A stretch of 64,000 bases of DNA, taken from positions 288,001-352,000 of the forward strand of contig CBFIDD010000002.1 of the NCBI GenBank assembly GCA_965661285.1, in the 5' to 3' direction. Positions 1 to 64,000 of the stretch are shown piece by piece. Numbering within the stretch: position 1 is the first letter of the stretch; each line of letters starts with the position of its first letter. The DNA is from Poseidonia sp. GTDB lineage: Archaea > Thermoplasmatota > Poseidoniia > Poseidoniales > Poseidoniaceae. The notes below the pieces were generated by a model. The model saw nothing but the letters and a program-made list of their open reading frames with translations, was not told where the DNA came from and searched no databases. Made by a program: the position numbers and the translations under genes.

Positions 1-274
1 ACTTGACTTGTTCAACCACCATGGAGTGCCCCAAGTGCATCTGACCGCTTGGCATCAAACCGGTCAGCACGCCGAAGGCATCACCGGTGCGTTGAGCTTC
101 GAGGATTTGGTCGACATCCCGATGGGCAAAAACAATGCCACGGCGATGAAGTTTGGATGGAGAAGGAATGGAGACGCCCTCCATTGAGGTCAACCCAAAC
201 TGATCGATGATTCGGTCATAATCGGTGGATTGAGCACTGCCCCAAGGGTCGATGATAAGGTCGTCCTTGGCCAT
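1..274 (-). CDS. trpS: Tryptophanyl-tRNA synthetase, archaeal type (5' part; runs off the window start)
   Basis: Manual translation of the minus strand from ATG at 274: MAKDDLIIDPWGSAQSTDYDRIIDQFG...HRRGIVFAHRD...VLTGLMPSGQMHLGH, which has the class I HIGH-like motif and the archaeal TrpRS N-terminus. Not in the ORF track because it is truncated. Confidence 0.93.
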   Translation of the reverse strand, partial: MAKDDLIIDPWGSAQSTDYDRIIDQFGLTSMEGVSIPSPSKLHRRGIVFAHRDVDQILEAQRTGDAFGVLTGLMPSGQMHLGHSMVVEQVK

Positions 275-295
275 GTCATGTCCCCTTGGTGGTTG

Positions 296-1594
296 TCACG
301 CTTCCTCGTCGGCATCAAGGCTTCGCCTGTTCATTACCGGATGCTGCTGGTTGTGAAGGGGTCCCTCGCCAGCCAAGCGGGACAGCGGACCCAATCCTTC
401 ACGACCGAGGACAGCCAACATCAGAAACGTCGTGAGAACACCCACGCCTACGATGGCATACGGGATCCAAGCATCCTGACCTTCTGCAGGCCGGGGTTGA
501 ACCAGCCATGTGAAGCGAACATCGGACTCTTCAACAAATCGCTTTGACCATTTGAACAAATCTGTCGTTTCATGGGCGGCAATCGTGACTGCAGCAGAAT
601 GATTGTTGAAAAATTCCGCCTGTGAGAGAATGTCGTGCTGGACGTTGGAGGTGTTCAATGCGATTTGCACATGGTGTCCGTTGAGAACCGAGAGCACGAG
701 GGTCCCGTCTTCTTGTTGCCACCAACCTTCTTTGGAGTTTCTCTCGCCCTCTATAGATAAGAGTTCAGAGCCGCTCACCGTCGAAGAAACAGAACGCACA
801 TCTGCTCCGTCAACATCGATAAGCCATGTGAGCGGAACATTCCACGGCAGACCGTCCGACACCGAACGACAGGCTTCCGTTTCCAACGATTCAAAGGACA
901 GAACCGAGCCGTTGGCCGTTTCCTCCATCTGATGGGTGTGCTCGTAGCACCGTTTTCCTGCCCACGATGACCAGGCTTGACCCCATGTCGTCAACCAAAT
1001 GCCAGGCGTCTCATCGAGATAGCTGAACACATCACGGTCGTGACGAACCGTAGCATCGTTCACGCGACCAATCCAATACATGTTCACCAAACCACCTGCC
1101 TCAACTTCGGTTTGCAGTGCTTCGAGAGATGCAATCCCCTTTTCCAAGCTCCCGCCGCGACGGCCGAGGTTGTACCAATCCCACAAGTCAACGGGCGTGT
1201 CTGAAGCGTTGTGCCACGCCGTTGAAGAGAGGGCGGTCATATCGCCGTGGACGGTGAACCCCTGACTGGCGATTTTTCCGTGGTCGGCCATCGTGAGCGT
1301 TGGCGGCGCATAGGTTGAGAGCGGAGAGACGCCCCAGATGCTGGCGTTCAGTCGCTCTTCAATGTAGGATTTGCAGGCTTGAGCAACCGCTCCAGGGTCG
1401 TTTTGCCATGAGAGTCCGGGCATGCCATAGCATCCAAACTCATCACCTGCTTCGAGACGTTCCTGTCCCAAGGATGTTCGAAGCCAGCCGTCCTCCTCCC
1501 AAGCAGACTGTGCCAAGGCAACGGGATGGACCACCACAGCGAGAATGAGGCCGATGAGAAAGCAGGGAAGGACCAGCCTGGTGTCGTTTCCCAT
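296..1594 (-). CDS. Hypothetical secreted protein with C-terminal membrane anchor
   Basis: 432-aa ORF with a signal-peptide-like N-terminus and a C-terminal hydrophobic helix; co-oriented with trpS. Confidence 0.75.
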   Translation of the reverse strand: MGNDTRLVLPCFLIGLILAVVVHPVALAQSAWEEDGWLRTSLGQERLEAGDEFGCYGMPGLSWQNDPGAVAQACKSYIEERLNASIWGVSPLSTYAPPTLTMADHGKIASQGFTVHGDMTALSSTAWHNASDTPVDLWDWYNLGRRGGSLEKGIASLEALQTEVEAGGLVNMYWIGRVNDATVRHDRDVFSYLDETPGIWLTTWGQAWSSWAGKRCYEHTHQMEETANGSVLSFESLETEACRSVSDGLPWNVPLTWLIDVDGADVRSVSSTVSGSELLSIEGERNSKEGWWQQEDGTLVLSVLNGHHVQIALNTSNVQHDILSQAEFFNNHSAAVTIAAHETTDLFKWSKRFVEESDVRFTWLVQPRPAEGQDAWIPYAIVGVGVLTTFLMLAVLGREGLGPLSRLAGEGPLHNQQHPVMNRRSLDADEEA

Positions 1595-1717
1595 GCTGTT
1601 CGGTCAAGTTGATGCTCTTTCACGCTTGTCCTTGGCCCACCTGAGGGCGTTGGGAAAATCCGTATTCTCCAACAAGATGTGAGGAAGCATGAAAACAAAC
1701 GACGGCGAAGGCCATCC

Positions 1718-2503
1718 GTGAGCGACCTTACGGCAATTGAACAGGCGTGGTTGGGACTTGAAGCCCACTGGTCCATCCGACCCAGTCCGAAACCGCTTGC
1801 CAAAACGCCCGTCTATGCAGGATTGCGCATGTTCCTCTCGCCCCTGTTGCGACCGCTGCTGAGGTGGAAAATTCGAGGCGTCGAACACATCCCGAGAACC
1901 GGCGCCACCATCCTGGCTGCCAACCATCTTTCCCACGTCGACCCGATCGCTGTCATCGCCGCTGCTCGCAGAACCACCCACTACCTTGCCAAGGACGGCC
2001 ACTTCAGCAACCACCTGACAAGTTTCGTGATGCGTGCTACCGGTCAAATTGAAACCCATCGGGAGGCAGGTGGAAGTGATGCGCTGGCCAGTGCAGCAAC
2101 CATTCTCAGCCATGACTGCGCCTTGGGAATTTTCCCTGAGGGCACTCGCTCAAAACGTACGGAACCGCCGTTTTTGCTCCCCGGAAAAACGGGCGTTGCC
2201 CGTCTGGCGGCAGCCTACCCCCACGCCGTGGTCGTGCCCTTGGCCTTGGTTGGTACACGTGGCGTCATGCAACCGCAACACCACAAAGTTCCGCGGCTGT
2301 GGCGGCGGTTCGAAGTGAATGCTACAAAAGGCGTGACCTGGCTTGAATGGTTGGCTTCGGAGCGCGGAGGAAATCACTCACCCGCTTCCCTGCTGACGCT
2401 GTCCGAGGCAGAGGACCACGAAATCAGAGCCGAATTGTCTGGCCTGTTCCGTAAATTCACCGACCAGTTAATGGCCACGCTCGCCGCAGCAGGCGCCCCT
2501 TGA
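1718..2503 (+). CDS. plsC: 1-acyl-sn-glycerol-3-phosphate acyltransferase (PlsC/LPLAT family)
   Basis: Motifs NHLSHVD (HxxxxD), YLAK and IFPEGTRS. Start uncertain (GTG at 1718; the ORF opens at 1679). Confidence 0.88.
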   Translation: MSDLTAIEQAWLGLEAHWSIRPSPKPLAKTPVYAGLRMFLSPLLRPLLRWKIRGVEHIPRTGATILAANHLSHVDPIAVIAAARRTTHYLAKDGHFSNHLTSFVMRATGQIETHREAGGSDALASAATILSHDCALGIFPEGTRSKRTEPPFLLPGKTGVARLAAAYPHAVVVPLALVGTRGVMQPQHHKVPRLWRRFEVNATKGVTWLEWLASERGGNHSPASLLTLSEAEDHEIRAELSGLFRKFTDQLMATLAAAGAP

Positions 2504-2548
2504 AGAAGACCTAAGTGCTTCCTTGACCGTCTTCCGACGGGTGAAGAC

Positions 2549-3343
2549 GTGGAGGCTTACTTGGACTTGATGCGGCACATCTTGGAAGAGGGCGCAGACA
2601 AGGGCGATAGAACCGGCACGGGCACCAAATCCGTCTTTGGATACCAAATGCGCTTTGATTTGGCCGAAGGATTTCCGATGGTGACCACCAAAAAATTGCA
2701 CTTGCCGTCCATCGTCCACGAACTGCTCTGGTTCCTCAAAGGCGATACCAATGTCAGCTACCTGCAAGAAAACGGCGTGCGAATTTGGAACGAATGGGCT
2801 GACGAAAATGGCGACCTCGGGCCCGTCTATGGTAAGCAATGGCGAACGTGGGAAGCCAAGGATGGTCGCATCATTGACCAAGTTCAGCAAGCCATTGAGA
2901 CGATCAAGACCAACCCCAACAGTCGACGCATCATCGTCTCTGCATGGAACGTGGGCGAACTTGATGAGATGGCCTTGATGCCCTGCCATGCATTTTTCCA
3001 ATTTCATGTCGCAGAAGGACGCTTGAATTGTCAACTGTACCAACGAAGCGCCGATGTGTTTCTCGGCGTCCCCTTTAACATCGCATCCTATGCATTGCTG
3101 ACCCACATGATGGCTCAAGTCTGTGAATTGGAACCCGGCGTGTTTGTCCACACCCTCGGCGACGCCCACCTCTACAACAACCACCTCGACCAGGCACGGT
3201 TGCAAATCACGCGAGAACCCCTGCCTCTTCCCACTTTGAAACTGAACCCCGCCATCACCTCCATCGACGCCTTCACCTACGAAGACATCGAAGTCATTGG
3301 CTACGAACACCACCCCCATATCAAAGCGCCAATATCCGTCTGA
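2549..3343 (+). CDS. thyA: Thymidylate synthase (bacterial ThyA type)
   Basis: [30 protein letters not shown] and [18 protein letters not shown] motifs. Confidence 0.98.
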
Positions 3344-3353
3344 GGCTTCGCTT

Positions 3354-3824
3354 ATGCTTTCCATGATCTTCGCCTGCGATGAAAAAGGAGCCATCGGGAA
3401 AGATGGCGATTTACCGTGGCGCCAGTCATCAGACCTGCAACATTTCAAGCGCATCACCCTGGGAAAAACCGTTGTCATGGGGCGAAAAACATGGGAGAGT
3501 TTGGGCCGCCCACTCCCACAACGACGCAACATCGTGATGACGCGTTCGGGCATCACCGATGACGTTGAAACCATGGACTTTGATGAGGTCATGGCCCTGG
3601 GTGAAACCGAGGAGGTCGTGATTATTGGAGGGGGGGAAATCTACACATTGTTCCTTGAACACGCGAAGGAAGTTCACCGAACCATCATCCACACCGTGGT
3701 TGAAGGTGCCGACACCTTTGCTCCTGAAATTGAATCGGCTGGATTCTATCTGATAGCAGAACGAACGGTGCCCTCCGGTGAGCGGGACGACCATCCCATG
3801 ACGTTCCAGCAATGGATTGTTTGA
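3354..3824 (+). CDS. folA: Dihydrofolate reductase
   Basis: IGKDGDLPW, DLQHFK, VVMGRKTWESL, LPQRRNIV and IIGGGEIY motifs; directly follows thyA. Confidence 0.96.
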   Translation: MLSMIFACDEKGAIGKDGDLPWRQSSDLQHFKRITLGKTVVMGRKTWESLGRPLPQRRNIVMTRSGITDDVETMDFDEVMALGETEEVVIIGGGEIYTLFLEHAKEVHRTIIHTVVEGADTFAPEIESAGFYLIAERTVPSGERDDHPMTFQQWIV

Positions 3825-3826
3825 TG

Positions 3827-4174
3827 TCATTCATGGTCTGGCCTGTATTCCGTAACCCGAACGCCGAGGCGCCCTTGAAGGGCTTCACGCTGCATGATTC
3901 TGTCGTATTTTTTCTCGAAGGCTGCTTTCAAATCAACCTCCATGGCCAAACTGTGGCCCATGAGAAGAATCAACACGTCCGCCATTTCTTCAGCGCATTC
4001 CTCAAGTGGTTTTCCTTTGGTGACCGCAGCGGCGAGTTCTCCCAATTCCTCAATGGTGAGAGCGAGACGGTAGCCCATATCGTGTCCGTTCTGCCCGGCA
4101 AAGTCGTGTTTTGCATGGAAGGCAGCGACTTTTTTCATCATCGCATCCCATTCATTTGAGGGCTCGTAATGCAT
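3827..4174 (-). CDS. MazG-like nucleotide pyrophosphohydrolase
   Basis: EELGELA...AEEMADVL (ExxE...ExxD). Probable start is ATG at 4174. Confidence 0.85.
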   Translation of the reverse strand: MHYEPSNEWDAMMKKVAAFHAKHDFAGQNGHDMGYRLALTIEELGELAAAVTKGKPLEECAEEMADVLILLMGHSLAMEVDLKAAFEKKYDRIMQREALQGRLGVRVTEYRPDHE

Positions 4175-4238
4175 CCACTGCTCAACTGAACGGCCTTTCA
4201 TGAGCGCCATGGGGAACGGCCCGCCCATCATGTTTGTG

Positions 4239-5021
4239 TCATTCAAGCATGCCGAGGATGCAGGCCCACACCGGGTCCAAGCGGTCGTTGGCCTGAGCAG
4301 AGACCTCAACGTGGTCAAGGGCTTTGGCATCATCTGATGGGTCCCGCCCTGCTGCCCAATTTGAAGAAATACAAATGGCAGCATAGGGCATGTCCAACTC
4401 AGCCGCTAATTTTGCTTCACGTGGCATGGTCATACCAACCATGCCTCCACCGAGACGTTCAATGGCATCGACCTCCGCTACGGTTTCGAATTGCGGCCCT
4501 TGTGTGAGCCAGTACGTGTAGCGCATGCGTTCCTCTTCACCAAAGGCCTGCACGTTTCGAAGAATGGCCTCAAGCTTGTCGTTGATGGTTTCGTCAAAGG
4601 GGATCGTGACGGAAGTAAAAACCGCTTCATCATCGTGATAGGTCGTGGCCACGCCCGTGAAATCCACGTATTGGTCCGCCAACGCCACTTTTCCAGGAGG
4701 GAAGGATGGGGCGATGGCCCCGACCGAACAAACGGATACAACAGCGTCAACATTGGCGTCGTGCATCGCCATCATGTTGGCACGATGATTGATGCAATGA
4801 GGTGGACATCCATGACCCGAGGCGTTGTGGTGTCGCTGAAGAAAGACAAGTTCGCGTCGTTGTCCGTGCACTTCGAGGGTTGACGAACGCAATGGGACAC
4901 GACCGAAGGGTGTATCGACACGAACATCATCCTCTCGCAGCATCTTTGCGGACTGGTCAACAAGTCGAGATGAAAGATCCATGTTGACGAGGCCTGTTCC
5001 CCCGATGACCCCCAATCGCAT
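4239..5021 (-). CDS. mtnP: 5'-methylthioadenosine/purine nucleoside phosphorylase (MTAP family)
   Basis: LGVIGGTG, TPFG, RH, GPQFETVAE and VGMTMPREAKLA motifs. Confidence 0.88.
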   Translation of the reverse strand: MRLGVIGGTGLVNMDLSSRLVDQSAKMLREDDVRVDTPFGRVPLRSSTLEVHGQRRELVFLQRHHNASGHGCPPHCINHRANMMAMHDANVDAVVSVCSVGAIAPSFPPGKVALADQYVDFTGVATTYHDDEAVFTSVTIPFDETINDKLEAILRNVQAFGEEERMRYTYWLTQGPQFETVAEVDAIERLGGGMVGMTMPREAKLAAELDMPYAAICISSNWAAGRDPSDDAKALDHVEVSAQANDRLDPVWACILGMLE

Positions 5022-5083
5022 GGTTGCCCCCACGCCGTTTGATTTGTCAAACCTGCGGCTGTTGCCCACAGAAAACGACGGTT

Positions 5084-6028
5084 TCACTCGTTGAGACGAG
5101 CGATGAGGTCAGCCTTCTTTCCTGAGACGGGTTTGCCAACGGCCTTGAGCAATTCCTTGAGTTCGGCCACTGTCATCGATGCGTAGTCGGGCGTTGAGGC
5201 GTTTTCTGCAGGTGCAGGTTCTTCTGCTTCGGCCTCAGCGGCTTCAGGCGCTGCTTCCTCTGCAGGTTCATCCTCTCCGTCATCGGCATCGCCAGCATCT
5301 TCACCGGCTTCTTCAGCCATAGCAGCAGCGAGTGCTGCGGCCTTCTTTGCCTTCATTTCAGCAGCCTGCCGCTCTTCTTGGGCGTGAACCTCGTCGAGGG
5401 TCATGCCATCGGAAGCCTCGACACCCTCTTGGAGCAGTTGGCTCTTGCGAATCGCCAAAGAGCGAACAGGGTAAATCGTCTTCACGGCCTTTTCGATCTC
5501 TTCTTCGAGCTTGCCATCGAGCAAGGCACGCTGCAAATCCGAGTAGGTGTTCTTTGCAGCGAAGGCGATGATGATGTCTCGGGTGCGGGTGCGCATGTCT
5601 TGCTTCACCGAGGTTTGAATGCGCTGTTGTGTGATGATGAGGGGCTTGAGTCGTACGAGGTAGCCATCGGTAGTCACCACATCAACCACGTCGTCAACCT
5701 TTCCGCGATAGCGACGAATCTGCCGGCGGGTGTGGTCTGTTTGGTGGTGGTGTCCGATGAAGGTGGTCAATGCGTCTTGACCCACGCATTCGGTCACGCG
5801 GAATCGCATGACGACGTGCATCTTGGAGAAGTTGCCGTCAAATTCTTGCTGTGTCATCTCGTAGACACGGCCGATGATGTGTTCATCAGACTCACCGATG
5901 GTTTCGCCAATTCGCTTGAAATCCCATGGATGACGAGGTGCACGGATGGTGTACCATCGCTTCGTCTTCCACTTGTCCCGTTGTTTACGCGCTGCTGCGC
6001 GTGCCTTTGCACTGATTTTCTTCGCCAT
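5084..6028 (-). CDS. rps3ae: 30S ribosomal protein S3Ae (eS1) with acidic linker and C-terminal SAP-like domain
   Basis: RDKWKTKRWYTIRAP, GRVYE and KTIYPVRSLAIRKS match eS1. The C-terminus YASMTVAELKELLKAVGKPVSGKKADLIARL matches the SAP consensus. Confidence 0.95.
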   Translation of the reverse strand: MAKKISAKARAAARKQRDKWKTKRWYTIRAPRHPWDFKRIGETIGESDEHIIGRVYEMTQQEFDGNFSKMHVVMRFRVTECVGQDALTTFIGHHHQTDHTRRQIRRYRGKVDDVVDVVTTDGYLVRLKPLIITQQRIQTSVKQDMRTRTRDIIIAFAAKNTYSDLQRALLDGKLEEEIEKAVKTIYPVRSLAIRKSQLLQEGVEASDGMTLDEVHAQEERQAAEMKAKKAAALAAAMAEEAGEDAGDADDGEDEPAEEAAPEAAEAEAEEPAPAENASTPDYASMTVAELKELLKAVGKPVSGKKADLIARLNE

Positions 6029-6068
6029 GTCGATCCACTCGGTGTGCCTTGCGGGGGCTACCCCACTT

Positions 6069-6098
6069 GCAAGTTGCCGACAAACCTCCCCTATTTGA
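6069..6098 (-). promoter_or_regulatory. Putative promoter/leader element of rps3ae
   Basis: Minus-strand TCAAATAGGGGAGGTTTGTCGGCAACTTGC, 25/30 identical to 19652-19681; both end 40 nt before the ATG. Confidence 0.55.
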
Positions 6099-6147
6099 AG
6101 GAGCCTCATGGAGAAATGTGGACGGAACACGGCGATTCGGCAACCTC

Positions 6148-6624
6148 ATGAGCCATGCCCTTCTCGTGAAGACTGTGGGATTTCACCATATTACCTGGAG
6201 GGCCACGGCAAGCGCCGTTTCGAATGTTGATGCAGTCGTTGATGCACTTGCATGGTTGGTCAACGATACCGATGGGGTTGAAACCGATAAGAGCAGTTCC
6301 TACCACGGGCCCGAAATGACGCTGATCACAGCGACAACGTCGAACAAACGGAAAGCCATGCACTCTTTTTCTCGCCTGGGCGAAGCCAACATCCGGACGC
6401 TTTTGGATGCCATGGACGAGCGATTGGACGAGCAGAACATTCTGCATTTCCGCCTCTCCCTTGACGCACTCATCGACGGCCACGTCGTTCTCGCAGGTGA
6501 GGCCGAAGGACCAACTGTGAAAGGCCAGGCTAAACTCGAGGTGTACTCCGGAAAACCTGCAGAAGAACAACGGCTTGCCACCCTCAACGAGGCGCTTGAA
6601 CTGTCCAAAGGGAGCGATGGTTGA
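6148..6624 (+). CDS. Archaeal RNA-binding domain protein (PF01877-like)
   Basis: Pattern SYHGPEMTL...ERLDEQNILHFRLSLDAL...VKGQAKLEVY resembles the conserved archaeal RNA-binding family. Confidence 0.65.
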   Translation: MSHALLVKTVGFHHITWRATASAVSNVDAVVDALAWLVNDTDGVETDKSSSYHGPEMTLITATTSNKRKAMHSFSRLGEANIRTLLDAMDERLDEQNILHFRLSLDALIDGHVVLAGEAEGPTVKGQAKLEVYSGKPAEEQRLATLNEALELSKGSDG

Positions 6625-8792
6625 TGCGAACGCCATGCTGGCTTTTCGCCGTCAGCATCACGAGCGTGCTTTTGCTCACCACCATTCCGATGACGCACGG
6701 GGAAACGACTGAAATCGAACCGATGACAGCGCCCACCTGCGATGCGCAACGGGACAATTGGACCATCGGACTCGTGTATTGCAGCGGTGAGGCATCCGAA
6801 GGTTTCACCCTGTTTTCACCCATACCGTCGAACACCACGTACCTCATCGACCATTTTGGGCGGGAAGTCCATCGATGGAGTTCGCCGGGTGAACACCGCC
6901 CTGCGCTTTCCGCTTACCTTCTTCCCGATGGGGATTTGTTGCGGACGGCCAACATCGCATCGACCGCCGTGGGGAACTTCTCTGGCGGTGGAACGGGTGG
7001 TAAGGTGGAACGCATCGCTTGGGACGGAACGTTGGAATGGTCATGGGAATATTCCTCGACCTTACACATCTCCCATCACGACATCGAACCGATGCCCAAT
7101 GGAAATCTGCTGATGATCGCTTGGGAGGAACGGACGGAAGAAGAAGCGCTCCAAGCCGGACGGAATCCTGCCATTGCAAGCGATTCACCCGGAGGCCAAA
7201 ACAACGTATGGCCCGATCACATCATCGAGGTAAAACCCGTTGGCTCGGACGATGCAGAAATCGTCTGGCGCTGGCATGCATGGGATCATCTGATTCAAGA
7301 TTACGACGAGACCAAGGACAATTTCGGGGTGATCGCTGACCATCCAGAGCGAATCAACATCAACTACGTCGGTGCAACCGGAAACCAAGCCGGGCGGGCC
7401 GATTGGATGCATTGCAACGGTTTGGACTACAACAGCGAGCTGGACCAAATCGCCCTCTCCTGCCGAGGCATGAACGAGGTCTACATCATCGACCACAGCA
7501 CCACCACGGAAGAAGCAGCCGGGTCGACCGGTGGAAACTCGGGGAAGGGCGGCGACCTCCTCTATCGTTGGGGAAACCCGCAGGTCTACCACCAAGGACT
7601 TTCAAGCGACCAACAACTGTTCGCCCAGCACGATGTCCAATGGATTGAGGCAGGACATCCCGACGAAGGCGCACTTATCGTCTTCAACAACGGCAACGGC
7701 CGCTACCCTGCTTATTCGTCTGTTGATATCATTCATCCAGCGATTGAAAACGGCACGTACCGTTTGGAAGCCAACGGTACGTTTGGTCCCAATCAACCCT
7801 CGTGGACGTGGGACCAAGGCGAAGCCATGTACTCCGGCGCCATCTCGGGAGCTCAGGCTCTGCCCAACGGCAACGTCTTGGTGACCCACGGAACCCAAGG
7901 CACGTTGTTCGAAGTCAATCGGCAGGGCGATATTGTTTGGAACTACGTTGGACCGGTGGGCCCCAACGGCCCGCACACACAGGGTGAACCCGTCCCTGAG
8001 GGAAATCGAGCGGGGACCACGGCAAATGCGATTTTCAAAGCCACACACCATCCCGTCGACCATCCTACCTTTGCAGACCGTATCCTGTCACCCACGTCGT
8101 ACATTGAGGAATGGAACGACACCTGCCCTGAACAGGAAGCCTGGGCCTGGGACAGGGACGGTGATGGTTGCATCGATGACGAGGACGGGGATGGTGTGCT
8201 CAACCCCGACGACCAATGTCCCGTGGGCGATGACGGCATCGACGAAGACCAAGACGGCATCATCGATGCCTGCGACCCATTGGTCGACAATGACGGGGAC
8301 GGCATCGTCAACGAGGAGGACAAGTGCGAGGGGCATGATGACGCCATTGATGCTGACCAGGATGGCACCCCTGAGCCATGTGACGGGCTCGTTGACAGTG
8401 ATGGCGATGCTGTTTCAGACGATGAAGATCGATGCGAGGGGCACGATGATTCGGTCGACGATGACGGCGACGGTGTGCCTGACGGCTGCGACCTGCTGCT
8501 TGATTCGGACCACGACGGCGTGGCCGACAGCGAGGACCGATGTCCAGACGGCGACGACAACCTCGAAAGCGACAATGACGGTATCCCCGATGCTTGTGAT
8601 GCATCTCCTCTTCCTGTTCAAAACACCAACGCTACCGCAGACATCGATGATGACGACGACGCCATCATCGAGAGCGACGGGGCCGAAGGGCTCGGCACGC
8701 TGCTCACCAATCACCCCGTTGAGGCCATCGTGTTGTTGGGCATCGTCGTTGTTGGCGTTTTACGACTGAGAAATCGTTCTCAAATCGGTTGA
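6624..8792 (+). CDS. Aryl-sulfate sulfotransferase-family secreted protein with thrombospondin type 3 repeats
   Basis: Signal peptide; HHDIEPMPNGNLL, DWMHCNGLDY, QHDVQW and SGAQALPNGNVLVT motifs; DxDxDG repeats; C-terminal TM helix. Confidence 0.82.
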   Translation: MRTPCWLFAVSITSVLLLTTIPMTHGETTEIEPMTAPTCDAQRDNWTIGLVYCSGEASEGFTLFSPIPSNTTYLIDHFGREVHRWSSPGEHRPALSAYLLPDGDLLRTANIASTAVGNFSGGGTGGKVERIAWDGTLEWSWEYSSTLHISHHDIEPMPNGNLLMIAWEERTEEEALQAGRNPAIASDSPGGQNNVWPDHIIEVKPVGSDDAEIVWRWHAWDHLIQDYDETKDNFGVIADHPERININYVGATGNQAGRADWMHCNGLDYNSELDQIALSCRGMNEVYIIDHSTTTEEAAGSTGGNSGKGGDLLYRWGNPQVYHQGLSSDQQLFAQHDVQWIEAGHPDEGALIVFNNGNGRYPAYSSVDIIHPAIENGTYRLEANGTFGPNQPSWTWDQGEAMYSGAISGAQALPNGNVLVTHGTQGTLFEVNRQGDIVWNYVGPVGPNGPHTQGEPVPEGNRAGTTANAIFKATHHPVDHPTFADRILSPTSYIEEWNDTCPEQEAWAWDRDGDGCIDDEDGDGVLNPDDQCPVGDDGIDEDQDGIIDACDPLVDNDGDGIVNEEDKCEGHDDAIDADQDGTPEPCDGLVDSDGDAVSDDEDRCEGHDDSVDDDGDGVPDGCDLLLDSDHDGVADSEDRCPDGDDNLESDNDGIPDACDASPLPVQNTNATADIDDDDDAIIESDGAEGLGTLLTNHPVEAIVLLGIVVVGVLRLRNRSQIG

Positions 8793-8874
8793 TGTTTCGT
8801 GCCTACGAAACCAAATTCCATACCTAACAAGGAATTAAGTAGAGCATCCGCAGAGCGGTGGTTGAGGAATCAAA

Positions 8875-9150
8875 ATGCCCCACGTCGTAACCTCTGCATG
8901 CGTTGACCACAAGTACCAGGAATGCGTTGCTGTTTGCCCTGTTGAAGCCTTTCGAGAAGCCGAAACCTACCTCGTGATCGACCCTGATGAGTGCATTGAC
9001 TGCGGCGCCTGTATCCCCGAGTGCCCCGTCGACGCCATCTTTGCCGACACGGACGTTCCTGAAGGCGAAGAAGATTGGATTGACCGAAACGCAGATGAAT
9101 CCGTTGACGCCGAAATCGCCGAAGGCGACTCCCCCGTTCTCGCGGACTAA
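8875..9150 (+). CDS. Ferredoxin (7Fe FdxA-like dicluster)
   Basis: C-x7-CVAVCPV and [12 protein letters not shown]. Confidence 0.93.
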
Positions 9151-9207
9151 ATTCACCGTTCATACGGGAAAGAACCAACCGTCTTAAGGGAGGGCGGTCA
9201 GGAAGGG

Positions 9208-10206
9208 ATGAATACTATGAAAACAGATTTTTCTCACCTCCGAAAGGGCAGCGACCTCCTGAAGCGTGGATTTGCACGAATGCAGCAAGGCGGCGTCATC
9301 ATGGATGTCGTCAATCCTGAACAAGCAGCCGTTGCAGAAGACGCCGGAGCCGTCGCCGTCATGGCGCTCGAGCGGGTGCCTGCTGATATCAGAAAAGCCG
9401 GCGGCGTCGCTCGAATGAGCCACCCTGACATGATTCAGGGCATCCTCGATTGCACGTCCATTCCCGTCATGGCGAAATCCAGAATCGGCCACGACGGCGA
9501 AGCACGTATCCTTGAAGCCATGGGTGTTGACATGGTGGACGAAAGTGAAGTCCTGACCCCTGCAGACCCCTACTTCCACATCAACAAACACGACTACAGC
9601 ATCCCCTTTGTTTGCGGTGCAACCGGCCTAGGTGAAGCGGCTCGCCGTATTTGGGAAGGATCAGCCATGATTCGCACCAAGGGAGAAGCAGGCACTGGCA
9701 ACGTCGTTGCAGCGGTCACCCACGCACGCCTGATCGACCAAGAAATACACCAGATACAATCCCTTGATGACCACGGTCTGGACCTTGCAACTGAGAAAAT
9801 CATGGAGCGCTACCGTGTGCTTTCCTCGCATTCTGAGTTGCCCGGAAACCATCTCATGACGCCGTTCGGCCCCATCGACGATGATATGCATGCAGGCATC
9901 CGGTCAGTATTGGACGATGTCCACCGCCTCGGCCGACTCCCAGTGGTCACCTTTTCCGCCGGTGGCATCGCTACGCCAGCCGATGCATCATTGATGATGC
10001 AAATGGGCATGGACGGTATTTTCGTTGGCTCTGGGATTTTCAAATCCAGTGACCCTCCGACCATGGCCGACGCCATCGTCATGGCAACAGCTCATTACGA
10101 CGAGCCGAGCAAGGTTGCAGAAGCCATGGCCATGATGGAAGGTATTCCAATGAAAGGCGATGAACTGGAGACGCTCGAAGTCCGACTCGACCAGCGCGGC
10201 TGGTGA
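9208..10206 (+). CDS. pdxS: Pyridoxal 5'-phosphate synthase lyase subunit
   Basis: [33 protein letters not shown] and [14 protein letters not shown] motifs. Confidence 0.97.
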
Positions 10207-10207
10207 A

Positions 10208-10441
10208 TCAATTCAACGGATCAGGGATCCCTTTCTCGCCCAGCGTCCATTTGAGCGTTTTCACAACGCCCTGCAAGGCTTTGTGGTTTCGAGCAGCCTC
10301 TTTCATACCCGCTTTATCGTCTTCGTCTTTGCACATCTCGTACCAGGCTTTCCACTCGTTCATTTTCGTGGTCGCTTGGTCAAGCATGTCCTCAATTTCG
10401 GCCCAGGTCCGGTCGTAGGTGCGTTCAGGCAATCCACTCAT
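10208..10441 (-). CDS. Small hypothetical helical protein
   Basis: 77-aa ORF filling the intergenic gap, with protein-like composition (ARNHKALQGVVKTLKWTLG). Confidence 0.7.
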   Translation of the reverse strand: MSGLPERTYDRTWAEIEDMLDQATTKMNEWKAWYEMCKDEDDKAGMKEAARNHKALQGVVKTLKWTLGEKGIPDPLN

Positions 10442-10491
10442 GGTATCAATACTCTCCGAGCGTTTACACTACATAGGCTCTTGCACGACGC

Positions 10492-11556
10492 TCACGGCGA
10501 ATGCTCAATTTTTTCAGAGGTGTAGTGCCCACCTGATTTGAGTTCGACGCCATCCCCAATGACACAGTGCACGACGGTGCAATTGGGCGGCACCACGACG
10601 CCCACGCCGAGAACCGATTCTTCAATTCTAGAACCCTGTCCAACCTCGCACTCCCGCATCAACAGGGCGTTTTCAATCTCAGCTCCTGCTGAGATGTCAC
10701 ATGACGGACCAACGACCGAGTGCGAAACCGCACCCTCGCAGTTGGCGCTTTTGGCCATGAGCACGTCACCGTCTCGAACATACTGCTCAGGATAGGTGTA
10801 GGGAAGTTCATCATAGCGCTCCATGAGCGTAGATTGTGCTTTGATGAGTTCAAAGGGATGGCCGACATCAAACCAAACGCCATCGATGGTTTGAGCATAC
10901 ATTGGCCAGCCGAGTTCAAGCAATATTGGAAAGAGTTGCTTGCTAAAATCAAATTTTTCACCGGGTGGAATGTGTTCAAACACCTCTGGCTCGAGAATGT
11001 ACAGTCCTGCATTGATCACGTTGCTGAAGGCTTCTTCCGGCGCCGGTTTTTCCAAAAAACGTCGAATGTACCCCTCACGAAGTTCCCCGTCCACCTCACC
11101 ATCGGCGTGCCCAGCCAAGCCGACGATTCCGAACTCCGAGGGGTTGTCAACCTCCCATAACGCCATCGTGACCTTCGCCTTGTGCTCCCGGTGAGCAGCG
11201 AGTAACGAGGCGATGTCAAACGACGCAACCGCATCACCGGAACCCACCACACACGTCGAGTGGATGTGCTCACGAAGAAGGCCAACACTTCCGGCAGTAC
11301 CCATTGGTGAAGTCTCTTGATTGATTCTTGCTTGGACGAGGCCGGAAGGGTCGGACCAGGAAGCGACGTGAGATTGAAGTTGCTCACCACGATAACCCGT
11401 GGTAACGACAATGTTGGTGATGCCCGCATCGAGCATGGCGTCTTTGACGTAGTCGATCACAGGCCGTCCAAGCACCTCAACCATCGGTTTGGGACGCGTC
11501 GCCGTCAGCGGCATCAAACGAGAGCCTTGACCCCCGGCCATGATGATGCCCAACAT
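10492..11556 (-). CDS. NDP-sugar synthase / mannose-1-phosphate guanylyltransferase family
   Basis: IMAGGQGSRLMPLT..PKPMV, GTAG, FLEKP and WFDVG motifs; C-terminal left-handed beta-helix. Confidence 0.92.
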   Translation of the reverse strand: MLGIIMAGGQGSRLMPLTATRPKPMVEVLGRPVIDYVKDAMLDAGITNIVVTTGYRGEQLQSHVASWSDPSGLVQARINQETSPMGTAGSVGLLREHIHSTCVVGSGDAVASFDIASLLAAHREHKAKVTMALWEVDNPSEFGIVGLAGHADGEVDGELREGYIRRFLEKPAPEEAFSNVINAGLYILEPEVFEHIPPGEKFDFSKQLFPILLELGWPMYAQTIDGVWFDVGHPFELIKAQSTLMERYDELPYTYPEQYVRDGDVLMAKSANCEGAVSHSVVGPSCDISAGAEIENALLMRECEVGQGSRIEESVLGVGVVVPPNCTVVHCVIGDGVELKSGGHYTSEKIEHSP

Positions 11557-11565
11557 TGCAGGACC

Positions 11566-12582
11566 TCAACGTCGTCGGATTGGACCCATGCGTCGCATGT
11601 TCTTTTTCTTGGAGGACGAAGAATTTCGCTTCTTCGTTTTGGCACCGTCGTCTTTACCGACGCCACCGAAGACGAGTTCGCCCTCTGAGAGCAAAGATTG
11701 GACGAGCATGTCAGCCACTTCATCGGACTCTGCTCCCGTTTTCATTTCGGCCTTCACGGCCTTGTTGTGGTCGGTGATCCAGGATTCACGTTCTTGGCGC
11801 GCCATGTTCAATTCATCCCGTGCCTTGTTCACGTTGACCATCATCTCCTCAATTTTCTCGTGAACGCCGTTGGCCTTCTCGTGGAATTCAACAGATTCGT
11901 TGTGATGGCGGTCACCTTCGGATTTCAAGAAATTGCGGTGATCCAAGCCTTCTTTGTACTCTGCCCATTTCTCATCAGCCCGCTTCAAGGCATCAACGAA
12001 CAGATTGTGGGCATCATCGGATTCGGCCTTGAGCGTCGCAATCGCTTCGTCGAGGTTGCTCAAATCAACGGAGACCATCTCGAATTTGGCCACTTCGGGC
12101 TCCAATTCGTCGGCTCTTCGCTTCATGCGCTTGATTTGCTCCATGGTTTCCTTTTCCTTCTTCGCACTGGAAGACGTGGTTTGGAATTTCTCCTCGAGCG
12201 TATTGATTTGACTGACGAGGTGCGAGTATTCTGCCGTTGCAGACTTTTTCTCCCCGTGCTCGCCTCGGCGACCTTTGACTTGGGCAAAGAGATCCCTCAA
12301 CTGCTGGTTAATGGCATCTCGCTTGGCTTTGTGGGCGTTGCGTTCGGCATGAATAGCGTCCAATTCCGCCTTCATGAGGTCGAGCTTTTCTCGGTGCTCT
12401 TTGTATTGGTCTTGGACCGCATTGCGCTTTTGCGCCATGGCGCGTCCTTGGTCGCGCAGGTTGTTTCGTGTTTCTCGCAGCCGACGAACCTTGGCCTCCA
12501 TGTCCCTCAATTCGGACAATTTGTCCGCATCCGGATTCTTTTCGCCATCCTTGGGCATCCCGCGCATGTCATCGTCCACCAC
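11566..12582 (-). CDS. Archaeal coiled-coil protein (COG1340-like)
   Basis: Long charged heptad pattern, LEEKFQT...KEKETMEQIK, similar in layout to 19722..20597. Confidence 0.75.
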   Translation of the reverse strand: MVDDDMRGMPKDGEKNPDADKLSELRDMEAKVRRLRETRNNLRDQGRAMAQKRNAVQDQYKEHREKLDLMKAELDAIHAERNAHKAKRDAINQQLRDLFAQVKGRRGEHGEKKSATAEYSHLVSQINTLEEKFQTTSSSAKKEKETMEQIKRMKRRADELEPEVAKFEMVSVDLSNLDEAIATLKAESDDAHNLFVDALKRADEKWAEYKEGLDHRNFLKSEGDRHHNESVEFHEKANGVHEKIEEMMVNVNKARDELNMARQERESWITDHNKAVKAEMKTGAESDEVADMLVQSLLSEGELVFGGVGKDDGAKTKKRNSSSSKKKNMRRMGPIRRR

Positions 12583-12622
12583 CTACACCATTTCAAGGCT
12601 GTGGCTGAGCGAATGTCTCGTT

Positions 12623-14152
12623 TTACGAGGTAAAACCAGCAAGGAGTTCAAGGAGCATAAAAATTGCAGCCGATACCAGACCCAGACCTCCGAAAAGATA
12701 GGACACGTAGGTGGACGTGCTTCTCAACCACTGTCGGAATTCTGCTCGCACCCGAACATTGATCTGTCGCCCGAGGAGAAGTTCGCCGTTGGTCTCTTCC
12801 AAGCGGACCGAGACGGTGGCGTCTCCGGAGCTTATTGGAATCAAGGTTTGCCACGAGACGGTGCTGTCTTTGAGAAGACCCGACATCTTCCCCAAAACAT
12901 CGTCATTGCCTTCCGCAGCAAGCGGAAGGGCTTCAGAAGACCACCAGTACTTTTCTCCGGGTTCCAATCGGTAGGTCAACGCCAAATCTTTCGGTTCAAA
13001 ATTGGGCGTTTGTACGCGGAAAACGACGGTTCTAGTTTTGTCCGACAAATTGTGGAACAGCGTGAATAAATTGGCCTTATCGGTCACGACGTTTTCCATG
13101 TCGACCTCAAAAATAAGGTCGGACATGGCCGGTTTTTTCCCGCTTTCGATGTCCTGCTTAAGTCGGTCGACCATACGGAAAAACGCTGGACAGCGCTGGT
13201 TGATGATGCCAAGTAAAACCAACCACGCCTCGAGGGTGAAGGTTTCGTTCTCAAACACGTGCGCCATCCCTTTTTTCGTCAGAATTTCTGCCATCTCCAA
13301 CTCCAGCGTTTTTCGGTCGAGGCCCGTGGCGTGACGGTACAGTGTCATGAGGAATTTTTCATGCGCAAAGTGACGGTCGATCCCTCGTTTGAAACACCCC
13401 TCCAGGACCGTCGTGTATTCGTCGTACTGAGAGCGAAGCAATGGGTCCATGTGGGTTTTGATAAGGTCGCTAAACACCATGTTCAATGTCGACGGGTGAA
13501 CCGGGGGCGTGTAAGCGGGGAGCAAGCCGGTTTGCTCCACCATGTTGAACGGCGTGGAGCGGGTCGGGAGGTGTTGACCAAAGGAGAGGAGCAGAAACGA
13601 GGCCGAGGTCAACAAAAACAGGTTGCCAAAATTGCTTCCGGGCCCGTACCAAAATACACCAAGGAGCATCATGGCAGCGCCGATGGAGAACAGCAGGGAT
13701 TTGGTGTGGTGGCTCATGGCCCTCTCGAGCTGATACAGCAACCCGTCATACCCGTGCAAGGACTGAACCGAGCGATGCTCTACGTTTGAGGCATCAACCT
13801 GTCCATGAAACGTGGAGAGCGAAATGGCAACCCGATAACGGTGAAAACCGACCGCAAGGATGTAACCGAGGACCACGACAAACGAGAGACTGGCGGTGAA
13901 GGTAGCGAAATCCATACCGAGATTGGGTTCAATGTTGTTCTGCCAAAAGGTCGGAGAGGATTGGGAAAAGGCCCAGGTGGCGAAATACATCACCGCACCA
14001 AAGGCTGGCAGGAACATGATGAGCCGAAGGCCAGAACTCACGATTTGCCTGTCAATGGCGTGAACGATGGATTCCGAAAGCCGAAAGCCGAAAGCGTTCT
14101 CCGTTGGAAGTGGTTCCTCTCCATCGGGGACGGAGACCCCTTCTTCTGCCAT
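12623..14152 (-). CDS. Hypothetical membrane protein
   Basis: About 510-aa ORF with several TM helices at the N-terminus and one at the C-terminus. Confidence 0.75.
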   Translation of the reverse strand: MAEEGVSVPDGEEPLPTENAFGFRLSESIVHAIDRQIVSSGLRLIMFLPAFGAVMYFATWAFSQSSPTFWQNNIEPNLGMDFATFTASLSFVVVLGYILAVGFHRYRVAISLSTFHGQVDASNVEHRSVQSLHGYDGLLYQLERAMSHHTKSLLFSIGAAMMLLGVFWYGPGSNFGNLFLLTSASFLLLSFGQHLPTRSTPFNMVEQTGLLPAYTPPVHPSTLNMVFSDLIKTHMDPLLRSQYDEYTTVLEGCFKRGIDRHFAHEKFLMTLYRHATGLDRKTLELEMAEILTKKGMAHVFENETFTLEAWLVLLGIINQRCPAFFRMVDRLKQDIESGKKPAMSDLIFEVDMENVVTDKANLFTLFHNLSDKTRTVVFRVQTPNFEPKDLALTYRLEPGEKYWWSSEALPLAAEGNDDVLGKMSGLLKDSTVSWQTLIPISSGDATVSVRLEETNGELLLGRQINVRVRAEFRQWLRSTSTYVSYLFGGLGLVSAAIFMLLELLAGFTS

Positions 14153-14184
14153 GTTTGTTGAGAACGAGCCCTGTTCAAAAGTGT

Positions 14185-14853
14185 TCACGCCGTTTTTACG
14201 TCGACATCAACGAAAATACACCTCAGCCAATCCTCGGTTAAAGCGGCATGTTGGCCGGCGTGGGTGAAGGAGGTAGGTCCCGTGCGGACAACCGACGACC
14301 CCACAATAAAACCAGCATGATTCAAGGCAGCAGCGGCGTCGCTTGGCAGGAACATCGCACGAATGGTCGCCGGCGTGTTGTGGTCAAGATGGTTGAGCGA
14401 CACCAAGGAAGGGAGCGACGATAATCGAAAGGCGATATCGGGCGTCGGGTCGGGGATGGTTCGCCCGCTTGGGTCTTTGGTGTCCTCTGTGATGAGGCGG
14501 GAGAGCGCCACCTCCATGTCGTCGTCAATGGCGTGCTCAAGTCGGCAAGCGGTTTCGTGGTCGTTGCCTTCGTAGGGAAGAATTGAGAGGAGAATTTCTG
14601 CCAGTCGATGCCGGCGTTTCATTTTCTGGCCGTGGATGAGCCCGGTTTCCGTCAATCGCACGCCCTTGTATGGAATGTATTCGAGATAGCCTCGGGAAGC
14701 AAGGCGTTGAACCATTTCCGTTGCGGAGGCAGGACTCACCTCGAGTTTGGAAGCCAAGTCACCGGTGCGGACCATCGCTCCTGGTTCGTCTTCATGGAAT
14801 TCGTACATCATCTCGAGGTATTCATCTTCAAATTCTTGGAAATGACCGACCAT
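14185..14853 (-). CDS. DtxR/MntR-family metal-dependent transcriptional regulator
   Basis: EDEYLEMMY, LEVSPASATEMVQRL, YIPYKGVRLT, RRHRLAE and ACRLEHAI motifs. Confidence 0.93.
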   Translation of the reverse strand: MVGHFQEFEDEYLEMMYEFHEDEPGAMVRTGDLASKLEVSPASATEMVQRLASRGYLEYIPYKGVRLTETGLIHGQKMKRRHRLAEILLSILPYEGNDHETACRLEHAIDDDMEVALSRLITEDTKDPSGRTIPDPTPDIAFRLSSLPSLVSLNHLDHNTPATIRAMFLPSDAAAALNHAGFIVGSSVVRTGPTSFTHAGQHAALTEDWLRCIFVDVDVKTA

Positions 14854-14873
14854 CACGACCGCCTCGTTGCTGT

Positions 14874-17396
14874 TTACTTGCCCTCGTGTGATTTGAATAT
14901 TTTCTTGCAGGCGGGGCAACGCACAGAACCCTCGTAAGAGGAGGGAATGCGAAGCGATTGAGAACAATCCGGACACGAAATCTCAATTTTTTCATTCACC
15001 GGTGCCTCGGTAGAGGGCTGAACTTCAACCTCAAGATCCTCGTTCTCCTCGGTATCTGGCTCAGCATGTGGAACCGCCTCGACGGCAAATTTGTGTGAGC
15101 AATCCGGACATCCCACCGAGCCCGAGTACGCCACCGGAACACGAAGTCGGCGGTTGCACTCAGGGCAGCCAACCTCTCGTTTCTCTTTGGAGCTCACGGG
15201 CTGACTCGTGCCCGGCTTGGATTCAGTCGTACTCGGAGAAGAAGGCGTGGCTTTTGACCGCTCGTTGTCCTTTCGTGCCCGCAAGCGCAAGACGAGTGAG
15301 ATGCCAGCGCCGAGCCCGAGACCCCAAAGAATTGCTCCGATTGGCCACTCGGTGTTGGACTCAACGACCGGTTCCCCCGACACATAGGTTGTTTCTGCTG
15401 AAACAACGGTGGCGTCAACGTGCCACAAGGCTTGAATCGCAACATTACTCCCTTCCGGCCAAACCAGCGACACGTCCAAGGCGGTCATGGACGGGTCGGA
15501 CCAACTTGGGGAATTCACGTTCGCAAGACGTGTACCGTACGCGTCGAGGAGCCACACTTCACCTTGTGCGTCAAGTATGGGTCCGGACTGATGGAACGTG
15601 ATTCGAACAGTGGTATCATCGCCCTCGATGGGGCGGATGGGGGTTGTTGTGGGGGAAAATTCCATCCAGAACTGCGTCGTATGGTCGGGCAAGGAAGCGG
15701 TGGTCGCCAGAGGGCCTGGGCCAATCAACCAGCCAACGGGTGAGACTTGAGCGACAAGGCGGTCGGCTTCGATATCGCCAAACACCATCGCCAACTCGAG
15801 CCTTCCTTGTTGAAGAAGGAGATTGTTTTCTTGGAGATAAACGGTGGCGCCACCGGTTTCATACCCTACCTGAACCAGCACCTCGCGGTCCTTCCCCGAT
15901 GTTAGCTCGACATGAAGCGCCAGGGAAAGGTCTCCCTCGTCGGTACGGTTGACATTCGAAAACTCGAGATGCACCGATTGTTGCTGGCGGACGACGAGGG
16001 TGGTGGTCCCGTCATCTGCGCCAGTGACAATGCCGTCGTCGCTTTCAAGCATCCATGCGAGATCAGCCTCTCCCGAGGCAAGAAATTGCAGTGAGGCTGA
16101 GACTTCGCCAGCAGCGCCTTGTCCGAGCGTGACCCATTCGCCTTGGGAACTCGATGTGCCGACCGAAAGGACCAGGCGTACGCGCCCTTCGAGGTCGCCG
16201 ATGTTTCGAAGGAGAAGATTGGCATCCACATGGTCGCCCTTGTGCCAAGGCCCACCTGTGAAGGAAGGTGTCGAGGCCCCTGCTGCTTCAAAGACAGCCG
16301 AAGGCATGTCCACATTCAAAAGAAGAGGCAGGGAAGATTCAGCAGCGATACGCGTCCCCGCTGCATCGCATCGAAGCGACAAGGGTTTGGCTGTCATCGT
16401 AAACGACCAGGTCTGATTGGAAGAGGCCATCAAGTCGGTGGCTGTGGTGTTGAACACCTCTGCACCGTCTGCGGTACAACCGATTGTGCCGGAAAATCCG
16501 ACCGTGCCGTTGTTCCAAATAGAAAGTGAAACGGTCAATTCCTGCCCCGCCGTGACGGTTTCTGCGTCCGAATCAAGCAGGCCTAAAAGAAGAGGCAAGG
16601 GCGGGGCGTCGACGGCCCACGTGCCGTTGAGCGCATGGGTCCCGGGTTGGCTTGCGCTGGTGTTTGTCAAATTGATTTGCCAATCCAGAGTACCTTCGGA
16701 AAGCACCATCACGGGCGATAAGGTGACCACGACCGAAGAAGAAGCACCTACGGAGATGTTTTCTTGAATCACAGACTCGTTGCTACCGTCGTTGGAGAGC
16801 GAGAGTTGAACGCCTCCCGACCAATTCACGTCACCGTTGTTGATGATGGGGAACACAACCTCCACACGGTCACCGTCATGGAGGGTCAGGTTTCCAGTTG
16901 CTTGGCCGACCGCATCAAGGGGGTTGGCCTGCACGCTTGAAAGGCCGCCGAGCGTGACTGCCAGAGGCCGAAGTCGCTGAACCGTCCGCGTCAACACGAC
17001 GTGATGCGAGCTCGTATTCGAGCCAACATCGCCGTCCAACCAAATGGAGACCGTACTGAATCCGAGGGGGAGACCGACAAATGTGCCCGAGACATTGCGT
17101 TGTTCCAGCCCCTGAAATTCACCGAGGGTTTGCGTGGTGTTCGAGAGGACTGCCCCCTCGAGCGTTTCGACCACGAGGTAGAGGCTAACGTTCGCTGCCG
17201 AACCGCTTTGCTCGTGGAGTTCAACCGAAAAGGCGAGGTCCTCGTCTTCAAACGTAGCGTAATCAGCAATACTGAAGGATGCGGCGTCGAAAAGAACCTC
17301 CCCCGCTTGGGCTTGGACGGTTGGAACAAGAGAGAAACCGAACAGCATCACAAGAAAGAGGCAGATGCCCTGTTGTGAGCGGCGTTCGCCCTCCAT
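14874..17396 (-). CDS. Large membrane-anchored protein with Ig/CARDB-like extracellular domains and cytoplasmic tandem zinc ribbons
   Basis: Signal peptide, beta-rich repeats (NxG motifs), TM helix, then CPECNRRLRVP...CPDC and CPDCSQSLRIP...CPAC. Confidence 0.78.
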   Translation of the reverse strand: MEGERRSQQGICLFLVMLFGFSLVPTVQAQAGEVLFDAASFSIADYATFEDEDLAFSVELHEQSGSAANVSLYLVVETLEGAVLSNTTQTLGEFQGLEQRNVSGTFVGLPLGFSTVSIWLDGDVGSNTSSHHVVLTRTVQRLRPLAVTLGGLSSVQANPLDAVGQATGNLTLHDGDRVEVVFPIINNGDVNWSGGVQLSLSNDGSNESVIQENISVGASSSVVVTLSPVMVLSEGTLDWQINLTNTSASQPGTHALNGTWAVDAPPLPLLLGLLDSDAETVTAGQELTVSLSIWNNGTVGFSGTIGCTADGAEVFNTTATDLMASSNQTWSFTMTAKPLSLRCDAAGTRIAAESSLPLLLNVDMPSAVFEAAGASTPSFTGGPWHKGDHVDANLLLRNIGDLEGRVRLVLSVGTSSSQGEWVTLGQGAAGEVSASLQFLASGEADLAWMLESDDGIVTGADDGTTTLVVRQQQSVHLEFSNVNRTDEGDLSLALHVELTSGKDREVLVQVGYETGGATVYLQENNLLLQQGRLELAMVFGDIEADRLVAQVSPVGWLIGPGPLATTASLPDHTTQFWMEFSPTTTPIRPIEGDDTTVRITFHQSGPILDAQGEVWLLDAYGTRLANVNSPSWSDPSMTALDVSLVWPEGSNVAIQALWHVDATVVSAETTYVSGEPVVESNTEWPIGAILWGLGLGAGISLVLRLRARKDNERSKATPSSPSTTESKPGTSQPVSSKEKREVGCPECNRRLRVPVAYSGSVGCPDCSHKFAVEAVPHAEPDTEENEDLEVEVQPSTEAPVNEKIEISCPDCSQSLRIPSSYEGSVRCPACKKIFKSHEGK

Positions 17397-17487
17397 GGTG
17401 AGGCGTGAATCCCGTGGTTCTTCACCTTCGCGCCGTTAGACAGTCATTGCGGTTGTTTCTTTTACGTTGAACCGTTCCCCAAAATCC

Positions 17488-17925
17488 ATGCAGGCACAGG
17501 AGATGTTGTCGGTCGTGCCTGCAGACCTCGTCAGGACCGTCCTGGAACAGCGACGAGCGGTGGCTCAACGCCTTCCCGAAGAACTTGAGCGCCGGCAAGA
17601 GGAAAACGACCGTGCCTTCAAACTGGCAAGATCTTCACGGAAACACCTCCATGACCTCCAAGCCGCAGGCGAGGAAGGGAAACCCCTTGTGGACGCCCAA
17701 CACACCTACGACGAGCACGAACAATTCCGAAGGCGAGCGTCTTCACGACTCCAAACGGTCAAGAACAACATCAACGATAGCAACGAGGCGATCGAATTTT
17801 GGGAGCGAATCTCCCAAGGCGAGTGGGGCCACCTTCTCGAGGACGCTGAGCGCGTACGCAGCGGAGGCAAGTCGAGTTATTCCCAAGCAAAAACCCGCAA
17901 CACGACACGGGGGGACAGCGCTTGA
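17488..17925 (+). CDS. Hypothetical helical protein
   Basis: ORF whose stop overlaps the next start; operon-like arrangement. Confidence 0.7.
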   Translation: MQAQEMLSVVPADLVRTVLEQRRAVAQRLPEELERRQEENDRAFKLARSSRKHLHDLQAAGEEGKPLVDAQHTYDEHEQFRRRASSRLQTVKNNINDSNEAIEFWERISQGEWGHLLEDAERVRSGGKSSYSQAKTRNTTRGDSA

Positions 17926-18779
17926 GTTCAAACGGCTCGTCGCTCTTTTCGGATTTAAGTGGCAAAGATCTCGCCGAAGTTGAACGGATGTACCAGGATG
18001 CCTTGACCGACCTCGCCACAACGGAGGAAAAACTGGTCGACCTCTACCAAAACAAAAAACTCCATTCGGAGGCCATCAAATTCGCCGTGAGCAAATCGTC
18101 CACACCGCCGAAGCCTCGGGACGGTTCGACGAACGAACTGGTTGAACTTGCCGTGGAACAGAAAGAAACCTTTGCTGCCTGTATCGAACGCCGAGATGCA
18201 CTGGTTGAGCGACTCTCGGTTCCCCGTCATCGTGTCGTCCACGCCATGAGCGAGTTTCATGAAAAACTGACCGCCCCACGCTCGCCCACAGCATCGTTGA
18301 GTTTAGCCAACGAAATGGAGTACTTCTCGCGATTTTTTGAGCTTCAGGCGATGTTGGAAATATACGACGAGGAACGCGACTTGCAGAGCAAGCTCCACCG
18401 TGCGAGAGCCAACCTCCTCGAGACCGTCAAGGCCGTCAACAAGAACGACAGGCGATTGGCGCAACGCATCAACCAATATCGCTCAACAGCCAAAAAACAA
18501 CGCATTGAGGCAGGGAGACTGAAGGCTTTCTTGGAGAAAAGCAACGCCTCTGCCGTCGCACCGGTGCCCGAGCCGAGCCCTGAAATGAATCAGCGGCTGT
18601 TGGCCGGCGAAGCGTTGACCATGGAAGAATTTGCATCGATGCTCGAGCACGGTGGTCTGACCGACCTTGACAACACCACTGCGGCGCCATCAAAGCCCAA
18701 AACGAGAAAGAAGCAGGCCACGCGTTCTGCGAAACCTCGACGAGGCCAGCGGCAAACCTCACCACGAAGGAGAGATTGA
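17922..18779 (+). CDS. Coiled-coil protein (distant COG1340-like)
   Basis: Coiled-coil composition; RLLAGEALTMEEF resembles KLLAGETLSTEEL of 19722..20597. Confidence 0.7.
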   Translation: MSSNGSSLFSDLSGKDLAEVERMYQDALTDLATTEEKLVDLYQNKKLHSEAIKFAVSKSSTPPKPRDGSTNELVELAVEQKETFAACIERRDALVERLSVPRHRVVHAMSEFHEKLTAPRSPTASLSLANEMEYFSRFFELQAMLEIYDEERDLQSKLHRARANLLETVKAVNKNDRRLAQRINQYRSTAKKQRIEAGRLKAFLEKSNASAVAPVPEPSPEMNQRLLAGEALTMEEFASMLEHGGLTDLDNTTAAPSKPKTRKKQATRSAKPRRGQRQTSPRRRD

Positions 18780-19273
18780 TCGGCATGCCGAGAATGGCTT
18801 GGATTCCCGGTGAGCGCCCCTTGGACCTGCCAGCGAAGAACGTTGACGACGTGATTGAACTCTTTCTCAACGAGACGGGGGAACACTATGCAGAAGCTTC
18901 CGTGCGACATTTACCCATTCCTATTTGGGACGCCAACCTCCTGCTGGTTGACCTCGATGAAAAACCACCACGTACGGTGCAGGGCGTCTTGTGGGCCACG
19001 CCGTTCAAGGACTCGATCGTCAGAGTGGCTGCCTTCGTCATTGGGACCGAACACCAAGACCGAACCTTGGGCACCCAGGCGTGGGACCGTTTTTGCCGTG
19101 AAGCATGGTCCAAAGGCTTCCGACATGTCCAGCTCGAGGTGAAAGCCGACAACCTCGGAGCGCAGCGTTTCTACCAACGAAGGGGACTTGCCATCCAACA
19201 GGAACTGCACGGCTATTACAAGTCGGGACTCGGCTACATGATGCGTGGACCCCTCCACCTGCCAGAGACTTGA
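18776..19273 (+). CDS. GNAT-family (RimI-like) N-acetyltransferase
   Basis: HQDRTLGT (motif A variant), LEVKADNLGAQRFY and GYY. Confidence 0.85.
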   Translation: MIGMPRMAWIPGERPLDLPAKNVDDVIELFLNETGEHYAEASVRHLPIPIWDANLLLVDLDEKPPRTVQGVLWATPFKDSIVRVAAFVIGTEHQDRTLGTQAWDRFCREAWSKGFRHVQLEVKADNLGAQRFYQRRGLAIQQELHGYYKSGLGYMMRGPLHLPET

Positions 19274-19307
19274 GAAGGACTATTCACCGAGGCGAAAAAG
19301 GAACACT

Positions 19308-19610
19308 ATGATTGAGGCCATGCTCAGAGGCTTGACCGAACTTGAAGGCGTCCGAGCCGTGGTTCTGGTTGAGGACGACGGGTTCGTTGTCCATTCTTAT
19401 CCTACACCCCACGCCCTTGAGCCGTCAACTGTTGAGGCGTGGCTTCACCTGGTGAGCGAAACACCGAAGGATGCCCTCACAACCGTGGTCACGGAAAGGG
19501 GGTACGTGGTGTTCACGTTCATTGAACGCCGTATTTTGATAACGGTTTGCGAGCGTTCTTCCAATTTAGGCAAGGTGCGTTCTGTCCTCCACGACATCAA
19601 CCCACCATGA
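19308..19610 (+). CDS. Roadblock/LC7 domain protein
   Basis: LTELEGVRAVVLVEDDGFVV...SNLGKVR; about 100 aa. Confidence 0.65.
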   Translation: MIEAMLRGLTELEGVRAVVLVEDDGFVVHSYPTPHALEPSTVEAWLHLVSETPKDALTTVVTERGYVVFTFIERRILITVCERSSNLGKVRSVLHDINPP

Positions 19611-19651
19611 CAAACCTGAACTGAAGAGGCACAGCGCTCACCCGTGAAGGA

Positions 19652-19713
19652 TTAAATGGGGGTGGTTGGTCGCCAACTTGCGGGAGGGTGGGAACCCTCC
19701 CCAGACCAGGTGA
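19652..19713 (+). promoter_or_regulatory. Putative promoter and structured 5' leader of the coiled-coil gene
   Basis: TTAAAT box, 30-bp element shared with the rps3ae upstream region, perfect 8-bp stem GGGAGGGT-GGGA-ACCCTCCC (19682-19701), then SD-like AGGTGA. Confidence 0.55.
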
Positions 19714-19721
19714 GATGAAGA

Positions 19722-20597
19722 ATGGCAGAACTCAAAGATCTTCTTGACGAGCGACGAAAGATGGTTGACAAAAAAGCAACGCAACATCGCGAAATTCGAG
19801 ACGATTGGAACGAGAAAACCAAGACCTTCACCGCCACCCGAAACGAACTCAACAACGAAGTGCGTGAACTCATCGTTCAAGTTCGCGAGCAACGCGACCT
19901 GCGAGACCAGATGAACGAAATGGTTCGAGAGAAGAAAAAAGAGCGCGATGAGGCAAACCAATCGGTCCGTGAGGCGAAAGAGGCCCTGCATGCCGGCCAA
20001 CCCGAGCAACCACAGGAATTCGACCGACGTGGACGACCGATTCGCCCCGATACCGTTCAATCCTTGACCCGGACCATGGACCGCTTGGAACGTGAATTTG
20101 AGCAGGGAAAGCATCAAGGAAAGAACGAGCGAAAATACTTCAAGAAAATGAAGGAATTGAGCGCCAAGCGAAAAGCCTTGAAGGAAGCCCAAAAAGCGAC
20201 TGAAAATGCTGAAGGAAGCGGCGAATTGCGTGCTGCCATGGCCCTCCAAGAGGCCGCTCACAACGCCGTGAAGGAAGCGGCGGAAGCAGCGCAAAGCGCC
20301 CACGATAACATGCTGCAGTGGAACGCAGAAGTTGACCGTCAGCGCGAAAAAGCAGAAGCTGCACACCGAAAACTCCGAACGTCAAAGAAAGAGGCCGACA
20401 AGGAACACAGCCTGTACATCGTTTCACTTCGTTGCCTGCACTCCATCCAGGACATCCTTCGTGCCATGCGAGGCGCAAGCGCAGGCGCAGGCCAGCGACC
20501 AGCGGCCAGCGACCAAACGCAGGACCTCATGGCCAAGTTGCTCGCTGGTGAAACGCTGTCCACCGAGGAGTTGATGCAACTTCAACGGTTTGACTGA
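19722..20597 (+). CDS. Archaeal coiled-coil protein (COG1340-like)
   Basis: RNELNNEVRELI...RDQMNEMV; C-terminal KLLAGETLSTEELMQLQ. Confidence 0.8.
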   Translation: MAELKDLLDERRKMVDKKATQHREIRDDWNEKTKTFTATRNELNNEVRELIVQVREQRDLRDQMNEMVREKKKERDEANQSVREAKEALHAGQPEQPQEFDRRGRPIRPDTVQSLTRTMDRLEREFEQGKHQGKNERKYFKKMKELSAKRKALKEAQKATENAEGSGELRAAMALQEAAHNAVKEAAEAAQSAHDNMLQWNAEVDRQREKAEAAHRKLRTSKKEADKEHSLYIVSLRCLHSIQDILRAMRGASAGAGQRPAASDQTQDLMAKLLAGETLSTEELMQLQRFD

Positions 20598-20659
20598 AAA
20601 TAAACCGTGCGGATACATCAAAAACCTCCGAGCATGAAGGCAGGACGGACGTGGTTTGA

Positions 20660-21817
20660 ATGATTGGTCAATCCGACATCGAGGCAATCGTCGAAGAATA
20701 CGACCGGCTCAAGTTGCGCATCGGCATGACAGCCTCGCATTCGGCGCTGGATATCTGTGACGGTGCGATTGAGGAAGGCTTCCCCACCGTCGCCTACTGC
20801 AAGGAAGGAAGGCACAAAACCTACGCCAATTATTTCAAAACCCAACGAAGTTCATCAGGACGTGTTGTTCGTGGCATGGTTGACAAGGCCATTGTCCTCA
20901 ACGAATTCAACGATGTCCTCGCGCCTCAGATGCAAGAAGAAATGCGCAAGCGAAACGTCATCTACATCCCAAACCGCTCCTTTACCTCTTACTCCGCCAT
21001 CAGCGATATTGAGGATAACTTCCGTGTGCCCATGTTCGGTTCTCGAAACATGCTCCGAATGGAAGAGCGTACAGAAGAGCAAGATTACTATTGGATCCTC
21101 GAAAAAGCAGGATTGCCCTACCCCGAAAAAATCGATAACCCCGAGGACATTGATTGCTTGGTCATCGTCAAACTCCACCACGCCCAAAAGAAACTCGAGC
21201 GTGGCTTCTTCACCTGCGCATCCTACAAGGAATACCAGGAGAAATCCGCAGCGCTACTCGCCGAGGGCGTCATCGACCAAGCCTCACTTGACGGTGCTCG
21301 TATCGAGCGCTACGTCATCGGTCCCGTGTTCAACCTGAATTTCTTCTACAGTCCACTTGCCGAAGAGGGCGAGCGTCTAGAATTGCTTGGCGTCGACTGG
21401 CGATTTGAATCCTCACTGGACGGGCATGTTCGCCTCCCAGCACCGCAGCAAATGACCATGCCGATTCACCAGCAAATCCCCGAGATGACCGTGGTTGGCC
21501 ACAACACCGCTACCATCCGAGAATCCTTGCTTGAGAAGGCGTTTGAACTCGGCGAGAAATTCATCAAAGCCAGCAAGGAACACTACGACCCGGGCATCAT
21601 CGGTCCGTTCTGCCTCCAAACCTGCATTGACAAGGACATGAACTACTACATCTACGACGTCGCTCCTCGTCTCGGTGGCGGCACGAACGTGCACGTCAGC
21701 GTTGGCCACCCCTACGGCAACGCCACCTGGCGCAAACCCATGTCGAGCGGCCGTCGTATCGCCATGGAACTGCGTATGGCTGCAGAGCAAGACCGCCTGC
21801 TCGAAGTGTTGACGTGA
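20660..21817 (+). CDS. purP: 5-formaminoimidazole-4-carboxamide ribonucleotide synthetase (PurP family, ATP-grasp)
   Basis: SHSALDICDGAIEEGF, IPNRSF, FGSRNMLRMEER, GIIGPFCLQ and DVAPRLGGGTN motifs. Confidence 0.93.
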   Translation: MIGQSDIEAIVEEYDRLKLRIGMTASHSALDICDGAIEEGFPTVAYCKEGRHKTYANYFKTQRSSSGRVVRGMVDKAIVLNEFNDVLAPQMQEEMRKRNVIYIPNRSFTSYSAISDIEDNFRVPMFGSRNMLRMEERTEEQDYYWILEKAGLPYPEKIDNPEDIDCLVIVKLHHAQKKLERGFFTCASYKEYQEKSAALLAEGVIDQASLDGARIERYVIGPVFNLNFFYSPLAEEGERLELLGVDWRFESSLDGHVRLPAPQQMTMPIHQQIPEMTVVGHNTATIRESLLEKAFELGEKFIKASKEHYDPGIIGPFCLQTCIDKDMNYYIYDVAPRLGGGTNVHVSVGHPYGNATWRKPMSSGRRIAMELRMAAEQDRLLEVLT

Positions 21818-21829
21818 TCAGCTCACGAT

Positions 21830-23689
21830 TTATTCTTCAACATCGTAGAAGGCCTGGTCCGTAATCTCGTACCAGGGATTGACGCCGATATCGCTCGAGC
21901 CCTCATAGTAAGCGGTGGATTCCACGAAATAATAGGTCAGGTTGGCCTTCGCCCCCACACCGTTGATGCTCCAACCCTCGTGGTTATCCAAAGCGACAAC
22001 CGGCCAGGCATGGCCGCCCCATTCATCATCCTCGGTCGCCTTCACGCTGCCCAACATCAATGCGGCATCGTATCCAAGAGCCTCAACCAAACTGATGAAG
22101 AGTGCGCTGGAATCTTCACAATCCCCGCTCTGGTCGTACAGCATCTCCAAAGGGTATTTCGGATACTCGGAAAAGTTGGTGGAATCAATATCGTAAGCGT
22201 ATTGGATTTGTCCAACAAAGGCGTAGATATAGCGCAGGATACCGATGTCTGAGGTATAACCCTTAGAGATGGCATCTGCCAGGAGTTGGTCGGCCGTGGC
22301 CCGAATCGTCGCATCGTTGGGTGTTGAAAACGCTGCATACTGAGGGATGATGTCGGCATTGGAATAGGCGTACGTCCAATCGATGGCGTGGTTCATGTTT
22401 CGGTACATAAGATAGTCAGCGTGGGTGGTGTCAATTCGGATACTATGGTACTCGCCACTAAACTGCCAGTACATGTTGAACGAGGTCATCCCAAGATAGT
22501 CCAGCGGTTCGAGAGAAAACTCCAGTGACCCTGCGTCTCCATCACCGCTCCCGTTGGCCACGAAAGAGAGGTTCTGCTCAGAAGCAAGGCTGTCGTAGAT
22601 CACGGCATACCTGAGAACACCTTCATCAGGATGGATGTCAACATCGTCATCGATCAGAGGATCCCAGTCGTACACCGATAGTTCAATCCAGTGATATCGC
22701 AGGGATTCATCGAGGTTGATTGAAGCATTCACACCGACAAACTCCGGCTCTCCAACGGTGACGGTCAGCGCACCGTTTCCGTGATGACAAATGTCGCTTT
22801 GATTGTAAATGGAATAGCAAAAATACATGTCGCCACGGTCCGATAACCAATCAACAGCATCAAAGAGTGTAAAGCGCTCAAAACGTATCCTGACACCGAT
22901 GTCCTTCCCTAGGTGGAGGTCGTCCTCATCCAAGGTCCCGTCGTTATCGTCGTCCGGGTCGGCGTTGTCTCCCAATCCATCACCGTCTTCATCGGCCCAT
23001 TCAGCCCCGTTCCAAGGGAACACGTCGCTGTTATCCCCCCAACCGTCCCCGTCCGTGTCCAATTGTTCGGACGGGTCCTCGGGGAAAGCGTCGCCATTAT
23101 CGCCAACACCGTCCTCGTCCGTGTCCTGCCACTCGCTGGCATCCAAAGGAAAGACATCAAGGTCGTCTGAAACATTGTCGTTGTCGTCGTCGGTGTCCTC
23201 CATGACATCATGACAGCCATCAGCGTCGTTATCCGTTTCTGCGGTCGGCAGCCAATCCATGCCACCCGTTGGACAGGCATCGGTCTCGTCGAGAACCGTG
23301 TCGTTGTCGTCATCCTCGTCTTCCTCACCATCATGGCAGCCATCGCCGTCGTGGTCCAAGTCGGTGCTGGAGGTCCACTCAGTGAAGCCGTCATAGCAAT
23401 CGTCAACGCCGTTGGCAATGCCGTCCCCATCAATGTCGTTGGGGTCATAATCTGAGAAATTCCAAACGATGACGGCCACAAGAGAAGAGATGAGCAAAAC
23501 ACCAACCAGAACAACACCAACCATGAGACCGGGGGACACAAACGAAGCACGTTGGGCCGATGCGTGGGCGTGGACCTGCCCCTCCCCTTCATCGAGTGAC
23601 GCAGTCATCTCCGCTGGCGACGCCGACTCCTCTTCTTCAAGGCCAAGCAAATCTCGGGCTGCGCTCCAAAATTCGTCTTGCTGAGCCAT
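21830..23689 (-). CDS. Membrane-anchored thrombospondin-repeat protein with C-terminal transglutaminase-like domain
   Basis: TM helix, DxDxDG repeats, then GDCEDSSAL...GGHAW...FVEST (Cys-His-acid triad pattern). Confidence 0.8.
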   Translation of the reverse strand: MAQQDEFWSAARDLLGLEEEESASPAEMTASLDEGEGQVHAHASAQRASFVSPGLMVGVVLVGVLLISSLVAVIVWNFSDYDPNDIDGDGIANGVDDCYDGFTEWTSSTDLDHDGDGCHDGEEDEDDDNDTVLDETDACPTGGMDWLPTAETDNDADGCHDVMEDTDDDNDNVSDDLDVFPLDASEWQDTDEDGVGDNGDAFPEDPSEQLDTDGDGWGDNSDVFPWNGAEWADEDGDGLGDNADPDDDNDGTLDEDDLHLGKDIGVRIRFERFTLFDAVDWLSDRGDMYFCYSIYNQSDICHHGNGALTVTVGEPEFVGVNASINLDESLRYHWIELSVYDWDPLIDDDVDIHPDEGVLRYAVIYDSLASEQNLSFVANGSGDGDAGSLEFSLEPLDYLGMTSFNMYWQFSGEYHSIRIDTTHADYLMYRNMNHAIDWTYAYSNADIIPQYAAFSTPNDATIRATADQLLADAISKGYTSDIGILRYIYAFVGQIQYAYDIDSTNFSEYPKYPLEMLYDQSGDCEDSSALFISLVEALGYDAALMLGSVKATEDDEWGGHAWPVVALDNHEGWSINGVGAKANLTYYFVESTAYYEGSSDIGVNPWYEITDQAFYDVEE

Positions 23690-23744
23690 TGCTAGGGCGA
23701 TGAGGAGCGAGCAATATTACAGTTATGCCGACAATAAGGTCCAC

Positions 23745-26700
23745 TCAGCCTTGGTAGGCCACCCACTGGTTCGTCTGAGCGTCGTAGTAGGAGAGGTTGC
23801 CATTCTCATCTCTTGACCAGTGCACACCGTTCTCTTCCCATTGCTGAGGTGAAGAGGCGTCAAGGTTCGGGACATCCTTTGAAGCCCCTGCCATGTTGTG
23901 TTCCGTTACCGAATCCATGGCGTCCATGCCATCACCGAACGGACTGGTCGCCGCGAGTTCCGGCTTGCGGGTGTAGAAGTAACCGCCGCCACCGAGGAGG
24001 CCGACCAAAAGCAACGCGATGATGGCATACAAAACGCCGTTTCCAGATTCTTCAACAGCAGCTTGCGAACGAGTGGGGTCTTCCGGGAAGGCATCCCACC
24101 GGTCGGCGACACCGTCGTTGTCGGAATCAACGGATTCGTTGGCATCGAACTTGAAGGCGTCCTCGGCGTCGTTCACACCGTCGCCGTCGGAATCTCGCTG
24201 GGCCAGTGCACAACCTACGGCATCGATCAGTTCGCCCTCGGGGGTGTTGGGGCACTCGTCGACGTGGTTCTTGATGCCGTCTTCATCGTCATCCTTCTGT
24301 TGCTCCGAACATCCATCCATATCAACGCTCTGCGTCACCGGGGTATCGGGGCAAACATCCTTGTTGTCCATGATGTCGTCAAGGTCTGCATCTTTTTGTG
24401 ACGAAGAGCAGCCTGCAGCGTCGACCTGCTCACCGGTTGGGGTCACCGGGCAGGTATCGTCGGCATCCGAGATGCCGTCGCTGTCCGCGTCCCTCTGGTT
24501 GGTAGCGCAGCCGAGCATGTCAACATTCAATCCGTTTTCAGTACCGGGGCAATTATCGATGTCATCAGTAATTTCATCCCCGTCGCTGTCCTTCTGCGAA
24601 GGTGCACAGCCCTGAGCGTCAGCAGTTTCAGAATACGGCGTGTTATCGCACACATCGTAAGCATCCATCACGCCATCCTCATCCGTGTCTCGTTCAGATG
24701 CGGCACAGCCCACGCCGTTCACCGGTTCTCCTTCGGTTGTCGTGGGGCATTGGTCGCGGTCGTCCGTGATGGTATCGCCGTCCGTGTCAAGTTGGCTCGT
24801 AGCACATCCTGCTGCATCAACCACCGCACCCAGCGCCGTGTTGGGGCAGGCATCAAAGGCGTCCATCACACCGTCGTTATCGGCGTCTTCCTGGCTGCTT
24901 GAACAACCAACGCTGTCGACCGTTTCGCCCGCAGGCGTGTCCGGGCAGGCGTCATCGGCATCGCTCACACCGTCCATGTCGCCGTCAAGTTGAGAAAGCG
25001 AACAGCCGTTGCCATCCACCGCTTCGCCAACGGTTGTGTCGAGGCAGAGGTCGGGGTTGTTACCGTTGGGGTTATCTCCGTAGCCATCGCCGTCGGCGTC
25101 GCGCCACTGGGTCGCATCGTTGGGGAAGGCGTCAGCATTCAGTCCGGCTGCGTTGTCCCCGTAGCCATCGCCATCGGAATCGCTCCATTGCGTGGAATCG
25201 TTGGGGAAGGCATCAGGCGTGGTGCCTGCTTGGTTGTCGCCGTAACCATCGCCATCGGTGTCAGACCACTGGCTGGCATCGTTCGGGAAGGCGTCGGCGT
25301 TGTCGCCTTGCGGGTTGTCGCCATAACCGTCGCCGTCGCCGTCTTCCCATTGCGTACCGTCGGTGGGGAACGCATCGGGCGTGGTCCCGTTGGGATTGTC
25401 GCCGTAGCCATCACCGTCTGCGTCGGACCACTGGCTCGCATCGCTGGGGAACGCATCGCCATTGGTGCCTGTTGGGTTGTCGCCAAAGCCGTCGCCGTCG
25501 CTGTCTTTCCACTGGGTGCTGTCAGAGGGCCAGGCGTCCGGATTGTTGCCGCTGGCATTGTCGCCGTAGCCATCGCCATCCGTGTCGGACCACTGCGTGG
25601 GGTCGGTTGGGAACGCATCGGGATAGGAGCCGTTGGCATTGTCGCCGTAGCCGTCACCGTCGGCGTCGGACCATTGGGTGTTGTCTGTGGGGAAAGCATC
25701 CGCCATGTTTCCACTAGCGTTGTCTCCGTAGCCGTCGCCGTCCATGTCGGACCACTGTGTGCTGTCGGCGGGGAAGGCATCCACATCGTCGTTGTAGCCA
25801 TCACCATCGGTATCTTTCTGAGAGAGCGCACAGCCGTTCAGGTCCACGGTAGCACCGGTGGCGGTGTTTGGACAGGCATCGGATTCGTTGGGCACACCGT
25901 CGTTATCATCGTCCTGAACCAGCGTGAAGCAATCAGAATCCCCGATGAGCTGCACGGAGACATCAGAATAGAGGTCGATGTGAACACAATAGGTGCCAGA
26001 AGCGTTTGGTGTAGCGTAGGTGAAGGTCGGCATGCTCTGATTTTGCGCCGTGGCTGTAAACGAGGTCAACGTGGAGGTGGCAAGATTTGCCCCGGAAGCA
26101 TCAGTGACGCGATACTGGTACCGGTAACCGTCGCCAACCACGAGGTCCAAACCCTCAGCCTGCACGTTATTCGTGGCGGCTGTTGAACTGGATGAGAACG
26201 ATGCAAGTACCAAACTCGGGAGTTGCGGTATGAACTCGTAGAAATGGACACCGCTCATGTTGTCGTTATCACTCAAATTCACTGACGTGCCGTTCAGCGA
26301 GAGGTGAGCGAAGAACAGATGATCATTCATCGTCGTTGGTCCAGTCCAATTGATCTGGTAGGACATCGAAGACGTGGTGGGCATCAAGGACCACATATCG
26401 GAATCGATCATCGAGTGGTTAATGGCAGCATCAACATCACTTGAGACTGTGAAGTTGTTCAACCACTCGTCGTAATCCACAACCACCCACTTGACGACAT
26501 AATCTGCACCCACCGTCATGTTGGTCAGTTCAATATCTCCCGTGGTTGAGGACGTTGCTTCAATTTCGACCATTTCAATGTACAACTCGTCCGTGTCGGT
26601 GTTGAGGGGGATACCGCTGGCGTCGGAGAGCGTTGAGGAAACGAGGAAGGTCGATTCGTTGCTGGTGGCCATGGTCGTGATGTTGACGCTGTGCGTGGTT

Positions 26701-27830
26701 CCGTTCGCCGTGAACGTACCGTTGGCGGATGGACCCCAGTGTTCATCGCCGTCAACTTGGATTTGACCGTAGGTATGGTTGTAAGTGTAGCTCGTTCCGT
26801 TGGTCAATCCCGAGAAGTCCAACATGGCATGAGTCGTGTTGACAATGGAGACGTCAACGGACTCGAAGGTCTGTCCACCGCCAGGATTGTCCGTCGAAAT
26901 ATCAATGCTGTAGGTGTTGGTTGCTCCCGAATACCCGTACACATCAAGGTAGGTGGTTTGGTTGGTGAGCGCCGTGACTTGCATGGATTCTACATTTGAG
27001 GTGCTGGTGCTGCTGCTGAGGAAGCCACCCGTGGCGCTGTCCCATCCTGCATCGATGTCCCCACTCGTGTGGGTGAAGGTGATGTTTGCGTAGTAGGTCG
27101 TTCCGGCGATCATGTCGATCTCGAAGTAATCCACGTCCGTCGTCGTGTGAATCGAAAGGCCCGTACATGACAACGGGAGAAGCGTCGCCGAGGTGGCCGC
27201 GGTGGTGGCGTCGTTGGGCTCGAGGATATCTGATGTGAGGGTGTTTGCACCCGTACAGTTCACGACCGAAGTGCCGCCACCTCCGGTACCGTTTCCGCCG
27301 CCACCCGTGCCATTACTGACGGTGAACTTCGTGAGTGTGAGGTTCCATGTTCCCGCCCCGAGGTAGCGGTAGATGTTGATGTAGACCATTCCACCATGCG
27401 CGGTAGTACTCGAATTTGTGCTGTAGGTTTCGGGGTTGGACGACCACGATGAGCCCATGAGCCCGAGCTGGCTATCGTAGAAATACAAGTCAAAGTCGTT
27501 GGTGACGGTGGTCCCGTTGGAAAATGTGGTTGTTGACGGGAAAGACAGCGTCGCTGCCAAGCCTTGGTTGCTGTTGAGAGCCACCCGCAAGTAATCGCTA
27601 TCGTCGCCATAATCCAACTCCCCCGAACCGGTGTACGTTCCCGAGAAGATGTAATTGGTGATGTTCACGGTGGTGTTATCCGGCAGGTCACCACCCGAAT
27701 TCAGGTCATTTTGGTTCGGGCCAACGGCCGATACGCTGGGTGTTGCGCCAACGAGAAGAACGGACACCACCATCATCAGGCTGACAAGGGTGGACGTGGT
27801 TTTGGACGTCGTGTTGTTGGTAACGTGCAT
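23745..27830 (-). CDS. Large cell-surface protein with PPC-like domains and many thrombospondin type 3 repeats
   Basis: 1361 aa; signal peptide; EPND/DVDYF motifs; tandem DAFPxDxTQWSDxDGDGYGDN and DACPxT...GC repeats; TM helix; aromatic C-terminal tail. Confidence 0.85.
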   Translation of the reverse strand: MHVTNNTTSKTTSTLVSLMMVVSVLLVGATPSVSAVGPNQNDLNSGGDLPDNTTVNITNYIFSGTYTGSGELDYGDDSDYLRVALNSNQGLAATLSFPSTTTFSNGTTVTNDFDLYFYDSQLGLMGSSWSSNPETYSTNSSTTAHGGMVYINIYRYLGAGTWNLTLTKFTVSNGTGGGGNGTGGGGTSVVNCTGANTLTSDILEPNDATTAATSATLLPLSCTGLSIHTTTDVDYFEIDMIAGTTYYANITFTHTSGDIDAGWDSATGGFLSSSTSTSNVESMQVTALTNQTTYLDVYGYSGATNTYSIDISTDNPGGGQTFESVDVSIVNTTHAMLDFSGLTNGTSYTYNHTYGQIQVDGDEHWGPSANGTFTANGTTHSVNITTMATSNESTFLVSSTLSDASGIPLNTDTDELYIEMVEIEATSSTTGDIELTNMTVGADYVVKWVVVDYDEWLNNFTVSSDVDAAINHSMIDSDMWSLMPTTSSMSYQINWTGPTTMNDHLFFAHLSLNGTSVNLSDNDNMSGVHFYEFIPQLPSLVLASFSSSSTAATNNVQAEGLDLVVGDGYRYQYRVTDASGANLATSTLTSFTATAQNQSMPTFTYATPNASGTYCVHIDLYSDVSVQLIGDSDCFTLVQDDDNDGVPNESDACPNTATGATVDLNGCALSQKDTDGDGYNDDVDAFPADSTQWSDMDGDGYGDNASGNMADAFPTDNTQWSDADGDGYGDNANGSYPDAFPTDPTQWSDTDGDGYGDNASGNNPDAWPSDSTQWKDSDGDGFGDNPTGTNGDAFPSDASQWSDADGDGYGDNPNGTTPDAFPTDGTQWEDGDGDGYGDNPQGDNADAFPNDASQWSDTDGDGYGDNQAGTTPDAFPNDSTQWSDSDGDGYGDNAAGLNADAFPNDATQWRDADGDGYGDNPNGNNPDLCLDTTVGEAVDGNGCSLSQLDGDMDGVSDADDACPDTPAGETVDSVGCSSSQEDADNDGVMDAFDACPNTALGAVVDAAGCATSQLDTDGDTITDDRDQCPTTTEGEPVNGVGCAASERDTDEDGVMDAYDVCDNTPYSETADAQGCAPSQKDSDGDEITDDIDNCPGTENGLNVDMLGCATNQRDADSDGISDADDTCPVTPTGEQVDAAGCSSSQKDADLDDIMDNKDVCPDTPVTQSVDMDGCSEQQKDDDEDGIKNHVDECPNTPEGELIDAVGCALAQRDSDGDGVNDAEDAFKFDANESVDSDNDGVADRWDAFPEDPTRSQAAVEESGNGVLYAIIALLLVGLLGGGGYFYTRKPELAATSPFGDGMDAMDSVTEHNMAGASKDVPNLDASSPQQWEENGVHWSRDENGNLSYYDAQTNQWVAYQG

Positions 27831-27881
27831 GGAACTTCCACCGGCCGGAAGTATATCACGCCTGCGCCGGCAAAACGGCCC

Positions 27882-28121
27882 TCAAATAGCCGTTGGAGCG
27901 ACATGGCCGTCGCTCTTGTCGTCCGGTTGGCGAACACGCGACCAGACACCGCCCATCAATTCGTCATGATGGCCTTGGCAGTAGTGAAAGCGCCGGTAAG
28001 CCTCTCGAAAAGAGTAGGCCTTCTTCCCCGTCGCAACAAGATAACCTTCGGGCGAGAGACGGGAGACGATGGTCCCAACTTCTTGGCAACCTGGGAAGTC
28101 GCACACTGGTTCACCGTTCAT
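27882..28121 (-). CDS. Small hypothetical protein with possible zinc-binding motif
   Basis: 79 aa; CDFPGC...HYCQGH; preceded by the SD-like AGGTGAG. Confidence 0.55.
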   Translation of the reverse strand: MNGEPVCDFPGCQEVGTIVSRLSPEGYLVATGKKAYSFREAYRRFHYCQGHHDELMGGVWSRVRQPDDKSDGHVAPTAI

Positions 28122-28173
28122 GATCTCAACTCACCTTGATGCTACATTAACTCTTGCTCAACTGACCGAGTAC

Positions 28174-28581
28174 TCAGTCATCGTCCTCCGAAGCAGCGGG
28201 TTCGATGACGACCAACGGGACGTTCGCCTCAATCGCTTCACCTTCTGTACAGTGAACCGAAACGACGGTTCCTGAAACGGGTGCCTGAATCTCATTTTGC
28301 ATCTTCATTGCTTCAAGAATCAAGATGACCTGACCCTCGTTGACCTCTTGACCTTCCTCAACTTCAACCGTTACGACCTTGCCGGGGATGTTTGCAGAAA
28401 CCGTTCCCGATTTCTTCTTCTTTCGCCCTCCAGCCCTTCGGGGCTTGGCAGCGACGGTGACCTCCGGCATCTCGATGTCAAAGGTCTGGCCACCGACCGT
28501 TGCTTTCCACGTGGTGCCCTCGCCATCAAGTTCAACTTCGTATTCCGTCCCGTTCACGATGACTTTTCGTGTATCTGTCAT
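28174..28581 (-). CDS. Biotin carboxyl carrier protein
   Basis: LEAMKMQNEI biotinylation motif; N-terminal VIVNGTEYEVE. Confidence 0.95.
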   Translation of the reverse strand: MTDTRKVIVNGTEYEVELDGEGTTWKATVGGQTFDIEMPEVTVAAKPRRAGGRKKKKSGTVSANIPGKVVTVEVEEGQEVNEGQVILILEAMKMQNEIQAPVSGTVVSVHCTEGEAIEANVPLVVIEPAASEDDD

Positions 28582-28585
28582 GCGA

Positions 28586-28777
28586 TTACCTCCATGGGGA
28601 GCGCCCTGCGCGGGCGTTCATCAGCGATGTTTGTCCGGTCATTTGACGACGATGGTCCTGCGACCAAGCAGAACCGGGCTGGCGAGCGATTTGAGCCGGG
28701 TCATCACCGTCGCCTTGCGTGGCAGCAATGACTGCCGCGATGGCGGCCATCATCAATTCAGAGATTTCTTCAGCCAC
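28586..28777 (-). CDS. Small acyl-CoA carboxylase-associated subunit (epsilon-like)
   Basis: 63 aa lying between the carboxyltransferase and BCCP; AAIAAVIAA...SAW..R pattern. Confidence 0.6.
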   Translation of the reverse strand: MAEEISELMMAAIAAVIAATQGDGDDPAQIARQPGSAWSQDHRRQMTGQTSLMNARAGRSPWR

Positions 28778-28786
28778 TTTATCACC

Positions 28787-30343
28787 TCAAAGCGGAATAT
28801 TGCCGTGCTTTCGAGCAGGTCGGAGTTCTTCCTTGTCCATCAGCATCTCGAGCGCCCGGCTCAAACGCTGTCGTGTTTGGTTGGGCTCAATCACATCGTC
28901 AAGGTAGCCCAGCGCCGCCGCTTTGTACGGATTGGCAAAGGTCTCTTTGAAATCCTCCGTGAGCCGCTCGCGCTCTTGCTCAGGGTTTCGAGCGTGGGCG
29001 ATGCGCCGGCGGTGAATGATCTCAACCGCACCGTCAGCCCCCATCACGGCCAGCTCTGCTGAAGGCCATGCGACGTTGTAATCACCACGAATGTGCTTGC
29101 TCGACATGACATCGTAAGCACCGCCGTAGGCCTTGCGGAGGATCACGGTCAACTTCGGCACGGTGGCCTCGGCAAACGCATAGAGGAGTTTCGCGCCGTG
29201 GCGGATGATGCCACCCCATTCTTGGTTGGTTCCAGGAAGGAATCCTGGAACGTCCTCAAAGGTGAGGATCGGGATGTTGAAGGCATCACAGAACCGAACA
29301 AAACGAGCGGCCTTGTCGCTGGCGTCGATGTCCAAGCAACCGGCAAGAATCTTGGGTTGGTTGGCAACCACGCCGACCGTGTGGCCACCGAGGTGACCGA
29401 AGCCGACCACGATGTTTTGCGCCCACTCGGCTTGAACTTCCATGAAACCACCGTCGTCCAACACCTCGGTGATGACGTCGAGGACATCGTAGGGTTTGGC
29501 CGCGTCGTCGGGAATGATGTTGTCCAGCGCGTCGCAGGAACGGTCCTTGCTGTCCGAGGTCTTCTTCATCGGCGGTCGCTCAAGGTTGTTGGGCGGCAGC
29601 ATGTCGCAAAGGTCCCGGGCCATTTGGATGGCGTGTTCGTCATCGCTGGCGGTAAAGTGCGAGACGCCCGACTTTGACCCGTGGGTGGCTGCACCACCAA
29701 GGTCCTCGAAACTGACCACTTCGTTGGTGACCGTCTTGATGACCTCAGGACCGGTGATGAACATGTGGGCGGTTTGGTCGACCATGATGACGAAATCGGT
29801 GATGGCCGGTGAATAGACAGCACCGCCTGCACAGGGGCCCATGATGACCGAGATTTGTGGAACGACACCCGAGGCACGGACGTTGCGGAAGAAAATCTCG
29901 GCGTAGGAGCCAAGCGACGCCACGCCTTCTTGGATACGAGCGCCACCGGAATCATTCATGCCAATCACGGGACGACCGGTCTTGAGCGCCATGTCAAGAA
30001 CCTTGCAAATCTTGAGGCCGTGCATTTCACCAAGCGAGCCACCGTAGACGGTGAAATCTTGAGCGAAGGCGAAGACTTCCCTCCCGTTGATGGTGCCGTG
30101 GCCGGTGACCACACCGTCCCCGGGGATGACGTTCTTGTCCATGTCAAAATCACGGCATCGGTGTTCGACCAACGCATCAATCTCCTGGAAACTGCCATCA
30201 TCGAGCAACAATTCGAGGCGCTCACGAGCCGTCATCTTCCCTCGGTTGTGTTGGGCTTCAACACGGGCTTGACCGCCGCCAGCTTCGCTGCGAGCCTTGC
30301 GATTTCGTAGGTCCTTGAGTCGCTCTTCGGTGCCAGACATCAA
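28787..30343 (-). CDS. pccB: Propionyl-CoA carboxylase beta / methylmalonyl-CoA carboxyltransferase subunit
   Basis: [47 protein letters not shown] and KHGNIPL motifs. Confidence 0.95.
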
Positions 30344-30456
30344 CTTCCCCGAGTCCTACTCGGCCCAAGCCGCCCTTATTGCTTGCTCTTCTGAAGAGAT
30401 GAATTGACAGGAATCATGAGGGTTGCGTTGATAGGGAAGCGACCTCTCCTCACATC

Positions 30457-30903
30457 ATGGACCAACCCCTCCGTATCGTGGTGGCCAAACCCGGCCTTGA
30501 CGGTCATGACCGAGGTGCCAAAGTGGTCGCCCGAGCCCTACGAGACGCCGGCCACGAGGTGATCTATACGGGACTGCGCCGCACATCACAGCAAATCGTT
30601 GACACCGTTCGCGACGAAGACGCACGCTTCCTCGGACTCTCCTCACTTTCGGGTGCACACGCCCATCTCTTCCCGCAGGTCTGCGAAAAACTGCGCGAGG
30701 CCGGTCTCGATGATGTCATCGTCTTCGGAGGTGGCATCATCCCACAGGAAGACCGCCCTGCGCTTCACGAAGTGGGCATCCGTGCTGTTTTCGGCCCGGG
30801 GACGCCAACGGCAGAAATTCTTGAATTCATCACCGAAGCATCCGGTCGAGACGACGCTGGTGTTGGCCAATCCAACGAATGGCATTGGGAATCCTCGGCT
30901 TGA
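30457..30903 (+). CDS. Methylmalonyl-CoA mutase, cobalamin-binding small subunit
   Basis: AKPGLDGHDRGAKV (DxHxxG), SSLSGAH and GGIIP. Confidence 0.95.
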   Translation: MDQPLRIVVAKPGLDGHDRGAKVVARALRDAGHEVIYTGLRRTSQQIVDTVRDEDARFLGLSSLSGAHAHLFPQVCEKLREAGLDDVIVFGGGIIPQEDRPALHEVGIRAVFGPGTPTAEILEFITEASGRDDAGVGQSNEWHWESSA

Positions 30904-30917
30904 CGGAGGTGCCACGG

Positions 30918-31826
30918 ATGGCCAACGAACTGCAGCAAGCAATGAGCGGCGACCGCCGCGCCCTTGCTCGGATGCTGTCAAGCATCGAAAACGGCGAGGT
31001 CCTGCTTGCAGAACTCCTACCAAACCGTTCATCCTTGGATGCAGAAACCTGGGCGACCATGGCCATCACCGGTGCCCCGGGCGTTGGAAAATCGGTACTC
31101 GTTGACGCGCTGATGACCCAGTGGGCCGGCAGTGGTTTGCGAGTGGCGTTGTTGGCGGTGGACCCGAGCTCGCCACGAACGGGGGGTGCGCTTCTCGGCG
31201 ACCGCGTGCGCATGTCATCGGTTGACAATCCAGACATCAACGACCGCGTCTATGTTCGCTCCATTGCAACACGGTCGTCCTCTGGAAGCGTTCCTCTTAT
31301 CGTCGAGGACATGGCAGCCTTCCTCTTGGCATGCGGCTGGCAACGTGTTTTGATCGAAACCGTGGGTTCGGGCCAAGCAGAGTTGCGATGTGCAGCCGTC
31401 GCAGACCGTATTGTGGTCGTTGAAGGTCCAGCCCGAGGCGACGGTATTCAAGCGGAGAAAGCCGGTCTCCTTGAACTGGCTGATATCGTTCTGGTCAACA
31501 AAGCCGACCTCGAAGGTGCAGAGCAGCATGCAGGTGAACTTCGGGAATCCTACGCCTTGGATGGCGACGAGGCACCCTCCGTCTTGCTGACGTCCGGATT
31601 GAAGAACATCGGCATTGAAGAAGCGGCGCATGCGCTTCTCAAACTCGAGAGTTCAGGACGTGCGACACGAGCACGCATGCGTGAGCGTCTTCTCGGCCGA
31701 CACGAACGTCGGTTAACCCTCCATCCATCGTACAATGCGGTGCTGACCCGACTTTGTGAGGGCACCCTTGATATTGAAGAGGCCATGACTGAACTTCAAG
31801 GGGACAAGGATGACCGGGCAAGTTGA
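30918..31826 (+). CDS. meaB: MeaB/ArgK-family GTPase (methylmalonyl-CoA mutase chaperone)
   Basis: ITGAPGVGKS, AVDPSSPRTGGALLGDRVRM, ETVGSGQ and NKAD. Confidence 0.93.
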   Translation: MANELQQAMSGDRRALARMLSSIENGEVLLAELLPNRSSLDAETWATMAITGAPGVGKSVLVDALMTQWAGSGLRVALLAVDPSSPRTGGALLGDRVRMSSVDNPDINDRVYVRSIATRSSSGSVPLIVEDMAAFLLACGWQRVLIETVGSGQAELRCAAVADRIVVVEGPARGDGIQAEKAGLLELADIVLVNKADLEGAEQHAGELRESYALDGDEAPSVLLTSGLKNIGIEEAAHALLKLESSGRATRARMRERLLGRHERRLTLHPSYNAVLTRLCEGTLDIEEAMTELQGDKDDRAS

Positions 31827-32436
31827 GATGACCAATCCGGTGGAAACATCGGTGGGTGGCATGCGTGGGCACATGCTTCGCCGTACCGTCCACCTGTCGA
31901 TGGTGGGCATCCCCTATCTCTACTTCACTCAGGGCGAACGTGTCGCCGATGGTATTGGTATTTCCCTTCAACAAGTGGTGGCAGGGGTGGTCATCATCGC
32001 TTTGGTCCTTGAAGGCGTTCGACTGCGCTTGAAGCTCACCGTTTTTGGACAGCGAGACTACGAGGCCAATCAGATTTCGGCCTTGGCATGGGGTGCGGTC
32101 GGTGTCGGATTTGTTTTGCTTCTCGTACCGCACGAAGCCTATGCATGGCCCATCATCGCCAGCCTGGCGTTGGGAGACCCATTGATGGGTGAATTACGTC
32201 GGAAAGATATCGAAGACCGGAAGGTCATGACCTACGCGACACTTCTGCTTCTCGCCATATGGCTTGTTTCATCCTTCCAATTCGGCACGCCGTTGTGGAT
32301 GGCCTTCCTGCTCCCACCGGTCTGCATGATCTCCGAATGGCCTCGTCTCACCTACATCGACGATAACGCCACGATGGTCCTCATCCCCTTGGCTTTGGTT
32401 CTCGTGCTGGAACCCTTCGCCTTGGTGATGGCATAA
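31810..32436 (+). CDS. Membrane protein, dolichol/phytol kinase (CTP-dependent) superfamily-like
   Basis: LRRTVHL, LALGDP..G and IDDNA motifs with multiple TM helices. Confidence 0.6.
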   Translation: MTGQVEMTNPVETSVGGMRGHMLRRTVHLSMVGIPYLYFTQGERVADGIGISLQQVVAGVVIIALVLEGVRLRLKLTVFGQRDYEANQISALAWGAVGVGFVLLLVPHEAYAWPIIASLALGDPLMGELRRKDIEDRKVMTYATLLLLAIWLVSSFQFGTPLWMAFLLPPVCMISEWPRLTYIDDNATMVLIPLALVLVLEPFALVMA

Positions 32437-32507
32437 CCGGATATTTTCAGCCCGCTGTTTCAATATGTTGAAATGGGGGGTTACTGTCGTTGGATTCAGT
32501 GGACGAC

Positions 32508-32618
32508 ATGGCGGACGATAACACCAACTCGGACCCACCACAAATTGCCTATCAAGTGGGTTTTGCACTCGCCATCATTCTTCTTGGCGTGGTCATGTTC
32601 CGCTACCCGCTTTGGTAA
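32508..32618 (+). CDS. Putative 36-aa single-pass membrane microprotein
   Basis: Manual translation MADDNTNSDPPQIAYQVGFALAIILLGVVMFRYPLW*; lies in an otherwise empty gap downstream of a promoter-like TGAAATGGGGG. Below the ORF-track cutoff. Confidence 0.55.
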   Translation: MADDNTNSDPPQIAYQVGFALAIILLGVVMFRYPLW

Positions 32619-32674
32619 GCATTCAGGTCCGATTTTGAACATCTCTTGAAAAAGGGAGCCCTTTTGGAGATAGT

Positions 32675-34462
32675 ATGTGCGCTATCGCAGGCATGCTTGG
32701 CCATCCTGATGGCAGCGTCCTGCAACGCATGAATCGACTGCAACAGCACCGAGGCCCCGATGAAAACGATGTGTGGATGGACGACAGCGTCGGCTTCGCC
32801 CACGCTCGACTTTCGATCCTCGACCTCGATTCAAGTCAGCAACCGATGAGCGACCATGATGGAGCCGTTCTGGTCTTGAACGGAGAGATCTACAACCATC
32901 GAGAACTCAGAAATGCCCATGCCGCCTACCCGTTTCGTACGGCAGGCGACACCGAAGCCGTTCTTGCCGTTCACCGAACAACACGGGCCGTGGCATCAGG
33001 TCCACTTTCAGCAAACGACCATGCCGCATGGCTGGCAACGCTCGACGGCATGTACGCCATAGCGCTGTGGAATCCCGCCGACCGGCAGTTCATCCTCGCT
33101 CGCGACCCCATGGGCATCAAACCTCTGGCTCGTACGGAAATTGACGGGACACTGCTGTTCGCCAGTGAAGTGAAGGCGTTCCAGGCCCACGAAGGACATC
33201 GGCCCGAACTCGACGAACTGGCCCTGGCCGCACGCCTGGTTTGGGAATACCCGCTTGATGCCACCACCCTCCTGAAGGGTGTTCATCAGGTCAGGCCTGG
33301 CACGGTTGAACGCTGGGCGCTGGACCACCACGGTCGGGCGACCCTTCTCGACCGAGCCAACATTGAGCGACAGCACCTCCAGCCAGCTACGTCTTGGAAT
33401 CCGAACGCCCACGCCGATGACCTTCTGGAAAGCTTCGTTGAGGGCGTGCAACAACGCTTGCTATCAGATGTACCCGTGGGCATCGTGTTGTCCGGAGGTC
33501 TTGATTCGAGTTTGGTGGCAGCCGTCGCCCACGAAGCAGCAGAACGAGCCGAACAGGACGTCCCTGCCTGTTGGACGGTCGCTGAGAGCGAAGAAAATCC
33601 AGATTGGGTGGCCGCCGAGCAGGTGGCCGCACATCACGACCTTGTTCATCATCAGCACCTTTTGGAGGCCGATGCCTTTGACAAGCGCTTGCCGGACTTG
33701 GCATGGCACGGCGAAGATGCCGACGTGACGGTCATGTTCTTTCACCCGCTGTTTGAACACATGTCGAGGCATGTCAAAGTTGGATTGTGCGGCCAGGGTG
33801 CCGACGAGTTGCACGCTGGCTACCCACGCTATGGCGACTTGGGTCAGCACAACGCTTTGCTGCAGCAGCGAATGAACGCCCTGCCCGACATGCATCGATC
33901 GGCACTCCTGAACGGCGGCTTATCGTCAGGCGAAGGATGGTACCAATCTTCCCACGACCCGGCGAAGCCGACCGCTGACCTCGGCAGCATGTTGAATTTT
34001 GAGCTTGAGCACGGGCAATTGAGCAACTTCCAACTCCGCTTGGTTGACCGGCACTCGATGGCTCACTCGCTTGAGGTCCGGGTCCCCTTCTTGGGCAGCG
34101 CTCACCGAAAAGCCTCGTACGCTTTGCCCTTGGATTGGAAACGCAGCGCTCAACGGGAAGAAAAGGCAGCCCTCCGCCGGGCCGCCGACCTCACAAACCT
34201 TCCCAAAGACATCGTCCGCCGGCCGAAACTTCCTGCGGGGCGGGCGACAGCCCCGGCCATGCTCGAAACATTCCTTGATGAACGTAGGAGTCAGGTCGAG
34301 GAACTCATGGCACACTACAACCAGTGGAAACCCGTGCTCAAAGGCCAAGAAGAACTGGCCATCGGCTTGGGCCTGTTTGAGGCACTCCACTTGCGCCACG
34401 ACGGTCATCGGCGGGCGAAGCAGAGCATCGACGCTCTCCTCAACGAGGTGATTTCGGCATGA
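32675..34462 (+). CDS. asnB: Asparagine synthase (glutamine-hydrolysing)-family amidotransferase
   Basis: N-terminal MCAIAG (Ntn Cys), HRGPD, NGEIYNH, LSGGLDSS, GQGADEL and SLEVRVPFL. Confidence 0.92.
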   Translation: MCAIAGMLGHPDGSVLQRMNRLQQHRGPDENDVWMDDSVGFAHARLSILDLDSSQQPMSDHDGAVLVLNGEIYNHRELRNAHAAYPFRTAGDTEAVLAVHRTTRAVASGPLSANDHAAWLATLDGMYAIALWNPADRQFILARDPMGIKPLARTEIDGTLLFASEVKAFQAHEGHRPELDELALAARLVWEYPLDATTLLKGVHQVRPGTVERWALDHHGRATLLDRANIERQHLQPATSWNPNAHADDLLESFVEGVQQRLLSDVPVGIVLSGGLDSSLVAAVAHEAAERAEQDVPACWTVAESEENPDWVAAEQVAAHHDLVHHQHLLEADAFDKRLPDLAWHGEDADVTVMFFHPLFEHMSRHVKVGLCGQGADELHAGYPRYGDLGQHNALLQQRMNALPDMHRSALLNGGLSSGEGWYQSSHDPAKPTADLGSMLNFELEHGQLSNFQLRLVDRHSMAHSLEVRVPFLGSAHRKASYALPLDWKRSAQREEKAALRRAADLTNLPKDIVRRPKLPAGRATAPAMLETFLDERRSQVEELMAHYNQWKPVLKGQEELAIGLGLFEALHLRHDGHRRAKQSIDALLNEVISA

Positions 34463-35661
34463 ATTTGAGAGAACACAACCAACGCTTGGAAAACAAACGC
34501 GAGGAAATCACGGCGTGGATGGCAAAAAAACGTGCTGAGGTCCCCATCCCAATCTATGGTAGCGTGGATGTACGCGACGCCGGTTGGAAAATCGGGGTTG
34601 TTGACGCGAATCACTTCCCGGCTGGATTTAACAACGTATCTGAAGAAAACCTGATTGAACTTGCGAACTTGTTCAAAGAGCACGTCCACCGTGTCAACCC
34701 CTCCTGTGCTTGGGTTCACATCTACCCTGAAAACCACACGCGAAACCCCGGTTATGTAGAAAACATTGCCAGTATTCAATCCATGATCGAGCATGCAGGA
34801 TTTACCTGCACCGTAGGTTCTCCTGACCTCAACGAATTCGATGCACTCAACGGATTGTCCGGCCCGTTGATGCTGCAAAGCGTCGAAGTGGATGACGAAG
34901 GAAAGCTGACGGTCGGGCAACAGAATCCGGACTTGATTTTACTCAACAACGATTTGACCGAAGGCATCATTCCAGGAATTCAAAGCACCAACATCACACC
35001 ACCACCTCACATGGGTTGGTATCGCCGACGCAAATCGCAACATTATGAGATGCTCAAGCCTTACGTCGAGGAAATGGCCGACCTTCTTTCCTTGGATCCG
35101 TGGCATTTGATGCCAGAGTGGTTTGTCTCTCAAGACAAATGTTTGATCGAAGATGCATGCAGGTTCAAACTTGCCGCTGAGATCGATGCCTTCCTTGACC
35201 GCCTGCGAGCGAAGTACGCGAGCCTCGGCATCGAGCGAGAACCCACGGTCGTGATGAAGAACGACAGCGGCACCTACGGCCTTGGCGTCATGATGTTAAC
35301 ATCCGGCGAGCAAATCCTCAATCTCTCGAAGCGAAAGGCGAACAAACTCCGTTATGCCAAAGGCGGTGCTGATGTTGAAAACTACCTCATCCAAGAAGGC
35401 ATACCGACCGCCCTTTCCACCGAGAACAACGAAACCCTCGAGCCTGTGGTCTATCTCGTGGATGGTGAGGCCGCCTCCTGGTTTTACCGCATCAATGCGA
35501 AAAAATCCGACATGGACAATCTCAACTCCCCCAGTTCTCGATTTGAGAATTACGAAGACAGCAAAAACCCGCACCTCGAAGAAGCACACGGGTGGCACGC
35601 CCTCGTCGCTGAATTGAGCATGCTCGCCATGGGGGCGGAAGCCAAAGCATCGGCCAACTAA
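34459..35661 (+). CDS. gshA: Glutamate--cysteine ligase, PF08886/GshA (ATP-grasp-like) family
   Basis: PIYGSVDVRDAGWKIGVVDANHFPAGFNN, PENHTRN, ILLNNDL, GTYGLGVM, IQEGI, EPVVY and NLNSP, matching the proteobacterial GshA family pattern. Confidence 0.85.
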   Translation: MNLREHNQRLENKREEITAWMAKKRAEVPIPIYGSVDVRDAGWKIGVVDANHFPAGFNNVSEENLIELANLFKEHVHRVNPSCAWVHIYPENHTRNPGYVENIASIQSMIEHAGFTCTVGSPDLNEFDALNGLSGPLMLQSVEVDDEGKLTVGQQNPDLILLNNDLTEGIIPGIQSTNITPPPHMGWYRRRKSQHYEMLKPYVEEMADLLSLDPWHLMPEWFVSQDKCLIEDACRFKLAAEIDAFLDRLRAKYASLGIEREPTVVMKNDSGTYGLGVMMLTSGEQILNLSKRKANKLRYAKGGADVENYLIQEGIPTALSTENNETLEPVVYLVDGEAASWFYRINAKKSDMDNLNSPSSRFENYEDSKNPHLEEAHGWHALVAELSMLAMGAEAKASAN

Positions 35662-35698
35662 CCCAACAGGATGAAAGCCAAGATTTCCTCGCAGCACC

Positions 35699-36376
35699 AT
35701 GAGCCAGCGGGTTTGGTTGTACATCATGACCATCGCCGTTGGGCTGTGGATTTCTGCAACCGCTGCGGGAGGTCTTCTCCCTGATGCGCTGGCCGAATGG
35801 CCCGTGAACGTATGGTGCTGGGGCGTGTTTGCGTTTATTTTCAAAGGCGCCGACCAAAAGGAGCGCATTGAGATGGTCGCCGTCGTAGCGCTCGCAACGC
35901 CCATGGAACTGTTCTTCTCCGAGGTTTGGCTGGTCTACGAGTACCAACGCGAATTCATGCCGCTCTTTGTCCCAGCAGGCCACTATTTCCTCTTCGATCT
36001 GGGCCGGCGAGGAGCATCCCTGATGCGGGTTGAAATGGCCCTTCCGCTGCTCTTGCCCTTCGTCCCCCTCGTGGCCTACGGCGCATGGACGGGAGGTGAC
36101 ACCTCCGGGGTCGTCATGCTGCTCCTCGTCTTGGGATTCACCAAATGGGGACCCCAACCGCGACTGTATGCCGCCATGGCGTGGGCAGCCTTGGCCATGG
36201 AACTCTGGGGGACCTATCTCGGAAACTGGACGTGGGCCACCGACGTGCCTTGGACCAACTTGACAGCGTGGAATCCGCCACTCCTGGTGGGCGCCTTCTA
36301 CTGTTTTGGCGACCTCTTGGTTAACCTGTGCGTTGCTAAGTTTCAAGGGGAACCTACGTCCGAGGTTCTACCATGA
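35699..36376 (+). CDS. Hypothetical multi-pass membrane protein
   Basis: About six hydrophobic helices; ELWGTYLGNWTW...NPP motif. Confidence 0.75.
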   Translation: MSQRVWLYIMTIAVGLWISATAAGGLLPDALAEWPVNVWCWGVFAFIFKGADQKERIEMVAVVALATPMELFFSEVWLVYEYQREFMPLFVPAGHYFLFDLGRRGASLMRVEMALPLLLPFVPLVAYGAWTGGDTSGVVMLLLVLGFTKWGPQPRLYAAMAWAALAMELWGTYLGNWTWATDVPWTNLTAWNPPLLVGAFYCFGDLLVNLCVAKFQGEPTSEVLP

Positions 36377-36705
36377 CCGGCGCTGACGAGCTGCGCAAGC
36401 GCCGCGAGCAAGAGGCGCTTCGTATTCGTACGGCGCTGAACCGGCAGCGTGGCGAACAGCGTGCCAACACCAAGGGAGGCGAAGGAACCGTGGCCTTTGT
36501 TGAGGAACGCAAATGCATCGGTTGCGACCAGTGCACCATCGTCTGTGATGACGATGCGATTGAACTCTACTTCGTGGATGTCCGCAGCCCGCTGATGTCG
36601 GTGGAGAGCAACCGGAAGGCGAAGATCATTCGAGATGCGTGCACAGGATGCCGATTGTGTGTCCTCGCATGCCCAACCGATGCCATCACGATGATTGACC
36701 GATGA
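36373..36705 (+). CDS. 2x[4Fe-4S] ferredoxin-like protein
   Basis: CIGCDQCTIVC and CTGCRLCVLACP. Confidence 0.9.
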   Translation: MTGADELRKRREQEALRIRTALNRQRGEQRANTKGGEGTVAFVEERKCIGCDQCTIVCDDDAIELYFVDVRSPLMSVESNRKAKIIRDACTGCRLCVLACPTDAITMIDR

Positions 36706-36715
36706 GGTGAACCCC

Positions 36716-37003
36716 ATGTCAAAGAAAGGAAAAGATGCAACAGCCCAGCGATTTGGAGGCGAATTTGGCCCTTACAGGAAACCCGGCACGGAAGGCGTTT
36801 CGCTGTCGACCTTCAAGAACCTGGTATGGACTTCGAATATCGGAGGTTTGCTCCTCGTCGTGCTCGCTTTGGAACTGCTCTTTGTCCAGCAGCGATTCAT
36901 GTGGGGCTTCCTGTCCTTGGTCGCCGGTGTGGCCATCGCCCTGTTCCCGTCCAACTACGAAATCGTCGGGATGAGCGACGAGGACGAAGACGACGCATCG
37001 TGA
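36716..37003 (+). CDS. Small two-TM membrane protein
   Basis: SD-like GAGGTGA upstream of ATG 36716; two hydrophobic helices; acidic tail. Confidence 0.7.
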   Translation: MSKKGKDATAQRFGGEFGPYRKPGTEGVSLSTFKNLVWTSNIGGLLLVVLALELLFVQQRFMWGFLSLVAGVAIALFPSNYEIVGMSDEDEDDAS

Positions 37004-37018
37004 TGAGGCGTATCAATC

Positions 37019-37122
37019 GGTAGCGTCTGACAAGACCCACTGCAAGCCCTCTGATGAGGTCAAAACGAATCAGTGGGTTTGTGCATTGACCCTTTGATTC
37101 GTTAGTATAACCATTGAATCAG
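37019..37122 (-). repeat. Left copy of a 104-bp imperfect inverted repeat bounding the island
   Basis: Its reverse complement aligns without gaps to 40171-40274 at 84/104 identity (manual count). On the minus strand it begins 3 nt after the stop of the restriction gene. Confidence 0.92.
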
Positions 37123-37125
37123 CCT

Positions 37126-38313
37126 CTACTTTGCTTTTCGATCTGAATATGAACTCAACCATGCCTCATCAATCATTTCGTTAATCCAATATTTACTTCG
37201 TTTTATTATCGTCATGAGTTGCCTTCCATGTATTAACTTCAATGGATATCTTAGTTCATGAACCTCTTCTTGTGCTTGTTTTGAGAAAAATGAGGTGGTG
37301 ACATAAATCCCATATTCTCCTCTGTCGAGTCTTGCAACTAAGCGCGATAATTGAACGGGATTAATGTAGTTTGAACTGGCATACCTCTTCACCTCTCCTT
37401 TCAATTTAATCTCAAATCTGAATGGTTCATCAATCATCATTGAACCTATGAAATCAAATCCTCCGTCTCCACTATTCTTGGTTTTTTCTAGATTTTTGAA
37501 TAAAGTGCCTCCGACTTCAAGGAAAAGATCAACGATTATTTGTTCAAAGACATACGGGTTAATTTCATTCAAGCGTTCCAATGCCATCCATTCTGGAGAA
37601 TTGGTTGGTGGTAATTGATCTTCTTTTGTCAAAATTGAATCATTCCAAGCGGTAAGATATGAGTGGGCATTCCTTGATACGTATTCTCTCCAAGCAAGAG
37701 GAGATTTGTCCAGTCGGGAATCAAGTTCCTCATGCTTGCGCCAATTCGTCAACCAATCAATCGCAACCTGTGGGGTATTTAGAATTCGTAAAGTTGCTCT
37801 GTAATTCCTAACAGGTATGTCTCCATCCATGAACCACTCAACGTCTAATTTTTCTAGAATGCACAAACCGTTGAAGCGATTATATCCCGTTCTTTTTGTG
37901 AAATGGAGAATGAAGGAAGGTTGAGTTGAACCGTTGCGGAGGTTTTCATCGAGCGCCTTCAGTACTTTGTTTCCTTTGAAATCATCAAGAGACTTATCTG
38001 GGTCTGCAACTGAATCGCCCCAGTAATAAATTACACCATTGTGCTGGTCAACAATATCATCCCAAGGTTTAGGAGTATTCGTTTTACCTGAGTGAGTGAA
38101 CAAAAACACACCGTCAATTTGCTTCTTTCTTGATGAGTTTGGAGATTTCAATGCTCTAATGCCCCCTGCATTAGTCAACCCGGATTCAGGTAGGTTAACC
38201 CAACTCAGAAATTGGTCTTCCGGATCGTCTTTCCTTTTTGCGTCTCTGTACTCTTTGCCGACCTCAAAGAATTTCCCAGAGCCTGCTGTAATCCAGTTAT
38301 CTGAACCACTCAT
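37126..38313 (-). CDS. Modification-dependent (type IV) restriction endonuclease, AspBHI/MspJI-like SRA domain plus Mrr-type catalytic domain
   Basis: N-terminal PWDD..D..NGVIYYWGD, RFNGL and NYRATLRIL; C-terminal FE...DGGFD...EVKRY...SRLVARL..GIYVTTS (PD-(D/E)xK, Mrr-like). Confidence 0.82.
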   Translation of the reverse strand: MSGSDNWITAGSGKFFEVGKEYRDAKRKDDPEDQFLSWVNLPESGLTNAGGIRALKSPNSSRKKQIDGVFLFTHSGKTNTPKPWDDIVDQHNGVIYYWGDSVADPDKSLDDFKGNKVLKALDENLRNGSTQPSFILHFTKRTGYNRFNGLCILEKLDVEWFMDGDIPVRNYRATLRILNTPQVAIDWLTNWRKHEELDSRLDKSPLAWREYVSRNAHSYLTAWNDSILTKEDQLPPTNSPEWMALERLNEINPYVFEQIIVDLFLEVGGTLFKNLEKTKNSGDGGFDFIGSMMIDEPFRFEIKLKGEVKRYASSNYINPVQLSRLVARLDRGEYGIYVTTSFFSKQAQEEVHELRYPLKLIHGRQLMTIIKRSKYWINEMIDEAWLSSYSDRKAK

Positions 38314-38353
38314 GAATTCCCCTCAACTGTTGTGGTAATTGAAATTATCACAT

Positions 38354-38433
38354 TAATCAGAGGGTCACTCTGATTAGGCCTCAAAGCAGAGGGTACCCAC
38401 TGCTTACCCATCTGAGCAAAGGGCGCCCTCTGA
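38354..38433. repeat. Three tandem imperfect palindromes of the TCAGAGGG-N2-CCCTCTGA family, about 30-bp period
   Basis: TCAGAGGGTCACTCTGA (38357-38373), GCAGAGGGTACCCACTGC (38386-38403) and GCAAAGGGCGCCCTCTGA (38416-38433). TACCCACTGCTTACCCATCTGA resembles GACCCACTGCAAGCCCTCTGA in the terminal repeats. Confidence 0.8.
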
Positions 38434-38449
38434 AGAATAATTATCCAAC

Positions 38450-39100
38450 CTAGATCCAACCCTTAAGAATCGTGTGTATACCCGCTTTTAGTTCAACACT
38501 CATATCGAGGTTAAGAAACGTTAAGTCTGGGTGTTTAAGGGCAGATTTGGAAGGGCTTGAGGGGTTTGCCAGAGGATAAAGTCCCAAGGCGAAAGCCAAC
38601 ATCTGTCCAAATGCTTGAAGGGCATCTTCTAGTCTGGTAAAATGCCCGTTTCTCATTAATGCCTCTGCACCTCTCTGCATGAGTGAGAGTAGATTCAACT
38701 TATGTTCAATTAGCACTTCAACTGAAACCTCTCGTTCATACAATGCTGGAGTAAGTGAAAAAAGAGAAAGAAAGCGATATTCCTTGAGAAAGATTTTGGT
38801 GATGGCACTCGCAAACATATCTAAATCGCTTAATTCAAGTTTGGAATCTTCCTCTAATCCGAGAACTACGTCCTCAAAATCGCATAGATGAACATGAAGA
38901 AGCAACGATTGGATGTTCTCAAAATATCTGTAAATACCGCTCGGTGAAATTCCAACCGAGCTGGCAAGCGGACGCATTCGAAGATCCAGCGGGTCAGTTG
39001 TTTTGAGAAGCGTGCGGACGGCTTCAACAATCGCTCTTTTTCTGACTTCACGATGCTCAGTTGAACGAGCGCGTTGGAAGGGAATCTCTGGGCCAGTCAT
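38450..39100 (-). CDS. TetR/AcrR-family transcriptional regulator
   Basis: FQRARS..REVRKRAIVEA; HTH LASSVGISPSGIYRYFEN. Confidence 0.92.
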   Translation of the reverse strand: MTGPEIPFQRARSTEHREVRKRAIVEAVRTLLKTTDPLDLRMRPLASSVGISPSGIYRYFENIQSLLLHVHLCDFEDVVLGLEEDSKLELSDLDMFASAITKIFLKEYRFLSLFSLTPALYEREVSVEVLIEHKLNLLSLMQRGAEALMRNGHFTRLEDALQAFGQMLAFALGLYPLANPSSPSKSALKHPDLTFLNLDMSVELKAGIHTILKGWI

Positions 39101-39137
39101 GTGAATAACCCCTGCTCTGGGTGGAGGACACTTGAAC

Positions 39138-39160
39138 TTAACGGAACACTGTTTCGTTAA
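39138..39160. promoter_or_regulatory. Putative TetR operator overlapping a TATA-like box
   Basis: TTAACGGAACA-C-TGTTTCGTTAA (10/11-bp inverted repeat) between the divergent tetR and SDR genes, running into TTAAATATAT. Confidence 0.7.
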
Positions 39161-39190
39161 ATATATATGGAGGATTTGGTTCGGCGAATC

Positions 39191-40174
39191 ATGCCTCGTT
39201 CTCTCCGAATTGACCCAAGCCTTCGTAACATCGACCTCTCCGGAAAAAGATACGTCATCACCGGTGGCTCAAGCGGCTCAGGACAAGCCACGGTTGAATT
39301 CCTTGCAAAGCAGGGTGCCGAGGTGATCACCACGGGACGAGATCTGGCTCGTGGGCGTCAAAATTTTGAATCCCTACCGCTCGCTGTCCAGGGACGAATC
39401 ACACTCCTTCATCTTGATTTAGAAAACATGGAAAGTGTCGAAAAGTTTGCAGCTGAGGTAAACAAAAAGTGGCAGTCGTTTGATGCATTGGTCAACAATG
39501 CGGGAGGTGCCCTCACGAAAAACGGCACTTTCGAGCTAAACAGAAAAACATACGACAAACAATTTGTCGGCAACCATATAGGGGTATTCCACCTCAGTAA
39601 CTTACTTCTTCCCGGGCTTGAAGCCAATGATGGGGCTCGACTCATCAACGTCTCATCCGTCATGCACGACCAGGCGAAAGGTTTGCAGTCGACTCAGGCT
39701 CAGATACATTGGGATGACATCCATGCCCGCAAGCGCAAGTTCGATGGGTTTGACCAGTATGCTCAATCAAAACTCGCCAACCTCCTTCACGCAAAATCGC
39801 TGGCAAGGAAGTACGATAAAGACAACATTGCTGTTTTCCCCGTTCACCCAGGGACGATCAGCAAAGGCAGTCGTTTCGGCCGTTCGATGGGACCACTAAT
39901 GCGCGCAATGATGGTCCCTCTTAGCATCCTGATGGGACCTATCATGCGCCCCATCACGAAGGAAGACGGCGCTCAGACCACCCTCCACTGCCTGCTTTCC
40001 GAGGAAGCTCTGAACCACCACGGAGTGTATCACGCTCAAACCGGACTCAAACACAGCGACGGTGTTCGCGGGGGCTGGCCGTACCGGTCAGCCAATCCGT
40101 TGTCTCATGACGAAGCCGCTCAGGACCAATTGTGGAGCCTGAGTGAGGAACTTGTGGCAGAATTGAAAGCCTGA
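39191..40174 (+). CDS. Short-chain dehydrogenase/reductase (retinol dehydrogenase/WWOX-like)
   Basis: ITGGSSGSG, LVNNAG, NVSS, YAQSK and VHPG. Start is 39191 or 39167. Confidence 0.93.
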   Translation: MPRSLRIDPSLRNIDLSGKRYVITGGSSGSGQATVEFLAKQGAEVITTGRDLARGRQNFESLPLAVQGRITLLHLDLENMESVEKFAAEVNKKWQSFDALVNNAGGALTKNGTFELNRKTYDKQFVGNHIGVFHLSNLLLPGLEANDGARLINVSSVMHDQAKGLQSTQAQIHWDDIHARKRKFDGFDQYAQSKLANLLHAKSLARKYDKDNIAVFPVHPGTISKGSRFGRSMGPLMRAMMVPLSILMGPIMRPITKEDGAQTTLHCLLSEEALNHHGVYHAQTGLKHSDGVRGGWPYRSANPLSHDEAAQDQLWSLSEELVAELKA

Positions 40175-40274
40175 TTCAATCCACAATTCGTCGAATCATA
40201 GGGTCAAAGCACAAACTCACTGATTCGTTTTGACCCAATCAGAGGGCTTGCAGTGGGTCGAATCACTCGCTACC
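40171..40274 (+). repeat. Right copy of the 104-bp imperfect inverted repeat
   Basis: Begins at the SDR stop codon (cTGAttcaat); matches the reverse complement of 37019-37122. Confidence 0.92.
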
Positions 40275-40302
40275 CTGAGATTTGGCAACCCATCAGAGGG
40301 GC

Positions 40303-40320
40303 CCCTCTGAGTCGTCGCCG
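40303..40320. repeat. Perfect 18-bp palindrome TCAGAGGGGCCCCTCTGA
   Basis: Read directly; it lies 2 nt from the stop of the convergent cytochrome b subunit IV fusion gene. Confidence 0.85.
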
Positions 40321-40322
40321 TC

Positions 40323-43133
40323 TCAAGCTTCTGCGGTCTCGCCAACGGTCGTTTCGGCACCGAGTTGGGCCTTCTGCTCGTTGACTTGGCGAGCGAGGAA
40401 GGACACGACGTCGAGGATCTCGATGTCAGCATAGGCTTCGTCGCCCTCGAACTTGAGGCACTCAAAGTGAGAAACACACTTTGGGCAGGAGGTCAACATG
40501 GTCTCAGCACCGGTTGCACGGACTTCTTCCATGCGTGTGACACGCAGGGAGCGGGCGTTCTCGTTGCAGGACATCATGCTCGAAACACCGCAGCACATGG
40601 CGTCTTCACCGCTGTGCTCCATCTCAACAATCTCAACACCATCAACAGCGTTGATGAGGTCGCGAGGCTCGTCGTAAATGCCCATCTGTCGACCGAGGCG
40701 GCACGGGTCGTGGTAGGTGACGGTGGTGTCTTCGGTCTTGAGGTTCATGTCAAAGCCTTGCTCGGTCAGGTATTCCGTGGTGTGCATGACCTTCACGTTT
40801 TCAAGTTCGTAATCACGGGCAAAGGTTCGGAAACACTCAGCACAGGACGAGACCAAGGTGTCAATGCCAGATTCGTTGATCTTGCGCTGGTTGTACGCCT
40901 TGAGCTTCTCAAAGACTTCATCCAGACCTTGCCACTTTTGGTCGTGGCCGCAGCACTTCAGGAAGTCACGGCCGAGGTAGGCCACGTCGGTGCCCATCTC
41001 CTCAAACAGGGTGAAGGCAGCCGTGGTTGTATCACCAAGGTTCATCGTGCCTTCGTTGACGTGGGAGAAGACCATCTCCTGGTCAAGGTAGTCAACGCAT
41101 CCAGGGTAGTATCCGACGTTGGAGGTGATGGGGTAGTCTTCGGTGGCGATGAAATCGTCATCGGCCGCTTCCTCAGCCTCAGCGTTGAGCACCGCTTGAA
41201 GGACGGTGTGCGGAATTTCTGCCTGCGGGCCGCCAACGATAAGCGAACGACGGATGTCAACGTAGGAGTCATAGTTGACGAGTTGAGGACAGGCGTTGGT
41301 GCATGCGGTACAGGTCAAACAGGAATACAGCGGGACGCCGTCGTCTTCGTTGTTCCACGAATTGTAAATGATGTTCAGTTTGTCGCCACCGTTGAACAAG
41401 CGGACCGGACAGGCGTCGTCGCACAGGTCGCAGCCGTAGCACTTGTTCATCTCGAACTCGTAGCCACGAGCCATGTAGCGCAACAGCACGAAGACCAGCG
41501 CACCGAAGGTGATGCATGGAATGAACATGGCGTAGGTCAATTTTGCGTCAAGGGACTTGGGGTTTTGGTGGTAAGTAGGGTTCTCGATGTACGAGAACGC
41601 CGAACCGCCCAGGGCCATCTCTTCGCTGTTGGTAAGGTTGACCGTGTGGCCGGCCAATGCTGCAGGAGCGCTCTCATCCCACACGAGCAAGGGCTGGTAG
41701 GTTGCGATCCTCATCGAGGTTTGCGTCGTGATGCTGTTGTTGAGCGCCAGCGCCCCGCTGACCACGACATCGTAGGTGTAGTCGTAGGTGCCAACGGACA
41801 TTTCGACGGTTGCACCCTCGCAGTTGGCGAAGGAAACCACTTCGCTACCCGTGGCGTCGGTGACGGTCAGCATGGTAGCGACCATGGTTTGGGTTGACAC
41901 ATCGTTGATTTTCCGTTCGCTGGAGCGGAACTCACACGCAAGGTCGGTGGTCAAGGTGGTGACCTCTTCGGGGTGTCCCTCGGGGAAGAGCGTGGTGTCT
42001 TCAGTGATGGTAAACGAACCGCTCACGCTGAAGCCATCCCCACCGTTGAACGTGGTTCCAGCCGCCGCTGCGTTGATGCCGTTTTCGGCGTCTTGATGCC
42101 CGTTCGCATCGTTGAAATCCGTGATGATGTAGCGGGCTGGCTGGTAGATGTTCCAGTTCAACCATGCCGTGGTTGGAACCACGCCTGAGTCGGACCACCC
42201 GCGGTCGTCGGTGAATTCATTCACGTCGTGAACATGAACATCGGAAGGCTGCGTTCGCATGGCCTCCAATTCGCCATAGTCCTTGATGGTCAGCAAACCT
42301 TTCGCATCCCAAAACCCTTTGTCGTAGGTGTCGAAGGTGGCCACGGTAGCGGCGGACGAGAGGATAAGCGCGCCGACGATGAGTTGGCGACTCTTGGCGA
42401 CCGTGAACCCTGCACCCCAGGCGCGGATGAGCAATCCTCTGCCGATGAAATAAATACATATCCACATCAGGACGCCTGTCATCACCCACGGTATCGCATT
42501 GAAGACTTCGGCTATCCACGGCTCCCGAGTTCCACAGAGGAGGTCGCCGTGGGAATCGAGTTTACAGAAATCGGACCGATTTTTCCCGTACAATTCCAGG
42601 AAGATGTTGATGGAAAACACCGAGATGAACCAGATGTGCGCAAGATAGACGGCACCGGCAGCTGCGAACCAAGGGTCCTCAACGGGTCGCTTCTCACGGC
42701 CACCAAGGAAAGGTGGCAAAGCGAGAATGCCCACGGGGATGCCGGTCAGCGCAGCGCCCCACCATGCAGCGTTCCAAGGGAACATGGGCTGGCCGACGAT
42801 ATCGCCGACGAAACCGGTGGGGACCACAAACTGGGGCAAGTATTCGCCCCAGCGGAGATACCCGTAGGAGAACAACACGTACCAGTCGGGGAACACGAAA
42901 CCGGCCTGTGCATACGGGTCGGCTGCGCCGTGCAGTGGTGGAGGAATCAGCCAGGCATAGAAGAGGAGGATGGAGAGCATCGAGGCGAAAATGATGCTAT
43001 CACGCAGCACTTCGTGCGGCCAGAAACCGTGGCCGGTTCGGGTTCGCTTACGCTTTTCCTCTGCTTTTTGCAGTTGCTCTTTCTCCTCCATATACATGGA
43101 GGCGACGCGTCCAAAATTGTCAATCAGTCCCAT
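40323..43133 (-). CDS. Cytochrome b6f subunit IV-like domain fused to an HdrD/GlpC-like 2x[4Fe-4S] + 2xCCG oxidoreductase module
   Basis: N-terminal FWPHE...ADP...FPDWY (PEWY variant) and TM helices; C-terminal CYGCDLCDDACP, CLTCTACTNACP, YYPGC, CCG, SCAEC, YHDPCRLGR, CCG and SCPKC. Confidence 0.88.
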   Translation of the reverse strand: MGLIDNFGRVASMYMEEKEQLQKAEEKRKRTRTGHGFWPHEVLRDSIIFASMLSILLFYAWLIPPPLHGAADPYAQAGFVFPDWYVLFSYGYLRWGEYLPQFVVPTGFVGDIVGQPMFPWNAAWWGAALTGIPVGILALPPFLGGREKRPVEDPWFAAAGAVYLAHIWFISVFSINIFLELYGKNRSDFCKLDSHGDLLCGTREPWIAEVFNAIPWVMTGVLMWICIYFIGRGLLIRAWGAGFTVAKSRQLIVGALILSSAATVATFDTYDKGFWDAKGLLTIKDYGELEAMRTQPSDVHVHDVNEFTDDRGWSDSGVVPTTAWLNWNIYQPARYIITDFNDANGHQDAENGINAAAAGTTFNGGDGFSVSGSFTITEDTTLFPEGHPEEVTTLTTDLACEFRSSERKINDVSTQTMVATMLTVTDATGSEVVSFANCEGATVEMSVGTYDYTYDVVVSGALALNNSITTQTSMRIATYQPLLVWDESAPAALAGHTVNLTNSEEMALGGSAFSYIENPTYHQNPKSLDAKLTYAMFIPCITFGALVFVLLRYMARGYEFEMNKCYGCDLCDDACPVRLFNGGDKLNIIYNSWNNEDDGVPLYSCLTCTACTNACPQLVNYDSYVDIRRSLIVGGPQAEIPHTVLQAVLNAEAEEAADDDFIATEDYPITSNVGYYPGCVDYLDQEMVFSHVNEGTMNLGDTTTAAFTLFEEMGTDVAYLGRDFLKCCGHDQKWQGLDEVFEKLKAYNQRKINESGIDTLVSSCAECFRTFARDYELENVKVMHTTEYLTEQGFDMNLKTEDTTVTYHDPCRLGRQMGIYDEPRDLINAVDGVEIVEMEHSGEDAMCCGVSSMMSCNENARSLRVTRMEEVRATGAETMLTSCPKCVSHFECLKFEGDEAYADIEILDVVSFLARQVNEQKAQLGAETTVGETAEA

Positions 43134-43148
43134 TTTTTCCCCTCTGTA

Positions 43149-44015
43149 TCAATGCGGCTCCGCAATGCCTTGTACCCAAACGATGAACAGATGTATGATG
43201 ATGAGCGTGGTGACGATCACCGGCAGAATGAACACGTGAATGAAATACATTCGAGTGACCGTCAGCGGTGTGAGTTCAGAGCCCGAGAAGAGCAGGGTGG
43301 CGATGTACTTCCCAACCAGCGGGCTGGAGTTGGCGAGGTTGATCCCGATGATGGCCGCACCGTAAGCAAGGCTGTCCCACGGCAAGAGATAGCCGGAGTA
43401 GCCGAAGACGATGGTCAAGGCCATGAGGGCCACACCGATGAGCCAGTTCAGTTCACGTGGGTTTCGGTAGGCACCGGTGAAGTAGACACGGCACATGTGC
43501 AAGAACACGCTGGCGACCATGAAGTGGGTCGTCCAGTGGTGGACGGCACGCAGAATGTAGCCAAAGGGCAGTTGCGTCATGATGTACTGCATGCTTGCAT
43601 AAGCGGGTGATGGGTCGCCTTCGCCTCCGGGGACGTAGTAAATTCCGAGGACGGTTCCCGTGATCACGAGGATGATGAAGGAGAGGAAGGAGATACCGCC
43701 GAGACAGTACAGCGGGTACCAGTACCAGATGATGCGGAGTTTGTATTTCTCAGCGTGTGTCAACGGCATTTGTCGGTGCATGTTGTAGTAGGCACCTTTG
43801 GACATGTTCCAGTAGTCTTGGAGACGGAAGCGGGTGTCAAGCCAGGAGAAGACCCACAGGAACGACCGTTCCGCCACGCCCATCTTGCCGGACGACTCGA
43901 CCGCTCGCAGGATGTCTCTGCGAGGCATTTCCTCGTTTTCCTTGCGCAGCGTGAAGGCCACCAAGAGCACGAGGAAGGCGATGAAGAACCACAGAATCCA
44001 GAACATTGTCGTCAT
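43149..44015 (-). CDS. petB: Cytochrome b6 (split cytochrome b, N-terminal part)
   Basis: YCLGGI (Cys at the heme ci position), H-x13-H, PRELNW, GYLLPWD and H-x14-H. Confidence 0.92.
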   Translation of the reverse strand: MTTMFWILWFFIAFLVLLVAFTLRKENEEMPRRDILRAVESSGKMGVAERSFLWVFSWLDTRFRLQDYWNMSKGAYYNMHRQMPLTHAEKYKLRIIWYWYPLYCLGGISFLSFIILVITGTVLGIYYVPGGEGDPSPAYASMQYIMTQLPFGYILRAVHHWTTHFMVASVFLHMCRVYFTGAYRNPRELNWLIGVALMALTIVFGYSGYLLPWDSLAYGAAIIGINLANSSPLVGKYIATLLFSGSELTPLTVTRMYFIHVFILPVIVTTLIIIHLFIVWVQGIAEPH

Positions 44016-44024
44016 GTCAACACC

Positions 44025-44870
44025 TCAATCACAATACGTGTACCAGTCCACGTAGTCAGGCAGGCCTTCGATGACGCCGCCGTTGAGCTGAATCGGAATG
44101 ATGGGAAGACCCACAGGGGCAGGACCGCCCGCTCGGCGAATACCAGCATAGTTGAAGGTGGCACCGTTCGAACGGTTACGATTGGTGTTCATCTCCAAGG
44201 CCGTTGGGTCAAAGCGAGAGGAGTGGCAGATGCAGAACATCTTGGTGCCACCGTCGTCGCCGCCACCGGGCGTCCACGAGTCTTCGGTGAAGGAATTCGA
44301 GACGAGTTGCCATCCGGGGATACAACACAGGTGTGTGCAGCGACCGAAGGCCATCACGAGGTCGTCTGAAGGCATTAAACGAGGGTCGGCTTCAGCGAGG
44401 TCTTCGAAGTGACCGACGTATTTGCCAGTCTCGTCGTAGCCTTCCATGAACTGGAACCGAGCCTTACCGTTGGATTCGGGCGTGCCGGCATACTTGGAGT
44501 GAGCGACATAGTTCACAACGACGGGCACGCCGTTCCATACGCCCGCTGCACCGGCCGTGCCGGTCGAGGAGGAGGCAGCCTCGGCTTCAAAGTCCGCTTT
44601 GGTCATGGGCTGCAGGTGTTTGGCGCCGTACCATGCTTCATCTTCGCGGCCCTTGGCCCAAAATTGGACGGCCAAGTCGCCACCGCTGCCTCCGCCAGGT
44701 GGCAGAAGAATAGCAGCAAATCCGAGCATGCCAAGCGAAGCGGTGAGCACGCCCGCTGCGGTGTTGAAACCGTAGCGAAGGAACTGGCGTCGATTGATGG
44801 TGGTGGTGGAACCGCCCAGAGCATCGTCGCCGCTGGAAGGTGCAGGTTTGAGTTCGTATTCACGTGCCAT
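44025..44870 (-). CDS. petC: Rieske [2Fe-2S] protein of a cytochrome bc/b6f complex
   Basis: Tat motif NRRQFL; CTHLCC and CICHSSRFD; GGPAPVGLP. Confidence 0.92.
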   Translation of the reverse strand: MAREYELKPAPSSGDDALGGSTTTINRRQFLRYGFNTAAGVLTASLGMLGFAAILLPPGGGSGGDLAVQFWAKGREDEAWYGAKHLQPMTKADFEAEAASSSTGTAGAAGVWNGVPVVVNYVAHSKYAGTPESNGKARFQFMEGYDETGKYVGHFEDLAEADPRLMPSDDLVMAFGRCTHLCCIPGWQLVSNSFTEDSWTPGGGDDGGTKMFCICHSSRFDPTALEMNTNRNRSNGATFNYAGIRRAGGPAPVGLPIIPIQLNGGVIEGLPDYVDWYTYCD

Positions 44871-44876
44871 GCTGCA

Positions 44877-45323
44877 TCACCACTTGTACTCCCGCCAGTC
44901 TTTCTGGTGTTCTGGAATGAATTTGTTTTGAGCGTGCTTGACGATGATGGTGTCGGGAAGGATGAACTTCAGGTAGATGATGCCGATCATGATGAGCGTG
45001 GTCATGGTCATGGCGAGGTGGAAGGAGAGTTGTTGTTGGTCCCATCCCTTTGCAAGCCCGTAAATCATGGAGAAACTCCAGTAGCAGATCCAAAACAGGC
45101 CCCAGCCGAGGAAGAACATCGTGAGGTAGGATGCGCCGGAAGGTGCAAGCGAAGCGCTCACAATGGTGCCCGGCTCAGCGATGTTGAACACACCGTGGTC
45201 GATGGCACTCGCCATCTCGTCTTCGGTCAATTCTGTACCCTCGAGCGCCTTGCGGGCGTCGTCAACGTTGATGCTGCCGTCAGCAACACCTCGAAGCAGG
45301 GTCGTGATTGTATCGTCCATCAT
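44877..45323 (-). CDS. Hypothetical two-TM membrane protein in the Rieske/cytochrome b operon
   Basis: Translationally coupled within the operon; two hydrophobic helices. Confidence 0.72.
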   Translation of the reverse strand: MMDDTITTLLRGVADGSINVDDARKALEGTELTEDEMASAIDHGVFNIAEPGTIVSASLAPSGASYLTMFFLGWGLFWICYWSFSMIYGLAKGWDQQQLSFHLAMTMTTLIMIGIIYLKFILPDTIIVKHAQNKFIPEHQKDWREYKW

Positions 45324-46165
45324 TGATCACCTCGGCGCATGAGTTTGTATCGCAAGCGAAGCTGGTTGCTTCGTCCCTTGTACGATGTTGAAAAGCCGTA
45401 GCGAAGCAAAAGACCGGCGAAGATGACCACGCCAATGACCGCACCGAAGCCGAGAAGCCCCAGCCAGTGCGCACGGAGTTTCGCACCCATGTGATGCAGG
45501 TCAACGCCGTGGTGAGCAGGTTCGGGCGGGCTAACGTTTCCGTCGCCCGCAAACAAGGTACGAGTGCCCATGGCGGCAGAGGCTTCATCACCTTCGTTGA
45601 GCGCAAAGTTGAGTTGATTCCACCGGTCTTCGACACCGGGGATTTGGTCGCCGTTCACGGAGTTTCCAACGATCCAGAAGTTCACGGCGCCCGCACCGGA
45701 GTCAGCGGGTGCGGTCCAGTCAAAGACCCACGAGCGATCCTCGGTGGCAGCCGATGCCTCGGTGTGCGTCAGGGTTTGTTCGTCAAGCGTTCCGTCAATT
45801 TCCCAGTTTTGGGCAACGTCGCTGGCGAGGCTGCCGAGGGAGACACGCATGGAGAATCCTGCAGTGTAGGTGCCGGTGGCTGGAGGTCCGCCGATGAGTT
45901 GGAGATGGAGGGTGTAGGTTTCGCCGGGGACGTAGGCGAAGGGGACGTCGACGAGGATGACCTGGACCGCATTGTCGGCGACTTCGTTGTGGCAAAGACA
46001 ACCCGATTTTGCCACGTCGTCGATGTCGACCTGCCCCGTTGAGCCCTGGTGGGACTGAGGGCCACCGATGCCTCCGTGATAGGAGGAAGCGAGGGCGGGG
46101 AGGAGAAGCAAAACCCCAACGAGCGTAAGCAGCACGGTGCGGGACGTGAGAGAAGTTTTGTGCAT
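45320..46165 (-). CDS. Secreted Reeler/choice-of-anchor-V-like protein with CxCH motif and C-terminal TM anchor
   Basis: Signal peptide, SGCLCH, YVPGETY, LTH, FDWTAP, FWIVGNSVNGD, then a TM helix. Confidence 0.65.
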   Translation of the reverse strand: MHKTSLTSRTVLLTLVGVLLLLPALASSYHGGIGGPQSHQGSTGQVDIDDVAKSGCLCHNEVADNAVQVILVDVPFAYVPGETYTLHLQLIGGPPATGTYTAGFSMRVSLGSLASDVAQNWEIDGTLDEQTLTHTEASAATEDRSWVFDWTAPADSGAGAVNFWIVGNSVNGDQIPGVEDRWNQLNFALNEGDEASAAMGTRTLFAGDGNVSPPEPAHHGVDLHHMGAKLRAHWLGLLGFGAVIGVVIFAGLLLRYGFSTSYKGRSNQLRLRYKLMRRGDQ

Positions 46166-46187
46166 GGCCTCACCCTTACGACCTAAC

Positions 46188-46209
46188 CGACCTGTAAGGA
46201 CTCCTTAAA
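46188..46209 (-). promoter_or_regulatory. Putative promoter of the Rieske/cytochrome b operon with an overlapping palindrome
   Basis: Minus-strand TTTAAG box; palindrome TAAGGA-C-TCCTTA (46195-46207); SD-like GGGTGAGG before ATG 46165. Confidence 0.5.
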
Positions 46210-46354
46210 CATTGCCAGCAAAACATCACATTGAGTGCGGCGCAGTGTTGCGTTTTTTGAGATATTTTGGAGCCCCTATCTATCACCCTAAAAACCCACC
46301 GAATTTCGTGCAGAAGGGTTCATGATATCGCGCCGTCACGCCCATTTGAGCACC

Positions 46355-46654
46355 ATGGGGAAGTACACCTTCGAAAACACCTACGACCTCTCCGAACAAC
46401 AACTCCAAGAGCTGGACGAAGCAGAGGATTTGATGCTCAAAGGGGCGCTTGGGGCCGCTGAAAAAATGCTCCTCAGCATGCTCAAAGCCGACGAAGAATG
46501 CATACCTGTCCTCTCCAATCTGGGTCACCTGTATGGACGACACCTCTCCGAATTCAAAACCGCTGTGGAGTACTACGACCGAGTTCTCGCCATCGAACCG
46601 GACAACGCATGGGCGAGGGACGCAAGGCGACGGTACCTCCGCTACGTGGATTGA
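46355..46654 (+). CDS. Tetratricopeptide repeat protein
   Basis: LSNLGHLY...AVEYYDRVLAIEPDNAWA. Confidence 0.85.
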   Translation: MGKYTFENTYDLSEQQLQELDEAEDLMLKGALGAAEKMLLSMLKADEECIPVLSNLGHLYGRHLSEFKTAVEYYDRVLAIEPDNAWARDARRRYLRYVD

Positions 46655-46677
46655 CGGCGACACCAAAGTTCATTGAG

Positions 46678-47613
46678 ATGCCACGCACCGTGGCCCTCAT
46701 GGACCCCTCCACCATTCTGGTCGCTGGAGTGGGGGGCATCGGTTGTTCATGGGCGCAACAAGCCCACGCAAAATGCCACGGTGGAGCCCACCTGGTGCTC
46801 ATCGATGCCGACGATGCCAGTTTCAAAACCGGCGAGGACATTCATGTGCTACGCCTGGGCCACGCCCTTGACAGCGTGGGATGTGCTGCCCTCCCGCCCT
46901 TGGCAGAACAGCGTATGCGAGGGTTGAGCACCCTCACGAGCCAACTGCTGCAAAACACGGAACTCGTCATTCTTCTCACCGGCCTCGGTGGCGGCGTTGG
47001 GACCGGTGCCGCTCACGAATTCGCTCGCCAAGCCCGACAATCCGGTGCGGTGGTTTTGGCGGTGGCAGGCCTACCGTTTGAGCACCAGCCCACGAGGATG
47101 GAAATCGCTTCCGAGGGATTGGAACGCCTCGAAAACATGGCGCACGTAACCGTCCGCTTGTCCCTTGACAGGCTGGCTCGGCAAGCCCGAGAGAAAGGAC
47201 AGTTGTGGCAGATGGGGGCAGAGTGGATAGAGGACTTGGTTGAGGGTCTTGTGAGCACGTTGATGCGAATGGGGCTGATCAACCTCGACCTGATGGATCT
47301 GCGAGCCATTGTGAACCAGGTTGGCGAAGCGACAATGTTGGTTGGCGTGGGCCGACCTGATGACCCGAAAGGTATCCTCAAAGCAGCTCTCGGAGCGCCG
47401 TTGGCGGCCATGGACGTTGCCGGAGCCAAAGGGTGTCTGATTCAAGTGGAAGGGGGTCTGGGTATGACCATTGGTCAGGTGAGCGCCGTTGCCGACCTGT
47501 TCACCAGTGCGCTCGACGACGATGCGACCGTCATTTTCGGCGCTCGGGTGAGCGAACATCTGCACGACACCATCCGGGTGGTCACCTTGCTCTCCGGCAT
47601 TCGCCCGACTTAG
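46678..47613 (+). CDS. ftsZ: Divergent FtsZ/tubulin-family GTPase
   Basis: VAGVGGIG, GLGGGVGTGAA, LPF, GLINLDLMD, VIFGA and IRVVTLLSG. Start is 46678 or 46699. Confidence 0.8.
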   Translation: MPRTVALMDPSTILVAGVGGIGCSWAQQAHAKCHGGAHLVLIDADDASFKTGEDIHVLRLGHALDSVGCAALPPLAEQRMRGLSTLTSQLLQNTELVILLTGLGGGVGTGAAHEFARQARQSGAVVLAVAGLPFEHQPTRMEIASEGLERLENMAHVTVRLSLDRLARQAREKGQLWQMGAEWIEDLVEGLVSTLMRMGLINLDLMDLRAIVNQVGEATMLVGVGRPDDPKGILKAALGAPLAAMDVAGAKGCLIQVEGGLGMTIGQVSAVADLFTSALDDDATVIFGARVSEHLHDTIRVVTLLSGIRPT

Positions 47614-48998
47614 TCGACCACTTCGATATCATCGTCCCAAGCAACCTCGGTCGCAAGAACATCAGGTTCCTTCCAGTCCACATCTGTACCGATGTCTTCA
47701 GCGGCTACATCGGGCGCTGAAACAGGCTCGGAAGCGTCAGCATTCTCCTCGTTTTGCGAGCCGTCATCATCGGCGGGGGCGGAGACCACCGGAGGTTCTG
47801 GAGCGATGGTTGCTGCTTCAACAACCCGCTTAATGTGCTCTTGCGATTCGGTCTGACCCATCGTTTGGCGAAGGATGCGAGGTTGAATCCAGAAAAACGT
47901 CAACGCCACCACGAGGTGGCCAGCCATCATGACCGCTCGAACATCATCCAGAACAGTGGTTAACATGGCGACACTCCCTGCGTAAGCATAACCAAAAGCG
48001 AGCCCCATGGGCAAGGCGTTCTCGGTCCTGACGAGTTTCAGCGGTGAGCGGAACGAACGCGAGGTCAGACCCCAGATCGCCATCAGCACCGTGAAGGCCA
48101 TCAAGAGGAATTCCTCGAGAAAGAGAACGGCTGAACCCGGGGAAATAAATTGGTGCCGCCAAACGGTGAGCAGGTGCCACGTGATCATGAACTGGCTTAG
48201 GAGAAACCAGCGCCCAGCGAAGCGGTGGAAATCGGTGCGGGCCGAAGCTTCCAGCCGTGCACCATGAGAACGCCGCCAAGCGAGTGCAAAAACAACGGAA
48301 ACCATCACGAGGAAACCAATGTTTCGAAGCACAATCTCGCCCGGGGTGCTTGAGCTGTCCGCCATCATCTCGAACACATAGAGCAGAAGCGCAGTGAGCG
48401 AGAGAATGATGGCCAACGGCATCGCCATCGAACGGGTGGAGAGGCCTGGTTCACGAGCTGCTGATTCGGGGAGTTTCGATGCCGATACTGAACTGAGCCA
48501 GCGACCAAAGCCTCGACCTTGAACGATGGCCCAGAGGACAAAACAGGAAGACAGCACCCAAGGTATGAGCGAAGAGAGATCCGCAAGCGCTCCCTGCTCC
48601 CCCAGCAACAACACCAACAGCCCGAACATAACGGCGGAGAGGATCAGCGGAAAAATGCAAATGCGAAACGAGAACACCATGCGTTGGACCTTTGTTCGGT
48701 CCGACGAGGCGTCTTTGGGGAGTTGAATCCAACCCTGAACGGTTGGACGGTTTGCCAGCAATCCCGTCAAGAAATAACCGCTTGAGAGCGCCAAAAAACC
48801 GAACGCACTCATCGCCTCAAACGCATTGACGGCAGCGAGTTGCAGGAGCGATGAAAGAACGATGATGAGCACGATGTGGGGAAGCGTTGAGAAGCTCAAA
48901 AGAAGACGGAGCAAGGTCATCAGGGAAGCGTCTTCTTGTTGAAGATGCGCAAGGGTCGCTCCCCCTTCATGGGACACCGCCTCTCCATCGCCATCCAT
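47610..48998 (-). CDS. Hypothetical multi-pass membrane protein
   Basis: Roughly ten TM helices and an acidic C-terminal tail. Start uncertain (the ORF opens at 49058). Confidence 0.75.
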   Translation of the reverse strand: MDGDGEAVSHEGGATLAHLQQEDASLMTLLRLLLSFSTLPHIVLIIVLSSLLQLAAVNAFEAMSAFGFLALSSGYFLTGLLANRPTVQGWIQLPKDASSDRTKVQRMVFSFRICIFPLILSAVMFGLLVLLLGEQGALADLSSLIPWVLSSCFVLWAIVQGRGFGRWLSSVSASKLPESAAREPGLSTRSMAMPLAIILSLTALLLYVFEMMADSSSTPGEIVLRNIGFLVMVSVVFALAWRRSHGARLEASARTDFHRFAGRWFLLSQFMITWHLLTVWRHQFISPGSAVLFLEEFLLMAFTVLMAIWGLTSRSFRSPLKLVRTENALPMGLAFGYAYAGSVAMLTTVLDDVRAVMMAGHLVVALTFFWIQPRILRQTMGQTESQEHIKRVVEAATIAPEPPVVSAPADDDGSQNEENADASEPVSAPDVAAEDIGTDVDWKEPDVLATEVAWDDDIEVVD

Positions 48999-49082
48999 GG
49001 TGTTTCCTGACGCCGACCCATATTGAGGGTATTCCTTCTCTACGAAGTCAAACATCATGAACAGGAGACCTCACCCCCCACC

Positions 49083-49469
49083 ATGGCCAAGCGGCTGACA
49101 AAGGCCCTGCGGGGGAAACGCCGATGGGTCGGGGTCGGCGTCCACCAGCGTTTTCAGGACCGCCCCTCAGTGGAGAAGGGCCTTGAAAAGGTCCAGAAGG
49201 CGATGGCATCCCAACCCAACCTCCGCCTGATGGACTTCAAAACCATCCAACAACGTGGTGCGTTGGCCGAGCAGCCCGAGTTGACCGACCTTCCGCAGCA
49301 AGACGGACTGGCCATTGTGCGTGTGCCGCACAACGCCATTCGGGACATACGGAAACTCCTCGAAGAAGAGGACGCCATGGACAAATGGGGATTTCAAAGT
49401 TTGACCACCAGCGGCAAGATTCGCTTGGTTCGCCAACGACTTGGTCTACCAAAACCAAAGCGGAAATAA
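49083..49469 (+). CDS. Ribonuclease P protein component, Rpp14/Pop5 family
   Basis: LRGKRRW, GLAIVRV and SLTTSGKIR pattern. Confidence 0.7.
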   Translation: MAKRLTKALRGKRRWVGVGVHQRFQDRPSVEKGLEKVQKAMASQPNLRLMDFKTIQQRGALAEQPELTDLPQQDGLAIVRVPHNAIRDIRKLLEEEDAMDKWGFQSLTTSGKIRLVRQRLGLPKPKRK

Positions 49470-49577
49470 GGCGATTTGACTCAATGAGTCCCGCTCAGGT
49501 CCATCGGTGAAAGCCGCAGAAGTCAAGAGCATCCACCCCGAGGGCAGGCCATGGGAGGAGGAGGTACGGCGCCCGCT

Positions 49578-50042
49578 ATGAAGATGAGCGATGTCTTCAT
49601 CCTGACCGGGCTTACCCTACTTCTTGGTGGCCTTTTCCTTCATGCTTGGGTCACCCCCATCGACCACAGCGGTGAAGACCCATCCTACACCAACGGCGCT
49701 TCCATGATGAAAGGCGATGAGTTCGCGTTCAGGGTGACGGTTGAAGCCGAAACCACCCTCCGCATTGTGGTGATGGACGATGAGAACACCATCCTTAGCG
49801 CCGAAAATTTCGTGCTTGCCGCCGGTGAAGAGCACAACGAACGAATCACCATGGAGACATCCGGCTACTACACGTACGAGATTGACACCAAAGGCGTCAA
49901 TGCAACCATTGAAACCGATATTGTGCGGAAGTACATGATCGACATGCTCCCCTTCCCCGTGGGTGCACTCCTCCTCGGCTTTGGATTGTATCAGCGCAAA
50001 GAAGTGGATGACGAGGTGCTGGACGCCGAGTTAGACGCCTGA
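49578..50042 (+). CDS. Hypothetical membrane protein (TM, beta-rich domain, TM)
   Basis: N- and C-terminal hydrophobic helices. Start is 49551 or 49578. Confidence 0.7.
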   Translation: MKMSDVFILTGLTLLLGGLFLHAWVTPIDHSGEDPSYTNGASMMKGDEFAFRVTVEAETTLRIVVMDDENTILSAENFVLAAGEEHNERITMETSGYYTYEIDTKGVNATIETDIVRKYMIDMLPFPVGALLLGFGLYQRKEVDDEVLDAELDA

Positions 50043-51467
50043 CCACGTCACATCCTCTGGCTCGTCAAGCGCCTCGATGCCCTCGAGCCGCAATGAACCA
50101 TCGACATTGACACCGAGGAGGTTGGATTCTTGACCTCTATAGAGAAGAGGTCCAAGCAGTTCTTCGCCGTGCAGAACCGCTTGTTCAACCTCGTCAGAGG
50201 AATCCAACCGTGGAAGAAGCGCCAGTCGTTCAAACAACGAAGCGACCATGGCATGAAGTTGAGGATGAAGGTCGGCTGAGCAGACTTGATGACCGAGGTC
50301 CTGAAGACTGCCATGTTCGTCACCGCTGGCGTCAAGATTCAAGCCGATGCCCAGGATCACATGATGGGTCTCGCCTTGAGATATCGCCTCAAAGAGAACG
50401 CCACCTGCTTTTTTCATGTGGCCGTCCGATGAGCGAACGAACAGGTCGTTGGGCCATTTCAAGCACACATCTCCTGCCATTGCACCGCTCATGAACCGGA
50501 CCATACGGGCCATGGCCTCTCCAACCCGTAACTGGTCTGCCGTAACGTGAGACCACCCTTGACCCGAATGGACAAGCCACGAGGCCATGAACGCCCCCGG
50601 GTAGGATTGCCATGTTCGTCCTCGTCGACCTCGCCCGGTGGTTTGTTTGTCCGCACGAACGGAGGCCCCGACAGCACCTGCGAACGCCATGACATCGTCG
50701 TTCGTACTCTCGGTGTGTGAGCGATACACCACGGGAGCGTCGACGTAGGGTTTCCACACCGCAATCACCGACAAGTGCTCTTCGTCCGCAAACGAGCGGG
50801 TGGCAACACAACGAGCAGCCATGCCAGCCGCCCACGCCATTTCGCACGCCGTATCACCCACGCCTTTGGAAGAAACCGTCATGTAAGCAACACCGTGCGG
50901 CGAAAGGAGGTTCGAGGAAGCCAGCCGGTGAAGCATCCGAACGTACAGACCTGTTTGGTCGTTGTCCGTGAGTGCCGCTTCCTCAAAGGGCCCCAGTTTC
51001 GCTCCCCGCAACGCATCACCACCCAAATAAGGCGTGTTCCAAACGACCACGTCGTAGGTTTGATCGCCGCCCCATTGCGCGGACAAGCCGTCATCGGTGG
51101 GCCCTGGACCCCCCTCGAGAACGGTCGCACGGAGGCCATGCTGCTCGAAGTGGGCACGCGTGCAGGCAACAGCAAACGGATTGACATCGCACGCAGTGAT
51201 AAGACAACCCAATCGCGCGGCGTAAAGGGAGAGCACACCCGAACCACAACCGATTTCCAGCCATCGCGTTTTAGGCGTCAAGCGCTGCGATGTCAGGACG
51301 GAAGCGAGGAGGTCGGTGTCCTCCCGAGGAGGATAAACTGTGGGGGGCACGGACATCGAGAAGACCTCACCGTTTGGCGCCTTCCAATCAACCAACGTTG
51401 CCGCCCGGACAAGGCGCTCAATCTCGGCCTCCGCATCAGCGGCATGGAAGGATTCATCACCACTCAT
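50031..51467 (-). CDS. HemK/MTQ2-family methyltransferase fused to biotin--protein ligase (BirA catalytic domain)
   Basis: VYPPREDTDLL, LEIGCGSG and VWNTPY; then ESTND, ADKQTTGRGRRGRTW, LKWPNDL, KAGGVL and GIGLN. Confidence 0.85.
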   Translation of the reverse strand: MSGDESFHAADAEAEIERLVRAATLVDWKAPNGEVFSMSVPPTVYPPREDTDLLASVLTSQRLTPKTRWLEIGCGSGVLSLYAARLGCLITACDVNPFAVACTRAHFEQHGLRATVLEGGPGPTDDGLSAQWGGDQTYDVVVWNTPYLGGDALRGAKLGPFEEAALTDNDQTGLYVRMLHRLASSNLLSPHGVAYMTVSSKGVGDTACEMAWAAGMAARCVATRSFADEEHLSVIAVWKPYVDAPVVYRSHTESTNDDVMAFAGAVGASVRADKQTTGRGRRGRTWQSYPGAFMASWLVHSGQGWSHVTADQLRVGEAMARMVRFMSGAMAGDVCLKWPNDLFVRSSDGHMKKAGGVLFEAISQGETHHVILGIGLNLDASGDEHGSLQDLGHQVCSADLHPQLHAMVASLFERLALLPRLDSSDEVEQAVLHGEELLGPLLYRGQESNLLGVNVDGSLRLEGIEALDEPEDVTWSGV

Positions 51468-51668
51468 GCACCGTCCAAAACGCAACCCGTGAAGAGGCTA
51501 CGGGTCAACACGATTGGAAAATATAGCGATATTTGCCAAAATGAGCACATTTATCAAGTCAAGAGCTAAGGGGAGAGCAGGCCCCCATCGAAGCCGTCAT
51601 GGTCACGGCCGTCCCGAAACGTATAAGAAGGGCATGCAAGTCGGATGAAAAGCCCAAGTTGCTACATT

Positions 51669-51742
51669 GGGCCTGTAGCTCAGTCAGGTAGAGCGTCGGA
51701 CTTTTAATCCGATGGTCGCGGGTTCGAACCCCGTCGGGCCCG
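51669..51742 (+). tRNA. tRNA-Lys (anticodon TTT)
   Basis: Acceptor stem GGGCCTG/CGGGCCC, D-arm GCTCAGTCAGGTAGAGC, anticodon arm TCGGA-CTTTTAA-TCCGA, T-loop GGTTCGAACCC; no encoded CCA. Confidence 0.97.
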
Positions 51743-51791
51743 CCTGATTGGTCTGCCGGCGCGGTGTGGGTGGGCGATCCGGGGAGTAAAA

Positions 51792-52442
51792 ATGGTCGTA
51801 AAGAGTGCAACAAAAAAGCGATTGATGGAACTTGGCGTCTCCGAAGAGTATGCCCACAAACTCGCTACCGACCGAAACATGACCGACATCAAAAACATGT
51901 CTCACGACGATGTCGCCACCACCCTGGGAATTTCCAAAGACGCTGAGGAATTTATCAACACCATGCGCATCATCGCCGAGCAAGGCTCTCGCCGCCGTGC
52001 CGCCAAGAAGAGCACGAAAATCACCATCCGTGCCAAAGCCGTTGACGACATGGATCGTCCGGAAATCACCTCCCGCTTCAACGCCCTCAACCACGTGCTC
52101 GTTCCCCACCAGGAACTCGTCGGCGAGGCCAACATCTCACCCGAAGAACAACTCGCCATCGAGATGGAAGAACTCGCACCTTGGAAGATGGTGCAACCCG
52201 ATGCCGAGACCGGAGAAGACCGCCTCGCAAAGGAACTTCTTCCGAAGATTTTGATCACGGACCCCGTGGTTCAGGTCATCAAAGAATTCGCCGAAATTGC
52301 AGACGCTGCTGCCCATGCGGCCAACCCCGACCACACCCCGTTGGCGGCTGGATGGATTGCAGACCGTGTGCTCAAGGTTGTCCGGCCATCCCCATCCGCC
52401 GGAAAGACGGTGGCTTACCGGCTCATCGTGGAGGGGAACTGA
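51792..52442 (+). CDS. rpoH: DNA-directed RNA polymerase subunit H (Rpo5) with extra N-terminal domain
   Basis: HVLVPHQEL, LPKILITDPVV and VLKVVRPSPSAGKTVAYRLIV; first gene of the RNAP operon. Confidence 0.92.
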   Translation: MVVKSATKKRLMELGVSEEYAHKLATDRNMTDIKNMSHDDVATTLGISKDAEEFINTMRIIAEQGSRRRAAKKSTKITIRAKAVDDMDRPEITSRFNALNHVLVPHQELVGEANISPEEQLAIEMEELAPWKMVQPDAETGEDRLAKELLPKILITDPVVQVIKEFAEIADAAAHAANPDHTPLAAGWIADRVLKVVRPSPSAGKTVAYRLIVEGN

Positions 52443-52454
52443 GGAGGAGATATC

Positions 52455-55400
52455 ATGCAGGAAATCATTCAAGCATTTTTCAAACAACGCAGCCTTGTCA
52501 ACCACCAGTTGGCATCCTACAACGACTGTATCCCCGCCTCGGAGAACGCCATCTCCCGCATGGAGCGCATCATCCGAAACATCCGTGTCGGAACCGACGA
52601 AGACTTCAACGACGACGAAGGCGGCTACATCAAACTCGACGTTCACGACCAAGACATCGTGATTCGTCTCAAGAACGTCAAACTTGGGCAGCCAACGGTG
52701 AAGGAAGCTAACGGTGCCCTGAACCCATCGACACCGATGGAATGCCGACTCCGCAAGTTGACCTACATGTCCCCGGTCACCATCGACTTCACCATCAAGC
52801 GCAACGGCGTTCCCTCTCCAACCGAGACCGGCGTTGCGGTCGGAAACATGCCGATCATGGTACGCTCCGAGCGATGTAATCTTCACGCCAAGCACATTGC
52901 TGGCGACCGCGTCCTCTCGCCGACCACCTCCGCTGAGGACAAGGCCACATGGCACGAACTGCTGCGCAAGAAAGGCGAAGACCCTCTTGACCCCGGCGGC
53001 TACTTCATCATCAACGGAACCGAGCGCGTGCTCATCTCAATGGAGGACCTCGCTCCAAACCGAGTTACGGTTGAAATCAACAAGCGCTACGCAAAACAAA
53101 CGGAAGTCGCGAAGATTTTCTCACAGAAAGACGGTATGCGCAAGCCGCTGACCGTCGAAAAGCGCCGAGATGGTATGCTCATGGTCAAGATCAGCACGGC
53201 CGGTACCACCGCAATCCCCGTTGTCTTGTTGATGCGGGCCCTTGGTGTTGAAAACGACCAGAACATCTTCCAAGCGATCGCCGGAAACACGGACTCCTTC
53301 AAGTACATCGTCGCCAACATCAACGAGGTGAACGACAACGAAGAATACAAGGTCGTCACCACCGAAGAAAGCCACCAGTGGCTGGAAAAGAAATTCGCAG
53401 CAGGCCAGCAAAAGGAATACCGCGAGGCTCGTGTGAGCCAACTCCTCGACCGAGAACTCCTCCCTCACTTGGGCGACCAAATCGAAGATCGCGAGAAAAA
53501 GGCCATCTACCTCGGACGCATTGTCCGCCAGGTGTTGGAAATGGCCATTGAAGGACGAGATCCGAACGACAAAGACCACTACGCCAACAAGCGAGTTCGT
53601 TTGGCTGGAGACTTGATCGAAGACCTCTTCCGCGTCTCCGCCGGTCAACTCGCTCGTGACCTCAAGTACCAGTTGGAGCGCCACCACAACCGAAAGCGCG
53701 AGCTCAAAATCACCTCGTGTCTCCGCCCTGACGTTCTCACCAGCAAAATCATGCACGCACTGGCAACAGGAAACTGGGTTGGTGGACGGTCCGGCGTCAG
53801 CCAACTCCTTGACCGCACCACCTACCTTGCCGCGCTCTCCCACATGCGCCGTGTCACTTCCCCGCTTGTTCGAAGCCAACCCCATTTCGAAGCTCGGGAT
53901 TTGCACCCCACCCAATGGGGCCGCCTCTGCCCGAACGAAACACCGGAAGGACAGAACTGCGGTCTGGTGAAGAACGCTGCTCAGATGATCGATATCTCCG
54001 AGAACATCGACGAGGTTGAAATCCGTGAGCGCTTGGATGAACTCGACGTCTACCAACCCGATGACTGGACCGACGGTGACCGTGTCCACGTCAACGGCGA
54101 CATCTACGGTATCCACAAGCGCGGAAAGAAACTCGTGGACCACTTCAAGTCCTCTCGCCGCCGCGGCGTGATTCCTTCCGAGGTCTCCATTCGCCACGAT
54201 GTGGAGAACAAGGACATCTTCATCAACACGGACAAGGGTCGTATCCTTCGACCTTTGCTCATTCTTTACGACGGTGCACCTCGATTGACGCAAGACCACC
54301 TGACCAAACTCGCCAGCGGTGAAATCAACTTCCGCTCCCTCATCCTTGAGGGTGTCGTGGAGTGGGTGGACGCTGAAGAGGAAGAAGACCTCTATATCGC
54401 ACCTCGTCCGTTCGTTCTGCCCGAAACCGTCCCCGAAGGCGACAGCGCCGGACTGGCCGGCCGTGTTGTCAAAAACGAGGACATCGAATGGTTGAATTTG
54501 GGCGAACCCCGAAGCGAAGTGGCTCACCTCAAAGCCAAGGTCTCGATGCCCAACGGCGAAATTGCGACCACGGAATTTGATGTTCCGCTTCTCTACACCC
54601 CCGAACACACCCACTGCGAAATTGACCCGCAACTGGTTCTCGGCGTCTGTGCCTCGCTCATCCCCTACCCCGAACACAACTCAACCCCTCGTGTCACAGG
54701 CGGTACGGCGATGGTCAAGCAATCCTTGGGACTCCCAAGCGCCAACTATCGCATGCGCCCCGACACCCGAGCACACATCTTGCATTACCCGCAACGATCC
54801 ATCACCCGGACGCGTGCTATGGAAACCACGAACTTCGACGACCGCCCAGGTGGCCAGAACTTCATCGTGGCCATCATGTCGCTCCACGGGTACAACATGC
54901 AAGACGCTGTCATCATGAACAAGGGCTCCATTGACCGAGCCCTCGGCCGTTCGACCTTCAACCGCACCTACAACGCTGAACGCCGACGATTCCCAGGCGG
55001 ACAGGTTGAGGAAATCGAAAAGCCCGGTTCGTCCAAGCAGGAGATCAAGGGCTTGAAGGCCCCCGAATCCTACGTCCACCTCGAAGCCGACGGACTCCCC
55101 GTCCCGGAAACCGCCCTTGTAGGCGGGAATGTTTTGGTCGGAAAGACCAGCCCGCCCCGCTTCCTCGAGGAATCCTCAGGTGCTTCGTTCCTGATGGCGC
55201 AAGAGCGCCGGGAATCCTCGATGCTCGTTCGACACGGTGAGAAAGGCTGGGTCGACAATGTCTACGTGACCGAATCGCTTGATTCCGGCCGCTTGGTTCG
55301 CGTGATGGTCCGAAGCCACAAAGTCCCCGAAGTTGGCGACAAGTTCGCTTCCCGACACGGACAAAAAGGTGTCATCGGCCGCTTGGTTGAACCAGAAGAC

Positions 55401-56068
55401 ATGCCGTTCACCCCCGATGGTGTTGTCCCCGATCTCATCATCAACCCCCACGCCATTCCGTCGCGAATGACCGTGGCCCACGTTTTGGAAATGATCGGCG
55501 GGAAAGTCGGTGCTATGGAAGGTCGTCGTATCGACGGCACCGCCTTCCGCGGCGAGAAAGAGTCCAGCCTGCGAGACGGCCTCGTCCGCAACGGGCTTGC
55601 CCACACCGGCCGTGAACTGATGATCAACGGAGAGACCGGTGAATCCTACCCCGCCGATATCTTCGTTGGCTGTATCTTCTACCAACGACTCCACCACCTC
55701 GTGAGTTCCAAGATTCACGCCCGTTCTCGCGGTCGTGTGCAAATCCTCACACGTCAACCGACCGAAGGTCGTGCTCGACAGGGTGGTCTGCGATTTGGTG
55801 AGATGGAACGTGATTGTCTCATTGCCCACGGTGCCTCGATGGTCATCAAAGACCGCTTGTTGGACGAGTCCGACGGCATCGACATGTACGTCTGTGCCCA
55901 ATCCGGTCACATCGCCTGGTACGACCCCAAGCGTGGCACCTACGTCAGCCCCATCCACGGTGATGGCGCAGAGGTGTACAAGGTACAGACTTCTTATGCA
56001 TTCAAGCTGCTCCTCGACGAGATGAAGAGTTTAGGTGTGGCCATGCGTCTTGAACTGGAGGACCGAAG

Positions 56069-56072
<4 letters not shown>
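52455..56072 (+). CDS. rpoB: DNA-directed RNA polymerase subunit B (Rpo2, unsplit)
   Basis: GGYFIINGTERV, ETPEGQNCGL, GYNMQDA, GDKFASRHGQKG and GGLRFGEMERD. Confidence 0.99.
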
Positions 56073-60822
<4,750 letters not shown>

Positions 60823-60866
60823 AATTCCAACCATGAGAAACACATGTGGAGAATGGAGGAAGAAAA

Positions 60867-61166
60867 ATGGATCTAAGCCGACAACTGAAGAACGCAATCG
60901 CAACAGGAAACCTGTTGTTTGGACAACGACAAACCAAGGACGCCTGCGCAAACGGGAACGCCAAAATGGTCATTGTGGCAGCCAACTGCCCCGAAGATTA
61001 CACGACGGCCCTGCGTGCTGCCCACCCAGAAGTGAGCATGCATCGCGCACGCATGGTGAACCGAGAACTGGGTATTGCCTGTGGTAAACCCTTCTCCGTT
61101 TCCACCATCACCGTCCTCGACGCTGGCGATAGCGACTTGATGGCCCTCGAGAGCAACGTTGAGTGA
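60867..61166 (+). CDS. rpl30e: 50S ribosomal protein L30e
   Basis: TGNLLFG, IVAANCP, ELGIACGKPFSVS and DAGDSD. Confidence 0.95.
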   Translation: MDLSRQLKNAIATGNLLFGQRQTKDACANGNAKMVIVAANCPEDYTTALRAAHPEVSMHRARMVNRELGIACGKPFSVSTITVLDAGDSDLMALESNVE

Positions 61167-61218
61167 ACCCTCATCAACGGGACAAAGGCTTGATGGCCTT
61201 TGGTGCACACGACAAACC

Positions 61219-64000
61219 ATGCGAGTGAATCGTGTTACTCTAGCGGCGACCCTGACGGCCCTGCTCTTGTCCAGCCTTCTGCTGAGTGCAGCCGTCAACC
61301 CCGCTCAAGAACAACCGCTATTGGATGGAGAAGAACACATCGTCCACACCTCAGCACGGTCGACCTCAGCCGAAGTGTTCCTCTCGAGCGGAGGTTCAAC
61401 CACACACGACGAATTTTCAGGAGCCATCGCTGCATCCGACAACGGCTACGTGGTCGCAGGTGACGTGAATTCATCAGCGTCAACCCTCACCTTTGGCCCA
61501 CATTCCTACACACCAACCTCTCCATACAGCAACGGCAACGATTTCTTCGTGGCTTCGTTGAACAACAACGGGGGATGGAATTACCTCGTCGGCGCCGACC
61601 ACACCCAAGGTGGCGTTTCGTTCATGTCGGATGTGACCTCGCACGCCGGGAATGCCATCGTGGCCGGTTACATGTACGGGCCGGTTGATTTTGGGCCAAC
61701 GACCCTCTCTTCAGCCGTGCAGTTTGACGCCTTTGTGGCCCAGACCGATGCCGCAGGAAATTGGATGTGGGCCAAAGGGTTCCAAACCCTCCCGAACTCA
61801 TCCACCGACTCGAGCATACCGCAAGCCATCACCGTTGACCAGGTAGGCGACGTGATCGTCGCAGGATATTTCTCCGGTGAAACTGACTTTGGCGGCACCA
61901 CCATCAACGTCTCAAATCCCGAAGTGTTCATCGCGAAATTGGACGGAGCGAACGGCGCTCTCAAGTGGGTCGTCAGTGGAGGAGGCATCGGTACGCAGCA
62001 GGTCACGGATGTCGTGGTGGATCCAAGTGGAACGATTCATGTTTCGGGCGTAACGCAAAACAACATACGTTTTGGAACACAAAGTTACAACACCATCGGA
62101 ACAACTGATTCGTTTATTGTCAGGGTTTCAAATTCGGGCGCAATCCTCGGCATCAGCGGCTATGGCATCCCCAACCAGGCTGTATCACTTACCAACATGG
62201 CCGTGGACAAGAATGCTGATCTCTACATCGGCGGCTCGTTTGAAGGTACAATGGCGAAAAACGGATGGTCCATCACCGCCAATAAAGGTGGTTCGGATTT
62301 ATTTTTCATCAAGGAAGGAGCTACCCCAAACAATCAGTGGGCCGTTATCGGTGGCACCAACGCAGCCGACAGCTTGCGAGGTATGGAGGTCACATCGAAA
62401 GGCGAGCTTGTCTTCACCACGTTTTTCATCAGTTCGACCTTTACCGGCGGCACCAAAGGAGCGACGCCTACCAGCAGTAGTTGGTACAATAATCAAGCCA
62501 TTGATGCTCTGATGGGTGGATTGACAAATACAGGTGGTTGGTCCTGGCTGGATGTTACGTCCAGCAACGCTCTCGAGCTTGGATGGGGATTAGCCTTGAA
62601 TTCCAGCGATATTGCCACCGTCGTAGGCTCCTACGCAGGACCATCAGGTAGCGATACCATCACGAAAGGCAGCACAAGCGTCACCACGACGGGGGGTTGG
62701 GATAACTTTGTTTGGGCATTGGATCCGAGCATGAAAGCTGACAGCGACAACGACGGCGTGCCAGACGTGAACGATAACTGCCCCAGCGATGTCAACCCGC
62801 TTCAGGAAAACACCGACGGGGACGCACAGGGTGATGCATGCGATTCGGATGATGACAACGATGGCATCACGGACAATTCTCCGGACAACTGCCCCAGAGG
62901 TGGAGCGGCGAATTGGGGCTCCACACAGAACTTTAACGACCCGGCCAACTCCACCGATTGGGACCGAGATGGATGCAAGGACGATGTCGAAGACGCAGAC
63001 ATGGACAACGACGGCGTGGAAAACGATGTTGACCTTTGCCCACGCACGTCCTACCAACCGCCTCGCCCGACCTGGGTTTCTGATGAAATTACGGATGTTG
63101 ACAGTGATGGTTGCCGAGATGCGGACGAGGATACCGATGATGACGGCGACGGATTTGAGGACGTCAGCGATGACTGCCCAACGGTGATTGGTAACTCAAC
63201 CCTCGGTGAGGAAGGGTGCGTTGACAACGACGGCGATGGTTGGTCAAACAATTTCGATGACTGTCCTAACGATTTCGGCAACTCAACGCTGGGCGGCAAG
63301 AACGCCTGCCCCGACATGGACGGCGATGGTTGGGCCGACGTTGACGACGCCTTTATCGAAGACCCAACACAATGGTCGGACGCTGACGGCGACGGCTACG
63401 GCGACAATCCCGAAGGAACCACGCCGGACGATTGCCCGGCGGCGGTTGGCACCTCGGTTTTGGACCGCCTCGGCTGTTTGGACACCGACGGCGATGGGTA
63501 TTCTGACCCCGATAGCATGTGGGACGCAGAATCCGGCGCTGACGCCTTTATCGAGGACACAACGCAATGGTCCGACTTCGACGGCGACGGCTACGGCGAC
63601 AACTATGCGAACGATACATGGACGGACCGCAACCCGTCTTGGCCCGGCGAATATCGAGACGATGTCGTGCTCCAAGACGCCTGCCCCACGCAAGAGGGCA
63701 CATCGTGGCAAAACGGCATGATCGGTTGCCCGGACCAAGACGGTGATGGATGGTACAACCTCCAAGACGCCTTCCCAAACGACGCCACACAGTGGTCTGA
63801 CGGTGACGGTGACGGCTACGGCGACAACGCTTCTGGAAACGATGCCGACCAGTGTCCAGACATCGCTGGCACCTCCACCACCGACCGGTTGGGTTGTGTT
63901 GATAGCGATGATGACGGATATTCTGACCCCGACATCACATGGACACCGGCTCAAGGTGCTGACGCCTTCATGGCCGACCCTACGCAGTGGGCTGACCAGG
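61219..64000 (+). CDS. Large secreted protein with beta-propeller-like N-terminal region and thrombospondin type 3 repeats (runs off the window end)
   Basis: Manual translation from ATG 61219: MRVNRVTLAATLTALLLSSLLL...; DFFVASL/DAFVAQ/W..G repeats, then DSDNDGVPDVNDNCP and DAF.DPTQWSDADGDGYGDN repeats. Confidence 0.85.
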   Translation, partial: MRVNRVTLAATLTALLLSSLLLSAAVNPAQEQPLLDGEEHIVHTSARSTSAEVFLSSGGSTTHDEFSGAIAASDNGYVVAGDVNSSASTLTFGPHSYTPTSPYSNGNDFFVASLNNNGGWNYLVGADHTQGGVSFMSDVTSHAGNAIVAGYMYGPVDFGPTTLSSAVQFDAFVAQTDAAGNWMWAKGFQTLPNSSTDSSIPQAITVDQVGDVIVAGYFSGETDFGGTTINVSNPEVFIAKLDGANGALKWVVSGGGIGTQQVTDVVVDPSGTIHVSGVTQNNIRFGTQSYNTIGTTDSFIVRVSNSGAILGISGYGIPNQAVSLTNMAVDKNADLYIGGSFEGTMAKNGWSITANKGGSDLFFIKEGATPNNQWAVIGGTNAADSLRGMEVTSKGELVFTTFFISSTFTGGTKGATPTSSSWYNNQAIDALMGGLTNTGGWSWLDVTSSNALELGWGLALNSSDIATVVGSYAGPSGSDTITKGSTSVTTTGGWDNFVWALDPSMKADSDNDGVPDVNDNCPSDVNPLQENTDGDAQGDACDSDDDNDGITDNSPDNCPRGGAANWGSTQNFNDPANSTDWDRDGCKDDVEDADMDNDGVENDVDLCPRTSYQPPRPTWVSDEITDVDSDGCRDADEDTDDDGDGFEDVSDDCPTVIGNSTLGEEGCVDNDGDGWSNNFDDCPNDFGNSTLGGKNACPDMDGDGWADVDDAFIEDPTQWSDADGDGYGDNPEGTTPDDCPAAVGTSVLDRLGCLDTDGDGYSDPDSMWDAESGADAFIEDTTQWSDFDGDGYGDNYANDTWTDRNPSWPGEYRDDVVLQDACPTQEGTSWQNGMIGCPDQDGDGWYNLQDAFPNDATQWSDGDGDGYGDNASGNDADQCPDIAGTSTTDRLGCVDSDDDGYSDPDITWTPAQGADAFMADPTQWADQ

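Follow-up and report, generated by a model that had tools for sequence, protein, structure and literature searches.

Integrons, including the sedentary chromosomal ones with their highly similar attC repeats, hold small promoter-poor cassettes that each carry one structured site of ~60–140 nt, often with a stop codon inside it; these cassettes form direct-site arrays and are common to different hosts, and the enzyme is able to act in trans on clusters lacking it. Serine-recombinase elements such as Tn4451 and Tn5397 (TnpX/TndX) and IS607 are excised as circles and have a 2-bp crossover dinucleotide at both ends. The pdif modules of Acinetobacter plasmids are thought to be moved by XerC/D, dif-class sites being about 28 bp long (XerC-spacer-XerD) with a 6–8-bp spacer. 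MITEs and mobile insertion cassettes (MICs) comprise IS630/Tc1-mariner derivatives and Correia elements, with TA duplication, and REP/REPIN sequences are low-copy, vertically persistent extragenic palindromic repeats on which RAYT acts in trans. The Poseidoniales (Marine Group II), a streamlined and uncultured order, rank among the most abundant surface-ocean archaea, and, to our knowledge, little has been established about how their flexible genes move.

In the 64,000-nt stretch of a Poseidonia genome analysed here (the window), the segment 37021–40272 is probably a two-cassette islet (a restriction endonuclease; a TetR-family regulator plus a short-chain dehydrogenase, SDR) of a Poseidoniales-wide non-autonomous cassette system mobilised in trans. 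Its boundary repeat (rep) belongs to a ~110-base family of boundary sites flanking swappable gene cassettes, apparently undescribed; a full-text literature search found no description of it. Each of the above integron properties has, or would have, a counterpart here, but rep ends in TA without GTTRRRY, its copies are dispersed over many hotspots and not on one platform, their orientations are mixed and point outward, a second motif (the 'tail') is present and the candidate enzyme is a serine, not a tyrosine, recombinase. Like Tn4451, Tn5397 and IS607, the system has the same dinucleotide at both junctions, single in the empty site and the end-to-end joint, and dyad-symmetric sites with no long target duplication; unlike them, most rep units are without a recombinase, the ends are ~100-bp composites and the candidate protein is small (~262 aa). 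As in pdif, recombinase-less modules are bounded by inverted dyad sites and would shuffle between replicons; rep is four times longer, has a 2-bp centre, occupies archaeal chromosomal hotspots and shows no link to Xer. The sequence-only reading had seen no obvious match to either the integron or the pdif consensus, which agrees with the absence of GTTRRRY at the outer end and with a length far beyond that of a dif-type site. The R'' (RYYYAAC) and R' (GTTRRRY) cores of an attC were not found at its two ends, the only GTT triplets of the rep consensus being GTTATTC and GTTTTGA and its outer end reading ...SSC-TA-CCC. Like REP/REPIN, rep is an extragenic palindromic repeat of low copy number, often in inverted pairs, but genes lie between the reps and copies are far fewer (1–12 per genome); REP/RAYT membership was rejected, since the Y1 transposase family (Y1_Tnp, PF01797) had no match in the window's genome, G000, which is 93% complete.

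The islet and its boundary repeats

The islet lies between two convergent core genes identified by ORF and Pfam searches, one of 102 aa and no Pfam family at 36695–37003 (+), its DNA conserved in 54/59 genomes of the genus, and one of 936 aa with CCG and 4Fe-4S domains at 40323–43133 (−). The left flank half-site (37004–37022) ends in the junction TA (37021–22), and a match to the dyad pattern, CAATCGG-TA-GCGTCTG, starts at 37014. The left boundary repeat, rep(−), follows at 37023–37122 (match to repeat model R1 at 37012–37122, 107.5 bits), with its outer end toward the core gene and its inner end (GAATCAG) toward the cargo. Cassette 1 carries the restriction endonuclease (AspBHI_N and Mrr_cat; Pfam E values of 1.4e-24 and 9.7e-15) at 37126–38313 (−). 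The central cassette junction (38355–38432) consists of a hairpin (38358–38377), a TA-centred dyad, CAGAGGG-TA-CCCACTG (38387–38402), and a further hairpin (38417–38432), and cassette 2 carries the TetR-family regulator (TetR_C_34 and TetR_N) at 38450–39100 (−) and the SDR (adh_short, E value of 4.6e-29) at 39167–40174 (+). The right boundary repeat, rep(+), at 40171–40272 (R1 match 40171–40282, 95.8 bits), ends in TA (40271–72); its variable terminal hairpin is of the CGA/TCG type and that of the left copy of the GTCT/AGAC type. The remainder of a tail motif, a half-palindrome with the hairpin CAGAGGGGCCCCTCTG at 40294–40309, occupies 40273–40322.

The inverted repeats are confirmed as real and above chance. 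A recomputed ungapped alignment of the reverse complement of 37019–37122 with 40171–40274 returned the 84/104 identities reported in the sequence-only reading, and a repeat search gave arms of 83 nt (37019–37101 and 40192–40274) that are 88% complementary. Half of the mismatches (10/20) fall, as also reported, in one core, 40181–40191, within the TGATTC-N15-GAATCA dyad; five more fall in a second variable stretch (40260–40267) that had not been singled out. A scan of the 1.98-Mb genome with the repeat sequence model matched both copies at E values of 1e-27 to 1e-31 and found one weak third copy outside the window. The earlier claim that each copy begins at or within 3 nt of a stop codon stands, the SDR ORF ending on the TGA in CTGATTC, the opening bases of the right copy, and the endonuclease stop lying 3 nt from the inner end of the left copy (37122). 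The short third copy said to follow tetR was recovered at 38384–38415, where it forms the dyad of the central junction; it is the CAGAGGG...CCCTCTG stem of the repeat with a 13-nt loop and TA (38394–95) at its centre, and, by a hairpin census, the island holds two of the genome's three hairpins of the kind that flanks the dyad in this junction. Also as described before, no recombinase is linked to the island in the window and the cargo is AT-richer, with a GC content of 0.36–0.44 over 37050–38850 against 0.55–0.60 in the flanks and a value close to 0.5 over the SDR part. The four weak matches of an Rfam scan (E-value mode) of 36500–40800 include none at either repeat. The first hairpin of rep shows compensatory changes (TGATGA/TCATCA and TGATTA/TAATCA).

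Comparison with relatives indicates that the segment from TA 37021–22 to TA 40271–72 is an insertion between the two core genes. The empty sites expected at this locus were found in 12 of the 29 relatives' loci fetched, with the core genes ~3–125 nt apart, and the expected swap of cargo was found in G003, in which reps on both sides enclose a TSP3-repeat protein, an aldo-keto reductase and a different TetR. A homologous left flank, ...CATCAGAC, joins a rep end in G014 and a palindrome in G005, the empty site of which, CAGACCG-TA-CGGTCCG, is centred on a single TA. The island had been delimited as 37019–40320; its nature as an insertion held, but its true outer ends are the two TAs, and 40273–40320, with the hairpin at 40294–40309, is resident flank because it is present in relatives without the island. 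Sequence homologous to 40273–40322 adjoins the same core gene in G005 (no island), G067 and G003, and this stretch is best taken as target-side DNA outside the insertion.

A dispersed family at chromosomal hotspots

The repeat is not confined to this locus, an outcome that would have spoken against the earlier proposal: R1 has matches in 52 of the other 59 genomes of the genus (E ≤ 1e-3) and in 84/151 genomes of the order (E ≤ 1e-5), covering 18 of 22 genera. Reps bracket variable genes at at least ten recurrent chromosomal hotspots flanked by housekeeping genes (thermosome/ADH/CTP synthase, NFACT/thiolase, M28 peptidase, PhoX, TFIIB, SQS, aconitase and enolase); as a dispersed family beside variable genes, they are not mere local terminators. 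Their description as attached to gene 3' ends was not upheld beyond a tendency. Among the 42 distinct copies whose inner end is complete, a co-oriented ORF ends within 22 nt in 20 (nine of them on rep's own TGA) and a divergent gene starts just inside rep in about nine. Adjacent pairs less than 5 kb apart, tallied by hand from model searches, comprise 16 in −/+ order and 18 in direct order, the sole +/− pairs being three back-to-back junctions in which one TA is common to both reps.

TA stands at the outer end of rep, joined to a half-palindrome, in 75/82 distinct copies. Although the 1.98 Mb of G000 contain just six matches to the dyad pattern, one or more lie within 8 of 14 −/+ islets (26.5 kb altogether); the other 6 have none inside. 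A duplication of TA is suggested by cross-species comparison at one hotspot, not by an isogenic pair of empty and occupied sites, together with the three shared-TA junctions. The conserved bases after TA could be the element's instead of the target's. The TA termini, the palindromic target, the tail motif and the link to a serine recombinase had all been missed in the sequence-only reading.

Modules consisting of rep, gene and a ~50-nt tail motif recur at different hotspots in different species with 87–95% identity, as in the locus pairs L036/L101 (511 nt, 95%), L047/L100 (515 nt, 93%), L038/L109 (935 nt, 87.5%), L019/L108 (424 nt, 90%) and L042/L051 (1808 nt, 92.5%). Their homology stops at the ...CTACCC end of rep and starts at the tail motif, and the gene lies either way relative to rep. 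In metagenomes (four runs from four studies), contigs break at 37030–37076, 38384–38419 and 40238–40247, and rep edges show many alternative continuations. The TetR-SDR module forms a contig of its own (38384/38416–40238/40247) with 0–2 differences in all four runs at a depth of 22–148 (131.8, 148.5, 90.1 and 22.4), 5–20 times deeper than its flanks (left flank 24.8 and 6.2), and the restriction endonuclease a separate one (37076 to about 38419) at a depth of 3–11 (11.1, 8.0, about 6 and about 3). Excision products, circles and recombination events were not observed; two 'skip' joints have sides of only 21–31 nt and may be repeat cross-matches.

Candidate mechanism and competing explanations

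The dispersed family, empty sites, swapped cargo, modules at other hotspots and absence of a linked recombinase are together best read, as had been proposed, as a cassette system or a non-autonomous element that is mobilised in trans. A cassette would comprise the tail (a half-palindrome, ACCCGTC, followed by a CAGAGGG-N-CCCTCTG hairpin), one to a few genes facing either way and a ~100-nt composite rep ending ...SSS-TA, and would move as a unit, probably as a circle jointed rep-TA-tail. Recombination at the central TA of a 16–22-bp dyad (consensus about ATCAGASSS-TA-SSSTCTGAT) would leave a TA at each junction and rebuild an intact dyad on the tail side, so that new cassettes would enter at the centre of the islet with reps outward, giving the '−...+' order seen in the window. 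The enzyme would act in trans, a candidate being a serine recombinase whose gene occurs in a minority of islets, immediately inward of a diverged rep end.

Profile searches of G000 found one Phage_integrase (361 aa) and one Resolvase gene, with no rve (PF00665) or DDE_Tnp_1 (PF01609) and no TnpB over the cut-off. Within the genus 9 of 60 genomes, and within the order 21 of 151, have a Resolvase gene; 19 of these 21 are rep-positive compared with 65 of the 130 without it, an association for which phylogeny and MAG quality are confounders. On nine contigs a rep lies within 7 kb of the recombinase gene, and next to an islet end the gene is found in G052, G084, G000, G149 and G053, though not in the window's islet. 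Between G052 and G084, which belong to different genera, ~290 nt upstream of the gene are conserved, the block starting exactly at TA-GCGAG and aligning to rep; G000, where the gene adjoins a type I R-M system on a contig other than that of the window, and G149 have similar a-TA-rep-like ends upstream. Such recombinase-adjacent ends score weakly with R1 (13.6, 9.9, 6.5 and 6 bits). The G084 islet runs from a partial rep(−) to a diverged rep(+), contains three genes besides that of the recombinase, and precedes two cassettes, each ending in rep(+). A recombinase clade (L130–L132 and L247) has a different conserved upstream site and no rep motif. The sporadic ~262-aa protein, with a Resolvase domain and the start of a Recombinase domain, is a plausible but tentative best candidate; alternatively, it could be just cargo of flexible islets. 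That a small serine recombinase inserts circular cassettes with a single site each into a palindromic pad at its TA, a form of gene capture distinct from the integron, is possible but on balance somewhat doubtful.

Among the competing explanations, it is unlikely that rep and tail have no dedicated mobility, being functional intergenic elements (terminator, promoter or RNA hairpins) between which genes are swapped by homologous recombination. Module homology ends inside conserved repeats, as expected from such exchange, nearly half of the copies (20/42) abut a gene 3' end, lipoprotein genes whose signal peptide is conserved have the inner end of rep 37–39 nt upstream, degenerate copies are still present at hotspots and one hairpin shows some covariation. 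However, homologous recombination offers no way to put rep into naive sites with 3 nt between the core genes, the orientation of genes relative to rep varies and the series of TA/dyad junctions (target, hybrid and rep-rep) is not expected; a functional RNA, in turn, is at odds with the little consensus structure found by RNAalifold, the weak covariation in the second structure tested and the lack of an Rfam match.

A non-autonomous cut-and-paste transposon (MIC- or MITE-like, with passenger genes, ~100-bp terminal inverted repeats, TA duplication and a DDE transposase elsewhere, in the manner of IS630/Tc1-mariner) is also improbable. Terminal inverted repeats and TA target duplication, by which IS630/Tc1-mariner elements are recognised, are both found, TA being single in the empty site and in end-to-end junctions; long inverted ends enclose cargo in −/+ pairs and nested '− − + +' orders, intergenically and by gene ends, with no transposase inside the islets. 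Against this, DDE_3 (PF13358) was found in 0/60 genomes of the genus, the units common to loci, which would be what moves, have one rep plus tail and not two inverted ends, direct arrays equal inverted pairs in frequency, terminal-hairpin type usually differs between the ends of one islet and the target is a specific palindrome.

Action of the host's single XerA-type tyrosine recombinase on TA-centred dyads as dif-like modules would suit the dyad-symmetric sites and the inverted sites flanking modules, and the one Phage_integrase gene of G000 means that a ubiquitous enzyme is on hand, also in genomes without the serine recombinase; this is nevertheless quite unlikely, as that gene, on another contig, has no link to any rep (its locus L112 is without an R1 match), a 2-bp centre with a ~100-bp conserved arm contrasts with ~28-bp sites and no resemblance to a chromosomal dif is evident. 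No IntI-type tyrosine recombinase, as would lie with attI beside an integron array, was found among about 250 neighbouring ORFs scanned. A true integron-type system, in which an integron integrase acts on rep as a folded single-stranded attC-like site, is very improbable: despite the cassette-like layout, stop codons often in the first bases of the site, nested dyads, compensatory changes in the first hairpin and the report of integrons in Archaea (10.1101/2022.02.06.479319), rep ends lack GTTRRRY/RYYYAAC cores, orientations are mixed at many separate loci and not in one array beside intI, the single tyrosine recombinase of G000 adjoins no rep and the main text of that report contains no occurrence of Poseidoniales or Thermoplasmatota.

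The rep family suggests a route by which streamlined Poseidoniales genomes gain and shuffle accessory genes. Its conserved, easily searchable ~110-nt site marks the entry points of accessory genes and their cargo of restriction and abortive-infection genes, regulator-enzyme pairs and variable lipoproteins, and it is because of these sites that MAG contigs break at such places. Rep/dyad DNA and the ~262-aa serine recombinase form a testable pair for biochemistry without cultivation and, if the mechanism holds, might serve as a compact tool made up of recombinase and site. The pad would then be rebuilt with each insertion, so that islets grow from the centre at a dozen fixed hotspots, and different genera of the most abundant archaea of the plankton would exchange defence genes, regulators and surface lipoproteins. 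Such a system would do the work of an integron with unrelated components, and cassette capture would have arisen a second time, independently.

The islet as an insertion between core genes

The inverted repeats that had been observed at the borders of the islet (37021-40272) were confirmed: a repeat search returned arms at 37019-37101 and 40192-40274 (83 nt, 88% complementary), and the ungapped 104-nt comparison gave 84/104 identity. Half of the mismatches fall, as the sequence-only reading had it, in the core (10 of the 20 at 40181-40191, within a TGATTC-N15-GAATCA dyad), and five of the 20 form a second cluster at 40260-40267. ORF and Pfam analysis placed between the repeats an AspBHI_N/Mrr_cat endonuclease (37126-38313, minus strand), a TetR-family regulator (38450-39100, minus strand), and a short-chain dehydrogenase (SDR; 39167-40174, plus strand). 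The SDR stop is the TGA of the right repeat's first arm, and that of the endonuclease lies 3 nt from the left copy; the short third copy noted 3' of tetR is present at 38384-38415, and the cargo is AT-rich as described, with GC falling to 0.36-0.44 across the endonuclease and tetR. No tRNA and no Rfam family was detected at the window repeats. The window's only tRNA, a tRNA-Lys (TTT) at 51669-51744, bears no relation to the islet.

DNA of the left flank was found in 54 of the 59 other genomes of the genus, and the loci of the 29 best relatives were inspected. Empty sites, for which the sequence-only reading had suggested looking, occur at 12 of these 29 loci, where a 102-aa gene and a CCG/Fe-S gene converge across a gap of about 3-125 nt. 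An unrelated insert of ~470 nt occupies the site at six loci, other inserts of 0.6-1.3 kb at three (among them relative G014, in which the left repeat is truncated and a right one is present), and a repeat is followed by the contig end at three; four loci end or diverge uninformatively and one is masked. The ~470-nt inserts (L058, L060, L068, L075, L082, and L084) are mutually homologous, with no repeat detected. Swapped cargo, likewise suggested as a check, is seen in G003, which has repeats on both sides of the same site and a TSP3-repeat protein, an aldo-keto reductase, and another TetR between them. Judged from these comparisons, the islet is an insertion between core genes.

Metagenome contigs from four runs of four studies were mapped onto 36000-41300. 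They break at 37030-37076, 38384-38419, and 40238-40247, the central dyad of the islet (38387-38402) coinciding exactly with the second break zone, and the repeat edges have many different continuations, including another terminal-hairpin type after 40257. The TetR-SDR segment (38384-40247) was recovered in all four runs as a single ~1.85-kb contig carrying 0-2 differences. Its depth was 131.8, 148.5, 90.1, and 22.4, as against 11.1, 8.0, about 6, and about 3 for the endonuclease segment and 24.8 and 6.2 for the left core flank, these depths being approximate since the contigs are unitig-like. This consistent excess, 5-20x over the core flanks, suggests that the TetR-SDR module is also present in genomes with other flanks, which would lie outside the set of species representatives. 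Among other species representatives of the genus, the module was represented just by relatives of 69-71% identity, in 4/59 genomes and without an adjoining repeat. Contig joints that skip part of the islet (37097 to 38368 and 37101 to 38387), together with an opposite-strand joint, have short sides and were not counted as excision.

The repeat family, its hosts and its hotspots

The repeat extends beyond this locus, with a BLAST match in 19 of 24 relatives of the genus. R1, a sequence-only covariance model built from 25 copies, recovered both window copies and one weak copy in the window's own genome (G000), and was found in 52/59 other genomes of the genus (E ≤ 1e-3; at most seven copies each). 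Across the order it was found in 84/151 genomes (E ≤ 1e-5; 18/22 genera; at most 12 copies per genome), with positive genomes distributed by family as 59/74, 24/74, and 0/2. Judged by the record titles in a 17-mer scan, the hosts are Poseidonia, Poseidoniaceae, and Poseidoniales MAGs, and scattered bacterial titles occur at about the number expected by chance, two contigs excepted. These two, labelled as belonging to a Salipiger MAG (L214 and L186), carry full-length repeats and are probably mis-binned archaeal DNA, because their cassette DNA is 88-94% identical to Poseidonia loci. Carriage by viruses was rejected, with no viral contig matched by an exact 21-mer and four by a degenerate 18-mer, none of them confirmed by R1, as was a genome-wide REP-like motif, CAGAGGG not being enriched in G000 (rank 4618 of 8247 7-mers). 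Degenerate remnants lie at other hotspots of G000 (C4:68800-68835, C3 about 186400-186900, C1:472200-472235, and C2:247485-247586), placed upstream of TFIIB, downstream of PhoX, near C1:472215, and beside TruD. Repeat sites appear to decay in place.

Some 250 ORFs neighbouring the repeats, from about 50 loci, were compared with Pfam. On their outer side the repeats adjoin housekeeping genes, at sites found again in different species, namely thermosome/ADH/CTP synthase, NFACT/thiolase, M28 peptidase, PhoX/RimK, TFIIB, squalene synthase/MetH, aconitase, enolase, and the site in the window. The genes on the inner side vary; many are small unknown ORFs, and the others include LlaJI- and AspBHI-type restriction genes with a D12 methylase, HNH and GIY-YIG nucleases, an AIPR protein, pentapeptide proteins, an aldo-keto reductase with HxlR, TetR regulators, and DUF285 and TSP3 surface proteins. 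The ORFs compared included no DDE or Y1 transposase. Many repeat copies lie at contig ends. When adjacent copies less than 5 kb apart were counted by hand from the R1 listings, 16 pairs had their inner ends toward the cargo (-/+), as in the window, and 18 were direct; the +/- arrangement occurs only as three junctions with abutting outer ends and a single common TA (L232, L234, and L188).

The claim that the repeats are attached to gene 3' ends holds as a tendency and not as a rule. The inner end is complete in 42 distinct copies. In 20 of these, an ORF of at least 60 codons in the orientation of the repeat stops no more than 22 nt away, nine times on the TGA of the repeat itself; about nine of the 42 instead have a divergent gene that starts 37-70 nt inward of the inner end. 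For four of these divergent genes, a hidden transposase was considered and rejected (L036:10624-11061, L043:2251-2961, L048:56-592, and L095:6575-7111), where the genes encode variable lipoproteins sharing only a conserved signal peptide (MRKDQIFVLLL..LSGC) and starting 37-39 nt from the inner end. The DNA common to these loci, about 230 nt, comprises repeat, leader, and signal peptide, and looks like a fixed expression/export module with swappable bodies.

Putative mobile units, junctions and a proposed mechanism

All-against-all BLASTN of the loci followed by pairwise alignment showed five pairs of loci that have a module in common although hotspot and species differ: L036/L101 (511 nt, 95%), L047/L100 (515 nt, 93%), L038/L109 (935 nt, 87.5%), L019/L108 (424 nt, 90%), and L042/L051 (1808 nt, 92.5%), the last carrying a TSP3 gene, which one species has at the TFIIB hotspot and another at the hotspot of the window. 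For all five pairs, homology begins at a conserved tail motif of ~50 nt (GGG-TA-CGGTCTGATGACCCGTC, four bases, then a CAGAGGG-N-CCCTCTG hairpin) and ends at the outer end of the repeat (...CTACCC), with the gene between them in either orientation.

The outer end of the repeat is TA in 75/82 distinct copies (three are gapped and four differ). The ten bases before it are of three main types, TGTCATAGCC, TGTCAGACGC, and AATCACTCGC, each self-complementary to the bases just upstream, and nearly all copies continue after it with CC(C/G)(T/A)NTG (70, 62, 73, and 71 of 75 for the first four positions, 57 and 60 for the last two). The sequence after the window's right TA is homologous to DNA abutting the same core gene in the island-less relative G005, whose empty site reads ...CATCAGACCG-TA-CGGTCCGATG with the tail hairpin next to it; G014 has this left flank too, as ...CATCAGAC, but there a repeat end adjoins it. 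Around one TA there are thus three kinds of junction, dyad-dyad at empty sites, dyad-repeat at occupied ones, and repeat-repeat. The 1.98 Mb of G000 contain six matches to a degenerate pattern for the TA-centred dyad; four of them lie at the left and central junctions of the islet, in the remnant upstream of TFIIB, and inside the recombinase island, and a fifth in another repeat remnant. At least one occurrence lies inside 8/14 of the -/+ islets (26.5 kb in total).

From this sequence grammar, we infer a mechanism in which a cassette would consist of a tail, one or more genes, and a repeat. Once circularised, its joint would read repeat-TA-tail, and the circle would recombine at TA with a dyad a-TA-a', inserting in either orientation and leaving a hybrid site on the repeat side and, on the tail side, an intact dyad as the next landing pad. 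Such a scheme would account for single-repeat units, tails meeting in mid-islet, outward repeats, and the rarity of +/- junctions, and for the order in the window of left repeat (-), endonuclease, central dyad, TetR/SDR, right repeat (+), and resident tail.

Candidate enzyme and alternative explanations

G000 (93% complete) encodes one Resolvase-family gene and one Phage_integrase gene, the latter XerA-like with no repeat nearby, and no Y1_Tnp, rve, DDE_Tnp_1, or above-cut-off TnpB was found in it. The serine recombinase (about 262 aa, a Resolvase domain and the start of a Recombinase domain) was found in 9 of 60 genomes at the level of the genus and in 21 of 151 at that of the order; 19 of the 21 genomes with it are repeat-positive, as against 65/130 without it, a comparison confounded by phylogeny and assembly quality. 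Its gene lies at islet edges in the same hotspots (PhoX, M28, TFIIB, and RimK) with restriction-modification cargo, and repeats occur less than 7 kb from it on nine contigs. In G052 and G084, from different genera, the gene has a conserved upstream stretch of ~290 nt that starts exactly at TA-GCGAG and aligns to the repeat as far as the shared C-TA-C, and the genes of G000 and G149 are preceded by a half-dyad, TA, and a repeat-like stretch. The G084 islet has the recombinase and three genes bounded by a partial repeat (-) and this diverged repeat (+), and two cassettes follow, each ending in a repeat (+). The gene could, against this, simply be cargo; R1 scores of recombinase-adjacent ends are weak, and one clade (L130-L132 and L247) has an unrelated upstream site. 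We put this recombinase forward as the candidate enzyme of the system, with a likelihood of slightly under one half.

In G000, the recombinase gene lies at the margin of an island (C3:265590-274500, L133; outside the window) of type I restriction-modification genes, with two HsdS genes and an HsdR carrying a Schlafen/AlbA_2 domain. The half-dyad, TA, and repeat-like stretch lie about 150 nt upstream of it and a TA-centred dyad 1.35 kb downstream (C3:267894); a matching right end of this island was sought and not found. The L130-L132 and L247 clade, a second one of the serine recombinase (37-41% identical), lies flush against core genes with restriction-modification cargo, and the conserved sequence upstream of it is different and contains a GTATGGCCGACCATAT dyad; it probably represents a distinct family of integrative islands at these same hotspots.

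Among other explanations, pdif-like Xer action at the repeats and plain homologous recombination between them are both possible but less likely. An origin as IS630-type MITEs would fit the TA ends and inverted repeats, but no such transposase was found in 60 genomes (DDE_3, 0/60 genomes of the genus) and it is single-end units that seem to move. An RNA element was rejected: the first hairpin and the CCCACTGATT/AATCAGAGGG stem together score above shuffles (1-3 of 500), but alternative stems do not (42-352 of 500), there is no Rfam match, and the RNAalifold consensus is weak, with nine pairs and no compensatory change. A 3'-UTR or terminator was dismissed because gene orientation relative to the repeat varies, and a tRNA-fragment att site because no tRNA lies near the islet. 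The Charybdis elements of Poseidoniales, which are reported to integrate near tRNAs and to carry an integrase (10.1101/2025.08.03.668216), are unrelated to the repeat.

The cassettes resemble those of integrons in having one structured site each and in being captured at a landing site, but the repeats have no attC cores, no IntI was found in G000 or among the ORFs scanned, the loci are dispersed, and orientation is mixed. The repeat junctions, whether empty, hybrid, or end-to-end, have one dinucleotide each and would in this resemble those of serine-recombinase transposons. The archaeal-integron preprint does not mention Poseidoniales in its text. Full-text literature searches returned no account of the repeats, a family that therefore appears to be undescribed. 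The earlier interpretation as a gene-capture system or an element mobilised in trans was right in essence and wrong in detail. The mechanism is deduced from sequence grammar, and these Poseidoniales repeats would, on balance and with some reserve, represent a site-specific cassette system acting in trans.

What the first reader, a model, noticed from the sequence alone, without database searches (positions are those of the whole stretch)
40323..43133. Cytochrome b6f subunit IV fused to a heterodisulfide-reductase-like (HdrD/GlpC) Fe-S/CCG module
Seen: one uninterrupted 936-aa ORF with a subunit IV domain (PDWY), further TM helices, a long soluble beta-rich segment, a TM helix, two CxxCxxCxxxCP clusters and two CCG domains. 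Known: subunit IV is normally a small stand-alone protein or is fused to cytochrome c, while CCG domains carry the catalytic non-cubane clusters of HdrB/HdrD and also occur in GlpC/GlcF/LutA. Inference: a Rieske/cytochrome b complex with a built-in, probably cytoplasmic, redox module near the heme ci side, linking the Q-cycle to thiol/disulfide chemistry or a soluble dehydrogenase in a presumed aerobic heterotroph.
Basis: partly seen in the sequence, partly recalled or inferred. Interest (0 to 1): 0.72.

Follow-up and report, generated by a model that had tools for sequence, protein, structure and literature searches.

The report
Complex III subunit fused to HdrD
In abundant ocean archaea (Marine Group II) one membrane subunit of the respiratory Rieske/cytochrome b complex is permanently fused to a cytoplasmic iron-sulfur module, which probably plugs a dedicated ferredoxin straight into the quinone cycle.

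Summary
Window 40323-43133 (-) is one 936-aa ORF. It holds a cytochrome b C-terminal/subunit IV domain (PDWY), two more TM helices, a variable extracellular beta-rich domain, a return TM helix, then a cytoplasmic HdrD-type module (two CxxCxxCxxxCP motifs, two complete CCG motifs). It ends a tight five-gene operon with a Rieske protein and a cytochrome b6 that keeps four haem histidines and the haem ci cysteine.

The fusion is no artefact. It was found in 41 of 41 related genomes. Shorter forms without the extracellular insert occur in other archaeal lineages, always beside cytochrome b6. A sister family splits the gene inside the HdrD part, not at the subunit IV junction.

The thiol/disulfide or dehydrogenase reading is not favoured. 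A 110-aa RnfB-like 2x[4Fe-4S] ferredoxin lies next to the gene throughout the order, co-directional and directly downstream in 15 genomes. A complex model docks it on the CCG face (0.81; best control 0.00).

Best reading: a cytoplasmic-side electron port joining ferredoxin-level electrons to haems bH/ci and the quinone site. The direction is inferred.

In print I found only one sentence, on another order. This scan has met the same design in other MGII genomes.

The parts
40323..43133 (-). P0001, 936 aa: subunit IV - insert - HdrD-type fusion protein.
   Evidence: It is conserved as one open frame in 41 of 41 related genomes.
42588..43133 (-). Residues 1-182: cytochrome b C-terminal / b6f subunit IV domain. 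It has an N-terminal cytoplasmic tail and three TM helices (E, F, G).
   Evidence: The family profile hits cytochrome b residues about 230-365 at E 6e-11 and subunit IV at 1.4e-7. Orthologues L023 and L084 hit PF00032 above the cut-off. Mean identity among 18 MGII homologues is 84% over residues 36-182.
42879..42890 (-). Qo motif PDWY (residues 82-85).
   Evidence: It is invariant in 17 of 17 sequences of alignment A2. It aligns on PEWY of subunit IV chain 7r0w_J.
41541..42587 (-). Residues 183-531: an insert that the shorter fusions lack. It consists of a p-side loop with invariant C190 and C200, two extra TM helices (213-236, 251-269) and a variable acidic extracellular domain (270-531).
   Evidence: It is absent from the 8 non-MGII sequences aligned in A2. 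Mean identity is 43%, against 83-84% in the flanking domains, and N-x-S/T sequon density is highest here. The AF2 model has mean pLDDT 50.5 with an eight-strand beta core. Fold matches were generic beta-sandwiches only.
41478..41540 (-). Residues 532-552: the return TM helix that brings the chain back to the cytoplasm.
   Evidence: Hydropathy 2.13, followed by RYMARGYE.
41259..41465 (-). Residues 557-625: HdrC-like domain with two CxxCxxCxxxCP motifs, for two predicted cubane [4Fe-4S] clusters.
   Evidence: Pfam Fer4_8/9/10 at E 3e-7. All eight cysteines are invariant. The profile hits HdrC chain 5odc_C at 6e-10.
40821..41111 (-). First CCG domain (C679, C727-C728, C764, C767).
   Evidence: PF02754 match over the cut-off at window 40821-41030 (converted from genome coordinates). 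The cysteines are invariant in the 19 MGII sequences of A1.
40458..40721 (-). Second CCG domain (C811, C847-C848, C883, C886, plus invariant C856 and C892).
   Evidence: PF02754 over residues 805-890 and window 40464-40721. The profile hits HdrB chain 8rvv_B at 3.6e-8.
43149..44015 (-). P0002, cytochrome b6 (288 aa), with an N-terminal extension of about 100 aa that carries one extra TM helix.
   Evidence: PF00033 at E 1e-40. It matches 1vf5_A at 4e-43, with the cysteine of YCLGG aligned on the haem ci cysteine motif. The four haem histidines are kept in 19 of 19 associated b6 genes and the cysteine in 17 of 19.
44025..44870 (-). P0003, Rieske iron-sulfur protein (281 aa) with variant boxes CTHLCC and CICHSS.
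   Evidence: TIGR01416 at E 1.3e-8, below the cut-off. It gave no Pfam hit. It holds the same operon position in 9 of 9 fetched MGII loci.
44877..45323 (-). P0004, small membrane protein (148 aa), DUF7318-like.
   Evidence: DUF7318 scores 18.2 bits here, below the cut-off. Counterparts in L022, L023 and L024 score 47-56 bits, above the cut-off.
45320..46165 (-). P0005 (281 aa): signal peptide, beta-sandwich domain with an invariant CxCH motif, and a C-terminal TM anchor. It is a candidate p-side electron acceptor of the complex.
   Evidence: NF041895 (choice-of-anchor V) at E 1.6e-25. C56, C58 and H59 are invariant in 10 of 10 sequences and are also present in the sister family.
36373..36705 (+). 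P0275, 110-aa 2x[4Fe-4S] ferredoxin with a basic N-terminal helix (RnfB-like). It is the proposed bound partner of the HdrD module.
   Evidence: rnfB TIGR01944 at E 8e-14, below the cut-off. It is adjacent to the fusion gene across the order. Complex model: 0.81, best control 0.00.
36695..37003 (+). P0276, small protein (102 aa) with two hydrophobic stretches, seen by eye in the translation (no hydropathy scan was run). It always follows the ferredoxin gene.
   Evidence: It follows the ferredoxin gene in 9 of 9 fetched loci and in the window.

Best explanation
Shown by sequence:
- P0001 is the subunit IV (second half of cytochrome b) of the Rieske/cytochrome b6 complex of a Marine Group II archaeon (Poseidoniaceae by NCBI names of close homologues).
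- Its C-terminus is extended by a cytoplasmic HdrD-type wire: two cubane [4Fe-4S] sites and two complete CCG sites.
- The first cubane site starts about 12 residues after the last TM helix, so it is held at the inner membrane face, next to the n-side haems of cytochrome b6.

Inferred:
- The wire exchanges electrons with haem bH and haem ci.
- Its outer end, the CCG face, carries a dedicated 110-aa RnfB-like ferredoxin subunit.

Most likely mechanism (inferred):
1. Low-potential cytoplasmic electrons, such as those from 2-oxoacid:ferredoxin oxidoreductases, enter through the ferredoxin subunit.
2. They pass through the CCG clusters, the cubane clusters and haems ci/bH.
3. They reduce quinone at the n-side site, or they feed the b-haem chain directly.
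4. They leave through the Qo site and the Rieske protein towards the oxidase, with Q-cycle proton translocation.

On this reading the complex is a ferredoxin:quinone reductase and a quinol oxidase in one.

The extracellular insert is lineage-specific and of unknown role.
For: Architecture:
- Six TM segments place the N- and C-termini on the same side, and the charge pattern follows the positive-inside rule.
- The subunit IV core and the HdrD module are equally conserved, 84% and 83% mean identity, against 43% for the insert.

Real and old:
- 41 of 41 related genomes in three families carry it.
- In the phylum sample of 301 genomes it was found in family f1 41/41 and f3 22/22. Full-length short fusions occur in f23 (5 of 5), f31 and f25.
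- Seven named archaeal MAG loci hold short fusions, each with a cytochrome b6 gene directly upstream.
- All 19 subunit-IV-fused modules form one clade in a quick tree (SH-aLRT 98, midpoint root).

haem side:
- The four b-haem histidines are kept in 19 of 19 associated b6 genes, and the haem ci cysteine (CxGG) in 17 of 19.

Ferredoxin partner:
- The gene lies directly downstream on the same strand in 14 of 14 f3 genomes and 1 of 2 f2 genomes, with a 14-nt gap in several.
- In the window's own genus it is adjacent but convergent in 18 genomes. In 5 more genomes the two genes sit on different contigs.
- It is also directly downstream in L025, the nearest non-MGII relative. In the sister family it appears as a double ferredoxin.
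- Complex model of residues 555-936 with the ferredoxin: score 0.81 in three runs, best of 3 controls 0.00. That mark was reached by 116 of 157 solved complexes and 2 of 215 mismatched pairs. The runs agree in at least 80% of contacts, and partner pLDDT is at least 77.
- The modelled interface joins the ferredoxin's N-terminal helix and first cluster loop to residues 641-723, 856-858 and 892-897, which flank both CCG motifs.

Input direction:
- In 5 of 7 short-fusion loci the downstream genes are HdrA, MvhD, HdrBC or FrhB-like cytoplasmic modules.
- The genome has a 2-oxoacid:ferredoxin oxidoreductase, a haem-copper oxidase and cupredoxins.
- Solved EtfD, and EMO as described in a 2026 preprint, use the same cubane plus CCG wire to carry electrons from a cytoplasmic carrier to a membrane haem b and quinone (PMC13083937 abstract and section 8; preprint 10.64898/2026.08.18.745454 abstract and section 10).
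- Diamond et al. 2022 (PMC9038741, passage read) proposed the same entry point for Ca. Angelarchaeales from neighbouring hdrD-like and rnfB-like genes.
Against: - Nothing here measures electron flow. Direction, redox potentials and cluster types are all inferred.
- No three-dimensional model of the whole complex was made, so the haem-to-cluster distance is not known.
- The complex model is a confidence score, not a measurement. It used my own small alignments (19 and 12 rows).
- In the window's own family the ferredoxin gene is convergent with the fusion gene, not co-transcribed. In this window a low-GC 3.2-kb insert separates the two.
- Both CCG motifs keep all ten cysteines, as in catalytic HdrB/HdrD, whereas the electron-wire enzyme EtfD has a reduced first motif. 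This fits a catalytic disulfide site as well as a wire.
- Two of 19 associated cytochrome b6 genes lack the haem ci cysteine, so haem ci cannot be essential to the design everywhere.
Confidence: 0.5

Rival explanations
1. Electron exit with bifurcation. Quinol is oxidised at Qo. One electron goes to the Rieske protein and the oxidase. The other is driven through bL and bH into the HdrD wire, where it reduces the bound ferredoxin. An aerobe would thus make low-potential reductant from quinol.
For: The architecture is the same as for the best explanation. The PDWY motif is correlated with low-potential quinones and low-potential Rieske proteins (PMC4122944, abstract and passages). For anammox Rieske/cytochrome b complexes, NAD(P)H generation has been proposed (PMC12954380; only the start of its abstract was seen, in a search listing).
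Against: The genome already has a ferredoxin-reducing 2-oxoacid oxidoreductase, so a heterotroph has little obvious need for this. Reducing ferredoxin through b haems would need unusually low haem potentials. In other lineages the attached modules are donors of the HdrA type.
Confidence: 0.15
2. Thiol/disulfide enzyme. The two CCG clusters form a catalytic HdrB/HdrD-like site. This site reduces a cytoplasmic disulfide, or oxidises a thiol such as gamma-glutamylcysteine, using electrons exchanged with the b haems.
For: Both CCG motifs are complete and invariant. The module is 41% identical to an HdrD-like protein of Ca. Methanoperedens and is sister to that group in the tree. A glutamate-cysteine ligase gene (PF08886, E 4e-101) lies two to three genes away in the window and in 5 of 9 fetched MGII loci.
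Against: The modelled ferredoxin covers the face next to both CCG motifs. The related Methanosarcinales proteins are soluble and sit upstream of hdrCBA; they are not the HdrD of HdrDE, and their substrate is unknown. The gshA synteny is missing in 4 of 9 fetched loci. EtfD and EMO show that CCG clusters can serve as plain wires.
Confidence: 0.15
3. Docking site for a flavoprotein or soluble dehydrogenase. The module would act as in EtfD/EMO, GlpC or LutA, accepting electrons from ETF during fatty-acid and amino-acid oxidation.
For: The best solved match of the module is M. smegmatis EtfD, chain 9ojn_A, E 1.8e-39. The genome has etfAB and no canonical ETF-QO domain.
Against: The genome encodes a separate 688-aa protein with five TM helices, a cubane domain and a reduced first CCG motif (GCSGD). 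That is the EtfD layout. It is only about 31% identical to P0001 and lies far away in the tree. etfAB are on another contig. No dehydrogenase gene is conserved beside the operon.
Confidence: 0.07
4. Assembly artefact or decaying relic without function.
For: None was found. In one search five listed matches, in five genomes (G025, G027, G030, G037, G040), carry one stop flagged by the tool.
Against: The same open frame occurs in 41 of 41 genomes from many assemblies. One search listed 120 protein clusters, most of 915-942 aa; four (701-718 aa) are shorter or partial. The module is 83% identical across the order. My own translation of the loci behind three flagged rows (L011, L013, L018) found no internal stop in two and only the natural end in the third. 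The other two flagged rows were not inspected.
Confidence: 0.02

Closest known systems
Cytochrome b6f and Firmicute-type b6 Rieske/cytochrome b complexes (split cytochrome b6 plus subunit IV, haem ci)
   Same: A four-helix b6 with four haem histidines and the CxGG cysteine. A separate subunit IV gene directly downstream with a P[ED]WY Qo motif. A Rieske gene in the same operon.
   Different: Subunit IV here carries a 750-residue extension, made of 3 more TM helices, an extracellular domain and an HdrD-type module. No cytochrome f or c1 gene is present; a CxCH beta-sandwich protein and a DUF7318 protein stand in the operon instead.
HdrD of membrane-bound heterodisulfide reductase HdrDE, and the soluble HdrD-like proteins encoded upstream of hdrCBA in Methanosarcinales and Ca. 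Methanoperedens
   Same: Two cubane motifs plus two complete CCG motifs in one chain. It is 41% identical to the Methanoperedens protein over residues 562-917 and sister to that group in the tree.
   Different: The membrane partner is subunit IV/cytochrome b6 of a Q-cycle complex, not the NarI-like HdrE. The organism is an aerobic heterotroph according to the literature (PMC6336850), and neither HdrA nor MvhD was found in its genome. The substrate is unknown.
EtfD (M. smegmatis, PDB 9ojn) and EMO (Syntrophus): ETF:menaquinone oxidoreductases
   Same: A cytoplasmic wire of CCG clusters and two cubane clusters, ending at a membrane haem b next to a quinone site. It is the best solved sequence match (E 1.8e-39). 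This is what P0001 most likely works like.
   Different: EtfD has its own five-helix haem b domain and a four-cysteine first CCG site with a linear [3Fe-4S] cluster (PMC13083937, section 8). P0001 has neither. The genome has a separate EtfD-like paralogue.
Complex III locus of Ca. Angelarchaeales with neighbouring hdrD-like and rnfB-like genes (Diamond et al. 2022, PMC9038741)
   Same: A cytochrome b complex III cluster with an hdrD-like and an rnfB-like gene. The authors' one-sentence idea is that complex III may be an entry point for reduced ferredoxin (passage read).
   Different: The passages I read do not say that the hdrD-like gene is fused to subunit IV. Nothing there concerns MGII, haem ci, the insert or the distribution. 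I did not check whether my Thermoplasmata loci belong to that order.
Cytochrome b proteins fused to cytoplasmic redox domains: the PDWF-FeS clade (Kao and Hunte 2014, PMC4122944) and the anammox Rieske/cytochrome b complexes
   Same: The whole cytochrome b, Qo motif included, is joined to 4Fe-4S, MvhD or flavin domains (passage read). For anammox complexes an n-side NAD(P)H link has been proposed (search listing only).
   Different: The PDWF-FeS proteins are bacterial, and no Rieske ISP is found in their QcrABC cluster. Neither group carries a CCG module, and the anammox partners are separate subunits.

Membership tests
Cytochrome b C-terminal domain / b6f subunit IV (PF00032) | Significant sequence match to the family. 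| tested here: met
   P0001 alone gave no Pfam hit at E<=10 and only E 0.21 to chain 7r0w_J. The profile of 17 family members scored E 6e-11 to cytochrome b residues about 230-365 and 1.4e-7 to subunit IV chain 2e74_B. Orthologues L023 and L084 pass the PF00032 cut-off.
Cytochrome b C-terminal domain / b6f subunit IV (PF00032) | Qo motif P-[ED]-W-Y in the loop after the first helix. | tested here: met
   PDWY at residues 82-85 is invariant in 17 of 17 sequences and aligns on PEWY.
Cytochrome b C-terminal domain / b6f subunit IV (PF00032) | Three TM helices starting from a cytoplasmic N-terminus. | tested here: met
   Hydropathy segments at 46-66, 122-144 and 161-179, with a basic N-terminal tail and a basic loop at 145-160. 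This rests on hydropathy only; no dedicated topology predictor was available.
Cytochrome b C-terminal domain / b6f subunit IV (PF00032) | Encoded next to a four-helix cytochrome b6 and a Rieske protein. | tested here: met
   The b6 gene is directly upstream in 9 of 9 MGII loci and 7 of 7 short-fusion loci.
Cytochrome b C-terminal domain / b6f subunit IV (PF00032) | Small stand-alone protein of about 160 aa. | tested here: not met
   The protein is 936 aa, and the domain occupies only the first 182 residues or so.
HdrD (subunit of HdrDE heterodisulfide reductase) | Two CxxCxxCxxxCP motifs followed by two CCG domains with the full five-cysteine pattern. | tested here: met
   The spacing is C-x47-CC-x35-CxxC and C-x35-CC-x34-CxxC.
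HdrD (subunit of HdrDE heterodisulfide reductase) | Partner is the NarI-like dihaem cytochrome b HdrE. | tested here: not met
   The module is covalently joined to subunit IV of a Rieske/b6 complex. The only other CCG protein in the genome is the 688-aa paralogue.
HdrD (subunit of HdrDE heterodisulfide reductase) | Reduces CoM-S-S-CoB in a methanogen or methanotroph. | not testable with these tools
Neither HdrA nor MvhD was found in a 93% complete genome. CoM and CoB biosynthesis genes were not searched for.
EtfD / EMO (ETF:menaquinone oxidoreductase) | Its own five-helix haem b membrane domain ahead of the Fe-S module. | tested here: not met
   The N-terminus is a subunit IV domain. No haem-ligand search was made in P0001 itself. 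The 688-aa paralogue has the five-helix layout.
EtfD / EMO (ETF:menaquinone oxidoreductase) | First CCG site reduced, with four cysteines in M. smegmatis EtfD. | tested here: not met
   P0001 keeps CC in both motifs. The paralogue has GCSGD in the first motif. The EtfD ligands are taken from PMC13083937, section 8.
Rieske/cytochrome b complexes with an n-side redox module | A cytoplasmic redox-cofactor module physically attached to the cytochrome b core of a complex that also has a Rieske protein. | tested here: met
   The Rieske gene is in the operon.

The most novel reading that the evidence does not exclude
The complex is a quinone-based electron-bifurcating machine. Oxygen-driven oxidation of quinol at Qo pushes the second electron through haems bL, bH and ci and the HdrD wire onto the bound ferredoxin. 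One of the most abundant aerobic archaea of the ocean would thus make ferredoxin-level reductant directly from its respiratory chain. Run in the other direction, the same device would be a natural, hard-wired version of the long-postulated ferredoxin to haem ci to quinone route of cyclic electron flow in b6f complexes (that postulate is recalled, not taken from any call).
Probability: 0.15. Interest if true: 0.9.

Novelty: new variant of a known kind. Interest (0 to 1): 0.72.

Why it matters
**Abundance and the open gap.** Marine Group II archaea are among the most abundant planktonic archaea. Their "complex III" has been called MGII-specific and left unexplained, and an orphan "RnfB" was noted as a puzzle (Tully 2019, PMC6336850, passages read). 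The ferredoxin here matches the rnfB model only below its cut-off, and I did not check that it is the protein Tully called RnfB. If it is, this locus joins the two observations into one device: a Rieske/cytochrome b6 complex with a built-in four-cluster arm and its own ferredoxin on the cytoplasmic side.

**If ferredoxin feeds the Q cycle.**
- Each ferredoxin electron would be worth Q-cycle proton translocation, without complex I. That changes energy budgets for these heterotrophs.
- It would also give an experimental handle on an old question: what the extra haem ci of b6-type complexes is for, and whether ferredoxin can reduce quinone through it. Here the partner would be bound, not transient.

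**Distribution.** The same fusion beside HdrA/MvhD genes in other archaeal MAGs suggests a wider, unstudied family that couples flavin-based and quinone-based electron splitting.

Tried and rejected
- **Pfam on the N-terminus.** Pfam and single-sequence PDB searches of the N-terminal 270 residues gave nothing significant. A family profile was needed.
- **Cluster members.** The listing of cluster members, tried for the taxonomy of the short fusions, was switched off.
- **RNA evidence.** No RNA holder was listed, so no reads were laid.
- **Extracellular insert.** The AF2 model has mean pLDDT 50.5. Foldseek gave only generic beta-sandwich and jelly-roll matches such as GOLD domains, carbohydrate-binding modules and capsid proteins, with TM-score under 0.3 on the query. 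No function is assigned.
- **P0005.** The model has mean pLDDT 61. Foldseek gave reeler and cohesin-like sandwiches, plus weak full-length matches to cytochrome f chains (E 3e-4, TM 0.28, rmsd 18 A). This is a lead only.
- **The 688-aa paralogue.** Its neighbours are a DNA glycosylase, a GHMP kinase and TBP. They say nothing about its role.
- **Tree.** The careful tree did not finish in 300 s, so only the quick tree is reported.
- **ETF docking.** Considered as the main role and rejected because the genome has a better EtfD candidate.
- **Literature.** Eight searches found no paper describing the subunit IV-HdrD fusion. Methanoperedens (PMC4683180), Yaplasmales (PMC9239135), Lutacidiplasmatales (PMC9287336), an Asgard preprint (10.1101/2024.07.04.601786) and Dibrova 2017 (PMC5600118) were checked by passage and do not mention it.
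- **Closed supplements.** The supplements of the EMO preprint, which hold its domain phylogeny, are closed and could bear on whether this clade was seen.

Full report
**1. Observation**

The window holds a single 936-aa ORF on the minus strand at 40323-43133. It is the last gene of a tightly packed five-gene operon running from 46165 to 40323, with gaps of -4 to 15 nt:

| Gene | Size | Identity |
|---|---|---|
| P0005 | 281 aa | signal peptide, "choice-of-anchor V" domain, C-terminal TM anchor |
| P0004 | 148 aa | small membrane protein, weakly DUF7318 |
| P0003 | 281 aa | Rieske protein |
| P0002 | 288 aa | cytochrome b6 |
| P0001 | 936 aa | the fusion protein |

**2. Domains**

*Cytochrome b6.* It matches solved cytochrome b6 at E 4e-43. 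The cysteine of YCLGG aligns on the haem ci cysteine, and all four haem histidines are present.

*N-terminus of P0001.*
- Alone, it is not recognised by Pfam, even at E<=10, and reaches only E 0.21 against subunit IV chains.
- A profile of 17 family members settles it. Positions 18-151 match the C-terminal half of bacterial cytochrome b at E 6e-11 and b6f subunit IV at E 1.4e-7.
- Two shorter orthologues exceed the PF00032 cut-off.

*C-terminus.* The same profile matches M. smegmatis EtfD (9ojn_A, E 1.8e-39), HdrC (6e-10) and HdrB (3.6e-8). The best NCBIfam hit is TfrB, far below its cut-off.

**3. Topology**

Hydropathy gives six TM segments. The basic N-terminal tail, the basic loops at 145-160 and 237-250, and RYMARGYE after the last helix all lie on one side. 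The PDWY loop and the acidic 262-residue segment (270-531) lie on the other.

Subunit IV starts in the cytoplasm; that is established knowledge of b6f structures, recalled here. The Fe-S/CCG module is therefore cytoplasmic, and the first cluster motif begins about 12 residues after the membrane.

The middle segment has the highest N-x-S/T density: 0.91 per 100 aa, against 0.14-0.25 elsewhere. It is modelled at low confidence as a beta sandwich, with only generic fold matches.

**4. The fusion is real**

- A word-indexed search found 469 proteins at E<=0.001 among 8000 scored candidates.
- The 120 listed all carry CCG plus Fer4 Pfam domains. Most are 915-942 aa. NCBI names them Candidatus Poseidoniaceae, Thalassarchaeaceae or Euryarchaeota. 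One partial protein is labelled Flavobacteriales.
- In whole genomes, 41 of 41 relatives have it: f1 24/24, f2 2/2 and f3 14/14, plus the window's own genome.
- Complete copies are single open frames of about 930-967 aa, and 1339 aa in f2. Some rows are cut by contig ends. Five rows carry one stop flagged by the tool.
- I retranslated three of the loci behind flagged rows. Two had no internal stop, and one had only its natural end.
- The whole five-gene operon is conserved in 9 of 9 fetched loci.
- Within 18 MGII homologues, mean identity is 84% in the subunit IV core, 83% in the HdrD module and 43% in the insert.

**5. Beyond MGII**

*Shorter fusions.* The exhaustive representative search found fusions of 543-789 aa without the insert. 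In alignment they have helices E, F and G, one more TM helix, and then GYEYxLNxCYxC. The MGII form therefore arose by insertion of a two-cysteine loop, two TM helices and the extracellular domain.

*Named genomes.*
- 7 of 79 loci hold near full-length short fusions: four Thermoplasmata MAGs, one labelled Bathyarchaeia, one Ca. Geothermarchaeales and one "uncultured archaeon".
- The other 72 match only the HdrD part.
- Most of those 72 are from Ca. Methanoperedens, ANME-2 and other Methanosarcinales, at 38-50% identity to the short fusion P0132, which headed the query alignment.

*Gene context.*
- All 7 short-fusion loci have a cytochrome b6 gene directly upstream.
- P0001 residues 562-917 are 41% identical to the Methanoperedens protein.
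- That protein, and two Methanosarcinaceae counterparts, sit upstream of genes sized like hdrC and hdrB. The family assignment was confirmed by Pfam only in the Methanoperedens locus, which also carries an HdrA-like gene. They are therefore not next to an hdrE-like gene.

*Phylum sample of 301 genomes.*
- MGII families were 41/41 and 22/22.
- Full-length short fusions occurred in f23 (5 of 5), f31 (1) and f25.
- 372 weaker rows were not listed, so these are lower bounds.

*Sister family f4.* It is in the same class, with 8 of 8 genomes matching. In the one locus I fetched the gene order is a P0005-like gene, a P0004-like gene, Rieske, b6, subunit IV plus the two-cluster domain, a separate two-CCG protein, and then a 282-aa double ferredoxin. 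The split lies inside the HdrD part, so the subunit IV-FeS junction is kept.

*Tree.* In a quick tree all 19 subunit-IV-fused modules form one clade (SH-aLRT 98). That clade is sister to the Methanosarcinales HdrD-like proteins (87). The genome's own 688-aa paralogue lies far outside. The root is a midpoint and the careful search did not finish.

**6. Partner**

*Gene order.*
- Downstream of the fusion gene in f3 and f2 lie a 110-aa 2x[4Fe-4S] ferredoxin and a 102-aa protein with two hydrophobic stretches (read by eye from the translation), on the same strand.
- Comparing, the ferredoxin is directly downstream and co-directional in 14 of 14 f3 genomes and in 1 of 2 f2 genomes. The other f2 genome is fragmented and gave no match.
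- In the window's own genus it is adjacent but convergent in 18 genomes, and on another contig in 5.
- In this window a low-GC stretch separates them (GC 0.47-0.49 at 36-40 kb, against about 0.56).
- The ferredoxin is also directly downstream in L025, the closest non-MGII relative.

*Identity.* Its best NCBIfam match is rnfB, below the cut-off. This fits the orphan "RnfB" that Tully 2019 reported for MGII.

*Complex model.*
- The model of residues 555-936 with the ferredoxin scored 0.81 in all three runs, with the best of 3 controls at 0.00.
- That mark was reached by 116 of 157 solved complexes and 2 of 215 mismatched pairs.
- The runs agree in at least 80% of contacts, and partner pLDDT is at least 77.
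- The basic N-terminal helix of the ferredoxin lies on residues 641-723, which include an invariant acidic stretch.
- Its first cluster loop touches residues 856-858 and 892-897, beside both CCG motifs.
- The model supports binding but does not show it.

**7. Other lineages and the rest of the genome**

*Downstream of the short fusions.*
- In 5 of 7 short-fusion loci the downstream genes are of HdrA/MvhD type:
  - L020: hdrC, hdrB, a 1010-aa HdrA and MvhD.
  - L022, L023, L084: HdrA-like, Fer4 or MvhD proteins.
  - L024: an FrhB-like protein, a 1024-aa HdrA and a further HdrD-like protein.
- One contig is too short to tell.
- The ferredoxin of MGII resembles the C-terminal ferredoxin domain of those HdrA proteins.

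*The window's own genome (93% complete).*
- No MvhD and no HdrA were found.
- CCG domains occur only in P0001 and in a 688-aa protein.
- That protein has five TM helices and a reduced first CCG motif, which is the EtfD layout.
- etfAB are present and no ETF-QO domain was found.
- Also present: a 2-oxoacid:ferredoxin oxidoreductase, a haem-copper oxidase, two cytochrome c assembly-family genes and two cupredoxins.

**8. Reading**

*Shown.* The fusion, its topology by hydropathy, its conservation, the b6-type partner with the haem ci cysteine in 17 of 19 cases, and the conserved neighbouring ferredoxin.

*Inferred.* The module exchanges electrons with the n-side haems, and the ferredoxin is its bound outer subunit. 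I also infer that electrons flow inward, from ferredoxin-level donors to the quinone site and on through the Q cycle. Three things favour the inward direction:
- The solved EtfD and the EMO preprint (PMC13083937; preprint 10.64898/2026.08.18.745454).
- The donor-type HdrA modules in other lineages.
- The organism's ferredoxin-producing catabolism.

*Rivals still open.* Outward bifurcation to ferredoxin, and a catalytic disulfide site. For the disulfide site, all ten CCG cysteines are kept, and gshA is nearby in 6 of 10 loci.

**9. Literature**

| Source | What it says | What I read |
|---|---|---|
| Tully 2019 | MGII have a cytochrome b and a Rieske protein but no canonical bc1; also notes an orphan RnfB | passages, |
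| Diamond 2022 | One sentence on Ca. Angelarchaeales: an hdrD-like and an rnfB-like gene beside complex III may make it an entry point for reduced ferredoxin | passage, |
| Kao and Hunte 2014 | Bacterial cytochromes b fused to 4Fe-4S, MvhD or flavin domains; PDWY linked to low-potential quinones | |

I found no description of the subunit IV-HdrD fusion, its insert, its split form or its distribution in eight searches.

Notes of this scan show that other agents met the same design in other MGII genomes and read it similarly. I had reached the ferredoxin reading before seeing them. One of those notes made me look for the passing mention in print.

**10. Verdict**

This is a genuine, conserved and almost undescribed variant of the Rieske/cytochrome b complex. 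It combines two known kinds, a b6f-type core and an HdrD/EtfD-type wire, in a new way.

Noticed in passing
window 45320-46165 (-): P0005 has a signal peptide, a beta-sandwich domain and a C-terminal TM anchor, the layout of cytochrome f or c1. It carries an invariant G-C-x-C-H motif (10 of 10 sequences, and also in the sister family), plus invariant M106, H134, H224 and H233. It may be the p-side acceptor of the Rieske protein, perhaps with an unusual haem or metal site. Fold matches to cytochrome f are weak.
   Followed up: partly
window 44877-45323 (-); L022:1451-1972, L023:50-532, L024:123-575: A small DUF7318 membrane protein precedes the Rieske gene in MGII and in three of the short-fusion loci from other archaeal lineages. 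DUF7318 may therefore be a subunit of archaeal Rieske/cytochrome b complexes.
   Followed up: partly
window 34459-35661 (+): A glutamate-cysteine ligase gene (PF08886, E 4e-101; TIGR02049 just under the cut-off) lies near the ferredoxin gene. It is syntenic in 5 of 9 fetched MGII loci. This suggests gamma-glutamylcysteine as a low-molecular-weight thiol in MGII.
   Followed up: partly
window about 37000-40300: A low-GC stretch (0.47-0.49, against about 0.56) separates the ferredoxin genes from the fusion gene. Only an SDR-family gene at 39167-40174 was scanned here.
   Followed up: no
G000:C1, L101:982-3048 (-): A 688-aa protein with five TM helices, two cubane motifs and two CCG domains, the first reduced to GCSGD. 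This is the layout of mycobacterial EtfD. It is the likely ETF:quinone oxidoreductase of this genome, which has etfAB but no ETF-QO domain.
   Followed up: partly
L107 (sister family f4): 7708-8691, 8814-9581, 9584-10432: A natural split form: subunit IV plus the two-cluster domain as one gene, a separate two-CCG protein, then a 282-aa double ferredoxin. There is no extracellular insert.
   Followed up: partly
L022:2364-4322, L084:4092-5942, L023:1169-3802, L025:30-1892: When called from the first start codon, the cytochrome b6 ORFs of other lineages carry N-terminal cupredoxin domains (L022, L084) or Big_5 Ig-like domains (L023, L025). The true starts were not checked. In MGII, b6 instead has a 100-residue extension with one TM helix.
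   Followed up: no
L020:3729-12487: One uncultured archaeon has a multihaem cytochrome c, Rieske, b6, the subunit IV-HdrD fusion, hdrC, hdrB, a 1010-aa HdrA and mvhD in a row. From the HdrD-like gene onward this is the same order as in Ca. Methanoperedens (L041).
   Followed up: partly
window 44025-44870 (-): The Rieske protein has variant cluster boxes (CTHLCC and CICHSS). It is missed by Pfam and is detected only by TIGR01416, below the cut-off.
   Followed up: no
protein P0060: A 701-aa partial copy, 87% identical, is labelled Flavobacteriales bacterium at NCBI. This is probably a binning error.
   Followed up: no
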